64,000 nucleotides of DNA from Macrostomum lignano (taxonomy: Eukaryota): positions 62,001-126,000 of the forward strand of contig NIVC01000558.1 in NCBI GenBank assembly GCA_002269645.1. The letters run 5' to 3'. Within the stretch, counting starts at the first letter, position 1. Each line of letters starts with the position of its first letter. A program made the position numbers and the translations under genes. A model generated the notes under the pieces. The model had not been told where the DNA came from and did no database searches. It saw only the letters and a list, made by a program, of their open reading frames with translations. This document shows, piece after piece, positions 1 through 64,000 of this stretch.

Positions 1-39
1 CTAATTATTTTACCAATTATGTGAAAATGCATCACAAAG

Positions 40-1983
40 GTGAACCACAAATCCCTTGCAGAGTACTCGACTGATCCTGTGGAGTCGCTGAACTCCGCTG
101 CTCCGATAAGATCAGCTGGTGGCAGCAGCGACATTCACTGCACTGTGCAGTGCTCGGCCGCTGGAGCTGCCGTCTGCGCTGCCACCGCCTACGTGAAAGA
201 GACTCGGCTGTGCCTGTTCTCAGGAGTGAGCAATGCGGACTTTTCTGCTGCCGCTCCGAGCAGCATCGTTTATCGAAGAGTAAAAGGTGCGCAAGTGCGG
301 GTTTCATTCACTTTTTATGGGCAGTTTTTTCATACTGTAGGGCCTTTTTTGGTAACTGAGACTTGAACCACGACGTGTGTCCGGAAAAAAGTGTTCTTTT
401 TTGTGCTTCTGACGTTTGGTAAGTTGCACTTTGGTGTCGTTTAAAAGCGGCAATTTACGAGCTATTTGTTTAAAATGAATCGAATTGCTATTAATATATT
501 TTTATATATTAAGAGATACTCGTATTTAAGTACAGGGAGATTGGTCATTGAAGGTGAGGTGAGAACCTGTATACGCACGAGCTGTGAGGAAAAAATTATC
601 GATTGCCACTGAGCAGAATGCAAATTTCAACGGATATTTGAGTTTCTGTAAGTCTACGAGCACTCTCTCTCGCTTAAGTCATGTTACCTCGCGTACGCTT
701 TCCAACAACTTACCAAACTTCCGCAACACAAGTATAACACTATTTTCCGTACAACCCTCATAATTAGCTGATTGATTAATGCAGAAATACAGTAAATCTA
801 AATGACTACTATTCCACGATTTTCAAGATGAATTGACAACATTAACAGCAGCAGCAGCAGCAGCAACAACAACAACAACAACAACAACAACATCAACAAC
901 AAGAACTGCTTCTACTACTCCTACAACTTCTGCAACTACAAATACTACTCCTTCTCCTACTCCCGGATACCATGTGATGATGAGTCGTACAGGACTCACA
1001 CTTAGCTTTGCTCGAACTTGGACTGAGTACGAAAACGGCTTCGGCGATGGAGTGGACATGTGGCTCGGTGAGACCTACGAGAGTATTGGTTCAACAGAAA
1101 CAGTTTTAACCTACGAGTAGCTTATTTTAGTAATAAAAGATAAAAACATTTAAACATTTGTTTTCCTAAAGTCTTTGTGACGAAAGATTTAATAACTTAC
1201 CATCGACCCTTTAGCAGGGCTGTGACTTTTGATTTATGTTATGATGACTCATATGACGACTTAAAAGTGAGTAAAATTTTAAGTAGCACGAATTCTTCAA
1301 ATGATGATTCATATTTTTATTACACCTGCCCCAATCGGCAGATGTGCAACCGACAGCTCAGCCGCAGCTATTGCGCGCGCATCTGAAGGCTGCGTACGGC
1401 TGTTCAGTCTAAGGACTCTAACCATGCACTAGGCTACAACCCCTTGTATATTAATTTACTTGTAACAGTCGCTGTTTGACTTGTAGACTTGTACTAAAAA
1501 AGACATTTTTAATCGCCACAGCAAGCTTTATGCTTATCCAATCTTGCATTAAAATCACTTGATTCAGGCCTGAAAGAAATAAATGAGCTGACTGGGAGCA
1601 CGCCAAAAAAGCTGAGAGTGGAGACTGTGTCCACTGCTGGCGTTTCGTACGTCGATGAGTATTCCGGATTCTCCGTGGGCGATGCCAGCACCAACTACGC
1701 CATGACCTTCGATGCTCATTTGACGGCCAGCTCAAACACGACTGGCGACTCGCTCACCTATCACAAAGGCGCTCAGTTCTCCACCATGGACAGGGATAAC
1801 GATCAATCGCCCACTTCTTGTACCTCGCAATACGGCAATGGCGGCTGGTGGTTTAAATCCTGTTTTCGTACTCTTCCCACGGGAGGAGCCTACACAGCGT
1901 CCAACGGGGCGACCGTCGATCCCTTCATTCGCTGGATATACGCTGATGAACTTCAACAGGCTATTCGATTGCTGCTGATTTAA
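40..1983 (+). CDS. PAN/apple domain + Thr-rich stalk + fibrinogen C-terminal (FReD) protein, 5' end probably upstream of the window
   Basis: Exons 40-286, 828-1067 and 1568-1983 join in frame through GT-AG introns (about 300 aa). Exon 1 has PAN-type Cys spacing (HCTVQC...VCAATAY...LCLF). Exon 2 has a (GCA)n(ACA)n Ala/Thr run, then FARTWTEYENGFG..MWLG. Exon 3 has GDSLTYHKGAQFSTMDRDND and GGWWFKSC, typical FReD motifs. Confidence 0.85.
1355..1443 (-). mobile_element. Internally deleted copy of the tRNA-derived SINE at 19482-19742
   Basis: agctcagccgcagctattgc...gaaggctgcgtacggctgttcagtctaaggact matches the SINE tail near 19482-19545, and cactaggctacaacccc matches its head end. Lies in an intron. 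Confidence 0.7.
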
Positions 1984-4012
1984 AACAATTTCTAGCTTTA
2001 ATTCTTCACTCTCGAGATCAGGAGTGCGGTTAATGGACATACGTTGTTGGTTCTGTAAGACGTGAAAGCTATATTTCGACGCAATATTTTTTTGGCTTTG
2101 TTATAAAAGCATGAAATCTGTTTTCAACATACATGTAGTTGCCGAAGGCCCGAAATCGAAAAAGTCCATTTTTCAGAGGATTCTTAACCATTCATAACTC
2201 TGCCCATTTAAACTTTCTTTCATAAATATTATTGGTGATAAAGTTTTTCGCAACCTCCCCAATAGCTTTTTTTGGCGGTGCACTAGCAATCTAAAAAGTA
2301 AATCTGCGGCTGTCAGTCAGTCCAATTCTAACCCTAATTTTATTCTCATCCTATAGGAGACACTTTCTCCACTTACGTTTATTGGAAATTATATAATGTC
2401 AAATGAAAATCGATACTAGCTAATATGGATCTAGCAATTCGCCTGCACTGTATTTAATTTTTAAACCGACGCCAAATTTGTCGACTGCCCACAAAGATTT
2501 CAACACCAACAAGAACTGTAGTTTAAAGTCTGAAAAAAATAATCTATAATCATTATCAAGCAATAATTTTCACAACTTTAATTGTGTTTTTTCTTCGATT
2601 CGCTAAAACAGCCGCTGAAAAGAGTCTATCTTTGTCTTATCATTCTCTTAATTTTTTATTCTCTGTACTGTCTAGAAAGCGATTTTTTAAATAGCAAGAT
2701 CTTCTGTCATATCCAACTATAGCTACTAAATTCTAAATCCTAAATATACGCTATCAAAAAACTCACAATCTAAAATATCAATAGATCGCAATTTCTTTAA
2801 CGAGCATCCGTTTAATCAAAGCTGAATCCAATCCTAACGTTGTTTTAATACTTTTATTTTATCATAGTAGCCATTGTCGTTTAGAGAGAAAAATTCCAAA
2901 AATCACTGCTGCACAGAACATGCAACGATCATTTTGTTAAATTGGACAACCATTTAAAGAGATCAAAGCCTTAACTGAAATCGTATGAAGTCCACCGTAT
3001 GAAGTCTGTTAGGGCTAAAAGAGCGTTTCGTTTAGTAGTTTTCTTAGGCTTTGTTTGCGAGGGAAATATTTTAAAACTTGATTAGACATTAATTTTTCTT
3101 CCGCGGGCAAACTAGTGGGAAAGATACCGGATACTTGTACATGTACATTTATTACATCATTGGGGCCATGTGCCCAGGCTCAATGCCAAGCACGCAGTCA
3201 CAATTAAATTGAAAATAAATTGGAATCTCGGCTTGGCGCTGCTCGTGCAATCAAGGTCCTTGAGGGCCAGCCCTAAGGCACAGTGAAGTGTACATGTACC
3301 ACACTTGGCTCCCCAACCCTTGAGAGCAATCAACACGCTTTGATTTATTTTGACGTTTAGAGTTTTAAGCCAATAGCTGTTTTTCGTTTGTATCTGTGTA
3401 TTTTTGCACCATTACAGAGAACTCAATTCATAAATGAACTCAATTGAGCAGACTCAATTCAATAAATGAAAAACCGAGAGAAACGGTCATTTGATGAGAG
3501 TTTAACAAATCGAGATCAAATTCAAATGCAATCTTGAAATCGGCAATAAAAGTTAAACAAATTATCTTATGCTAGCATTCACTTGTATGATTACCTGATT
3601 AAACGGGTTGTAGAAATATCACGGATTTATGGTAGAGACAGTCCGTTTTTGGCTAAAAATGAGACACCGCATAGAGAGACTGCCATTCGGAGATGTGATT
3701 GCAAATAGCTGTGTCCAAGATAGGCTCGTAGGCACACGTACAACGAAGCTTCAGTTTACATCCAGAGCATTCAGGTAACTTGCATTCACTCCAGTTCTAT
3801 TGAGACTTTTTTCAAAGGTTAACCTACCAAAGCATATTTATGAATTTGAAATTTGAAAAAATGAAATATGAAATATGAAATTTGAAAATTTTGAAATATG
3901 AAATATGAAATTTGAAAAAATGGCGTTAGTGCCTTCTCTGGCTAATACATGAAATCAGAAGTTTACGAACTCAAACTTGTCCAGTAGTTAAGCCGAATTG
4001 CTCTGTCAGGAC

Positions 4013-5235
4013 TCAGGTGAGATGATAGACCAGAAAGAAATAACGCAGCATGTCAAACTCCGGGCCAAGTACCCAGCAGGTGGGCACAAACCAGCACAAA
4101 TAGGTGCCATAGTACAGAGCGCCAATCGTGACCGGTAGGAGGTATCTACCTGGCTGGAAATGCTTCCTGCGTTGGTGCAGGCATTCAGCAAATACTCGGT
4201 CGCATTCGCAGAAGGCAAACTGGCAACTGGCCTGGTGATTTGAGCAGCTCACCTGCCTACTGGCTGACAGCCAGCGCCAGTTGTAGGGCGTCTGATAGCC
4301 AGTCAGGTGGCTGCAGCGATTGGAATCATGCACGGCATCGAAACATCTGGAACGGAATTGATCAAGTTGAATCAGCCTGCTATAGTGCAAACTGTCTTGT
4401 TCTTGCTTGGAGGGAATTGTTATAATGCTGTGATTCTTGGGGAGAATTACTGAAATGTCAAGGCTTACGGGGGAAGAGTTGATGAAATTTAAAGGCTTTA
4501 GGGTTAGGGATAGGGTTAAGATTAGGGTTAGGGTTGGGCTTAAGGGAAATTGCTGAGATTTCAAGGCTCACGGATGAATAGCTGAGATGTCAAGACCTAC
4601 GGGGGAATAGCTGAGATGTCAAGTTGTACAAGGGGAATCGCTGAGGCTATTGCAAGGAAAAGCTATATGTAGTTTATTCAACAATTTTTATTTCATTCTT
4701 TTTTGGCTCCCCAACGGGAAGCGCTAATAACTATAATAGGCAGGCAGGGCTTATCGTAGACACTAAAGAGGTGGCAGTCGACCCGCAGTCAATGAGTCCT
4801 TTCCGCTCATCCCTTGCCCATCCAGCATGCACGAAATCAAACTGAGATGCACAATTGAACTCATGAACCGCTGCGCCACTCTACTGCCATATAAGTTGTC
4901 ATACGAGCATAAAGGTGTTATAATTTCCATTCTCAGAATTCACATGTACCGGTACTTTAAACAATCTCTCCAACGGTTACCGCACTGACGTACTTGTCGT
5001 GCCTGTAGCAGCAGTCATCGATGGGATCTAGCACCGGTCCACCACCGCCGTAGCCGCACCAGTTAGCGTAGCCGAGTAGCCGCAGCGGCTCGATACCCGT
5101 CGTTGCGCGCACCATGTTCCTCAGCGTCACAATGCTGCGCTTCGAGCGCTGACTAATAGGCGTTGCTAGGGTCACTTCGGACAGCAGCAGAGTCGTTGAC
5201 ATGACGACTATTGCTAGCAAGAGCCTGTTCGGCAT
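4013..5235 (-). CDS. Secreted phospholipase A2 (group I/II/X-like fold) with C-terminal hydrophobic extension
   Basis: Exons 5235-4994 and 4346-4013 (191 aa). Signal peptide, RSKR propeptide site, Ca-loop YANWCGYGGGG, catalytic CCYRHD and FCECDR. Confidence 0.9.
4420..4680 (+). mobile_element. Degenerate relic of the Helitron internal 30-bp repeat family, in the PLA2 intron
   Basis: gggggaatagctgagatgtcaag(g)cttac units are the reverse complement of the cccccagtaagccttgacatctcagcaatt unit at 59950-63060. Similar relics at about 9660-9740 and 12020-12350. Confidence 0.6.
4690..4890 (-). mobile_element. Possible second tRNA-derived SINE
   Basis: The minus strand begins ggcagtagagtggcgcagcggtt (A-box-like). 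The B-box is degenerate. Intronic. Confidence 0.3.
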
Positions 5236-6559
5236 GTTCTTGGTCTATTCAAGCGATGTATCTGTTAGAGAGTTGTGGGCAGTGAGCAACCACTCTAAAG
5301 ATTCCGTGCTTCCGAGTTTTCTTGCAGGTACACGCATTAATTATCAAATTGTTACTTTTCTCCTAGGGATTGTAATAGGAGTTTCTAATTGAGTAATAAA
5401 ACGTAACTTGATTCCAGTGTTGTAGAGGTTGCACTTTACTGGAGGTTGTACGAAAAGGTTACTGCAGGTTCGTGAAGGTTGTAGGTTCCTGCAGGGTCGT
5501 AGAGGCGCTAGTAGTTTCAGTATAGTTCCAGACAACGAAACCCAAGCAAGTATTCAGAAAAAGAAAAGATCAAGCGCTTACAGAAATCCTCTGAATAGAA
5601 TGCAGCTGAGTTTGCAGTATGAAATCAAGCTGACATGACAAATGCTTAGCTTTTGGCTTTATGAAGTCACGTCAGTCTCTTCTGCCTTCACAACGCGGGA
5701 AGAGCATATAGTGTCCTGCTCTACCGGTAAATCTGCTGTATTGCGTAAGCAAACATTTACTTGTGAAATACATGTAACTAACGCCTGCTTTGGTCAGTTT
5801 TAAACATGATTCATTTTAAATCAATAGGGACTGCCTACTACATTTATCTGAAAAAAAGTAATGAGATAGTGTCAGCTTTCAGTTTAGCGCAGATAAGATT
5901 ACCTGCGAGCTGTAGTTCGCCGGACAAATTCGTCCTCAAAGAATCCAGAATCTGTAGGTCAGACGGGCTCTGTAGTTCACATACCAATCTCGGTTGGCAA
6001 AGCACTAATTCGCAAAATTATACCTGACCCACAATTTAAAACTAGTTAGAATGTACTTCAGAAGTACACTCTGTACTTGTTAAGTTTGTTTTAAATCGTC
6101 ATGAAGTCCGTATAACAAAGTAACAAAAAGAGAATAATCTTTTTTGTGCATCAGCTGATAATTTACACTATTTATTAAAATCTGTTTTCAAGTGTATTAT
6201 TTTAAACACCCATGATCCTGGCATTGTGTTCCACATAACTATTAGAACACGACGTATACAAAGTATGTAATCTATAGCAAATATCAGGTAAAAGATATTG
6301 ATTGTGGGGTAAAAACCATTCAGTGCGAAAATCAAACTTCGTTTCAAAAAGCTGTTGTAAATTTTTAAGCCTCGGAACCATTGTGAAGAAAAAGTGCTGA
6401 GAAAATTAACATGTACAACTATAGATATAATTTAGTGGATTTATGTGTAATTTGGAAGACATTGTACCATAAAAAAGTAAATAAAATCAAGGAAGTCATG
6501 TTCGCAGTAAAAGACCACGCTGCCAAAAGGCACGGACAAAAGAAATGATCAGCTGTTGA

Positions 6560-6960
6560 GCTCGCATGGACAACAGGAATGGAAAAATGGGATGGAAGTC
6601 CTTGATAGTCAGGGACAACAGGAATGGAAGTCCTTGATAGTCAGGGACAACAGGAATGGAAGTCCTTGATAAACATGGACAAATGGGATGGAAGTCCTTG
6701 ATAGTCAGGGATAATAGGAATGGAAGTCCTTAATTGATTGATTAATTACAGAAAAAGTAGTAAAATGTACAACTGCATAATTTAGTGGAATGTTGTGTAG
6801 TTGGGAAGACATTTTATAACAAAACAATAAAATTTTGCGATAAAAAGTCAATGAAATCAAGCAAGTCATGTTCATAGCAAAAAGATCATAGTAAAAAATC
6901 AGCTGTTGAGTTCGCATGGACAACAGGAATGGAAGTCCTTGATAGTTAGGGAAGAACGGA
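6560..6960. repeat. Short tandem/dispersed repeat (ggacaacaggaatggaagtccttgatagtcag) with local duplication
   Basis: Several near-identical 32-bp units. The segment at about 6410-6580 is echoed at about 6760-6940. Confidence 0.75.
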
Positions 6961-7122
6961 AATAAGGGGAAGTCCATAAAAGAATAAAAGAAAAAAATGT
7001 AATATTTTTGTCTGCAAATTAATCGAATAGAACAATTTTACGGTAGGTTCTGTAAATCTAGTCTCAAGGGTAAGTTTAGTCTCGAGTTTGCTTAAATTGA
7101 TAATTTACGTCAAAAAGGCTGC

Positions 7123-8109
7123 TCAGCAGTGCTTGGTTATGAGCCACTCCGCCCCGTCAGCCGCTTGCTTGGAATCGATGGGGTACAGCAGCAGCAGAGG
7201 CCAGTGGTACCATGAGTCACCCAGCGCCACTCGCATGTTGTCCCACACGCCAAGATTGTAGCGTCTCAGGTTGCAGCCCATCTCGAAAAAGGTCTGACCT
7301 CGCAGCACTAGGACAGTCTCAAGGAAGAAGTAGACACATGTGACGCCAAGGCAGCCAATCTGCAGGTACACGCTGAGCACCAGGACAACGTTAACCAGGT
7401 AGCTGTAGTCACTAAACAGCCTCCACAAGGTGACGGGTAGGAAGAGATTACCAGGCAGTTGGAACTGATCAGTCAGGTTGATTGACGTCAGGCAGATCCC
7501 CATTGACAGGCCGATGGTGCTGTAGACGCACATCACCAGGAAGTGCTTCTGGTTGTGGTGCCCGATGCAGCAGCTGGTGAAGTAGCAGTGATGGTCGCGG
7601 CGCAGCACGCACTCGCCGCAGATTTTGCAGTGATGCGACCGCGGCGGAGCGTCTCGCTGGCAGTGCGGACAGGCGCGCCAGCCCTCCTGCATCCGGGTCG
7701 GCTTGGCCGAGGCAGCAGCCGTGACCACCTGATTGGGCTGGTTGCAGTGGAAGCAGTAGACAATGTCTTTGTCATGGTGCCGATTGATGCAGGCCATGAA
7801 GTTCATGAAGGTCTCGGCCATCACAAACAGAATGATGAAGAGGAATCCGGCAAACTGCACAGCGGTCAGGCCCAGCGTCGGCAGGACGAATATTATGCAG
7901 TAGACTGGTACAGCCAACAGGCAGAAAAAGAACGAAAAAACTCCCATGCGATGCAGGTGGTAAGGCTTTGTAGTGAAATCGCGATTGTTGTAATGCTCCT
8001 TCCACTGCTCAATCAGCGTTGGCTCCTTGCTTTGATTGGATTCCACAGATTTGTTGTCATTGCCTGCTGGCCGCTTGGTGACTTGGGAGCTTGTTGAGGA
8101 CATCTTCAT
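7123..8109 (-). CDS. DHHC-type palmitoyltransferase (ZDHHC22/24-like), intronless, 328 aa
   Basis: CPHCQRDAPPRSHHCKICGECVLRRDHHCYFTSCCIGHHNQKHF is a DHHC Cys-rich domain. Two hydrophobic segments lie before it and two after. Confidence 0.93.
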   Translation of the reverse strand: MKMSSTSSQVTKRPAGNDNKSVESNQSKEPTLIEQWKEHYNNRDFTTKPYHLHRMGVFSFFFCLLAVPVYCIIFVLPTLGLTAVQFAGFLFIILFVMAETFMNFMACINRHHDKDIVYCFHCNQPNQVVTAAASAKPTRMQEGWRACPHCQRDAPPRSHHCKICGECVLRRDHHCYFTSCCIGHHNQKHFLVMCVYSTIGLSMGICLTSINLTDQFQLPGNLFLPVTLWRLFSDYSYLVNVVLVLSVYLQIGCLGVTCVYFFLETVLVLRGQTFFEMGCNLRRYNLGVWDNMRVALGDSWYHWPLLLLYPIDSKQAADGAEWLITKHC

Positions 8110-8589
8110 GCAGTAAAAGATAAGTTTGCATAGGTAGGTTTAAACTTGATTTTGAGATAATGTAAAGATGGTAGCAAAATCCATTATGAGATACTCTAGA
8201 TAAAATTTGGACTAGCTAGTCAAATAATGATAAAAACAATGATATATTTTATTTTTCGCTGATCACCTACTTTACTTAAATGGACTTAAATTTAACTTAA
8301 ATTAAATTTATTTGCAATAAGCTAAGTGCTGGATAGATAGCAACATTTGAGGTGTGGGTAAGGATCACATATATCAAATAGTATGTAAAGCTAAACTGTT
8401 GAGAATCGAAGACATTTTGATATTCCTATCAATTGAATAGTCTTTCAACACATGAAAAGGGCGGTGCTATTGACATTTGATAGATTCTTTTGTATATTTT
8501 TCTTGAGGATATCAAATCTACTTTATATGTTGATAATTCATTGATTCATTATTTTCTAAGCGTGGGAATTTTGAGTACAAAATTTTAAG

Positions 8590-8730
8590 TGCATTCTTTC
8601 TAGACAATTAAAAATGTATTAGTAAAAAGAAAACGCTATCCAAATTGGTAAAATAGTTAAAATTTACAGGGTTGCACACAAACAGACAGACAAATCTTAG
8701 AGGTTTAATAATACATGTTAGAGATCTATT
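8590..8730 (-). mobile_element. Degenerate Helitron 5'-end relic
   Basis: aaacgctatccaaattggt...cacaaacagacagacaaatcttagaggtttaataatac resembles the 5' terminal region of the units at 61620-61715. Confidence 0.5.
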
Positions 8731-10369
8731 TCATGAAAAATCTCGACTAAACAATGCACGCTCAAAAAATAGTGCACACTAGTTGCACTTAGCATAACAA
8801 AGTTGAAACCCTCGTTTAGACTTTTCTGAAAGCAAAGCTAAGTATTTGCTTTTTTATTTCAAATGATGCTATTTATTTTAATTAAACATGCTTAGGAGTT
8901 ATGTCTTTAACTAATTTTAACTTTTTTAATTTTAAATATCATTTTGCTTAGCGAGGGCGACGATCGATGAATTCACGTGCACCATGCTTGTTTTGCTTGA
9001 GTTTACTTTATAAATATAAAAGTGCTTTGCTGCGATCCCAGTATTTTTGGATTGAGGTTGGTAGGGCCTATTCTGTCCTACCTCTAGCCAAAAATCGATT
9101 GCATTCTAAGTTAAACAATTCTTGTCTTCATTTATCAAAAAATGATAAATTTAAAATTGGTACTTGGTAGGGATTCAGTAAGATTTTGACTTGAGGTAGC
9201 ACCTTTTAAATTTTTTTCTAAGCGTTACCCTCCTGAGTAAGAGACATCCTACCTTTGAAAATAGTAATAAAAGTTTTGTTTCTTAGGCCTACAACTATTT
9301 TTGTATAACTTTTTGTCTTTTGTAGTTGGTAGGCCCTAACTTATAGGGCCTATAGCGTATAGGCTATAATATGGACTCACTCTAGTGAGAATTTTTTTAG
9401 AAATCCCAAGTTTTTATGATACTGATTTTTAGGCCTAGGCTATGTGTTCTGAGTGCAGCAACATCAAACTTTCTAAAATTGGTCAAGAATTAAAAATTTA
9501 TAAATATTTTTATGAGAGTGCCATCAAAATAGCTAGCACTCTTTTCAAATTATTCATTTAACTTGAAATTGTGCTATTCAAGGCCATACCTTCTAGTATA
9601 GGTTTTTTGTGCAATAGGCCTAAGGATGCTATCTCAACTCTCCAAATTGTTAGTTTATAGGGCATAGGGGGAATAGCTAAGATGTCAATGCTCATAAGGG
9701 AATAACTAAAATGTCAAAACTAAAGTCAAAAGCTATAGCTATGTATTTTATTCAAAACTTTTTATAACAATATTTGCATACATGCGCAACTTCTGAAATT
9801 ACGCTGGCCGTGCGACTTAGTTTTCGATAAAAAATGTGACTTACCTATGAAAGAGCCAAGCAAAAACTTTAGGTAAACGGCAGGAGTAACTATGACCATA
9901 ATTTAAAGCTAATTGCCTCGCCAGCTAATTAGTGCTGCGTGCAGATTTCGCGTTTTTATAACAGCTAATCAGTATGTCATCTAGTGGCGGCATGAAGCAA
10001 TTAGTAAATTGTCAGTACAGTGTAGTGAGCATACTACAAAAGTCATGATTCATGAATGTCCAGAAGTAAGTGAAGTGAATACAGTGTGACCTATAGCTCA
10101 AGAACGATTTGCTAGACGATTTGGCATGGAAGATGAGAGCCCTGATTCAGATGGCTCATCAGATGCAGAATACGAATCCAGTAGAGATACAAGCTGTGAA
10201 AACCCACAGATTTTTAAACCACTGAATTCTAATTCCCGGAACTATTTTTGCATAGATTCTAAATTTGAAGTCATGCTCAAACAAAAACTTGTTAACAGTT
10301 AGGAAAAAGGCAAAGATGGGAGCAATGCATGTTAAACTAAGATTTGAGGCCTTTGCAAATTCTCTCCAT

Positions 10370-11108
10370 TCCTCAATCTTCTCATCCTCTTTTTCTTCTC
10401 TCTCTCATCCCTTATCCCTTCTCTCTTTCCTCTCCTCTCCTATCTCTTCTGTCTCCTCTCTACATTCTTATCTCTCCTCTCGTCTCTCTCCATTCCACTC
10501 TACTCTCTCATCTTATCTTCCCTCTCGTCTCTCTCCACTCTACTCTCTCATCTTATCTCTCCTCTCTTTTCTACTCTCTCATCTCTCCTCTCTTCACTCT
10601 CCTCTCATCTCCTCTTTATCCTCTCTTCTCTCATCTACTCTCTCCTCTTTCCTCTTTCCTCTCTTCTGATCTCATCCATCATCTTTTCTTTCCTCTTTCC
10701 TCTCATCTCCTCTTCTCTCTCATCTCTTTTTCCTCCCTCAGCTTTTCTCTCCTTTTCTATCTTTTCTCCCATCGCATCGCTCGCCTCTCCTCTGTTTGCT
10801 TATCTCTAATCTTCTATTCCCTCTACTTTGAAGTAAGAAAATATGCACATATTTTTGCTGAAGATAAGAGGAGAGAAGAGGGCATTGAGGAGAAAGGGTA
10901 GAGAGAAAGGGGGAGAAGAGAGGAGAGTAAAAATGAGACGAGAGAGAAGAGGGAAAAGGGGAGAGAGAGAAGAGGGGAGGCAAGGTAGAGAAGAAGAGAG
11001 AGATGAGAGTTGAAGAGACACCAACCTTGCTGGTTAGGAAGTTTCAAAGAACCCGAGGGGCGAGGGCCAGATAGAGGGGCTTCGCGAGCCGGAGTTTGCC
11101 AACCCCTG
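10370..11108. repeat. CT-rich arm followed by GA-rich arm, ending in a hAT-like terminus
   Basis: Polypyrimidine 10370-10820, polypurine 10860-11020, and GTTTGCCAACCCCTG at 11094-11108. The same terminus occurs as CAGGGGTTGGCAAAC at 50840-50854. Confidence 0.7.
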
Positions 11109-11244
11109 CTCCAGAGTTTAAGAAATCAATGGGAAACTGTTGACGCGGGCTTCTGATTTCAAAGATCTTGTCTGTGGTTGAAGGCTTCTATTCTGTTTTT
11201 GCTCTCCTGCCACACTTGCACCTACTACCCCCTGATTGCCTCTG

Positions 11245-11780
11245 ATTGTGACTTACTTCCCTCTTATTGCGACTTAGTTGCTTCTTTTTGCGACTTACCT
11301 AATCCTTTTTGCGACTTACCTAACCCTTTTGCGACTTACCTAATCCTTTTGCGACTTACCTAACCCTTTTGCGACTTACCTAATCCTTTTGCGACTTAGC
11401 TGATCCTTTTGCGACTTACCTGATTCTTTTTGCGACTTACCTAATCCTTTTTGCGACTTACCTAATCCTTTTGCGACTTAGCTGATCCTTTTGCGACTTA
11501 CCTGATTCTTTTTGCGACTTACCTGATCCTTTTTGCGACTTACCTGATCCTTTTTGCGACTTACCTAACCCTTTTGCGACTTACCTAATCCTTTTGCGAC
11601 TTACCTAACCCTTTTGCGACTTACCTGATCCTTTTTGCGACTTAGTTTGCTTCTTTTGCGACTTACCTGATTCCTGTTGCGACTTACCTGATCCTTTTTG
11701 CGACTTAGTTTGCTTCTTTTGCGACTTACCTGATCCTTTTTGCGATCAACTTACCTGATTATTTTTACAACTTAGTTTGC
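11245..11780. repeat. About 21-bp minisatellite (ttttgcgacttacctaatcc) inside the hAT element
   Basis: About 24 tandem units. The core gcgactta is also present in the element's subterminal regions. Confidence 0.9.
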
Positions 11781-14147
11781 TTCTTTTGCGAATTGTTTTT
11801 CTTTTGCTTCACCATTTTCCCTGAACTGCTCTTTCTTTCGCTTTCCTCTTGCCTTTCTTGGTTCTTGTGTTTTTCTGTTTTTGGTTGACTCAATTTTGCG
11901 ACTTACCCCTGGTCAGCCACGATTTACGGTGGCCGGATCGGCCAGGTCGGCCAGCAGTTGCGCATGTATGAATATTTGTTGGCTCTTCATGGGAAGGGGT
12001 CACTGATAGAAAAAGCATTATGTCAAAATTAAGAGATCTTCATTCGGGAATTATTAATATCAAGGCTTGGAAGGAATTGCTTATTGCTATAATGCTATAA
12101 TGCTATAATTAGGGGTACCCTACTCTTAAGGAGAATTATTGAAATGTCAATGCTTTAGGGTTAAGATAGGGTTAGAAGGTTTATAAGAGATTTTTAAGAT
12201 TTCAAGGCTTATTGGGAATATTGGGGTTATCACTAAGATGTCAAAGGGGAAGTTGATATATTAAGGCTTGGAAGTTGTAGGAGGGATTGCTAAGATATCA
12301 AGGCTTACAAGGGATTGCTATTTGTTGCAATTATTGCAGAGATGCTATATAGAGTTTATTAAAAATGAGGAGTGCTAATTGCCAGTTGTATCTTGAAATT
12401 AGACCTTGGATATGATTTTGCATCTTAGTGTTAGCAAAAAAGCCCAGCCTATAGCCATTTCATAGTGTAGCTATTTTGCATATAGCCATTTTAAGATATA
12501 TCTAACAAAAAGTTGCATTTTTGTGATATTTTTAATACTTTTTGTATGTTAAAAGAAAGGCAAAGGCAAGTTGTCAAATTGACAATCCAAATTAAAAATA
12601 AAAGAAAAACAAAATTCAAAAAATATAAAAAATAATATAAACAAGCCAAATTGTTTATAGTAGGATTAGGAATCAAACCTGTACTACAAACCTGTAAGTC
12701 ATATGTCCAATGTTATTAACTGCTAGACTACAACATTAGTGAGGTATATAATAAAATATTTCTGATTTTCTAATTTTAATAAAGTAGTCTAAAGTTGAAC
12801 CTAATTTTATTTTTATTGGGTACCTAATAAAAAAGTGTTGAAGTAACTATTAAAAATTACATTTAATATTTGCATTAGGTTCACTTTGTTTTTTTTATAG
12901 ATTTTTAATGACAACTACATGCCTTCAGTGGTAGGTTTTAACCTTTGTGGCTAGCTAAACTAGGTAATCCCCATATATCAAGAATCAATACCTAATTGTA
13001 ACCTATTAATTGCCTAATTGCCTAATTACTTAAATCAATTCTTATGAAGGATTTCTTCTAGATCTCTAAAAGTGGAGGTTATAAAACTAAATCAAAATAA
13101 ACTAGGCCTATTAATAGTATATCATGTGTATATACAATGTCTGATTTCTATTAGCCAAAACAGTTTGTTTAAAAATAAGACTTAGTTATAGTTGCAACCA
13201 ATATAATTTTATAAAAAAATAATTTATAATTGTTTTATACCATTTTTAATGGATACTAGATTATTTTCTATTTTTTTGCTTGGCACTACTATGAATAATT
13301 TCCCAGTAACTCAATGGGTGCCGTAATTCCCTTTAGTCATTGGTCATAGTCCTTTAGTGCTACCCTGTATTTGCTGTATGGCATATGAGGGTATGAATTT
13401 CTATGCCTTTAAATTATTTTGTCAATTCCAATTGGTATTGATACAGAAAAAGGGATAGAGATATTGTATAAAAGTTTAAATAAATGAGATTTTTAAGACT
13501 TGCAGCTATATAGAATACATTATTTCTAATACAAAATATTTCTACAAGTCAGTTACTTAGGCAAAAGAGGGTAATAAAGCTATAAAATATATCAAAATAC
13601 AGAAATAATATAAATAAATTGAAGTTTAAGTCCTCTCAGCACAGTGGCTAGTTCTTATTTCTTCTGAAACTTTGGCAGCTTGCCCAAAGCTATTTGTGAG
13701 TTTGTCACTGGCCATTTACATGCATTCCTCTTAAAATAAATTGCTCAGTAGTGAGCACTGTATCCTCATGCTTTGATTCCAAGTTTCCAAGCATGTTTTT
13801 GAGGCAATCTAAACTTTCGCCTTAAAATCCGAGCCTCTGTAGTACATACACTCAGGCCACTCTTTATCCTAATTGCCTATCCAATCCTAGCACATTACCC
13901 TTACTTGTCTTGCCTTTAACTGACTTTGTACATGAAACAGGATTGTAATAGGAAACGGACTTAGAGCTGAATGGCATACCACTCTGGATGTGAAGCAGTT
14001 GATTTTTTGTTAGAAAGAGAACTGCATGTCATTAAAATTCATTGCAACGAGAAAGCAACACTCAGTGGGTGCCACTCTTCTCTGCATTCAGTTTACAAAT
14101 TGCAACTGAATGTGAGTAATTAATAGCAGCATATTTCTTTTCATGCC

Positions 14148-16496
14148 ATGTCATCCTCTCTATTCGTGCTTGACAACAACAGTACTGACAGTGACGGCGG
14201 CCCTGAGGGTCGCCGCCCACCGCCACCGCAAGCCAGCCGACTTGGCCCAGCTGCATTCGATGATGAAGACGATGCTCTGTTTGCCTCGGTGCCAATGCCA
14301 GACTTCGCTAATGACGATAATGCAGGCCTGGAGGCTGCGGCAGCTGACCCAGCAGTCACTGGTGCCCTGTCCTATGGAGCCGATTGCGAACAACGGCCTC
14401 AACGGCCGGCACCTTCCACCGTGCCGAAACGACAGCAGAATCGACCGGCGTCCTCTGTCCAAGCATCATCCGATGAGACAGTCTATCCAGTTGCTCAGTC
14501 AACTCAGCTGCCTTCTAGACAGCAGCATCCGCATCAGACACCAAAGCCGAAGCCGCCATCTTCTCATCGGCGCTCATCGTCAGGAAAATTTCCCGGGCCA
14601 GCTGGTCGACTGCCCCGACTAAAAGTGCCGCCGGATTCTGGTCGCGGCGGCCAAGGCGTGGCGAATGCGTTTGTCGAGGCTGCCAGGAAGTTGAATGCTG
14701 CGGCTTCCGCGGCCGCTGCTGCTGCCGCTGCGTCCAGGTGAACTTTGATGAGGGGGATTTGACAGAGAAAAAGGCTCTTAGATTCTTAGTGTCAGATTAG
14801 TGTCAGATTAGACTCTCAGTGTCAGATTAGACTCTTAGTGTCAAATTAGTCCCTTAGTGTCAGATTAGACTTTTAGTGTCAGATTAGACTCTTAGTGTCA
14901 GATTAGACTCTTAGTGTCAAATTAGTCCCTTAGTGTCAGATTAGACTTTTAGTGTCAGATTAGACTCTTAGTGTCAGAGTAGACTCTCAGTGTCAGAGTA
15001 GACTCTCAGTGTCAGAGTAGACTCTCAGTGTCAGATTAGACTCTCAGTGTCAGAGTAGACTCTCAGTGTCAGATTAGACTCTCAGTGTCAGATTAGACTC
15101 TTATTGTCAGCTTAGACTGTTTTTACCAGATTAGGCTCTTAGTTTCAGTTTAGACTGTTAGTGTCAGACTAGACTTTTTGTGTCAGATTAAACATTTAGT
15201 GTTAATTTAGACTGTTAGTGTCATCTCAGACTCAGATCAGTGTCAGCTCAGACTCGGATTAGTGTCAGCTCAGACTCTTAGTATCAGATTATACTAAGTG
15301 TCAGTGAAATCTCTTCATTCTGTTACTCAAATTGTAGCTCGTAATCAAATTGCAGACGAGAGGAGCGAGCTGCCACTGCTGGTGCTGGTGCCAGCGCTGT
15401 TGTCGCCGCCTCCTCGCAGACGTCGACAATCTCGAACGCTTCGTCATCGTCTGGCATTGACGAAGAGGCGTCCTGGTGCGCGGCAGCAGCGGACCTCGGG
15501 CCGGGTCTTTGCCGCTACCTCAGCCGCTACAGCATAGCGGAGTCCCTGCGGCTGGCCAGCAGCGGTCAGCTGCCCAGAAACAAAGTGCCAGCCATGCTAG
15601 TCATAGTTGAAACTATGGATCCTACAGCGGTAGATTGCGCCGCTAGCGTCAAGGACGCCACCGGACGTCTGCAAGCGACGCTGCACCGGCAGGTGTTTCG
15701 CGACCTTCGCGATCGGGTGCAACCTGGCGCGGCTCTGGTGCTCCGTCGGGTCACCCTGTTTAGCCCGGATCAGCGCAGTTACTATCTCAACATCACCATG
15801 GACAATATTGTTCGAGTCTACGATCGTTCCGGAGCTCCATTGCAATCGAATTCGTCTGCGACTGCAGCAGCTTCTACGCTTAGCAATGATGAAGTTCAAC
15901 GCCTGGAAGCTGAGTGCCTGCGGCCGAGGACTCCGCCGCCAAAGCGCGTGCCTGAGAGTCGGTACGATGTTTCCTCCGACTCAGGTAGCTCTAGTGCTGC
16001 TAGTTCGGCTACTCCTGTTAAAAGGTTCCGGTTTGCACCTGTTGGAACGCCTGAGCAGCATCCCCAGCAGCATCAGTCGCATCCTCAGTCTCGCCAGTCT
16101 TATCCTCAGCCTCATCAATCGCATCATCAGTCTCGCCAATCTTATCCCCAGCCTCATCAGCCGCATCCGCAATCTCGCCAATCTTATCCTCAGCCTCATC
16201 AGCCGCATCCGCAATCTCGCCAATCTTATCCTCAGCCTCATCAGTCGCATCCGCAATCTCGCCAATCTTATCCTCAGCCTCATCAGTCGCATCCGCAATC
16301 TCGCCAATCTTATCCTCAGCATCCTCAGCCTCATCCGCAATCTCGCCAATCTTATCCTCAGCATCCTCAGCCTCATCAAAATCAACAGCAGCGCAGCAGG
16401 CAGTCCTCGGACACTCGAGTATTGCAAGAGTCCTACAGGGAAGCATTCGAAGACAACATGGATGAATTATTGGCCAGCGCTTTGGACGATATTTGA
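14148..16496 (+). CDS. HROB: Homologous recombination OB-fold protein (MCM8/9 loader, C17orf53/MCM8IP orthologue)
   Basis: Exons 14148-14737 and 15356-16496 (phase 2, 576 aa). QLPRNKVPAMLVIV...VKDATGRLQATLHRQV...VQPGAALVLRRVTLFSPDQRSYYLNITMDNIVRVY matches the HROB OB-fold. Acidic C-terminal tip. Confidence 0.88.
14790..15300. repeat. 19-bp intronic minisatellite (agactcttagtgtcagatt)
   Basis: Tandem units fill the HROB intron. Confidence 0.9.
16060..16380 (+). repeat. Coding 42-bp minisatellite encoding (PQPHQSHPQSRQSY)n
   Basis: About 7 units, in frame within HROB exon 2. Confidence 0.85.
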
Positions 16497-16528
16497 AGGT
16501 TATTTTTGTGTTTTAACAGGACAAAAGC

Positions 16529-16534
16529 AATAAA
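16529..16534 (+). promoter_or_regulatory. Candidate poly(A) signal of HROB
   Basis: AATAAA about 30 nt after the stop codon, followed by U-rich sequence. Confidence 0.55.
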
Positions 16535-16989
16535 AATCTTTTCTATATATTATATACAGACATTTTTTCTCTTTCTGAACGGCTATTTTGTTTCTTGAAG
16601 CAGATTTCCATTAGAAATCCTGCATTTCCTTTATATTATAATTATAGCTATTAATATTTGTTTGTTTAATATAGTCTGAATTGGTGCTATGTTCTTAAAC
16701 TTGTTTACACGTGTCTTTGTTGACAAAACATCACTGTTGTACTTGAATAAGCCTGTTTTTTGTCGCATTTATTATATGCTGCTGTTTAAAAACAATGAAT
16801 AGTTAAAATTGAGTTTCCGTTCATTTATTCATAGTTAATATATGTATATATATAGTTGAGTTTGCATTCTGCTTTTGCAACTTTTTGGTTTAAAAAATAA
16901 GTTACTCATCTAAACACTTACAACTTCCCTAATTTCCCATGACTACCTGTCAGACTCACCAGCCCGTCTACCCAATCGTATCTGTCTGT

Positions 16990-17860
16990 CTAACTGCCTT
17001 TGTAGTGTTTACCTACCTACTTACCTTCCTTGCTCATATTTACCTGCCTATCTGCCTCGTCGCATCTGCCTACCTCTATACGAGATGCCAACCTACCTAC
17101 CTACCTACCTACCTGCCTACCTACATACCTACCCATGTAGCTACCTACCTACCTACCCATGTAGCTACCTACCTACCTACCCATGTAGCTACCCACCTTC
17201 CGACCTACCTACCTACCTATGTTGCTACCTACCTATCTTCTCCCCTCTCTCCCCTCTTCTCTCCTCTCCCATCCCCTCTCCTCTCCTCTTCTCTCCTTTC
17301 TCTCCTCTACCTACCGCCCTACTTATGTAGCTACCTACCTACCTACCTACCACCCTTTGTAGCTACCTACCTACCTACCTACTAAGTAGCTACCTAACTA
17401 CCTACCACCCTACCTTTGTAGCTAACTACCTAACTACCTACCAACCTACCTACCTACCTTATATACCTAACTACCTACCTACCTATGTAGCTACCCACCT
17501 ACGCACCTATCTACCTACCTACCTACCTACCTACCTACCTAACTACCTACCTACCTACCTAACTACCTATGTAGCTACCCACCTACGCACCTATCTACCT
17601 ACCTACCTACCTACCTACCTACCTACCTACCTACCTACCTAACTACCTATGTAGCTACCCACCTACGCACCTATCTACCTACCTACCTATCTATCTGCCT
17701 ATGTAGCTACCTACCTACCTACGCACCTACCTACTTGTATGTGTAGCTACTTACCTACCTACCTACCAATGTAGCTGTCTAAATACCTACCTATATATGT
17801 AGCTACCTACCTACCCACCCACGTACCTACCTGTCTACCTATCTACCTACCTACCTAACA
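16990..17860. repeat. (CTAC)n microsatellite with tgtag interruptions
   Basis: About 870 bp between HROB and UROD, ending just before a branch-like CTAAC and the acceptor TTGCAG. Confidence 0.95.
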
Positions 17861-17883
17861 GCACATTAACGCGTCTTGCAGCC

Positions 17884-20812
17884 ATGGCAACCGACGCGCC
17901 ATCCATCAAAGAAGCCGAGCTGGCCTCAGCAGCCGCTGTGCAAATTCCACCTGCCAGCAATTTCCCGGCGCTAAAGAACGACCTGATACTCCGCGCCGCC
18001 CGCCGTCAGCCGGTGCCCCGCGTGCCCGTGTGGCTGATGCGGCAGGCCGGCCGCTACCTGCCAGAGTTTAGGCAGACTCGGTCCAAGTATGACTTCTTCA
18101 CAATTTGCCGAACACCCAGCCTGGCTTGCGAGGTCACCCTACAGCCGATGCGCCGGTTCAACTTGGACGCTGCCATCATCTTCAGCGACATCCTGGTGGT
18201 GCCGCAGGCGCTGGGACTCGAGGTGGTCATGGTTGAAGGCAAAGGCCCGGTGCTGCCGAATCCCATTTCCGAGCCCAGCGATCTGGACCGCCTGCGCACT
18301 CCTGTTGATGTAGAGAAGGAGCTGGGCTATGTTATGCGGGCGATCACTCTGACCCGACACAGGCTTGATGGTGAGTTGCTCTCAACCTTCCTGGTTTCAG
18401 TCTATCATCCCTTAGGCTTATCTGTCACTCTCAGCCCAGGCCGATCTGTCACTCTCAGCCCAGGCCGATCTGTCACTCTCAGTTCAGGCCGATCTGTCAC
18501 TCTCAGTCCAAGCTGATCTGTCACTCTCAGTCCAAGCCGATCTGTCACTCTCAGCCCAGGCCGATCTGTCACTCTCAGCCCAGGCCGATCTGTCACTCTC
18601 AGCCCAGGCCGATCTGTCACTCTCAGCCCAGGCCGATCTGTCACTCTCAGTTCAGGCCGATCTGTCACTCTCAGTCCAAGCTGATCTGTCACTCTCAGTC
18701 CAAGCCGATCTGTCACTCTCTTGACTTACTTGACTTGGCCAGATGTGCAAATCCAATCTCACCCCAAACTGATCTGAATGTCACTCCTACTCCAGTCCAA
18801 TTTTACTCCAATCCAATTTTACTCTCATTCTCACTCAATCTAATCTCAATTTCACAAAAATCCATTCTCTGTCTAACATCAGTCTAATCTCACCCTCAAT
18901 CCAACCTCACTCTCACCCAAATCTAATCTCAATCTCACTCCGAATCTAATCTCATTCTCGCCCAAATTTAAATCTCACCCAACCCAGGTCAGGCCCCGCT
19001 AATCGGTTTCGCCGGTGCCCCCTGGACCCTGATGGCCTACATGATCGAAGGCGGCAGCTCCACCACCCACGCCAAGAGCAAGCGCTGGCTGTACGCTCAT
19101 CCGGCAGCCAGCAACCGTCTTCTAGACGCCATCACGGATGTTGTCATCGACTTCATGGTGGCGCAAATCCGCGCCGGTGCCCAGCTGGTGCAGCTGTTCG
19201 AGTCCCACTGCGGCTCGCTCACTCCCGAGCTGTTCCGCCGCTACGAGCTGCCTCGCCTGGCTCGCATCGCTGCTGAAACTCGTCGCCGACTAGGCGAAGC
19301 CGCCGTGCCGATGATCGCGTTCGCCAAGGACGGCCATTTCGCATTGGAGATGCTGGCCAAGGACTGCGGATTCGATGTGGTTAGCGTGGACTGGACTATG
19401 GAGCCGGCCGAGTGTCGTCGGAGGCTGGGCGACTGCCCGGTGGCTTTGCAGGGTGAGGGGATAATAGTTGCTTATACCGAAAGCTCAGCCGCAGCTATTG
19501 CACGGCGCATTTGAAGGCTGTGTACGGCTGTTCAGTCCAAGGACTGGGAGAGGGGGTCGCCACAGACACCCTCAATTGCTCCAGCTAATGCTGGCACCCA
19601 TTTTACAGCTGGGTGAACTGAAGCAATGCAGAGTTAAGTGTCTTGCTCAAGGATACAAATTGTTACAGAGGGATCAGGAATCGAACCCCCGACCTTCAAG
19701 TCGTGAGTTCGACGTTCTAATCACTAGGCTAGAACCCTAGGGGATTGAAGCTTGAGAAACTGCACGTTTGTTGTATTGTACAGTCTGCTTCGCATGCATG
19801 TGCTTATATAAGCCCAATATACTATCATGCACTTCTTATCCCAGCTCAATGTACACACTTTTCACCCCAGCCCAATGCACACACTTTTCACCCCAGCCCA
19901 ATGCACACACTTCACCCCAGCCCAATGTACACACTTTTCACCCCAGCCCAATGCACACACTTCACCCCAGCCCAATGCACACACTTCACCCCAGCCCAAT
20001 GCACACACTTCACCCCAGCCCAATGTACACACTTTTCAACCCAGCCCAATGCACACACTTCACCCCAGCCCAATGCACACACTTCACCCCAGCCCAATGC
20101 ACACACTTCACCCCAGCCCAATGTACACACTTTTCAACCCAGCCCAATGCACACACTTCACCCCAGCCCAATGCACACACTTCACCCCAGCCCAATGCAC
20201 ACACTTCACCCCAGCCCAATGCACACACTTCCTACCCCAGCCCAATGCACACATTTTTCACCCCAGCCCAATGTACACACTCCCTACCCCAGCCCAGTGT
20301 ACACCATGCACTTCCTACCCAGCTCAATGTACATCCTGAACCTCCTACCCCAGCCCAATGTACACCAGGCACTTCCTAACCCAGCCAATGTACATCACAC
20401 ACTTCCTACCCCAGCCAATGTACATCACACACTTCCTACCCCAGCCAATGTACATCACACACTTCCTACCCCAGCCAATGTACATCACACACTTCCTACC
20501 CCAGCCAATGTACATCACACACTTCCTACCCCAGCCAATCTGTACCAAGTGAGTTAGCCTTTGCCCTCCCTTAACTCCTATCTGCCGCACGCATCCGCAG
20601 GTAACCTGGACCCGGTGCTGATGGCCTGCACGGATCGCGACCAACTCAACCAGGAGGTGCACCGCATGCTGCAGGGTTTCGGCACCCGCGGCTACATCTG
20701 CAACCTGGGCCACGGCATCTATCCCGATGCCCAACCCGACACTGTTGGTGCTTTTATTGACGCGGTCCACCGGCTCTCCGAGTCTGCCGCTGCTGCCGCC
20801 GGGGACAAGTGA
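17884..20812 (+). CDS. UROD: Uroporphyrinogen decarboxylase
   Basis: Exons 17884-18370, 18988-19452 and 20601-20812 (387 aa). [55 protein letters not shown] and YICNLGHGI are all present. Confidence 0.97.
18420..18720. repeat. 24-bp intronic minisatellite (tctgtcactctcagcccaggccga)
   Basis: About 12 units in UROD intron 1. Confidence 0.92.
19482..19742 (-). mobile_element. tRNA-derived SINE with CORE-like central domain
   Basis: Minus strand: A-box TAGCCTAGTGATT and B-box GGTTCGATTCC, then ccttgagcaagacacttaac...cagctgtaaaatggg, which resembles the MIR/CORE domain. In UROD intron 2. Confidence 0.78.
19830..20550. repeat. 24/26-bp then 30-bp intronic minisatellite (ccccagcccaatgcacacacttca)
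   Basis: Tandem array in UROD intron 2. Confidence 0.92.
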
Positions 20813-21589
20813 CCCCCCCCCTGCCCCGGTGCCCCCCTCAAACTCATTAACTAGGCGCCTGTTCACCTTAAGAAATACTTTGCTTTTGCTATGTACCCAA
20901 AAATCCCTCAGGCAATACTCTTAATTATCCCCGATCACTGGGATTTCACAGGTATTAATTATCCCTAATCGCCAGGATCCCATAAGTATTAATTATCCTC
21001 AGTCTTACCGGGATGCCACAGGTATTGTTATCTTCAATCTTACCGGGATTTCACAGGTATTAATTATCCCTAAGCACCCCGGATCCACCAGGTATTAATT
21101 ATTCCCAATCCAAAAATCCCCCAGATACTAGTTATCCCAATAATTAATCGAATATTTCCAATGTCCCGTTAGGAGGGTTGGCAAAAGCAAATATTTTTAG
21201 CCCTATCAATTATTTTAAGCCTACTACTGATAATTAGTAGTCGGTAGTGTTTTTTAGTAGTTAATAATTTATGTAATCTGAGACCTGAGCAATTGTTTAG
21301 ATCAAGTGTTTATTTATAGTAGTGTAAAATGGTGACAATCGCTATAATATATAATATAGTATTATAATATATTATAAAAAAATCTATTATTAATGCAGCG
21401 AATCTATTATATGTAACCACAATTGTAATCGGATATAGTTTGCTTTACTATGGTGCATTTCTCTCTTGCTTTGACTCTAATAATAAATACTACTATTATT
21501 AGTGTTATATAGCATATGCTGGTGTTTTGAAGATGCTGTGTCTTAGAGCCTTCCTTTATCTGTTTTCTGAACACTAAGATAGGTGGACA

Positions 21590-22380
21590 CTAAAACAGGT
21601 AAGCACTAAGACAGTAGACGCTAAGACAGGTGGCCACTAAGACAGGTGGCCACTAAGACGAGTGAACACTAAAGTAGGTTAGACATCAAGACAGTTAGAC
21701 ATTAAGACAGAGTAGACATCAAGACAGGCAGACACCAAGACAAGATAGGCATTAAGACAGGCAGACACTAAGACAAAATAGGCATTAAGACGGGCAGACA
21801 CTAAGACAAGATAGGCATTAAGACAGGCAGACACTAAGACAAGATAGGCATTAAGACAGGCAGACACTAAGACAAGATATGCATTAAGACAGGCAGACAC
21901 TAAGACAAAATAGGCATTAAGACAGGCAGACACTAAGACAAAATAGGCATTAAGACAGGCAGACACTAAGACAAAATAGGCCTTAAGACAGGCAGACACT
22001 AAGACAAGATAGGCATTAAGACAGGCAGACACTAAGACAAAATAGGCATTAAGACAGGCAGACACTAAGACAAAATAGGCATTAAGACAGGCAGACACTA
22101 AGACAAAATAGGCATTAAGACAGGCAGACACTCGGATAGGCGGACACTGAGACAGGCAGATACTAGGACAGGCAGACACTAAGACAAGATAGGCATTAAG
22201 ACAGGCAGACACTAAGACAAGATAGGCATTAAGACAGGCAGATACTAGGACAGGCAGACACTAAGACAAGATAGGCATTAAGACAGGCAGACACTAAGAC
22301 AAGATAGGCATTAAGACAGGCAGACACTCGGACAGGCGGACACTAAGACAGGCAGATACTAGGACAGGCAGACACAGACA
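21590..22380. repeat. 33-bp minisatellite (ttaagacaggcagacactaagacaaaataggca)
   Basis: Tandem array between UROD and the LOTUS/Tudor gene. Confidence 0.92.
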
Positions 22381-22457
22381 GGCAAACATTAAGAATGGGT
22401 AGCTAAAAGACCAGTAGACCATCAGCTTTGACTACAAGAGTATCTTTTCTTCATGCC

Positions 22458-25400
22458 ATGGCCTCAGAGCTGGGGACGCTGAAAAGCTTTCTAATCGCCT
22501 CCGTTGCTGTTAACGGCAATAAATCCAGCGAGCACGTGACCGTCCGCTCTCTGCTCGACGCTTACAAGCGGCTGTTTGGCAGCCCCATGCCTCTAGGCAA
22601 GTTGGGCCACACCAGCCTCGAAAGCCTCATCACTAATGCAATGTCAGACACCTTCCAGCTGTACAGGTAACATGCGCGATTGGGTGATCAAATCGAACCT
22701 GGGACCTCCTTGGATGTTTTAGTTTCCAAAATGATTGCGTGTTTAAATATCACAGACACTTTTCTCTATCTAGGAATCGCGCGGGTTCTGATCTCACGAA
22801 TCCTAATCCCAAAATCCCCATTGCTATTATCCCTATCCCAAATCCCAAAATCCCCTCTGCTATTATCTCAATCCTCAAATCCCGAAATCCTCTCTTCTAT
22901 TATCCCTTTCCCAAATCCCACAGCTATTATTCCAATTCTAGAATCCCAGAGCTATTATCACAAATCCCAAAATCCCACAGCTATTATCCCCATCCCAAAT
23001 CCCAAAATTCCACAGCTATTATCCCCATCCCAAATCCCAAAATCCCACAGCTATTATCCCCATCCCAAATCCCAAAATCCCACAGCTATTATCCCCATCC
23101 CAAATCCCAAAATACCACAGATATTATCCCCATCCCAAAATCCCTCAGCTAATATCCCAATCCAAAATTCCACAGAATGGGATCCGAGCAGTGCGTCCGC
23201 TGTCTGGTGCAGCCAGCTGGACAGAACATAATCGAAATGATACGCAATGAGAAGCAGCCGAAGAAGAAAAAGCAGAAAAATCGTTTTCGCGGCTCGTGTC
23301 GTTATCGTGAAGGCGGCGGCGGTGGCAGTATGGGAGGAGCTAAAAAGTCCAAGAAGTCATCCCAGACTGCTAGCCAGCGGCTGAGCGCTCCGCCGTCGCT
23401 GCCTTCGTCGCACTCGCAGTCTCAGCAGCCGCCCATCGGTTTGTTCAACGTTCGGCCTCCTCCAGTGTCCCAACGGCCGCCGCCGCCTCAGGACAGCCGG
23501 AGTCAGTCATCAAGCGGCATTCCAGCCGAGATTCGAGCCCGGGTAGCCGAACTTGCTGCCAGTTATCCCGGCTTTGCCGTCGCTAATTTTGACAATCAAT
23601 TTCTGAAATATTTCGGCACACGACTGCCGTTTAAACAGTTGGGCTTTGCAAATTTGCTAAGCATGATGCAGCGCTTGGAGAGTCTGGGCGATGTTCAGCT
23701 GTTCAACATGCGCAAGGATGTCGTAGTCTTGTCGCCGGGTGCCATGCAGCGAAGTCGAATGTCTCTGGATGATTCAAACAAAGAGAATTCGTTGTTAAAA
23801 AATTCTTCTGCTAGCCGTCCACCGGCCTCTGTTGCTAGGGACGCCGATCCGTTGCTAGGATCGCCTAGCAACCAAAGCAATCCGGTTGCTAGGGATGCCG
23901 ATTCGTTGCTAGGATCGCCTAGCAACCCAGGTAATCTGGTTGCTAGCGACGCGGCTGTTCCTCCATCGCTGGTTGTGCACGTGCACCGTCAGTCGCTGGA
24001 CGGCCGGATGGTGCGCTGGCGAGAGGTGCCGCTCTCCAAGTCGGCTTTGGTTACCATGACAACCGCTAGTAGCATTGTTGACAGTGACGACGCCAGTAGC
24101 AGACGCAGCGACGTGCCGAAAGACTGCGTGTCGCCGCATCACCGACTGCCGCTGGGTCTGCGCCGGCTGGCCAGCTCCGACGGCCTCGTTGCCGTCGAGG
24201 TGATCTCAGCCGACAGTCCCAACGACCTAGTGCTCAGCGTTCGCGACTGCCGACTCACCGAGCGACTTGAGCGACTGCCAACCAGCATGGCGGCTTGGCC
24301 CGCCGACCGCTGGTGCTGCCTGGCCGCGCGTCACGTGATCCCCGGCGCCCTGTGCGTAGCCAGGCTGGGCGGTCGGCACCATCGGGCTCGGATTGACCGC
24401 CTGTCACCCAATCAGCAGCAGCCGCCGCAGGTTCGCCTTATCGACATGGGCGGCATTGTGACTCAGGCCCGAGTGTCGGATCTGTTCTACTTGCCCAGGC
24501 AGTTTGCTGACGACACGGCTCCGGCTGTTCTGCTGCACGCAGCGGTGGCCAATGTGCGCCTGTTCAGCGCCAAGAATGGCGCCGCTGCCGGCTTTATGCG
24601 ACAGCTGCTGCTGAAGGCCAGTCAAAGCAGGGATGGACCGGTGACTGTCCGACTGCCGCCAGGACTCAACAGGGAGCCGCTGGATCAGGTGAGCTGCTGT
24701 CTGTGAGCTGTGTCTTCTCACTCCGCAATGGAGTATCTCTGCTGCTCATCCTTGGTTATCTTAATCTTTTTTCTCATCAGTGTGTTACCCCTTTCTGCAG
24801 CTTGTCATCCCAATCCGTCAGTATCTCGCTCTTATATTTTAAGCTCCCGTCATTGTCTCACCTCATCGTATCAGTATCTCACCCTACCTCATCAGTATCT
24901 ACCCCATCCTATCGGTATCTCACCCTATCCCATCATATCTCACCCTATCCCATCAGTATCCCATCCCAACAGTATCTCACCCCATCCCAACAGTATCTCA
25001 CCCCATCCCATCAGTATCTCACCCCATCCCATCAGTATCTCACCCCATCCCATCAGTATCTCACCCCATCTATTCAGTATCTCACCCCATCCCATCAGTA
25101 TCTCACCTCATCCCATCAGTATCTCACCCCATCCCATTGGTATCTCACCCCATCCCATCAGTATCTCACCTCATCCCATCAGTATCTCACCCCATCCCAT
25201 TGGTATCTCAACCCATCCTATCAGTATCTCACCCCATCCCATTGGTATCTCACCCCATCCCATTAGTATCTCACCCCATCCCATCAGTATCTCACCCCAT
25301 CCCATCAGTATCTCACCCCATCCTATATCTACCCCCATCTCCTACAGTGCCGAGTGCCAGTCGAGTTTGTCTCACCGCCGCTTGCCGATCAGCTCGTCAA

Positions 25401-26921
25401 GGAAGGCTTCGGTGGGAGCATTCAGGACGCCGCTTTTGTAAGTTTTTTATGCTAATTATTTATTATAATGAGCTTAGTTTAACATTACAACTATTTAGGG
25501 AAATTCCTCCTGACATGACATCATTTGCTGCGTCGAACCGGAGCAACGCAGGCACGTGAAATTAAAGAATAACAAAACAAAAATCTAATCGCCAGCTCCG
25601 GCCGTACAGTCGAGAGCCATCCCGGTGCCAGTTCCCCGGTGCCATCTGTTGAAAGTCCGATGGCGTCGAGGTGATGACGGAATGCTTGAGAGACAAGCTG
25701 AGGATGTCCGGTAGTTGAGGTTTGCCCACTGTCGAGGCTTGATCCGCGAAACTGGAGAAATTTGCAACAGGGTGTCCATAGTCACCTGGTGGCATCTGTT
25801 GAAGGTCCTGACGGCGTCGGGGGGTGATGACGGAATGCTTGAGAGACAAGTTGAGGATGTCTGGCAGTTGATGATTGGCCACTGTCGAGGCTTGATCAGC
25901 GAAACTGGAGAAATTCACAACAGGGCGTCCATAGTCACCTGGTGGCATCTGTTGAAGGTCCTGACGGCGTCGAGGTGATGACGGAATGCTTGAGAGACAA
26001 GCTGAGGATGTCTGGCAGTTGATGATTGCCCACTGTCGAGGCTTGATCAGCAAAACTGGAGAAATTCACAACAGGGCGTCCATAGTCACCTGGTGGCATC
26101 TGTTGAAGGTCCTGACGGCGTCGGGGTGATGACGGAATGCTTGAGAGACAAGCTGAGGATGTCTGGCAGTTGATGATTGCCCACTGTCGAGGCTTGATCA
26201 GCGAAACTGGAGAAATTCACAACAGGGCGTCCATAGTCACCTGGTGGTATCTGTTGAAGGTCCTGACGGCGTCGGGGTGATGACGGAATGCTTGAGAGAC
26301 AAGTTGAGGATGTCTGGCAGTTGATGATTGCCCACTGTCGAGGCTTGATCAGCGAAAATGGAGAAATTCACAACAGGGCGTCCATAGTCACCTGGTGGCA
26401 TCTGTTGAAGGTCCTGACGGCGTCGGGGTGATGACGGAATGCTTGAGAGACAAGTTGAGGATGTCTGGTAGTTGATGATTGCCCACTGTCGAGGCTTGAT
26501 CAGCGAAACTGGAGAAATTCACAACAGGGCGTTCATAGTCACCTGGTGGCATCTGTTGAAGGTCCTGACGGCGTCGGGGTGATGACGGAATGCTTGAGAG
26601 ACAAGTTGAGGATGTCTGGCAGTTGATGATTGCCTACTGTCGAGGCTTGATCGGCGAAACTGGAGAAATTTGCAACATGGTGTCCATAGTCACCTGGTGG
26701 CAGAATCGTTGAATATCTCGACGGTCTGGAGAGCTGGCGACTTGACTCTTTTTTGAGAATGTACGCAAAAAAAGTCGTCACATGTCTGCGTTGCTTTGTT
26801 CAGACGCAGCAAAAATACGCCTTAGTATTTTCTTCTATTGACTAATTTTCCAAACAAATAATTCTTATTGCAGCAAACTCTGAAGTCGGATCTGCTTGCT
26901 GCATTGCCGCCTGCAAACTAA
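22458..26921 (+). CDS. LOTUS (OST-HTH) x2 + Tudor domain protein, TDRD5/Tejas-like
   Basis: Exons 22458-22666, 23176-24688, 25348-25437 and probably 26874-26921 (619 aa). LOTUS-like LLDAYKRLFGSPMPLGKLGHTSLESLI and FLKYFGTRLPFKQLGFANLLSMM. Extended Tudor PGALCVARLGGRHHRARI...VRLIDMG. The last exon is less certain. Confidence 0.8.
22790..23170. repeat. About 35-bp intronic minisatellite (cacagctattatccccatcccaaatcccaaaatcc)
   Basis: Intron 1 of the LOTUS/Tudor gene. Confidence 0.88.
24880..25340. repeat. 21-bp intronic minisatellite (cagtatctcaccccatcccat)
   Basis: Intron 2 of the LOTUS/Tudor gene. Confidence 0.92.
25524..26813. mobile_element. Foldback-like element: imperfect inverted termini enclosing about 7 copies of a 151-bp unit
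   Basis: The left end tttgctgcgtcgaaccggagcaacgcaggcacgtga (25524-25559) pairs with 26778-26813. Inner IR tcgccagctc (25589-25598) pairs with gagctggcga (26731-26740). Unit starts at 25673, 25826, 25977, 26128, 26279, 26430 and 26581. No TSD seen. Confidence 0.65.
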
Positions 26922-27349
26922 ACAAAAGCATGCGTAAAATGAATCGAGTTTTTGGTGCTGAAATGCTTGACTAAACTTACCTTGTCAACCTCTTCTTGTC
27001 AGTTAGCTTTGTAATAACCATGGAAACGAATTTAATTTCATGGATTATTTATTTTTATCCCTGCTGCTAGATACTACTTGTAACTAGCTAAACGGACAGT
27101 AGTATAATAAAAAATAAGACGTCTGCTCCAATTGCAAGTGCAATTTTCAGTGCAGTGATTATACATTGCATAAGTCACCTGCATTTTAGTTGAGTACTTT
27201 ACTCACTTTTTTTCTGTGTGCTGCTTACAATCTCTCATTCAGAGCCTATCTCTAACCTGTAGCTTTTTAAATATAGTTGAAGTATTCTTTGTTATTGGAA
27301 ACTGTCTTTGTCTTTCGTTATTTTGTTCTGTCTTTTTTTAGATTTTTAA

Positions 27350-28040
27350 TCTCTCACCTGTGATTTCTAATCTCACCTGTGGTTTCAAATCTCACCTATG
27401 ATTTCCAGCCTCACCTGTGGTTTCAAATCTCACCTATGATTTCCAATCTCACCTGCGATTTCCAATCTCTCACCTGTGATTTCCAATCTCTCACCTGTAA
27501 TTTCCAATCTCTCACCTGTGATTTCCAATCTCTCACCTGTGATTTCCAATCTCACCTGTGGTTTCAAATCTCACCTGTGATTTCCAATCTCACCTGTGCT
27601 TTCCAATCTTACCTGTGATTTCCAATCTTACCTGTGATTTCCAATCTTACCTGTGGTTTCAAATCTCACCTGTGATTTCCAATCTCACCTGTGATTTCCA
27701 ATCTCTCACATGTGATTTCCAATCTCTCACCTGTGATTTCCAATCTCACCTGTGATTTCCAATCTCACCTGTGATTTCCAATCTCACCTGTGATTTCCAA
27801 TCTCTCACCTGTTATTTCCAATCTCTCACCTGTGATTTCCAATCTCTCACCTGTGATTCCAATATCTCAACTGTGATTTCCAATCTCTCACCTGTGATTT
27901 CCAATCTCTTACCTGTGATTTCCAATCTTGTACGTGTGATTTCCAATCTCACCTGTGATTTCCAATTTCACCTGTGATTTCCAATTTTACCTGTGATTTC
28001 CAATTTCACCTGTGATTTCCAATTTCACCTGTGATTTCCA
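27350..28040. repeat. 19-21-bp minisatellite (tctcacctgtgatttccaa)
   Basis: Runs directly into the first ORC1 exon. Confidence 0.92.
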
Positions 28041-28058
28041 ATGCCAGCACCAGAGCTC

Positions 28059-31000
28059 ATGGACCCGCCGCCACCGCCACCAAGAGGCCAGCAGCGCCGT
28101 CTGTCTGTACGCCGCAGTGTCAGCGCGCCGAAGCCGCAGACCTCGGTTCTGCAGCCTTCCAACCTGCAGAATCAGCCGAATCTCGATGAGAGCATCAGCG
28201 CCTCTGGCACACCTGCCAAACAGCCGTGTCGCCGAAGTACTCGGATGTCTGCTGCCAATGCCTCCATTTCGGTGAGAGATGCTTGTTAAATAGTCAACGC
28301 TGGGATTGCTTGGGTCATGACCTGGGTCCTCATCGCGGTCATGACCTGGGTCCTCATCGGGGTCATGACCTGGGTCCTCATCGGAGTCATGACCTGGGTC
28401 CTCATCGGGGTCATGACCTGGATAACTCGATTTTTCTTTGGGGTCATGACCTGGATTCTTTGGTGTCATGACCTAGATTCTTCTTTAGGGTCATGACCTA
28501 GATTCCTCATTGGGGTCATCACCTAGATTCTCTTTTGCGTCATGACCTAGATTCTTCTTTTGGGTCATGACCTAGATTCTTCTTTTGGGTCATGACCTAG
28601 ATTCTTTGGGGCCATGACCTAGATTCCTTATTGGGGTCATCACCTAGATTCTCTTTTGGGTGATGACCTGGATTCTCTTTTGGGTGATGACCTAGATTCT
28701 CTTTTGGGTGATGACCTAGATTCTCTTTTGGGTGATGACCTAGATTCTCTTTTGGGTGATGACCTAGATTCTCTTTTGGGTGATGACCTAGATTCTCTTT
28801 TGGGTGATGACCTGGATTCCTCATTAGGGTCATCACCTAGATTCTCTTTTGGGTGATGACCTGGATTCCTCATTGGGGTCATCACCTAGATTCTCTTTTG
28901 GGTGATGACCTGGATTCTCTTTTGGGTGATGACCTGGATTCCTCATTGGGGTCATCACCTAGATTCTCTTTTGCGTCATGACCTAGATTCTTTGGGGCCA
29001 TGACCTAGATTCCTTATTGGGGTCATCACCTAGATTCTCTTTTGGGTGATGACCTGGATTCTCTTTTGGGTGATGACCTAGATTCCTCAGTGGCCTGGAT
29101 TCCCCATGAGGATTTGGATCATGACCTAGATGCCTCATTAGGATTGGGGTCATGACCTGGATTTCTCATAAGGGTCATGACCTGGATTCCTCAATTGGGG
29201 TCATGACCTGGATTCCTCATTGAGATTGGGGTCATGACCTGGATTCCTCAATTGAGTCATGGCCCGGTCATCGCTCCCGCAGATCAGCCACATTCTGTCG
29301 CACGACTTCAACCGCTTGAGCCTGAACCCGACTGGCAGACGCTCGCAGCAGAGAACGCCTCGAAAGCCTCCGCCGTTGAAGTGCCCGTTGCCGCCGTCGC
29401 CTGAACTGACACCGCCGCCGGTGCCGCCCATGCCGCCCAAGTCGACAGTCGGAGCTTCCGACACGCCTCGTCGGAGCGTCGCACGAAAAACTCCCGGCTT
29501 CTACGCGGAACAGCCGACTTCGCCGCGTCCGCTGCACCAAGCCGCCACCGACCTTGACGACGATCCTGATGTCGACGAAGACTTCGAGCCGTCAGAGTCC
29601 TCAGATGAGGATGACGATGAAGATGTCGACGAGGGCAGCGACGACTCGGAGGACAGCGACGAGACAGATGACGACATCGACGGCGAGGAAGACCTGGACG
29701 ACCTCGAGGACGACGTGGCGAGCGTCGACTCGATGGACGTCACCTTGGCTGGCGACCTGCTGGCTCGTGACGGCTCGCCCTGCGGCAAATCGCGTCAGGT
29801 GAGACCCGATCCGCCCCCTCAAGGCCAATCCGCTCCCTCCTTCAGGCCAATCCGCCCCTTCCTCAGACTAATCCGCCCCTTCCTCAGACTAATCCGCCCC
29901 TCTTCTCCGCCCCCGCAGGCCGGCCGTCGGATGTCGCGCGCGTCGCCCCTGCCGGCTTCGCCGCTGCTCCGTGACTCCGACATTCGCTTGCCGAACCGGC
30001 GCGGCGCTGGAAATCGTCGATCAACGGCGCCAATCGACGAGGCGCGCCAACGCCTACAAGCGCGCGAGGCGCCAAGAATTTTGCCCTGCCGACATGACGA
30101 ATTCCAAGCGGTGTTCAGCTTCGTTGAGAGCCGCCTGCGTCAGGAGGGCGGCTGCGGCGGCTGCCTGTTCATCAGCGGCGTGCCCGGCACCGGCAAGACG
30201 GCCACCGTCATGGAGGTCCTGCGCCAAGTTGCCGACATGCCCGATCTGCCTCCATTTGACACCGTGTTAGTCAACGGGATGAAGGTTACCGAGCCTAAGC
30301 GGGTGTACTCTGCCATTGTGCGACAGCTGCATAAGGTTTGTGCTCAGATCCCACTGCCATCTCTAATTCCCATCTCAGATCCCACTGCCATGCCAATTCC
30401 CATCTCAGATCCCACTGTCATCCCAATTCCCATCTCTGATCCCACTGTCATCCCAATTCCCATCTCTGATCCTACCCGAATCCCATTAGAAGTCCCACCC
30501 GATTTCCCATTTGAAATCCCACCCAAATCCTGCTCTAAAATCCTACCCCATTGTCCATCTCAGATCTAACCCGAATCTTCATTTGAGATCCCACCCGATT
30601 TCCCATCTCAGATCTCACACGAATCCTTACCTCAAATCCCACACGAATCCCCATATCAGATCCCACACCAATCCCCATCTCAGATCCCACACCAATCCCA
30701 TCTCAGATCCCACACCAATCCCATCTCAGATCCCACACCAATCCCATCTCAGATCCCACCCGATTTCCCATCTCAGATCCCACACGAATCCTTACCTCAG
30801 ATCCCACACGAATCCCCATCTCAGATCCCACACGAGTCCTTATCTCAGATCCCACACGAATCCCATCTCAGATCCCACACGAATCCCCATCTCAGATCCC
30901 ACACGAATCCCCATCTCAGATCCCACCCGTTTATCCCATCCCGACAGGTCCGCGCCCCCTGGCAGGCAGCCCTCCGCCGGCTCAAGTCGGAGTTCAACAG

Positions 31001-32708
31001 CGCCAGAGGGCGTCCCTGCGTGCTGCTGGTTGACGAGCTGGACATGCTGTGCAACCGGCGCCAGGACGTGCTCTACAATCTGTTCGAATGGCCACAGAAT
31101 CCTAACTCGCGCCTCATCGTGCTGGCCATTGCCAACACTATGGACCTGCCCGAGCGGGTCCTTGTGCACCGGGTGGCCTCCCGGCTGGGCCTGAGCCGTC
31201 TGGTGTTCCAGGCCTACAGCCACGATCAGCTGATGGAGATTGTGCGCTCCCGCATCTCCAAGCTGCACATCTTTGAGGATAAGGCGGTTGAAATGGCAGC
31301 GAGAAAGGTGGCTGCTGTTAGCGGGGACGCCAGGTGAGTGGGTCAGCCTTGGCCAAGCTAGCATGGGTCAGCAAGGTGGGTCAAGCTAGCATGGGTCAGC
31401 CAGGTGGGTCAGGCTAGCATGGGTCAGGTCAAGCTTGAATGGTTCAGCCAGGTGGGTCAAGCTGGCATGGGTCAGCAGGTGAGTCAAGCTTGAATGGGTC
31501 AAGCTAGCATGGGTCAGCCATGTGAGTCAAGCTAGCATCGGTCAGCCAGGTGGGTCAAGCTAGCATGGGTCAGCCAGGTGAGTCAGGCTAGCATGGGTCA
31601 GGTCAAGCTTGAATGGTTCAGCCAGGTGGGTCAAGCTAGCATGGGTCAGCCAGGTGGGTCAGGCTAGCATGGGTCAGGTCAAGCTTGAATGGTTCAGCCA
31701 GGTGGGTCAAGCTGGCATGGGTCAGCAGGTGAGTCAAGCTTGAATGGGTCAAGCTAGCATGGGTCAGCCATGTGAGTCAAGCTAGCATCGGTCAGCCAGG
31801 TGGGTCAAGCTAGCATGGGTCAGCCAGGTGAGTCAGGCTAGCATGGGTCAGGTCAAGCTTGAATGGTTCAGCCAGGTGGGTCAAGCTGGCATGGGTCAGC
31901 CAGGTGGGTCAAGCTTGAATGGGTCAAGCTAGCATGGGTCAGCCAGGTGGGTCAAGCTTGAATGGTTCAGCCAGGTGGGTCAAGCTGGCATGGGTCAGCA
32001 GGTGAGTCAAGCTTGAATGGGTCAAGCTAGCATGGGTCAGCCAGGTGGGTCAAGCTAGCATGGGTCAGCCAGGTGGGTCAGGCTAGCATGGGTCAGGTCA
32101 AGCTTGAATGGTTTAGCCAGGTGGGTCAAGCTAGCATGGGTCAGCCAGGTGGGTCAAGCTTGAATGGATCAATCAGGTGGGTCAGTCAGCTCCGAACTCT
32201 CCTTCCCCATTCCCCCAGACGCGCCCTGGACCTGTGCAGCCGCAGCTGTGACCTGGCCGAACAGGAGTTCGGGCCGCAGCAGATGCAGCGGATGAATCTG
32301 CAGGTGGGCATGAAACACGTGAACGCGGCCATCGCTGAGATGTTCGCCGGGCCGGTGATCACAGCTGTGGCCAACCAGCTTAGCGAGTACGAACGGCTCA
32401 CCCTGCGGGCCTGCCTGTCCCAGCGACTCGAGTCCGGCCGAGACGAGAACCCGGTTGGCCGGGTCTGGCGCTCAGTGCTCAACATCGCCAGGTCGGAGGG
32501 CCTTGAGGCGCCCAGTTGGCCGGCGCTTTGCGTCTGTCTCGGCTGTCTGCACGCCATGCGGCTGCTGCTGTGGGACGGCGGGCACCGGGGCCTGGCTGGT
32601 CGGGTCATCATCAACTGCTCGCCTCAGGACGTGCAGCTCGGGCTGGGCGAGCTGAAACAGACGCCAAAACCGACGGCCGAACAGCAATTGCCGAGACTGG
32701 CCGACTGA
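28059..32708 (+). CDS. ORC1: Origin recognition complex subunit 1
   Basis: Exons 28059 (or 28041)-28271, 29283-29798, 29919-30335, 30948-31333 and 32219-32708 (about 673 aa). Walker [28 protein letters not shown], Walker [44 protein letters not shown] and a winged-helix C-terminus. Confidence 0.93.
28310..29250. repeat. 24-bp intronic minisatellite (gatgacctagattctcttttgggt)
   Basis: ORC1 intron 1. Confidence 0.92.
30345..30940. repeat. C-rich intronic minisatellite (ccatctcagatcccacacgaatc)
   Basis: ORC1 intron 3. Confidence 0.88.
31340..32190. repeat. G-rich intronic minisatellite (gggtcagccaggtgggtcaagctagcat) with about 250-bp higher-order duplication
   Basis: ORC1 intron 4. The landmark gccatgtgagtcaagctagcatcgg occurs at about 31518 and 31768. 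Confidence 0.9.
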
Positions 32709-33319
32709 TTGTGGGGGCTTTGATTGCCTGGAGTCGCTTTTGATAATGAAGGAAATTTAGTCAGTTTGTTATTGAGGGGAATTTAGTCTGTTTGTTATAT
32801 TGAGGGGAATTTAGTCTGTTTGTTATATTGAGGGGAATTTAGGCAGTTTGTTATATTGAGGGGAATTTAGGCAGTGTCATATTTGACAATTTAATGGTTT
32901 GAAGCTACGAAATTGCTCATTACATTTATTACTGTCCTGCGATCTCCGCTGTCTGCAGTCCATGCGGCTGTTTATTAAAATTGGTTTATTTTTTAACGCG
33001 ACTTATTTGCATTTTCTTATACACCCCAGCGTTAGGTGCTTATGAATTTACGGCATTTTATTATTAAATTTCAATATTTTTTCAAAAGCCTAACTTTAAA
33101 GTGAGTCTGATGTAGTTTCGACTGAATGAAAATATTTCCGACATATTAATAAACTTAAAGTCAGCGTTTTCAACAAAAAAATTGAATTTTACCTTCCAAT
33201 AAATTTCTAAATGATACTAATACAAAAGGTTAATTTTTCTCATGAAAGTTCGAGGAAGGGATGAAGAGCAAGCTGGGAAAAATCGGCATAAAACTGCTTT
33301 TTAACTGGAAAGAACCTGC

Positions 33320-34690
33320 ATGATGTTATCTCAGTTTAGGGGTGATGGAGTGCAATGACTCAATCATCTCAGTTTAGGGGTGATGGAGAGCAATGACTCA
33401 ATCATCCCAGTGTGGGGGTGATGGAGAGCAATGACTCAATCATCCCAGTGTGGGGGTGATGGAGAGCATGACTCAATCATCTCAGTTTAGAGGTGATGGA
33501 GTGCATGACTCAACCATCTCAGTTTAGAGGTGATGGAGAATAATGGCTCAATCGTCTCAGTGTGGGGGTGATGGAGAGCAATGACTCAATCATCCCAGTG
33601 TGGGGGTGATGGAGAGCAATGACTCAATCATCCCAGTGTGGGGGTGATGGAGAGCAATGACTCAATCATCCCAGTGTGGGGGTGATGGAGAGCAATGACT
33701 CAATCATCCCAGTGTGGGGGTGATGGAGAGCAATGACTCAATCATCTCAGTGTGGGGGTGATGGAGAGCATGACTCAATCATCTCAGTGTGGGGGTGATG
33801 GAGAGCAATGACTCAATCATCTCAGTGTGGGGGTGATGGAGAGCAATGACTCAATCATCTCAGTGTGGGGGTGATGGAGAGCAATGATTCAATCATCTCA
33901 GTGTGGGGTGATGGAGAGCAATGACTCAATCATCTCAGTGTGGGGGTGATGGAGAGCAATGACTCAATCATCTCAGTGTGGGGGTGATGGAGAGCAATGA
34001 CTCAATCATCTCAGTGTGGGGGTGATGGAGAGCAATGACTCAATCATCTCAGTGTGGGGGTGATGGAGAGCATGACTCAATCATCTCAGTGTGGGGGTGA
34101 TGGAGAGCAATGACTCAATCATCTCAGTGTGCGGTGATGGAGAGCATGACTCAATCATCTCAGTGTGGGGTGATGGAGAGCAATGACTCAATCATCTCAG
34201 TGTGCGGTGATGGAGAGCAATGACTCAATCATCTCAGTGTGCGGTGATGGAGAGCAATGACTCAATCATCTCAGTGTGCGGTGATGGAGAGCAATGACTC
34301 AATCATCTCTGTGTAGGGTGATGGAGAGCATGACTCAATCATCTCAGTGTGGGGGTGATGGAGAGCAATGACTCAATCATCTCAGTGTGCGGTGATGGAG
34401 AGCATGACTCAATCATCTCAGTGTGGGGTGATGGAGAGCAATGACTCAATCATCTCAGTGTGCGGTGATGGAGAGCAATGACTCAATCATCTCAGTGTGC
34501 GGTGATGGAGAGCAATGACTCAATCATCTCAGTGTGCGGTGATGGAGAGCAATGACTCAATCATCTCTGTGTAGGGTGATGGAGAGCATGACTCAATCAT
34601 CTCAGTGTGGGGGTGATGGAGAGCAATGACTCAATCATCTCAGTGTGGGGGTGATGGAGAGCAATGACTCAATCATCCCAGTGTGGGGTG
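33320..34690. repeat. About 39-bp minisatellite (catctcagtgtgggggtgatggagagcaatgactcaat)
   Basis: About 35 contiguous units with no spacers. Confidence 0.95.
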
Positions 34691-35086
34691 ATGGCTCATG
34701 GAGACACACACACAGTTCTTTCGCGTTGATCTCAGTTTTGCGTTCAGCTGTTCCCTCTCACCCTCTCGGCGCATTTGAAGTCAAACTGTTTATACTGTAA
34801 AGCACAACGAATTATAAATTTTTCTCGTGTGAAACAATCGCACTTATCTGATTCCAAGTATGAAGATTGCAGGGTACGGCGCATTTTGCGTACAGTTTAG
34901 CAAAGACAACTAATTAATAAGCAGGTGCAGATGTACCTCAGAATTACTTGCAGTGCAAGGATACGCTTCAGTCTAACTGTTCACAGACCAAAATCTTAGG
35001 CCTGGATTGTCGCTTCTTATAGCCGCATTCTGTTGCCGCTTAGACAACTTAGATACTTAGTTGTGGAATCTAGTCCAGACAGAGAG

Positions 35087-37155
35087 ATGCTGGTGTGCTG
35101 GGTGGCGCTCTGCTGCCATTGAGCTCTGCTATCTCCAGCGAAGCCACTGCCGCAAACGAATACGCAGCGTGCACCGAAACGCTAGAAGCGGATCAGACCG
35201 CTCGGCGCTCACGATTCCGTCCGAAAGTTCAGGAACCTGCGCAGTCGATTGTCTGGCTGCCAGATTGTCATCGGCGACATCCATTTGATGCTAATAGAAC
35301 AGAAGCACTTTGAAGAACAAGGCGAAGTGCTGGACTTCAGCTTCCTGAGGACCATCAAGGAAGTCACGGGCTGCGTGAAGCTGATCGACTCGTGCTTCTC
35401 CTCCGCAAGAATTCGAAAGTCTGCAAGTGATCTGCCTTCCACCCGAACTGCGTCCTGCAGACGCCTTACACTTCGCCTTTCCCAATCTTCGCTACATCGG
35501 TGGCGGACAGGGGCATCGCCAACGGGGGGGGGACATGTCCCCCCCCCCCAGTAAAAGATCTGGGGGGGACATGCCAGTGCTTTGTCCCCCCACCCCTGCA
35601 CCTTGTGGCCCGTTGTGGAAATCAATAATTTTGCTGCATGGCGACAAAACATAGTGCCTGCGGCGCTAAAATGAGTGTCTGCGGCGCTAAAATGAGTGCC
35701 TGCGGCGCTAAAATGAGTGCCTGCGGCGCTAAAATGAGTGCTTGCGGCGCTAAAATGGTGCCTGCGGCGCTAAAATTGTGCTTGCGGCGCTAAAGTTGTG
35801 CTTGCGGCGCTAAAATGAGTGCCTACGGCGCTAAAATGAGTGCCTATGGCGCTAAAATGAGTGCTTTTGGCGCTAAAATGAGTAGGATGTAGATTCTAAA
35901 ATGTTAAATTCTTGGCTTTGTCCCCCAACATAAAATCTATGGCGACGCCCCTGGTGGCGGAGTCGTACTGCACGATGTCGCCTCCTGCTACATCGAGCGT
36001 CACGTCAGCCTCTCGGAACTCTTCGCCTATCTGATGGCTCCAGTTGTGTCGAGGATAGGCCAATGCAGAGACTTGGACAACGCCTGCACCTGCACAGAGT
36101 GGCCTGAAGACGGTCAGCAAATTGCTGGGGACCCGAACTCCGACACTGCCAGCCTCGCAGTCGGTGCAGACAACTCGACGCACTCGCGAATGCGAGATGC
36201 TTCCAGAGATGCTTCATCGACTCTCAAGGCGGGGAGCGGTGCAAAAATGTGATCTAGAAAATCCTTACCACCCTGGAGCGGCGCAGAACCGGTCGCTAGT
36301 TGAAGGGAAGATGTTGCCGCACGGGCCACTGTGCGTCAATAAATGCCTTGCGTCCTACTTCATGGAGGACGGTTCGTGCGTTAAAAAGTGCACATCGGGT
36401 CGGGGCGAAAACCGGACGCAGATGGAGCGTGCGTGGCGTCAGACAACTCCAGCGAGTGCGAACTTGGCGTGAGCTCGTCATGGATTAAATATTTCGGACT
36501 GGCGTCCCTTCGCTACATAAGAAAATACATTGTATTCCAAGCTCATCCCCAGTGGGCTCAATGTCAGTCTTTGCACCGGATTTTTACCCAAACAAGAGGC
36601 GTTTATGCAATCGGTAATTCTACTCGGATCCTCTTATGCTTCAAACTGGTTTCGCAGTCGCGAAAGATTGACTGATCTCCGGTTGAGGTCAGTTTGTCCC
36701 TTCAAGCCGGCCAGCTGCGATTCCCATAGTCTCGGTTCAGCTGCTGGGGCCCCGGCCCGACCAACTGAGTCCGGTGTCGCTCCGTCAAGGCTGGTCTAAC
36801 TTGCCTGGAGTCTTGCAAAGCGAGTCCCGGATGGTTTCTAGCGAAGCCGGGCAGTCCCGCTATGAGAGGCTTGTGCAACAGGTGTCACAATTCGTGCGCC
36901 GAGTGCGACCGACCGAACGCCTGCACCGCCTGCCCGAATGGAACTTTCTTCGATGGCTCGGTCTGCGTCGCCAAGTGCAACCCGGACACTCAGTTTGTGG
37001 AAGGAAGTTGATGAGTTCGAGTGCAAGCCACGGGCCGAACCAAAGGGATCATTGACAGGCGTTTTGTCGGAGTCGTTGGCTTCGCGGTCTGCCTTGTCGC
37101 TCTGCTGGCGTTCTGCATCTGGCGTCGTGTCCGAGCGAGGTGCGACCACTACTAA
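35087..37155 (+). pseudogene. Decayed EGFR/ErbB-like receptor ectodomain + TM, no kinase domain
   Basis: L-domain pieces (SGCQIVIGDIHL, DFSFLRTIKEVTG, FPNLRYIGGGVVL) and furin-like Cys pieces (CWGPELRHCQ, GPLCVNKC...DGSCVKKC, CWGPGPTN*VRCRSV..LTCLESC) lie in shifting frames. Several frameshifts, a TGA at a conserved Cys (36766-36768), a MITE insertion, and TM FVGVVGFAVCLVALLAFCIWRR followed by a stop at 37153-37155. Confidence 0.8.
35508..35953. mobile_element. hAT-type MITE (446 bp) with internal 21-bp tandem array, inserted in the receptor pseudogene
   Basis: TIRs CAGGGGCATCGCCA / TGGCGACGCCCCTG (13/14 match) and a perfect 8-bp TSD GTGGCGGA (35500-35507, 35954-35961). Removing it restores the frame LRYIGGG-VVLHD. 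Confidence 0.9.
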
Positions 37156-37189
37156 TTTTAGCATGCTTCAACTGGCCGAGTGAAAGCAA

Positions 37190-38150
37190 AATAAAGTAAA
37201 CTATGGCGCCAAACCAGATGCTACGTAAACTATGGCGCAAAAATGGATTCGACATGTAAAAGATGGCGCCAAACCGAATGCTACATGTAAACTATGGCGC
37301 CAAACCGGATGCTTCAAGTAAACTATGGCGCCAAACCAGATGCTACGTAAACTATGGCGCAAAAATGGATTCGACATGTAAAAGATGGCGCCAAACCGAA
37401 TGCTACATGTAAACTATGGCGCCAAACCGGATGCTTCAAGTAAACTATGGCGCCAAACCGGATGCTTCAAGTAAACTATGGCGCCAAACCGGATGCTTCA
37501 AGTAAACTATGGCGCCAAACCGGATGCTTCAAGTAAACTATGGCGCCAAACCGGATGCTTCAAGTAAACTATGGCGCCAAACCGGATGCTTCAAGTAAAC
37601 TATGGCGCTAAACCGGATGCTATATGTAAACTATGGCGCCAAACCGGATGCTTCATGTAAACTATGGCGCCAAACCCGATGCTACATGTAAACTATGGCG
37701 CCAAACCGGATGCTTCAAGTAAACTATGGCGCCAAACCGGATGCTTCAAGTAAACTATGGCGCCAAACCGGATGCTATATGTAAACTATGGCGCCAAACC
37801 GGATGCTTCATGTAAACTATGGCGCCAAACCCGATGCTACATGTAAACTATGGCGCCAAACCGGATGCTTCAAGTAAACTATGGCGCCAAACCGGATGCT
37901 TCAAGTAAACTATGGCGCCAAACCGGATGCTATATGTAAACTATGGCGCCAAACCGGATGCTTCATGTAAACTATGGCGCCAAACCCGATGCTACATGTA
38001 AACTATGGCGCCAAACCGGATGCGACATGTAAACTATGGCGCCAAACCGGATGCTTCAAGTAAACTATGGCGCCAAACCGGATGCGACATGTAAACTATG
38101 GCGCCAAACCGGATGCTTCAAGTAAACTATGGCGCCAAACCGGATGCGAC
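37190..38150. repeat. About 30-bp minisatellite (taaactatggcgccaaaccggatgcttcaag)
   Basis: About 32 units between the pseudogene and the GINS4 3' end. Confidence 0.95.
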
Positions 38151-38441
38151 GAGAATGCTTTCAGTTCCGGTATGCGCATGTGTCAAGAAAAATAAGACTT
38201 TTACGCCATATTTGTTTTAATTGAAGAACAGATTGCACCCATTTATTTATTAAAACAATTGTTTTAAATCAGTTTAGTCTTTGCAGAGAAAATGCAACTT
38301 CAACGAGACAACAGAAAATAAAACGCGGCGAAAATAGAGGGGAAATAAACCAACACACGCAGAAAAGCTACTGCAAGTAGGCGAGAAGAAAATAGCACGC
38401 AAATTCGAGTTTAGAAAATAAAAAATGCAGATTTTTTTGTA

Positions 38442-39757
38442 TTAGATTAACAGAATTTTGTCATCAATGAGAAGCTGCTCAACCGGAGCGAACTGCATTA
38501 GGTGCTGCTCACCCGGCCGGAGCTCCACTTCGGCGGCTTCGGCTGCGGGTTTCACCGAAGCCACCGCAGTCGTGGCTGACGCCGACCCATCCGCGCCGTT
38601 GTTGTCCTGTGACGTCGTCGCCGCGGTCGTCGTCGGCCGACGCACCCGGAAAAACACGAAAGCGTCCAGGTTTGGCCGCGGCGCCTCCAGCTCTGTTGGT
38701 CGATGGCGCAGGAATTGCGGCACCTTGTTCAGCACCAGACTGTCGAAGTGCCGGTGCATTGAGGTCACGTATGTCTTGGCAAAGTCCGCCTCCGGCTTGC
38801 TGAGTCGGCCGGCCCAGCGGCCGCCGTTTGGGCCGACCGTCATGGACTCCGCGTAGGACTGGATCTTGGCCAGCCGCGTGCGCAGCAGGTCGGTGGTCAC
38901 GTACCTGGGGAAATGGGAAATGGGGATAGGACAAGGACTACTAAAGTAGATGGACTGGAAACTACGTTAATTACCAAATTAAATAAATACACTCAAGAAG
39001 AATGATAAAGATGAGCATAGGGTCTGCCTCCTATTCTTGCAAGAGCAAGAAAACCCCATAAAACCCGCCCATTTTAAACTTTCTAAGAAACGTATTTTCT
39101 TGTCCTTCTACTTGAGCAGTTCTTGAGTCAGGCATATACTCAGCAACATTGAAAAGTGGCCACTCTATTGCGCCAGTGAGCAATTTCTTTTGGGCTATTC
39201 TGAAATAAAAGATACAAAAAAACTAATCGGGGTAGCTTTAATCCGTCCCACCCTCGCTAAGATTGACAGACTTTACCTGCACTCTCAAAAGTGGCGGCCA
39301 CAGACGGAACCTTCTGTGATGGCGAATTTTCGATTTTGCTGATTACATGTTACTCGAGAGCTGGAGAGACAATGCTTAAACAGGAGAATCTCACTCACCT
39401 GATCCTGCTCAACTCCAGCCTGTGCAGGTAGCCAGCCAGATCCTTAGTCGGCCGGCCGCCTGGCAACCGAACCTGCCGGTCCATGCCCTCCAGCTGATCC
39501 CGCACGCAGTCGACCAGATCGTCCCGCTGCGGCAGCAGGTCCGGGCAGAGTTTCTCATTGCACCAGGCAGTCAGCAGTTCATCGATGAGCTCGGCAGGTG
39601 TCACAGTCAAATCGTTGGCGCCGCCGGGATCGTCCGATCCAAGCGAGTCGACTTCGTCTGTGCTGGCCGAAATCTCGTCTGGCCAGTCATCCACAGCTGC
39701 CCCTGCCGCACTTGCTGGCGCTGGCGGCGGCGGCGGCTCAGAATCTTCTGCCGACAT
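38442..39757 (-). CDS. GINS4: GINS complex subunit 4 (SLD5)
   Basis: Exons 39757-39399 and 38904-38442 (273 aa). LLTAWCNEKLCPDLL, LELSRIRYV...LRTRLAKIQ, PNLDAFVFFRV and ELRPGEQHLMQF...ILLI match SLD5. Confidence 0.92.
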
Positions 39758-39819
39758 GTCGGTCTGGGCGACCTGCAGGCTGCTGCGGGCATTGGATTAA
39801 GTCTGTCCTTAACTGAAGG

Positions 39820-40500
39820 GGAACCTGAAGGATTACTGAAGGGGAACCTGAAGGATTACTGAAGGGGAACCTGAAGGATTACTGAAGAGGAACCTGAAGG
39901 ATTACTGAAGAGGAACCTGAAGGATTACTGAAGAGGAACCTGAAGGATTACTGAAGAGGAACCTGAAGGATTACTGAAGGAGAACCTGAAGGATTACTGA
40001 AGGAGAACCTGAAGGATTACTGAAGAGGAACCTGAGGGATCACTGAAGAGGAACCTGAAGGATTACTGAAGAGGAACCTGAAAGATTACTGAAGAGGAAC
40101 CTGAGGGATCAACAACAGTCCCTACTAAAGAGGAACCTGAGGGATCAACAACAGTCCCTACTAAAGAGGAACCTGAGGGATCAACAACAGTCCCTACTAA
40201 AGAGGAACCTGAGGGATCAACAACAGTCCCTACTAAAGAGGAACCTGAGGGATCAACAACAGTCCCTACTAAAGAGGAACCTGAGGGATCAACAACAGTC
40301 CCTACTAAAGAGGAACCTGAGGGATCAACAACAGTCCCTACTAAAGAGGAACCTGAGGGATCAACAACAGTCCCTACTAAAGAGGAACCTGAGGGATCAA
40401 CAGTCCCTTCTGAAGAGGAACCTGAGGGATCAACAACAGTCCCTTCTGAAGAGGAACCTGAGGGATCAACAGTCCCTACTGAAGAGGAACCTGAGGGATT
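39820..40500. repeat. Minisatellite whose unit changes from 23 bp to 35 bp along the array
   Basis: gaggaacctgaaggattactgaa at left changes to agaggaacctgagggatcaacaacagtccctacta at right. Confidence 0.9.
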
Positions 40501-41169
40501 AACGAATCCAACAGTCCCAGGTATTCTAGGACACCCAGTGCTTTAACTCTGAAGTAAATAAGACAGCCAAGCGTTTAATATGATATAGAGGCAAAAAGTT
40601 ACTGACCTTATATTTGCAACTCTACAATATAAGTATGCACTTTAAAAAGGACAGATGCTGAGCCAGCCAACTCTGGTGAGTCACAGGGGACAACAAGAGA
40701 ACAGGGCGGTTCTGTGTGACAAAAGCATGCCACTAATGACAAGATGGCGCCAAAATTACTGCAATAGCGACAGACTGAAAATTAATTTTATTTAATTAAT
40801 TCATATTTGCACCTTTTACCTTGAAACTAATATTGAATATAAAGTATTGCAAGATTATTTACATAATACAAGCCCTGGTCAGTTATGTAATATAGAAGTT
40901 ATTATTTATGTAATATTCTATGGACAATTATAAAGCATAATATTTAATAACGAATACTTATTTATTATATTATAGAAACGTTACTTTTATGACAAAATAA
41001 TAACACAAAGTTACAGACACTGAACAAAAAACAGTGAATTAATTGTTGTAATTTTGAAAAAACCAACTTTCTAAGAATCTGACATCTGGGAAATTAAATT
41101 TGAATCATTCATCAATGGCAAAGTTTAGCGCGTAATTTGAAAACTGGCATCGATCTTCTTAATTAGAAA

Positions 41170-41900
41170 ATGGCACCTTCTAGATTTAGAAAATGGCATC
41201 TTCCAGATTTAGAGAATGGCACCTTCCAGATTTAGAGAATGGCACCTTCCAGATTTAGAGAATGGCACCTTCCAGATTTAGAAAATGGCACCTTCCAGAT
41301 TTAGAGAATGGCATCTTCTAGATTTAGAGAATGGCATCTTCTAGATTTAGAGAATGGCATCTTCCAGATTTAGAGAATGGCATCTTCTAGATTTAGAGAA
41401 TGGCATCTTCTAGATTTAGAGAATGGCATCTTCCAGATTTAGAGAATGGCATCTTCCAGATTTAGAGAATGGCATCTTCCAGATTTAGAGAATGGCACCT
41501 TCCAGATTTAGAGAATGGCACCTTCCAGATTTAGAGAATGGCACCTTCCAGATTTAGAGAATGGCACCTTCCAGATTTAGAGAATGGCATCTTCTAGATT
41601 TAGAGAATGGCACCTTTCAGATTTAGAGAATGGCATCTTCTAGATTTAGAGAATGGCACCTTCCAGATTTAGAGAATGGCACCTTCCAGATTTAGAGAAT
41701 GGCACCTTCCAGATTTAGAGAATGGCACCTTTCAGATTTAGAGAATGGCACCTTCCAGATTTAGAGAATGGCACCTTCCAGATTTAGAGAATGGCACCTT
41801 CTACATTAGAAAATGGCACCTTCTAAATTCAGAAAATGGCATCTTCTAGAAGATTTAGAAAATGGCAACTTCTAGATTCAGAATTCAGAAAATGGCATCT
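41170..41900. repeat. 24-bp minisatellite (tttagagaatggcaccttccagat)
   Basis: About 29 units just 3' of LRRC58. Confidence 0.93.
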
Positions 41901-42046
41901 TCTAGATTAGAAGATGGAATCTATAGAGAATTAGAAAATCGCCACCCAGTAAGTTAAATGACAAACTGAACTTCAATATTAAATCGAAACAGACCCCCCC
42001 CCCTGTCAATCGGTCTCCGACAGACTCAAAAAAGACCATATCGAGT

Positions 42047-44060
42047 TCAACCGAGCAGCACCCGCCGAACCCGAGCCACGTCATCTCCAGACGCCTCCTC
42101 GCTAGCCGAATCGTCGCTGGAGTTGCTGGCGGAGCTGCCGCTGCTGCTGAAGTGACAGTCTGGCGAGCAGATGAACCGCAGAAACGGCACCCGATATTTG
42201 CCGCAGAAATCCACAAATCGAACGGTCTCAACGCAGCTGGAGAAGTACACGCCTTTGCAGTTCGGGTTCAGGCACTCCCTGGCGCTGTCCAGGTAATCGC
42301 AGAGGTTGCCGGGCAAGCATCTGCGGCAGTAGTGCAGCTGGGCGGACCGGACACAGCGGCCGGACAGCTCGGACAGACTGGGCACTGACCAGTTTGAGCC
42401 GAACTCTCTGGCGAACTTGGTTACTAAGGGATTATTGCGCAGAGACAGGGTGCTCAAACAAGGCAGGCTGACGATCTCGTGTGGCAGAGCGGTGAGTCGG
42501 TTGCAGTGCAAGGAGAGCGACTCCAGGGCTGACAGCTGGCCGAGGGAGGGCGGCAGCTGGCACAGCTGGTTGTCGCACAGGGCCAGGCAGGTGAGGCGGG
42601 CGAGCTGGCCCAGCTCCTGTGGAGAATGGGGTTGAGCACAGGATGAGCTTGCGTGGGTGGCTTCATCTGGGAGGCTAGCCCAGCAACTGAGAATCTGGGA
42701 GGCTGGCCCAGCAACTGAGCATCTGGGAGGCTGGCCCAGCAACTGAGAATCTGGGAGGCTGGATGGCCCAGCAACTGAGGATCTGGGAGGCTAGCCTAGC
42801 AACTGAGGATTTGGGAGGCTGGTGGCCCAGCAACTGAGGATCTGGGAGGCTAGCCTAGCAACTGAGGATCTGGAAGGCTGGCCCAGCAACTGAGAATCTG
42901 GGAGGCTGGTTTAGCAACTGAGGATCTGGGAGGCTGGCCCAGCAACTGAGGATCTGGGAGGCTGGCCCAGTAACTGAGGATCTGGAAGGCTGGCCCAGCA
43001 ACTGAGAATCTGGGAGGCTGGATGGCCCAGCAACTGAGGATCTGAGAGGCTGGCCCAGCAACTGAGGATCTGGAAGGCTGGCCCAGCAACTGAGGATCTG
43101 GGAGGCTAGCCTAGCAACTGAGGATTTGGGAGGCTGGATGGCCCAGCAACTGAGGATTTGGGAGGCTGGCAGAGCAACTGAGGATCTGGGAGGCTGGCCC
43201 AGCAACTGAGGATCTGGGAGGCTGGCAGAGCAACTGAGGATCTGGGAGGCTGGTGGCCCAGCAACTGAGGATTTGGGAGGCTGGCAGAGCAACTGAGGAT
43301 CTGGGAGGCTGGTGGCCCAGCAACTGAGGATCTGGGAGGCTGGTGGCCCAGCAACTGAGGATCTGGGAGGCTGATGGCCCAGCAACTGAGGATCTGGGAG
43401 GCTTTAAGGAACGGTATAAATCATTGAATTAGAAGTTGCAGTCCTGCTAAAGTCGCACAAGGGGTTGGGTGGAGGCAAGTGGCAGACACAGGTGCAAAGT
43501 ACAAAGTTGCCAAGTTATAGGTTAATTCTGGCTATGGTGTCAATTATTGCACATGTCTACAGCAGTGAACAAACAAAGCTAAGGCAATTTACCTGCGGTA
43601 CACATTTCAGCTGATTTCCGCCCAGATACAAGTAAGTCAGGCTGCCAGCCAGCTTGACAATGTGCTGCGGAATATAGCACAGCCGGTTGGCTCCTAACGA
43701 CAGCATTTCCAGAGCCGGCAGCGAGCTGATCTGCTGCGGCAGGCTCTTCAACGAATTGCCATTCAAATTGAGCTCTCGCAGTTCAATCAGGTGGCTAAAC
43801 TCGCTAGGCAAATCGCTAATTAGATTGTTCTTAGCGACTAGAACTCGAAGATTAACGCAACGACAAATACTAGCTGGCAGTTCCGAGAGCCGGTTGTGGC
43901 TCAGCTCAAGAGTGGTGAGAGCAGTGGCTCTGCCAAGCCAAGATGGACAGCTCAGCAGTCGGTTATGATCGGCTAGCAGCACCCCGATGTCTTCGGGCTG
44001 GGTCACCTCCTCTGGCAGCTCGTCAAGATTCCTGTAGCTCCAGTTCACCTCCCGAGACAT
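42047..44060 (-). CDS. LRRC58: Leucine-rich repeat-containing protein 58
   Basis: Exons 44060-43593 and 42616-42047 (345 aa). LRRs are followed by VPSLSELSGR and LPGNLCDYLDSARECLNPNCKGVYF...VRFVDFCGKYRVPFLRFICSPDC, the diagnostic LRRC58 Cys-rich C-terminus. Confidence 0.92.
42660..43410. repeat. About 29-33-bp intronic minisatellite (cccagcaactgaggatctgggaggctgg)
   Basis: Fills the LRRC58 intron. Confidence 0.92.
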
Positions 44061-44789
44061 GGTGACGCTTTGAACAGCCGTCTTTCGTTAACCTGACTCT
44101 GCCTCACTCTCTCCCTGTCTCTGTTTTCAATTAGTAAAGCAAGTGGCTCATGAATTTCGTTTCAAACAATTTCTGTTATAGCGAGTGAAGTTTTGAAGAC
44201 ACGAGGTCTACGCGTGACCGTTAAGTCAAGAACCAATTGGAATAAGTTTGATACGAAATTTTCTCTTTCCTGGAGAGCACAGGTTTTCTGTCCGCTTCTA
44301 AAAATAGATATTTTGGGCCAAAACGCTAAGCAAACGTTTGCTTTCGTCTACTTCGGGAGCCACTTCTCTTTCTCTCTCTCTCCCGTTATCTATACTAGTC
44401 TAGAAACCCTAGAGACTCGCTAGAGTTCAATTCTGACCACACAGGCAAGCACACCCCCCGCCCCGCCCTCCTCTAGCAGCACGCGCAGCAAGCGTGAGAG
44501 GGCGAACCCTACCCTGGATATTAAGATTAATTACTTCATTCCTTAGTAAGATACAGCAAGTAAGCAAAAATTGTTATAATAATGTTTTAAAGATTTTACT
44601 GACGAAAAAGAGTTTTATTGGCAATGGACTTATTTCATAGATAATAAGCAATGGTATGATATTTTAAGAAAAGCAATCTTAAAAAGCAATTTTTAAACTA
44701 AACTTTGATTTAAAGTTCAATTGGCCAACCAAGAGACATGGTGCCGAACAAGATACAGGGGCGACCAGCAAATAAAAGGGGCGCCCGGT

Positions 44790-46935
44790 GAAGAGACAGG
44801 GGCATCTAACCAAGAGACAGGGGCATCTAACCAAGAGACAGGGGCGCCTAACCAAGAGACAGGGGCATCTAACCAAGAAACAGGGGCATCTAACCAAGAG
44901 ACAGGGGCATCTAACCAAGAGACAGGGGCGCCTAACCAAGAGACAGGGGCATCTAACCAAGAGACAGGGGCGCCTAACCAAGAGACAGGGGCATCTAACC
45001 AAGAGACAGGGGCATCTAACCAAGAGACAGGGGCGCCTAGCCGCCTAACCAAGAGACAGGGGCATCTAACCAAGAGACAGGGGCGCCTAACCAAGAGACA
45101 GGGGCATCTAACCAAGAGACATGGGCATCTAACCAAGAGACAGGGGCGCCTAACCAAGAGACAGGGGCATCTAACCAAGAGACAGGGGCGCCTAGCCGCC
45201 TAACCAAGAGACAGGGGCATCTAACCAAGAGACAGGGGCGCCTAACCAAGAGACAGGGGTGCCAACCAAGAGACAGGCATCTAACCAAGAGACAGGGGCA
45301 TCTAACCAAGAGACAGGGGCGCCTAACCAAGAGACAGGGGCATCTAACCAAGAGACAGGGGCGCCTAACCAAGAGACAGGGGTGCCTAACCAAGAGACAG
45401 GGGTGCCAACCAAGAGACAGGCATCTAACCAAGAGACAGGGGCATCTAAACAAGAGACAGGGGCGCCTAACCAAGAGACAGGGGCATCTAACCAAGAGAC
45501 AGGGGCGCCTAACCAAGAGACACGGGTGCCAACCAAGAGACAGGCATCTAACCAAGAGACAGGGGCATCTAACCAAGAGACAGGGGCATCTAACCAAGAG
45601 ACAGGGGCGCCTAACCAAGAGACAGGGGCATTTAACCAAGAAACAGGGGCATCTAACCAAGAGACAGGGGCATCTAACCAAGAAACAGGGGCATCTAACC
45701 AAGAAACAGGGGCATCTAACCAAGAAACAGGGGTTCCAACCAAAAGACAGACATCTAACTAAGAGACGGGGCATCTAACCAAGAGACATGGGCATCTAAC
45801 CAAGAGACAGGGGCATCTAACCAAGAGACATGGGCATCTAACCAAGAGACAGGGGCATCTAACCAAGAGACAGGGGCATCTAACCAAGAGACATGGGCAT
45901 CTAACCAAGAGACAGGGGCATCTAACCAAGAGACATGGGCATCTAACCAAGAGACATGGGCATCTAACCAAGAGACATGGGCATCTAACCAAGAGACATG
46001 GGCATCTAACCAAGAGACATGGGCATGGGCATCTAACCAAGAGACATGGGCATCTAACCAAGAGACATGGGCATGGGCATCTAACCAAGAGACATGGGCA
46101 TCTAACCATCTAACCAAGAGACATGGGCATCTAACCAAGAGACAGGGGCATCTAACCAAGAGACAGGGGCATCTAAACAAGAGACAGGGGCGCCTAACCA
46201 AGAGACAGGGGCATCTAACCAAGAGACAGGGGCGCCTAACCAAGAGACACGGGTGCCAACCAAGAGACAGGCATCTAACCAAGAGACAGGGGCATCTAAC
46301 CAAGAGACAGGGGCGCCTAACCAAGAGACAGGGGCATTTAACCAAGAAACAGGGGCATCTAACCAAGAGACAGGGGCATCTAACCAAGAAACAGGGGCAT
46401 CTAACCAAGAAACAGGGGCATCTAACCAAGAAACAGGGGTTCCAACCAAAAGACAGACATCTAACTAAGAGACAGGGGCATCTAACCAAGAGACATGGGC
46501 ATCTAACCAAGAGACAGGGGCATCTAACCAAGAGACATGGGCATCTAACCAAGAGACAGGGGCATCTAACCAAGAGACAGGGGCATCTAACCAAGAGACA
46601 TGGGCATCTAACCAAGAGACAGGGGCATCTAACCAAGAGACATGGGCATCTAACCAAGAGACATGGGCATCTAACCAAGAGACATGGGCATCTAACCAAG
46701 AGACATGGGCATCTAACCAAGAGACATGGGCATGGGCATCTAACCAAGAGACATGGGCATCTAACCAAGAGACATGGGCATGGGCATCTAACCAAGAGAC
46801 ATGGGCATCTAACCATCTAACCAAGAGACATGGGCATCTAACCAAGAGACATGGGCATCTAACAAAGAGACATGGGCATCTAACAAAGAGACAGGGGCGC
46901 CTAACCAAGAGACAGGGGTAGCTAACCAAGAGACC
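44790..46935. repeat. 21-bp minisatellite (aaccaagagacaggggcatct), 2.1 kb, with about 0.7-kb higher-order duplication
   Basis: About 100 units. Diagnostic variants recur about 706-727 bp apart. Confidence 0.95.
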
Positions 46936-47596
46936 AAACTTCTCAGTCCTTAATTCCCTAATTCTTTCTCTTCATTTACATTGTGAGCCACAACACCAAT
47001 ACTCAATTCTTGATTTGTCCCAAATCTTTACCTTATATCAAAGTGACTATTCAGTATTCAGATTGTCAACTTTCCAATTCCAATTCAAACCAAAAATTGG
47101 ATCAATTTGATTTGATTCCAAATATTTATCTTATTTCTATGCATGCATATGCTGGGACATGACTCCAAAACAAAAGTATCTTATATAGTTGTACAAATAT
47201 TCTATTTCTAGAAGCTGATTGTCTTGAAACCTGATAGGCCCTGTTAGATAGGATGCAAAGTGCATGCACAGGCAATAGGATATATAATAGCTTAGAAATC
47301 TATTATAGCCAAAATTCAAAATGCATGTTATGAAAAATTAAAAGCCATTTATAAAGCTGTATGATACATATACTTTTAATTGTCAATTGATATTTTCAAT
47401 TAGATGGATCTTTGCTTTATCCTACCTAGCTATAAAATAAGACTAGCCCATTTAGTGCTTTTATATGAAATATTATAAACATAATAATAAATGATAAAAG
47501 CTAATTAAAAAAGTCTTGTCTAGGCTAGCTAAATGAATTTTAGAGCCAAAGAAAAAATCTTTTTATAAACATTAATTAAGAGTACATAATACAATA

Positions 47597-47892
47597 TATA
47601 CATGCGCAACCTCCATAATTTGGTTGGCTATGCAACTTAGTTTTAACAAAAAATGGAACATAGTTTTTGGCCAAAAATGCAATTTACCTGTAAAAGAAAC
47701 TAAAGCCAAATTAGGGCAATTTTGAGTAAATGGCAGGAGTAACTATTACTTTCCTATTAAAGCTAAATGCCTCATCATCTAATTAGTACTATGTCTGTAT
47801 TCTTTCTAGTGGGCATTTTTGCAACTTACCTTGGTTGGCCACCAAATTGGTCAGCTGGATTGGCCAACTTGGCCGACTGTTGCGTGACTTGC
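47597..47892. mobile_element. Short degenerate member of the hAT family at 9777-11970
   Basis: Starts tatacatgcgcaac, shares ggcaggagtaactat and the gcaacttacc...gttgcg right-end sequence. Confidence 0.6.
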
Positions 47893-48099
47893 TAATAATT
47901 ATATAAAAGGCAACTTATATTTTAAGAATCAGCTATTTTGTCTTAGGAAAAAATGTTAATAAAATCATAAAATATGTCATCTTTTCCATAAAAATGGCTC
48001 TTAAAATATGATACCTACAAAAATAGGTGCTGTTATATTTTATTAATGGTAAGTTTTGGCAAAAATCATTGCAAGAATTCAAGGTCAATACAATAAACA

Positions 48100-48200
48100 T
48101 TTTACAATCTAAATCTAAATCTTATCTTCCAAATATACTAAATAATCTATCTTCTAAATATACTAAATCTCTAAGGTTTGTATGCTTGTCCATAGCACTT
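48100..48200 (+). mobile_element. Helitron 5'-end relics
   Basis: tctaaatatactaaatctctaaggtttgtatgcttgtcc resembles the TCTTATATACTAAATCTCTAATCTATGTC 5' terminus of the units at 61715 and 63843. Confidence 0.5.
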
Positions 48201-49653
48201 TAAAGCTTGCAATTCTTGACTGATTTTAATTACATTTTTGCCAAAAGATTTGCAATTATCTGGAAGGAAGACAGTTGAAATCTGTTTAATCTGTTTTAAT
48301 GCCAAGGGTATTAAATTAGAGAAAAACTTTATTTTCCCAATTTAAATAGGCCCTAGTGCATTTATTTGGGATTCAGAGTTGAAAATCTGACTGATCTATC
48401 TGGCTCTGCTCCAGGCAGCCTTTTTATATATCTTTATAAGCTAATTTGAGGGCTAGCTTCTGACATTGTCTTCTTACACTATTGATGCATCTGCATTTAG
48501 CCAAATAAGTGGTTGGCTAGTTGCCCTTTTAAATACTATTTTTAAGAACTTTGTCTCACTTAACTATAGACTATAGAAGTAATCCTATATATTGGTAAGA
48601 GAGAAAACTATGTTACTAAGCTTCCAGACTAGGCTGGGCTAGACTAGACATAAACTAGACTAGATTAGATTTTAAACCCAATTGGATTTGACTTGAAATT
48701 CTAACATGAAAAACCCTGCAGTAAAACCTGGCTATGGGAAAACCTCCTGTGGGAAAGCTTTTTATAGGAAATTCTAATAGACCATGTATGCATGTGTATA
48801 TGTAGGCCTATGTATGATTGATTTAAGGAAATTTAAAACTTATCTTATTTTAGAAACTTAAAAGTAGTATATTTTTACTTAGTAAGTAGGCAAATGAGAT
48901 TCATCAAATTTAATAGAAAAAAACTAAAAAACTAAAAAAGTTAACTTTTAGATCTAACTAGAGTTGATATGATAAAAACCATATTATAATTATTATAGTA
49001 TAAATTTTCTGATTCAATAGTGCAAGTTTGAAGAAAATATTTTATACCTACCAACAAACTATTTTTAGGGCCTAAGGCCTAGTATATATATGAAAAGTAA
49101 AGTTAGGCCTATAATAAACAAGATTTTGGACAGGCCTACTAGTCAGTAAAAAAATAATGATATAAATAGAAAATTTGGTACTAGAAAACATGGCTAGATA
49201 GGATAGTTTTGATCTATTAAAAGCCTACAAATAAATAATAAGCATTTTGGGTGTAAGACCAAGATGGCCACACACCAAGATGGCCACAGCTGGGGTGGGG
49301 GTCACGGAAAATGACGGCTGGTTTACTATTGGATAGCTTCGGGTGGGGAGATGTGGGGTTGCAATGGGGGGTTAGACAGGCAGTCAAAATTTTATTAGTA
49401 TATTGCAGGGCTAAAGACAAAAATGGTTACGAGTCTTAATTTCCTACTTATAGTAGGCCCCTAAGAGGTGTAAACATATTTTGCATTAAACAAATCTCTT
49501 CTTCATATAAAATCTGGTGTAGCTTTTTTCCATTTCTCTTATTGGTCGAGACTAATTTACTTGTTTAAAGGGATAAAAACTGGGTAAATTTCATGCCCTG
49601 TTCAAAATTATCTGTCTCATTCACTGACAGCAGTCTAAGCATTTAGATACAAA

Positions 49654-50400
49654 ATGGCAGGCGCATATCCATGTGTGGTCTGTCTGCAGCCAGTTTGCGA
49701 TGGACAAGAAGCAATTGAGTGTTCTCAATGCTTGAATTGGCAGCACTGTGCATGTGATAGTCGCGTCACAATCAATTAGTATTCTGCAATGAGAAATGTT
49801 GGTGAGTTTTTCTGGCTTTGCAATCAATGCAATAGACGGGCTCCTGCAGGCAACATAGCAGTGTCTCAAGCTGCAGATGCTGCAGTGGTACATTTACAAG
49901 CCCCCAATTCTGGACCAGTGGCTGTTCCTCTGCCTGCTGAAAATCCAGAACCAGTGCATTTGATTCTGGCACAAGCAGAAAATTTTTTTAACCAGTATCT
50001 AGATTTCAATGACCCTGATCCAGCTCTGGAAGAATCCATTCAAATTCCTCCAGCAGAGCTTGCACCGCCCTGCAGCCCACCTCCCCAGCCCTTTGACATT
50101 CTTACAGGTGCAGGATGCAGTCACAGAAAAGACCTTCCAGTGCAGTATGCCCAACGAGACCTTGGCCATCTGATGGATGAAAAAACGCAGCGAAATGGCA
50201 ACACGTACTATCGCTACACTAAGCGTTTATCACTGCACTGTCATGGCTCTGCAGTCCGCCATGCTGAAGGAACCATAGAAGCCCTTGCTTTGCACACGTG
50301 CAATCCAGTTGATTGGCCAGCTCAGAAGAGAAAGGCAGCAAAGGAGGTAAAGGAAGGAGCAAAGCGCATGTTGTTTCATGTCATCTATCCTTTGCTATAA
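49654..50400 (+). pseudogene. PHD finger + FLYWCH-like zinc finger N-terminus of a MULE transposase, truncated
   Basis: CVVC...CSQC..WQHCAC...WLCNQC with an in-frame TAG at 49777-49779. TYYRYTKR..LHC...LHTC follows. No DDE domain. Confidence 0.65.
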
Positions 50401-50555
50401 TTTGCTATTTGCTTGAACTTTGTCATCTATCCATGCCACCCGTACCTTATTGCCATTTCAGATCATAACGAGTTAAAAAAGCCAAAAAATCTGCACTTAC
50501 TTAGTTGCTGCACCCATTGCTATAATTTGCTTGAACTTTGTCATCAAGATAAAAG

Positions 50556-51470
50556 ATGAGAAAAGATGGGAGAGAGGAGATAGGAAAGAAGAGAAGAGAA
50601 GAGAGAGAGATAGAGAAGAGAGAAAGGGGAAACAAAATAGAAGATAGAAGTTTCAAAGGATCTGAGGGACATAGAGAAAGACAGGAGACCAGAGATTTTG
50701 CCGATACATGTTTTCGAAAGACAAGTTTTTATTTGAGTATGACTTCAGATTTTAGAACTAGATCTTCATGTTGTTCTCAATCCCATTCCACTATACATGT
50801 AGTTTTTATCTAATGTGACTAAGCCAGGTGCTTTTAGTGCAGGGGTTGGCAAACTTTTTACCTTGATTGAGAACCCAGCTCATGACTGCCCTTCTAGTCC
50901 ACTTTGTTGGCCCCCAAAGCGAAGCAAGGAGTCCTGATGATAGCGGGCCAGAGGTGAGGAGAGAGGGTAAGGAATAGAGAAGAGAAATACAAGCATAGGA
51001 TAAAGGAGAGGCAAAGGAATAAAGGAGAAGAGAGTTGATGAGAGGAGAAATTAAATACGAGCGGAGATAGAGGAGAAGGGAGATTAATGCAGAGGAGAAA
51101 GGAGGAAAGGGAGAAGAAAACGAAGGGGAAAAGGAAGATGAGAGCAAAGAGGTGAGGAGAAAGGAGAGGATAGAGATGGGGAGAGAGGAGAGGAGAGAGG
51201 TGAGGAGAGGAGAGAGCAGAGGGCAGAGATGAGAGAGAGAAAAAATGAGAGGAGAGGGCAGACATAAGAGAGAAAAGATGAGAGAAGAGGGCAGACATGA
51301 GAGAGAATAGATGAAAGAGAGAGGGCAAGAGATGAGAGGAGAGAGAAAAGAGAGAAAGGAGCAGACATAAGAGAGAATAGATGAGAGAGGAGAGGGCAAG
51401 GGATAAGAGAGAGAGAAAAGATTAGAGACGAGAGTGCAGAGATGAGAGAAAAGATAAGAGACAAAAGGGC
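50556..51470. repeat. GA-rich low-complexity segments with a hAT-like terminus
   Basis: Polypurine tracts, and CAGGGGTTGGCAAAC at 50840-50854 matching the terminus at 11094-11108. Confidence 0.65.
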
Positions 51471-54344
51471 ACTCTGGGTTATTCCATGATAGGGTCATCA
51501 AAGGTATAGAAATTTTTTTAAAAATTATTTGCAAATGTGAATATTTCATTTTGCATATAATTATGTATAGTTTCATTTTTATGTAGTTTCATACATATTT
51601 ATCTACCTCTAGAAATATATATTTTGTTTTGATCATGGTACCCTTGCAAGATTTTAAATGTCCCGCGGGACATTATAAAAAGTTTAATCTAGTTTTCAAT
51701 AAGAAAAACAGTTAATAAACATAATGCATCAAGTGCATAAATAATAAAAATCTTTCTTTCTTATATCTAAAGACTGAAATTATAAAATTTTATGATCTAA
51801 TATAGTTCTATCTATCATAATTTTTTATTTCAAAAAGTTTGACTTCCCTTTTTTAAGTGTTAAAAACGACCATCATTTTTTTTACAAAAAGTTGTTGTAC
51901 TAATTTTCAAGAGGTTTATAAGTTGATAATTTTTTGCTAAAATATTTTCTGAGCCTATATTTAAGTTTATAGTCATTTTTGTTAGTTTATGATAAGTGTA
52001 ACATGCTAAAAAAACCCTGCAAAGTTACCTAACGACCATCATTTTCTGGTATTCTGAAATTTGTTGATCTTCATAAAACCTGAATTACTATCATTTATTC
52101 CTAAATTTTATACAAAAAACTGAATTTACTGATATTCTAAAATCATTTATTTTTTTAATGTGAATTACTTATTCAATTTCTCTTTCAAAGTTTTTACAGT
52201 TTTGATTGTAAAGAAAAATATAGTGGAATTCAAGTCTTTTATTAAAAATGTATACTGTCAATTACTTGTTTGATACCTTAAAATCATTTTCAACCTGCAC
52301 TATTAAAAAGGTTGTTCCAATTACTAACCATGCACCTAGAACTCTCTACTTTAGTTTGCAATGCACCTTAACACATGCCCCAATCTTCAGCATAAGTAGT
52401 CTAACTAGACTCAAGTTTTTACTATCCATTGGTGCTACTGCTTATTGCCTAACAAATAATCTGTATTTGCCTTTGGTTTTATTAATTGTTATATTCTATT
52501 CTTTGAATTCTTGAATAGATTAGGACTGTCCATCTTTATGATCATATGTTGAGTTGTGCAATCATGAAGTGATGTTTTTGTTGAAGGTGCAAGCTAATTT
52601 TTGCTTACTTCTATCATAACTAATACCTTTACCATCTACCTCTAACTTTTAATATATACAAACTACAAACAACACGTCAGTTTTAGTATATTGAAATAGG
52701 TTTGAAACTATTATCCATGATACAAAAATCAAATGTCTTGTGCTAGTAGTGCTATTAGCTTTAGTTAGTAGGTAGTAATACCTGCTGTAAAGGGAATTGT
52801 TTTTTGTTTTACTTAGTCTAATTTCACTAACGAAATCTGTTTTCTCCGAGACTTGAAGCTAGGTCATACCCTACCCCAATCATAGCCAATAGGAAATGAG
52901 GAAATATATAGACCTATTCCTATCCAAGCAGCCATTCAGAGCTGTGGCCATCTTAGTGTGTGGCCATCTTGGTCATGCGCCACATTTTGCATAAGCCACT
53001 TAAAAAGTCATCGCATTAAGTCCTAGCAAATAATGCTTTCCTTTTATGGCTATGTAATTTTTAAGAATTTCTAAAAAGCTATAAGTATAACTCTGTAACA
53101 AATTAGCATTTTTATTTATAGCCAGCTAGGTAATTGTTAAATTACTAGACTTGGCATTTACCATGGCATAACTTAAAAAGCCAGGATCAATGCTATTATC
53201 TCTAGTACTATCTGTCCCAACAGCTAAAGTTTTAGTTGCTAATGTCTCCTGCACTTATATCCCAGGCACTGAGGCACTAATACTATAGTCACAAATGCTA
53301 ATGTCTCTACCAGACTAGGCCTACCAGTATCACTGCCACTTCTACCATTAGTCAGCAAAGCACCTTGTTGCCAGAGTGAACTGTCTCCGACTCTGCTATT
53401 AAAAATATTTGATATCAAACAGTGTCAAAAAAATTCAGGTAAAAAATTGAATGCATGCAAATTCGGCTACAAATAATTTTATTCAACAGACAAATTCGGC
53501 GAAAGCAAAATCGGCGACAATCTAGGCAATTGCATATATGAAATATTAGCTAAAGTCTCGTGAAATGAAGATTATTAAGCTTAAAGGGACCACTTTGTGC
53601 TGTTTTGTGCAGTTTAAAATTTTAAAATTTGTCCTCCGCTGCGAAGAAAGTGCACTGATTTCATACTAAAGCCAATAGTCCCATAGATAAAAAATGTGTT
53701 GGATTGTTCGAAATAAATTGCATGGAATTTCATGAACCGACATTTCTTGGAAACCATTTTTGAAAGGTGAAAAATGGATAAAACAAACTCATTAAAAAAA
53801 ACTTATATGCATTGACAAATACCATTGTACAAATGGAATTTCTAGCATTATAAACAATTTATTTTTGCTTTCTCCAAATTTGTCCATTTTAAATCTCCGT
53901 CGCCAAATTTGTTCGTCGCCAAATTGGTCAGCACCCAAAAAATCTGCGTAAAAATTCCTTTTGAATTATTGTGTTGATTTGTTAGCCTACAATCCTTTTA
54001 CTTGAACAATACCAACAAAAAATAAACTTTGTAAGTCAGCAATTCATCTGCAGGCAATGCATATATTCACTTATTAAAAGATCCCTTAAATGACAATGGC
54101 AATGAATTTCTGGCATTCTTTCGTTATGCGACCCCTCTGTTGCACTGTTTCGTTATTCGATCCCTTGCACTTGAGCTAAACTGTATTTATATTGCCGCGT
54201 TGATTCGTTTATGTGATCCCTTAGAAAAGTCAAGGCAAGGTCAGTTTTCGATTTATATCATACCGCTGTAAAAAAATGGATGTCGCAAAAGTGTATTCGT
54301 ACACTTTTTAAAGAGAAGCCGCACGCCCAAACTATATCTTCAAT

Positions 54345-54387
54345 TTCGTACGATCCGTACGTAATTCGTACGTACGGATCGTACGAA
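54345..54387. repeat. Perfect 19-bp inverted repeat with 5-nt loop
   Basis: ttcgtacgatccgtacgta-attcg-tacgtacggatcgtacgaa. Confidence 0.95.
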
Positions 54388-55572
54388 GAGTGAGTTCGCT
54401 TAAATTTTTATTTGGGGATCGCGGATATCGAATTTCGAAATTAAATGAGGGGGCCGTGCACGTGGTCCGATCCGCAGTCCACTCAAAAAACATTTAAAAA
54501 ATAAAATTGACAGTAAGCTTGTACTAGATTTTCTTATATATCTTTACAAACGTAGCCTGATTAATTCATCGTACGGTTCCCTCATTGGAAATTAAGTACA
54601 TTAAGTGAAATCCCCCATATGAGAGGAGATCTCGTAAGACGAAAGTGTGCGGGTTGTCCGCACAAAAGCATGCATAAAACCAAACTTGTTTTGGGCGGCA
54701 TAATACACGAGAGGGGCGCCATACTGAGCAAACTGAGGACGGTGAGCTGGACCTTTCTTTTATTAGGGCAAAGGAAAAGGGGGCGCCATCATCGTCTGCG
54801 TAAGACGATCGTCTGCGTGAAAATCCTCCCCTGCAACTGCTGCATTAGTCCCATATTGCGCTATGTACGCTTATTTTTCAACACTAATTCGAAATCATTG
54901 CTCAAGGCTTACTAGACTAATGAGACAATGTTTGTGTGACACAACTGAATTAAATTATTTGGATTCACAAGTAGCTACATACTAGCAATAGTTGACCCCC
55001 CTTCGGGGAGAGTATTTAGTACAGTTATTTATCGCAATTGATTAACTAATATTCATAATAATCTCTCTTATTCACCGTATCTATAATTCAATATCTCAAT
55101 AATTCAATATGAATATTCATAAATCAATTTTTATATTCATTCTTATTCATAGGTCTCATTCATTTAGTCATTAATATTTTATTACACTACAATACACCAC
55201 AGAAAGAAAGAACTCAAGCTATCTCCATTACAGAATAGAGGATCGAAAAGTAAGAAGGAGAATGTTGGCTATAGACAATTATGGCAATGCTCAGGTTCAG
55301 AGCAATGAATTGATTATATTATTTATTTGAAAACAATAGTTATTTTTTTGTATTATTCTCTTATTTTTTACTGAATCAGATGCATACAGCGTTTATTGTA
55401 TTATTTTTTTTAGTATCAACAATCAATCAGAATTATTATCAGAATAACATTGCTGCTTCTGCAACACCCAACCCCGGAGATTGACAGTGTGCACTTTATT
55501 GTTATTAAACTTAGCAGCTGCAACACCCAACACCAGAGATTGACTGTGTTGCTTTATCAATGACAATTCTTT

Positions 55573-56672
55573 TTAATCGTCCTCATTGATAGTAGAATGC
55601 GACGGTCCAGCGATTGGAGTAGACTCCATTTGGCCCAGTGACACGTCGCCTCCGCGTTTGTCTCGCGAAAAAATAATTTCGTCGTCTCCGCAGCGTACTT
55701 GCATTATTTGTACATTGCGGAATGATGCGAACATTTCAGGAGAGCACTGGAACACAAATGTGTCCCTCCGAACTTCCTGGTTATCAGGCGGTCTCGCAGT
55801 CGATTGGGTCTTTTGGACTGGCTCAAAGATTTGCTGACTCGACTGAGCCCTTTCAAACCACTCCGTCAAGTCAGAGTCATTGGCAGGATATTGGCGAACA
55901 TTGGCCCTGGTACAATTTAGCGAAATATCATTGCCATATTCTTGCACTTGGGCTCCTTGAACCTCTAGGGTGTCGCCCACAGTCCAGTGATTCACCAGAC
56001 TTGCACTGTCGGCCCAGAATGTGCAGGAGTCAGACGATGCCGAGTCATCGACTAGTGTCACCTTGGCCAAGTTAGTGGTAGTTCCTCGTTTTGTTTGGAT
56101 TTCCCTTTGCGCCATAGTACTGGAAATGACGCCTCGAATGTCAACCTTCCTACATGACCATTGAAGAATTTTGCCATTAATTGTTAATCACATCCAAAAC
56201 GAATGTTGCTTAGAATGAATGGTACGAGTACGACTTTAACTTACTTTCTCAGTGTAAAGGTTGAGAGAACGCCAATTTTTATGTACTGGGCTTTGCGCTG
56301 CTGGACAATTTCGTTGCTAGCAACAAGGACTCCATCTTTATCCACTGACAGAGTCATTTCGAGCTCGTTGTCGGTTGAGTTGTACATAGAATTTGAGGCT
56401 TTCAACCAACCACCAGATACGCGCACGGCCGTAGCGTTTTTGCACAAGTAATGGTGTGTTCTCAAATTTGTTCCGAACACGCTTACCCGAATCTCGCTGT
56501 CTTCGTCTGCAAGATTAAAAGAGAACACTTGGCCAGTTCCCTTTGCGTTTGAATAATTTCTGATGTCCGTTAGCATTGACACCAATCCGATTATTGCGCC
56601 CTTCATCATGCCGGACACCAGCGCAGCGATGTTCAGCCTCTGCTGATTGGGCACTGTGCAGGAACCTTCCAT
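55573..56672 (-). CDS. RPA70-like ssDNA-binding protein (two OB folds), Helitron-borne
   Basis: Exons 56672-56245 and 56149-55573 (about 334 aa, 95-nt GT-AG intron). IRNYSNAKGTGQVFSFNLADEDSEIRVSVF resembles RPA70 DBD-A. KVDIRGVI...AKVTLVDDS...CTFWAD resembles DBD-B. Confidence 0.82.
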
Positions 56673-57202
56673 TATAATTTGATTAGCACAGTTTATAATT
56701 GATTTAATTGACAAATAGTAATGCACTTATCTTTATTGTTGACACGCGGTGGCTGCTGTAGATGAAGAAAGATTATCTTTATTGTTGACACGCGGTGGCT
56801 GCTGTAGATGAAGAAAGATTTAGTTTTGACTTTGATTTGAAGCGTGAATTATTTTTCGGGCTTTAATCCCAACCGCTTAGGCTTACCTGTATGCGTCATA
56901 GACGCCTAAGTGGCACATGTACTTTTTTAACATAGACGTACAAGCTGCGATGTTCTGCTCGAGATCACGCACAAACGCACACACACACACACACTTGTGC
57001 TTTTCCATCGATAACTTGTTATTCAATGACAATCCGATAGAAAGGATATATTTTTCTGTATTTACACATGCGTGTAAGTTGACAGTGTGCATTTTATTTA
57101 TTTATCACGATTGAGCAGCTGCAACACCCAACCCCAGAGATTGACAGTGTGCATACTATTTCGTCTTAATAGTAATTGTGAGCAATCCTTTTAGATGGCC
57201 AT

Positions 57203-59506
57203 TCAAACAGTCAGCACTTCAGGGTACACGACATTTCTCGTCTTATCTCCAGAGATTCGGACCCGTACATTGGCCGCATTCTTTGCTCGCGACAGCGCAG
57301 TGTACAGCTGGCCGTGCGCAAAACAGCCGACAGCCAGGTCGATGCCCACGGTGTCGAGCGACTGGCCCTGTGACTTGTGGATCGTCAGGCAAAAGCTCGG
57401 CTTAACTGGGAACTGCAGCCGCTTGAAGCAGACTGGCAGGTCAGCATTGTTGGGCTGCAGCGGAATCCTCGGCAGTAAGATTTCATCACCAGAGAACTGG
57501 CCGGCAGCGACCTTGCAGCGCAGCACGTTCTCGCCCAGCTCCAGGATGATCAGCCGGGTGCCGTTGCACAGCCTTGGCGGATTCAGATTCCGCAGCAGAA
57601 CCAGCGGCATGCCCACCTTGAGCTTAAGCAGGTGAGTAGGAAAGTTCGGAGCATCCAGCTGGTTCAGCAGCTCCGGAGGAAAGTGCGTGGCCGCTTCCTC
57701 GTCAGCCACGCTGTCCACTGAGCGATACTCTCGCAGTTGGCCTGGGAACATTGCCAGGCACTCGCTGTTGATCGCGTCAACCGCATCGTTGTAGGGCGCC
57801 AGGATTGCCCGGCTTGAAAAGTAGCCGTCACGCTCCGCTGACGCCTCGAACGAAGGGTACACGAACTGGATCAGCGCGGAGAGCGGCGCCTCTGCCGGAA
57901 TGACGATCTCGGCAGGAAGGCGGACTGTGTCATCCGACTGATCAGCCGGCCCTGAGCCGATCTGTGCGGGATGTGCAGAAAATGCATGAGAATCTCATGT
58001 TGCCACGCTCATATAAGCAGCAAGAGAAATATTCACCTGCATGAGCAGTTGCATATAGCGATTGTACAGCTCAGCATCAGCACAGCGTTGGAGCCGGATG
58101 TTCTTAGAAAGTCTGTGCCTGTGGAATAAAGGCCACAGATTAGATTTGCTCACACAAGCTAAAATGTTGTTTGCCCTGGTGCCATTCTGCACCACCGGCA
58201 GCAACTGGCGAAAGTCTCCAGCGCAGACCAAAACGATGCCGCCGAATGGACGGTCTTGCTTCCGTAGGTCTCGGAGACTGCGGTCGACAGCCTCCAGATC
58301 CTTCCGATTCGTCATGGAGATTTCATCCCAGACTATAAGCCGCACGGTGCGAAACACTACGGCCTGTCTTGATTGGGCTCGGACAGAACACACGTCCTTG
58401 TCGGTGCGAACCAGCCGCACTGGGATCTTGAATGTCGAATGCGCCGTCTGTCCACCCGGCAGCAGGGTGGCTGCGATGCCAGACGACGCAACGGCGAGTG
58501 CGACTTCCTCTCGACTACGCACAAACGCCAGCAGAACCTCAAGCAAGAAGGTCTTGCCGGTGCCTGCGGGAGCGTCAAGGAAATGCAGCCCACCTGAGCC
58601 ATTGTAAATATCCTCAGTCACGGCCTCATAGATGACCCGCTGCTCAGCCGTCAGCATTGGCAGCCGCGTCTCTGTGATCTCCGCCTGCTCGACCGTGTCG
58701 AACTGCTGCGGCCCGACTTGCGGCATAGCGGAGGCAGCAGGAAGTCCGTATTCTGGCAGACTGCTGCCGCCCATTGACGTCAGCATGCTCTGCAGCTCTC
58801 GCAGAGCCAAGTCGCTGACTTCCTCGGCGCTCAGGTCCGGGTTGTGGAATCGCAGGTCTTCGCAGAGATCCTCTGCAAAGCTGCTCCACAGGTTGGCGCC
58901 ATCGTCTGGCTCTCCCCAGATGAGGACGACAGCCAGCAGGTGCCTCAGAGCTCGCGGCATTCGGCTCTGGACAGCCTCAGTCAGGCAGTGGTGCCAGTGG
59001 TCATCGCGTTGCAGCAGGCCGAGAGCCATGCAGGCAGCCTTGGCGCTGACGAAATGAACACCGGCCACGGTCTGCAACGACTCGAAGCTGGTCGGTCCTC
59101 GCACGTGCAGCAGCAGCAGTCGCAGGTAGAACAGGTCACCTGCTCTAGGACTAACTGTGTACATGCGAGATATGTTTGAATTGCGCTTTACGCCAGGATG
59201 CCCTTCGACATCGGCGCCCTGCTTTGCCCGACGCCACTCTCTTGCACTCGGATGGCACACAAAGTAGGAGGCCACCTCGTTGTAGAGTAGACGCCGAGCA
59301 AACTCGTCAGTGCGGCACAGCTTGAAGAAGGCCGTCAGTGTCGAATCTCTGGGCGCCTTGGCTTTGGCGCTGGCGGTCCGCTCGTTGAAATACACAAGCT
59401 GCTGCTCTTCCAGACGGGCATCGCGCTCTCCAGCAGACTCGGCCAGTCGTCTTTTCTTTGCGTCACGGCTTCTCTTCAAATGGCTTGCGCCACGGCGCAC
59501 CATCAT
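57203..59506 (-). CDS. Helitron PIF1-family SF1B helicase (RepHel C-terminal part only)
   Basis: Exons 59506-58037 and 57961-57203 (about 742 aa, 75-nt intron). DAPAGTGKT, ASSGIAATLLPGGQTAHSTF, IVWDEISM, GDFRQLLPV, LLRNLNPPRLCNGTRL and TIHKSQGQSL, plus the Helitron linker motifs TLTAFF.LC and FYLRLLLLHVRGPTSF. Confidence 0.92.
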
Positions 59507-59871
59507 ACAGTGGGGCTAAATAGATAAAGCACTATTAGAGGGTTCAAAAACCAAAGAAAAGAAAGAAGGAAAGGAAGCAGTGGGCTACATAAAAACCAAG
59601 CAGCCTACAGCTATTAGCATTATAATCTATGGCCAAAACCGTTTGCAAGCTCTCACTGCCGATAAAATACATTAGCGAGATGGGCAAAAACCTGTTTTCT
59701 GACAATTGAGAGGCCTCTTTAATTTGGATAGCTTATTAAAAATACGTGTACCGATTCCGGACAATTTGCCATCTAATGGTGCAAAAACGGAGAAAATCGG
59801 TCATTCCGTTCGCAAGATTTTCTGTTACAAGCAAACAAACAAACAAACAAACTCAACTTTAGTATATTAGA

Positions 59872-61715
59872 CTAGCAATTTAAGCCCCCCGTTGGGGGAC
59901 GCAAGAATGACGCCAAATGGTTCTTATTTTGGCCTATGAGTAATAACCTTACCCCCAGTAAGCCTTGACATCTCAGTGATTCCCCCAGTAAGCCTTGACA
60001 TCTCAGCAATTCCCCCAAATAAGCCTTGACATCTCAGCGATACCCCCAGTAAGCCTTGTCATCTCAGCAATTCCCCCAGTTGCCATGAATCAAAACCTTC
60101 ACCAGCCAAAGTTTCCTTCATCAGCCCAAAAGCCTTTCTCATTCAGCAAATAGTACTTATCCTTTCAAGCACAAACTCTTAGTGCATATCGTCATTGGCC
60201 TGGGCGTATTCTGGTCCACAGCAGGAGCTCAATATGCCATAAGCCTTGATGACATCTCATCAATTTCCCCAGTAAGCCATGACATCTCAGAAATTTCCTT
60301 AGTAGGCCTTGACAACTCAGCAATTCCCCCAAGTAAGCCTTGACATTTCAGTAATTCCCCCAGTAAGCCTTGACAACTCAGCAATTCCCCCCAGTAAGCC
60401 TTGACATCTCAGTAATTTCCCCAGTAAGCCTTGACATCTCAGCAATCCCCCCAGTAAGCCTTGAAATCTCAGAAATTCCCCCAGTAAGCCTTGACAACTC
60501 AGCACTTCCCCAGTAAGCCTTGACAACTCAGCACTTCCCCCCAGTAAGCGTTGACATTTCAGCAATTCCCCCCAGTTAGCCTTGACATCTCAGCAATTCC
60601 CCAGTAAGCCTTGACATCTCAGCAATTCCCCCAGTTAGCCTTGACATCTCAGTAATTCCCCCAGTTAGCCTTGACATCTCAGTAATTCCCCCAGTTAGCC
60701 TTGACATCTCAGAATTCCCCCAGTAAGCCTTGAAATCTCGGAAATTCCCCCAATTAGCCTTGAAGTCGCAGCAATTCCCCCAGTAAGCCTTGACAACTCA
60801 GCAATTCTCCCCAGTAAGCCTTGACATCTCAGCAATTCCCCAAAGTAAGCCTTGACATCTCAGCGATTCCCCCAGTAAGCCTTGTCATCTCAGCAATTCC
60901 CCAGTTACCATGAATCAAAACCTTCACTCAGCAGTCTGCAGTTATCCCCTCAACAACTTGCACTTAATCATTCACAGTTATTATCCACTTAAACTCTGTA
61001 GATAGTTATCCCATCGGAAGTTTGCAGCTATACACTCATAAGTCTGGAGGAACTACCTCAGCAGTTTTTCGTTTTTCAACTTTTCAGTTTAAATGAATGA
61101 TCCCTTCGATATTTGATCATTCCATTTGCAGTCTACAACAATTCTCATTTATCCCCTCAGCAGTCTGCAGTTTTCCTCTTTGCTGGCTCCTCAGTATCCT
61201 CAGGAAGCTGCAATGATCCTTTCAATAATTGTACGGCTCATTATATAATCAATTTTCGATAGATATTGGCAGTCTTTTGCACATCAATGCAACGAAGATT
61301 TTGCATCGTCTGCAATTTAGCGATTAGTCCAGGCAGGTACAAGCTACGCGTAATTTATTATACGCGTATTTTATCTCCCACGTGCATACTCTGAAGCTTG
61401 CGAATAATTTAATTATTTATAGCTCGTAGCATCAGCTCAAGAAGTTAAAGTTTAGTCTATGGCCATAGACGTATTATTATTTTTCGAGCTCTCACTGCGA
61501 CAAAAATACACTAATTAGATAGGGAAAATACAGTTTTTTTGAATATTTAAGACCTTTAGAATTGAAGCAGATAAAAGAAATGTTAACCATACAATCCTTG
61601 GCTGAGTTGCAATTGTTTGGTGAAAACGCGATCGAAATTGGTCATGAATTGCAGTCTGTAGAGCGTTTTACACAGACAGACAGACAGACATAGATTAGAG
61701 ATTTAGTATATAAGA
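59872..61715 (-). mobile_element. Non-autonomous Helitron unit 2 (1844 bp) with internal 30-bp array
   Basis: 5' TCTTATATACTAAATC at 61715. 3' hairpin ccccc-aac-gggggg, then CTAG at 59875-59872. Confidence 0.88.
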
Positions 61716-63843
61716 CTAGCAATTTAAGCCCCCCGTTGGGGGACGCAAGAATGACGCTAAATGGTTTTTATTTTGGCCTATGAGTAATAACCTTACCCCC
61801 AGTAAGCCTTGACATCTCAGTGATTCCCCCAGTAAGCCTTGACATCTCAGCAATTCCCTCAGTAAGCCTTGACATCTCAGTAATTCCCCCCAGTAAGCCT
61901 TGACATCTCAGCAATTCCTCCCAGTAAGCCTTGACATCTCAGCAATTCCCCCCAGCAAGCCTTGAAATCTCAGCAATTTCCCGATTAAGCCTTGAAATCT
62001 CAGCAATTCCACCAGTAAGCCTTGACAACTCAGCACTTCCCCCCAGTAAGCCTTGACATCTCAGCAATTCCCCAGTAAGCCTTGACATCTCAGTAATTCC
62101 CCCAGTTAGCCTTGACATCTCAGCAATTCCCCCAGTTAGCCTTGACATCTCAGCAATTCCTCCTAGTAAGCCTTGACATATCAGCAATTCCCCCCAGCAA
62201 GCCTTGAAATCTCAGCAATTCCCCGAGTAAGCCTTGAAATCTCAGCAATTCCCCGAGTAAGCCTTGACATCTCAGCAATTCCCCCCAGCAAGCCTTGAAA
62301 TCTCAGCAATTCCCCCAAATAAGCCTTAACAACTCAGCAATTCTCCCCAAGCCTTGACATCCAGCAATTCCCCCAAATAAGCCTTGTCATCTCAGCAATT
62401 CCCCCAGTTGCCATGAATCAAAACCTTCACCAGCCAAAGTTTCCTTCATCAGCCCAAAAGCCTTTCTCATTCAGCAAATAGTACTTATCCTTTCAAGCAC
62501 AAGCTCTTAGTGCATGTCGTCATTGGCCTGGGCGTATTCTGGTCCGCAGCAGGAGCTCAATATGCCATAAGCCTTGATGACATCTCATCGATTTCCCCAG
62601 TAAGGCATGACATCTCAGAAATTCCCTTAGTAAGCCTTGACATCTCAGTAATTCCCCCAGTAAGCCTTGACATCTCAGAATTCCCCCAGTAAGCCTTGAA
62701 ATCTCGGAAATTCCCCCAATTAGCCTTGAAGTCGCAGCAATTCCCCCAGTAAGCCTTGACAACTCAGTAATTCCCCCAGTTAGCCTTGACAACTCAGCAA
62801 TTCCCCCAGTTAGCCTTGACAACTCAGCAATTCCCCCAGTTAGCCTTGACATCTCAGAATTCCCCCAGTAAGCCTTGAAATCTCGGAAATTCCCCCAATT
62901 AGCCTTGAAGTCGCAGCAATTCCCCCAGTAAGCCTTGACAACTCAGCAATTCTCCCCAGTAAGCCTTGACATCTCAGCAATTCCCCAAAGTAAGCCTTGA
63001 CATCTCAGCGATTCCCCAGTAAGCCTTGTCATCTCAGCAATTCCCCAGTTACTATGAATCAAAACCTTCACTCAGCAGTCTGCAGTTATCCCCTCAACTT
63101 GCACTTAATCATTCACAGTTATTATCCACTTAAACTCTGTAGATAGTTATCCCATCGGAAGTTTGCAGCTATACACTCATAAGTCTGGAGGAACTACCTC
63201 AGCAGTTTTTCGTTTTTCAACTTTTCAGTTTAAATGAATGATCCCTTCGATATTTGATCATTCCATTTGCAGTCTACAACAATTCTCATTTATCCCCTCA
63301 GCAGTCTGCAGTTTTCCTCTTTGCTGGCTCCTCAGTATCCTCAGGAAGCTGCAATGATCCTTTCAATAATTGTACGGCTCATTATATAATCAATTTTCGA
63401 TAGATATTGGCAGTCTTTTGCACATCAATGCAACGAAGATTTTGCATCGTCTGCATTTTAGCGATTAGTCCAGGCAGGTACAAGCTACGCGTAATTTATT
63501 ATACGCGTATTTTATCTCCCACGTGCATACTCTGAAGCTTGCGAATATTTAATTATTTATAGCTCGTAGCATCAGCTCAAGAAGTTAAAGTTTAGTCTAT
63601 GGCCATAGACGTATTACTATTTTTTGAGCTCTCACTGCGAGAAAAATGCACTAATTAGATAGGGAAAATACAGTTTTTTTAATATTTAAGACCTTTAGAA
63701 GTGAAGCAGATAAAAGAAATTTTGAACCATACAATCCTTGGCTGAGTTGCAATTTTTTGGTGAAAACGCGATCAAAATTGGTCAAGAATTGCAGTCTGTA
63801 GAGCGTTTTACACGGACATAGATTAGAGATTTAGTATATAAGA
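61716..63843 (-). mobile_element. Non-autonomous Helitron unit 3 (2128 bp), near-identical to unit 2 apart from array length
   Basis: Same termini: 5' TC at 63843 and 3' CTAG at 61719-61716 with hairpin. Confidence 0.88.
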
Positions 63844-64000
63844 CTAGCAATTTAAGCCCCCGTTGGGGGGCGCAAAAATGACGCAAGTGGTTTTTATTTT
63901 GGCCAATGAGTAATAACCTTACTTATTATTCAAAATCCAATCAAAACTTACTTTTTCAAATTTTTGGCAAAAATAAATTGCCATGAATCAAAACCTTCAC
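63844..64000 (-). mobile_element. Helitron unit 4, 3' end only (continues beyond the window)
   Basis: CTAG at 63847-63844 with hairpin. It reaches gccatgaatcaaaaccttcac without the long 30-bp array. Confidence 0.8.

What the first reader, a model, noticed from the sequence alone, without database searches (positions are those of the whole stretch)
14148..32708. Candidate four-gene trans-spliced operon: HROB - UROD - LOTUS/Tudor - ORC1
Four unrelated genes lie on + with only 1.1-1.7 kb between stop and next ATG, and about half or more of each gap is minisatellite. The gaps are built like the introns, with a tandem array running up to a 3' splice site close to the ATG. UROD has CTAAC...TTGCAG|ccATG (AG at 17880-17881, ATG at 17884). 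ORC1 has tttccaatgcCAG/cacCAG|agctcATG. The Tudor gene has only weak AGs (22425, 22438). No upstream non-coding exon or promoter is evident. SL trans-splicing and polycistronic loci are established in flatworms; applying that here is inference. Three of the four are replication/germline genes, suggesting a stem-cell/germline cassette.
Basis: partly seen in the sequence, partly recalled or inferred. Interest (0 to 1): 0.7.

Follow-up and report, generated by a model that had tools for sequence, protein, structure and literature searches.

The report
Already-annotated flatworm trans-spliced operon locus

Summary
Four unrelated genes lie on the + strand: HROB, UROD, LOTUS/Tudor and ORC1. The stop-to-ATG gaps are 1387, 1645 and 1137 nt, and tandem arrays fill 55-62% of each.

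The window is Macrostomum lignano assembly Mlig_3_7, scaffold NIVC01000558.1. In the public annotation UROD, LOTUS/Tudor and ORC1 are Mlig011148.g5, g6 and g7. The shared prefix marks one assembled transcriptional unit that was cut into genes using trans-splice and poly(A) signals. A published table flags UROD and ORC1 as TRANSSPLICED and as stringent neoblast genes. UROD cDNAs from two related species begin with the Macrostomum spliced leader.

HROB has a different unit prefix (Mlig028826.g2) in all three genomic copies of the locus. It still passes the published distance rule for operons (repeat-adjusted gap under 1 kb).

Repeat-inflated gaps between operon genes were described genome-wide for this species in 2021.

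Verdict: a real three-gene operon that is already annotated. HROB membership is open, and I found no trans-splicing flag for the Tudor gene. This is a known kind of feature and of low interest.

The parts
14148..16496 (+). HROB gene (CDS exons 14148-14737 and 15356-16496; 576 aa). It is BOX15_Mlig028826g2 / PAA80912.1. It contains a coding 42-nt repeat at 16060-16377.
   Evidence: Pfam HROB 2.4e-22. Model built. Exact match to the NCBI protein.
16497..17883 (+). Gap 1 (1387 nt). It holds the HROB AATAAA at 16529-34, AT-rich unique sequence up to about 17090, an (ACCT)n array at 17091-17857, CTAAC at 17855-59, an AG at 17860-61, and TTGCAG at 17876-81, the likely SL acceptor for UROD.
   Evidence: TTGCAG fits the published YTNCAG trans-splice motif. 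The annotation has HROB and UROD in different units.
17884..20812 (+). UROD gene (CDS exons 17884-18370, 18988-19452, 20601-20812; 387 aa). It is Mlig011148.g5 / PAA80913.1, flagged TRANSSPLICED and 'Neoblast, stringent'.
   Evidence: Orthologue cDNAs L001 and L002 start with the Macrostomum SL.
20813..22457 (+). Gap 2 (1645 nt). It comprises the UROD 3'UTR with a 35-nt array at 20921-21110, AATAAA at 21482-87, a 16/33-nt array at 21571-22394, and weak AGs at 22401-02, 22424-25 and 22437-38. About 90 nt of non-repeat sequence lies between the poly(A) region and the Tudor start.
   Evidence: The in-frame stop at 22404 is.
22458..26921 (+). LOTUS/Tudor gene (CDS exons 22458-22666, 23176-24688, 25348-25437, 26874-26921; 619 aa). 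It is Mlig011148.g6 / PAA80914.1.
   Evidence: Pfam OST-HTH 2e-10 and TUDOR 6.6e-5. Model. Exact NCBI match.
26922..28058 (+). Gap 3 (1137 nt). It holds AATAAA at 27106-11, a 19-nt array at 27352-28042, the SL acceptor CAG at 28045-47, and a second CAG at 28051-53.
   Evidence: The deposited ORC1 CDS is 5'-partial and starts at 28050, which implies an mRNA 5' end at 28048.
28048..33175 (+). ORC1 gene (ATG at 28059; CDS exons 28059-28271, 29283-29798, 29919-30335, 30948-31333, 32219-32708; AATAAA at 33148-53). It is Mlig011148.g7 / PAA80915.1, flagged TRANSSPLICED and neoblast-stringent. It has no BAH domain.

Best explanation
The window is Macrostomum lignano (Mlig_3_7 scaffold NIVC01000558.1, about 62001-126000).

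**Proposed mechanism.** UROD, the LOTUS/Tudor gene and ORC1 are transcribed as one polycistronic pre-mRNA. Each upstream cistron is cleaved and polyadenylated at its single AATAAA. The 35-nt Macrostomum spliced leader is trans-spliced onto an acceptor a few nucleotides upstream of the next ATG: TTGCAG|CC for UROD and CCAG|CACC for ORC1. The gaps between cistrons were originally short, about 90-225 nt of unique sequence. Minisatellite arrays have inflated them to roughly 0.9 kb.

**HROB.** HROB lies directly upstream on the same strand. It may be the first cistron, but more likely it is a separate transcription unit ending at its own AATAAA (16529).

**What is shown.** Gene identities, gap anatomy, the shared unit name, and published TRANSSPLICED flags for UROD and ORC1.

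**What is inferred.** True co-transcription from a single promoter, trans-splicing of the Tudor gene, and HROB's status.
For: **Source of the window.** L004 (NIVC01000558.1:80050-104708) is identical to window 18050-42708.

**Shared unit name.** The NCBI names of the window's own proteins are UROD Mlig011148g5, Tudor Mlig011148g6 and ORC1 Mlig011148g7. The prefix names a cluster of assembled transcriptional units at least 95% identical. Those units were then cut into genes by the TBONE pipeline using SL-read and poly(A) peaks (PMC5730564). Three unrelated genes can share a prefix only if they came from one unit.

**Other copies.** A second copy shows the same pattern (g1, g2, g3 on NIVC01001204.1). 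In the third copy Tudor and ORC1 share a unit (Mlig027593g1 and g2).

**Trans-splicing.**
- PMC5816591 supplementary file 2 flags Mlig011148.g5 and g7 as {TRANSSPLICED} and 'Neoblast, stringent'.
- The 5'-partial ORC1 CDS begins 3 nt after CAG 28045-47.
- The same signature appears in the neighbouring SLD5 gene, which is independently flagged TRANSSPLICED.
- UROD cDNA contigs from two related species begin with 22 and 11 nt identical to the 3' end of the M. lignano SL.

**Gap anatomy.** Each gap has exactly one AATAAA. Repeat-adjusted lengths are 446-631 nt from stop to ATG, and roughly 560, 90 and 225 nt from the poly(A) signal. All fall under the published 1-kb operon threshold, and gaps 2 and 3 are near the published ~100-nt mode.

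**Comparison with other non-coding sequence.** The gaps are array-rich like introns, whereas the region upstream of HROB has no arrays.
Against: - A transcriptional unit assembled from short reads (StringTie/TACO) can merge neighbouring same-strand genes through read-through. It is not proof of a single promoter.
- I found no SL flag for the Tudor gene. The stored supplementary table is truncated.
- Apart from UROD's, the acceptors do not fit the YTNCAG motif.
- Raw gaps exceed 1 kb. In the other two copies gap 2 is 3.1-3.9 kb and carries a 1.3-kb unique insertion.
- The published mRNA lengths (1893 and 2477 nt) fit my coordinates only to within a few tens of nucleotides.
- The three genomic copies are 95-98% identical everywhere, so shared gene order among them is not independent evidence.
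Confidence: 0.7

Rival explanations
1. This is a full four-gene operon. HROB is the promoter-proximal cistron, and the promoter in the AT-rich region upstream of 14148 drives all four genes. The annotation splits HROB off only because RNA-seq reads cannot be placed in the 767-nt (ACCT)n array.
For: - HROB is on the same strand with no intervening gene.
- UROD is trans-spliced.
- The repeat-adjusted HROB-UROD distance is about 560-620 nt, or about 385 nt if the degenerate start of the array is also counted. That is under the 1-kb rule of PMC8629364.
- The 2021 paper itself says assembled units tend to split in repeat-rich gaps inside operons.
- Gap 1 is array-rich like an intron, while the 2 kb upstream of HROB has no arrays.
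- The cluster is bounded by opposite-strand genes on both sides: DHHC upstream and SLD5 downstream.
Against: - HROB has its own unit prefix in all three copies: Mlig028826g1, Mlig028826g2 and Mlig003933g1.
- The unique part of gap 1 is several-fold longer than in gaps 2 and 3 and far from the ~100-nt mode. It is AT-rich (32% GC), like the presumed promoter region upstream of HROB.
- HROB did not appear in the stored part of the neoblast table, though that file is truncated.
Confidence: 0.3
2. There is no operon. Each gene has its own promoter in the preceding gap. UROD and ORC1 are monocistronic genes whose 5' outron (array plus unique sequence) is removed by SL trans-splicing. The shared unit is an artefact of read-through or of transcript assembly.
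For: - Only about 40% of trans-spliced M. lignano genes are assigned to operons.
- Raw gaps are 1.1-1.7 kb here and up to 3.9 kb in the other copies.
- Regions up to 2 kb upstream sufficed as promoters in M. lignano transgenes.
- In one copy the unit is split between UROD and Tudor.
Against: - The shared unit name recurs in independent copies.
- Only about 90 and 225 nt of non-repeat sequence lie between the upstream poly(A) signal and the next gene in gaps 2 and 3.
- UROD, a heme-synthesis housekeeping enzyme, is co-classified with ORC1 as a stringent neoblast gene.
Confidence: 0.2

Closest known systems
Macrostomum lignano SL trans-spliced operons and transcriptional units (Wudarski et al. 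2017, PMC5730564; Ustyantsev & Berezikov 2021, PMC8629364)
   Same: It is the same species and the same locus. There is a single 35-nt SL ending in ATG. The genes lie on one strand, the downstream genes are trans-spliced, and the gaps are inflated by repeats with short repeat-adjusted distances. The enrichment for conserved neoblast genes also matches. UROD, Tudor and ORC1 already carry one unit name.
   Different: Nothing differs in kind. The only addition would be HROB as a fourth cistron, which the annotation does not show.
Caenorhabditis elegans operons (SL2-type)
   Same: A polycistronic Pol II transcript is resolved by 3'-end formation coupled to SL trans-splicing. Functionally unrelated genes are mixed with growth and germline genes.
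   Different: C. elegans uses a dedicated SL2 for downstream genes, and its gaps are about 100 nt (established knowledge; summarised in PMC8629364). Here there is one SL for all genes and the raw gaps are about 0.9-1.3 kb, mostly minisatellite.
Operons of Ciona / Oikopleura and Schistosoma mansoni
   Same: A single SL class serves both monocistronic and operon genes.
   Different: Tunicate operons have almost no gap between cistrons, and S. mansoni has few operons (as cited in PMC8629364). Neither is known for arrays filling the gaps.

Membership tests
M. lignano SL operon (criteria of Ustyantsev & Berezikov 2021) | Adjacent genes on the same strand, not interrupted by an opposite-strand transcript | tested here: met
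   All four genes are on +. The NCBI accessions PAA80912-80915 are consecutive. The only minus-strand ORFs in the gaps derive from arrays.
M. lignano SL operon (criteria of Ustyantsev & Berezikov 2021) | The downstream gene of each pair is SL trans-spliced | tested here: inconclusive
   UROD and ORC1 carry published TRANSSPLICED flags, supported by SL-bearing orthologue cDNAs and the 5'-partial ORC1 CDS. No flag was found for Tudor because the table is truncated.
M. lignano SL operon (criteria of Ustyantsev & Berezikov 2021) | Repeat-adjusted intergenic distance under 1 kb | tested here: met
   After subtracting TRF arrays, 620, 631 and 446 nt remain from stop to ATG, and less from the poly(A) signals. 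RepeatMasker-type repeats were not subtracted, so these are upper bounds.
Polycistronic transcription unit (general definition of an operon) | One pre-mRNA spans the cistrons | tested here: inconclusive
   For UROD-Tudor-ORC1 the published annotation gives one unit prefix. For HROB-UROD it gives different prefixes in all three copies. No read-level data could be examined here.
Polycistronic transcription unit (general definition of an operon) | A single promoter upstream of the first cistron and none inside | not testable with these tools
   This needs RAMPAGE/CAGE, chromatin marks or reporter assays.
C. elegans-type operon | A specialised downstream SL (SL2) and a gap of about 100 nt | tested here: not met
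   Only one SL is described for M. lignano. Raw gaps from the poly(A) signal to the acceptor are about 0.9-1.3 kb.
ORC1 (versus CDC6) | The AAA+/winged-helix region is closer to ORC1 than to CDC6, and an N-terminal BAH domain is present | tested here: inconclusive
   Similarity is 7e-93 to ORC1 chains versus 3e-41 to CDC6. BAH (PF01426) is absent, although most animal ORC1 hits have it.

The most novel reading that the evidence does not exclude
HROB is in fact the first cistron of a four-gene neoblast operon. The minisatellite arrays abutting every 3' splice and trans-splice site would then not be neutral filler. They would supply reiterated branch-point-like or pyrimidine-rich elements (for example CTAAC within the (ACCT)n array, TCTCAC in the 19-mer) that help recruit the splicing and SL machinery across long spacers.
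Probability: 0.08. Interest if true: 0.45.

Novelty: already known. Interest (0 to 1): 0.15.

Why it matters
It shows that a reader working from raw sequence alone correctly recognised a spliced-leader operon. The locus and the phenomenon are already in the literature and in the public annotation of M. lignano. That includes operons whose gaps are swollen by repeats and which are enriched for stem-cell genes.

The remaining open point is small but testable in a species with working transgenesis: does HROB share the promoter of the UROD-Tudor-ORC1 unit? The answer bears on how reliable the 1-kb repeat-adjusted distance rule is for calling operons.

Tried and rejected
**Leads that gave nothing**
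- I looked for an SL RNA gene in the window. Only chance-level matches to the SL 3' end turned up. There were no Rfam or tRNA hits.
- I looked for M. lignano RNA-seq contigs carrying the exact proteins, to read their 5' ends. Only NCBI genome contigs hold them.
- The homologue search for the Tudor protein returned only M. lignano itself, so there was no orthologue cDNA to check for the SL.
- I searched supplementary tables for flags on Tudor (g6, g2, Mlig027593.g1) and HROB (Mlig028826, Mlig003933). None are in the stored text, and other papers hold no supplements.

**Tests that could not discriminate**
- I compared the three genomic copies for sequence constraint in the gaps. They are 95-98% identical everywhere, CDS included, so the comparison is uninformative.
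- I tested whether G/C skew of the arrays marks the transcribed strand. Intronic arrays are mixed (-0.82 to +0.31), so it does not discriminate.

**Considered and rejected**
- CDC6 instead of ORC1.
- The UniProt fusion models as evidence of co-transcription. A0A1I8H7J5 fuses HROB and UROD (964 aa), and A0A1I8JGS0 fuses Tudor and ORC1 (1179 aa). They look like gene-prediction run-ons that use the SL acceptors as ordinary acceptors, and the HROB part is frame-shifted.
Full report
**What is in the sequence**

The region 14148-32708 holds four multi-exon genes on the + strand. Pfam identifies them as follows:
- HROB, with an OB-fold domain at 2.4e-22.
- Uroporphyrinogen decarboxylase (UROD), across three exons.
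- A protein with a LOTUS/OST-HTH domain (2e-10) and a Tudor domain (6.6e-5, just above the curated cut-off).
- An AAA+/Cdc6-ORC protein.

The last is ORC1, not CDC6. It scores 7e-93 against human ORC1 chains and 3e-41 against CDC6.

I built spliced models with canonical GT-AG introns. All four match deposited proteins residue for residue.

**The gaps**

| Gap | Stop to next ATG | TRF-masked | AATAAA | Non-repeat nt from poly(A) signal to next gene |
|---|---|---|---|---|
| HROB to UROD | 1387 nt | 55% | 16529 | about 560 |
| UROD to Tudor | 1645 nt | 62% | 21482 | about 90 |
| Tudor to ORC1 | 1137 nt | 61% | 27106 | about 225 |

Each gap has exactly one AATAAA, and each array runs to within 5-65 nt of the next ATG.

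The ten introns are 79% array. The 2 kb upstream of HROB has none. Three other intergenic stretches have 6-16%, while the convergent region 33176-38441 has 48%.

**Where the window comes from**

The Tudor protein is 96% identical to a Macrostomum lignano protein. The ORC1 protein is 100% identical to BOX15_Mlig011148g7. The locus fetched for that protein, NIVC01000558.1:80050-104708 of assembly Mlig_3_7, is base-for-base identical to window 18050-42708. The window is therefore M. lignano, about 62001-126000 of that scaffold.

Two further copies of the whole locus exist in the same assembly: NIVC01001222.1 (L003) and NIVC01001204.1 (L005). Both have the same gene order, and in L005, whose flanks reach that far, a DHHC gene lies on the opposite strand upstream of HROB as in the window. 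SLD5 copies are present on all three contigs. The copies are 95-98% identical in coding and non-coding unique sequence alike. They are recent duplicates and give no independent evidence of constraint.

**What the published annotation says**

Exact look-up gives these names:

| Copy | HROB | UROD | Tudor | ORC1 |
|---|---|---|---|---|
| Window | Mlig028826g2 | Mlig011148g5 | Mlig011148g6 | Mlig011148g7 (partial) |
| L005 | Mlig028826g1 | Mlig011148g1 | Mlig011148g2 | Mlig011148g3 |
| L003 | Mlig003933g1 | Mlig011148g4 | Mlig027593g1 | Mlig027593g2 |

According to Wudarski et al. 2017 (PMC5730564), the prefix names a cluster of assembled transcriptional units at least 95% identical. Many of those units proved to be trans-splicing precursors containing several genes. 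The TBONE pipeline cut them into genes at experimentally mapped SL and poly(A) peaks.

Three unrelated genes can share a prefix only if they came from one unit. So UROD-Tudor-ORC1 is already annotated as a polycistronic unit in two copies, and Tudor-ORC1 in the third. HROB is in its own unit in all three.

**Trans-splicing evidence**

- Supplementary file 2 of Grudniewska et al. 2018 (PMC5816591) lists Mlig011148.g5 (UROD, length 1893) and Mlig011148.g7 (ORC1, length 2477) as {TRANSSPLICED} and 'Neoblast, stringent'.
- The deposited ORC1 CDS is 5'-partial and starts PELMDPP at window 28050. An in-frame ATG lies at 28041, so the transcript must begin between 28042 and 28050. The only AG that fits is 28046-47, giving an mRNA start at 28048.
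- The neighbouring SLD5 gene (Mlig009982.g4) is independently flagged TRANSSPLICED. It shows the same signature: a partial CDS starting one base after CAGCAG. This validates the inference.
- By the same logic, the complete UROD CDS favours the TTGCAG acceptor at 17876-81 over the AG at 17860-61.
- Again by the same logic, the complete Tudor CDS implies its mRNA includes the in-frame stop at 22404. AG 22401-02 or a CAG within the array remain possible.
- The best UROD homologues (77% identity) are cDNA contigs from two sequencing runs of related species. They begin with 22 and 11 nt identical to the 3' end of the M. lignano SL, CGGTCTCTTACTGCGAAGACTCAATTTATTGCATG. The SL is known to be conserved across Macrostomum (PMC10468722).

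**Comparison with what is known**

Ustyantsev & Berezikov 2021 (PMC8629364) report the following for M. lignano:
- 30% of genes are trans-spliced and 15% lie in operons.
- Operon size is mostly two or three genes, up to nine.
- Repeats inflate the gaps between operon genes. After subtracting repeats the distance peaks near 100 nt, and 1 kb is used as the cut-off.
- The acceptor motif is [T/C]TNCAG.
- 85% of neoblast genes are trans-spliced and 39% are in operons.

By the paper's distance rule all three gaps qualify. Gaps 2 and 3 sit near the 100-nt mode. Gap 1 does not, which agrees with HROB being annotated as a separate unit. However, the paper also warns that assembled units break in repetitive gaps, and (ACCT)n is exactly such a sequence.

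**Conclusion**

- Probability about 0.7: UROD-Tudor-ORC1 is a genuine SL-resolved operon.
- Probability about 0.3: HROB is a fourth, promoter-proximal cistron.
- Probability about 0.2: there is no co-transcription and each gene has its own promoter.

None of this is new. The locus is annotated and the architecture is published.

Noticed in passing
window 28059-32708 (ORC1 protein): This ORC1 has no BAH domain. Its first ~270 residues are low-complexity, proline- and acid-rich sequence. Most animal ORC1 hits in the same search carry PF01426.
   Followed up: partly
window 38442-39778 (-) and 42047-44060 (-): SLD5/GINS4 (Mlig009982.g4) lies convergent to ORC1. It is flagged TRANSSPLICED and neoblast-stringent, and its 5'-partial CDS starts just after CAGCAG at 39779. 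An LRR gene lies 2.3 kb upstream on the same (-) strand with arrays in between, so this may be a second operon. It also places a third replication gene in the neighbourhood.
   Followed up: partly
L005 about 9990-10000 (equivalent to window 17876-17881): In the third genomic copy the UROD acceptor reads TTGCTG instead of TTGCAG. The upstream CTAACAG is intact in all copies. That copy must use another acceptor, or its annotation rests on multi-mapping reads.
   Followed up: no
L005 6653-8981: The HROB copy on NIVC01001204.1 (Mlig028826g1, 582 aa) is frame-shifted within the OB-fold region. It is either a decaying duplicate or an assembly indel.
   Followed up: no
L003 7861-9185 and the matching part of L005: A 1.3-kb, 55% GC insertion sits inside the 16-nt array of the UROD-Tudor gap in the other two copies and is absent from the window. 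It has no match elsewhere in the window and may be a non-autonomous mobile element.
   Followed up: partly
window 16060-16377 and 23831-23952: Minisatellites also occur inside coding sequence. A 42-nt repeat encodes a 14-residue H/P/Q/S-rich unit in HROB, and a 54-nt repeat lies in the Tudor gene. Copy number differs between genomic copies (576 vs 590 aa; 619 vs 637 aa).
   Followed up: no
window about 19455-19745 (UROD intron 2): A sequence resembling the 3' half of a tRNA in antisense orientation (ggttcgattcc-type T-arm) looks like a tRNA-derived SINE. ARAGORN and Rfam do not call it.
   Followed up: no
window 17882 and 28048 (predicted mRNA 5' ends): The ATG that ends the spliced leader is out of frame with the UROD and ORC1 start codons. 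It would open overlapping upstream ORFs of 31 and 87 codons.
   Followed up: partly
UniProt A0A1I8H7J5 (964 aa) and A0A1I8JGS0 (1179 aa): Older gene models fuse HROB with UROD and Tudor with ORC1. They use the trans-splice acceptors as ordinary acceptors. This is a typical mis-annotation caused by operon structure.
   Followed up: yes
window 35249-37055 (+): Unannotated + strand ORFs have a weak Receptor L domain match (E 0.0015, below cut-off) and furin-like cysteine spacing, 2.5 kb downstream of ORC1. This may be a receptor tyrosine kinase pseudogene fragment.
   Followed up: partly
window 55573-59506 (-): A PIF1-like helicase (9e-63) lies next to ORFs with weak, sub-threshold matches to RPA-type OB folds, the gene content of a Helitron-type element.
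   Followed up: partly
window 4498-4535: There is a short interstitial TTAGGG telomere-type repeat next to a phospholipase A2 gene on the - strand.
   Followed up: no
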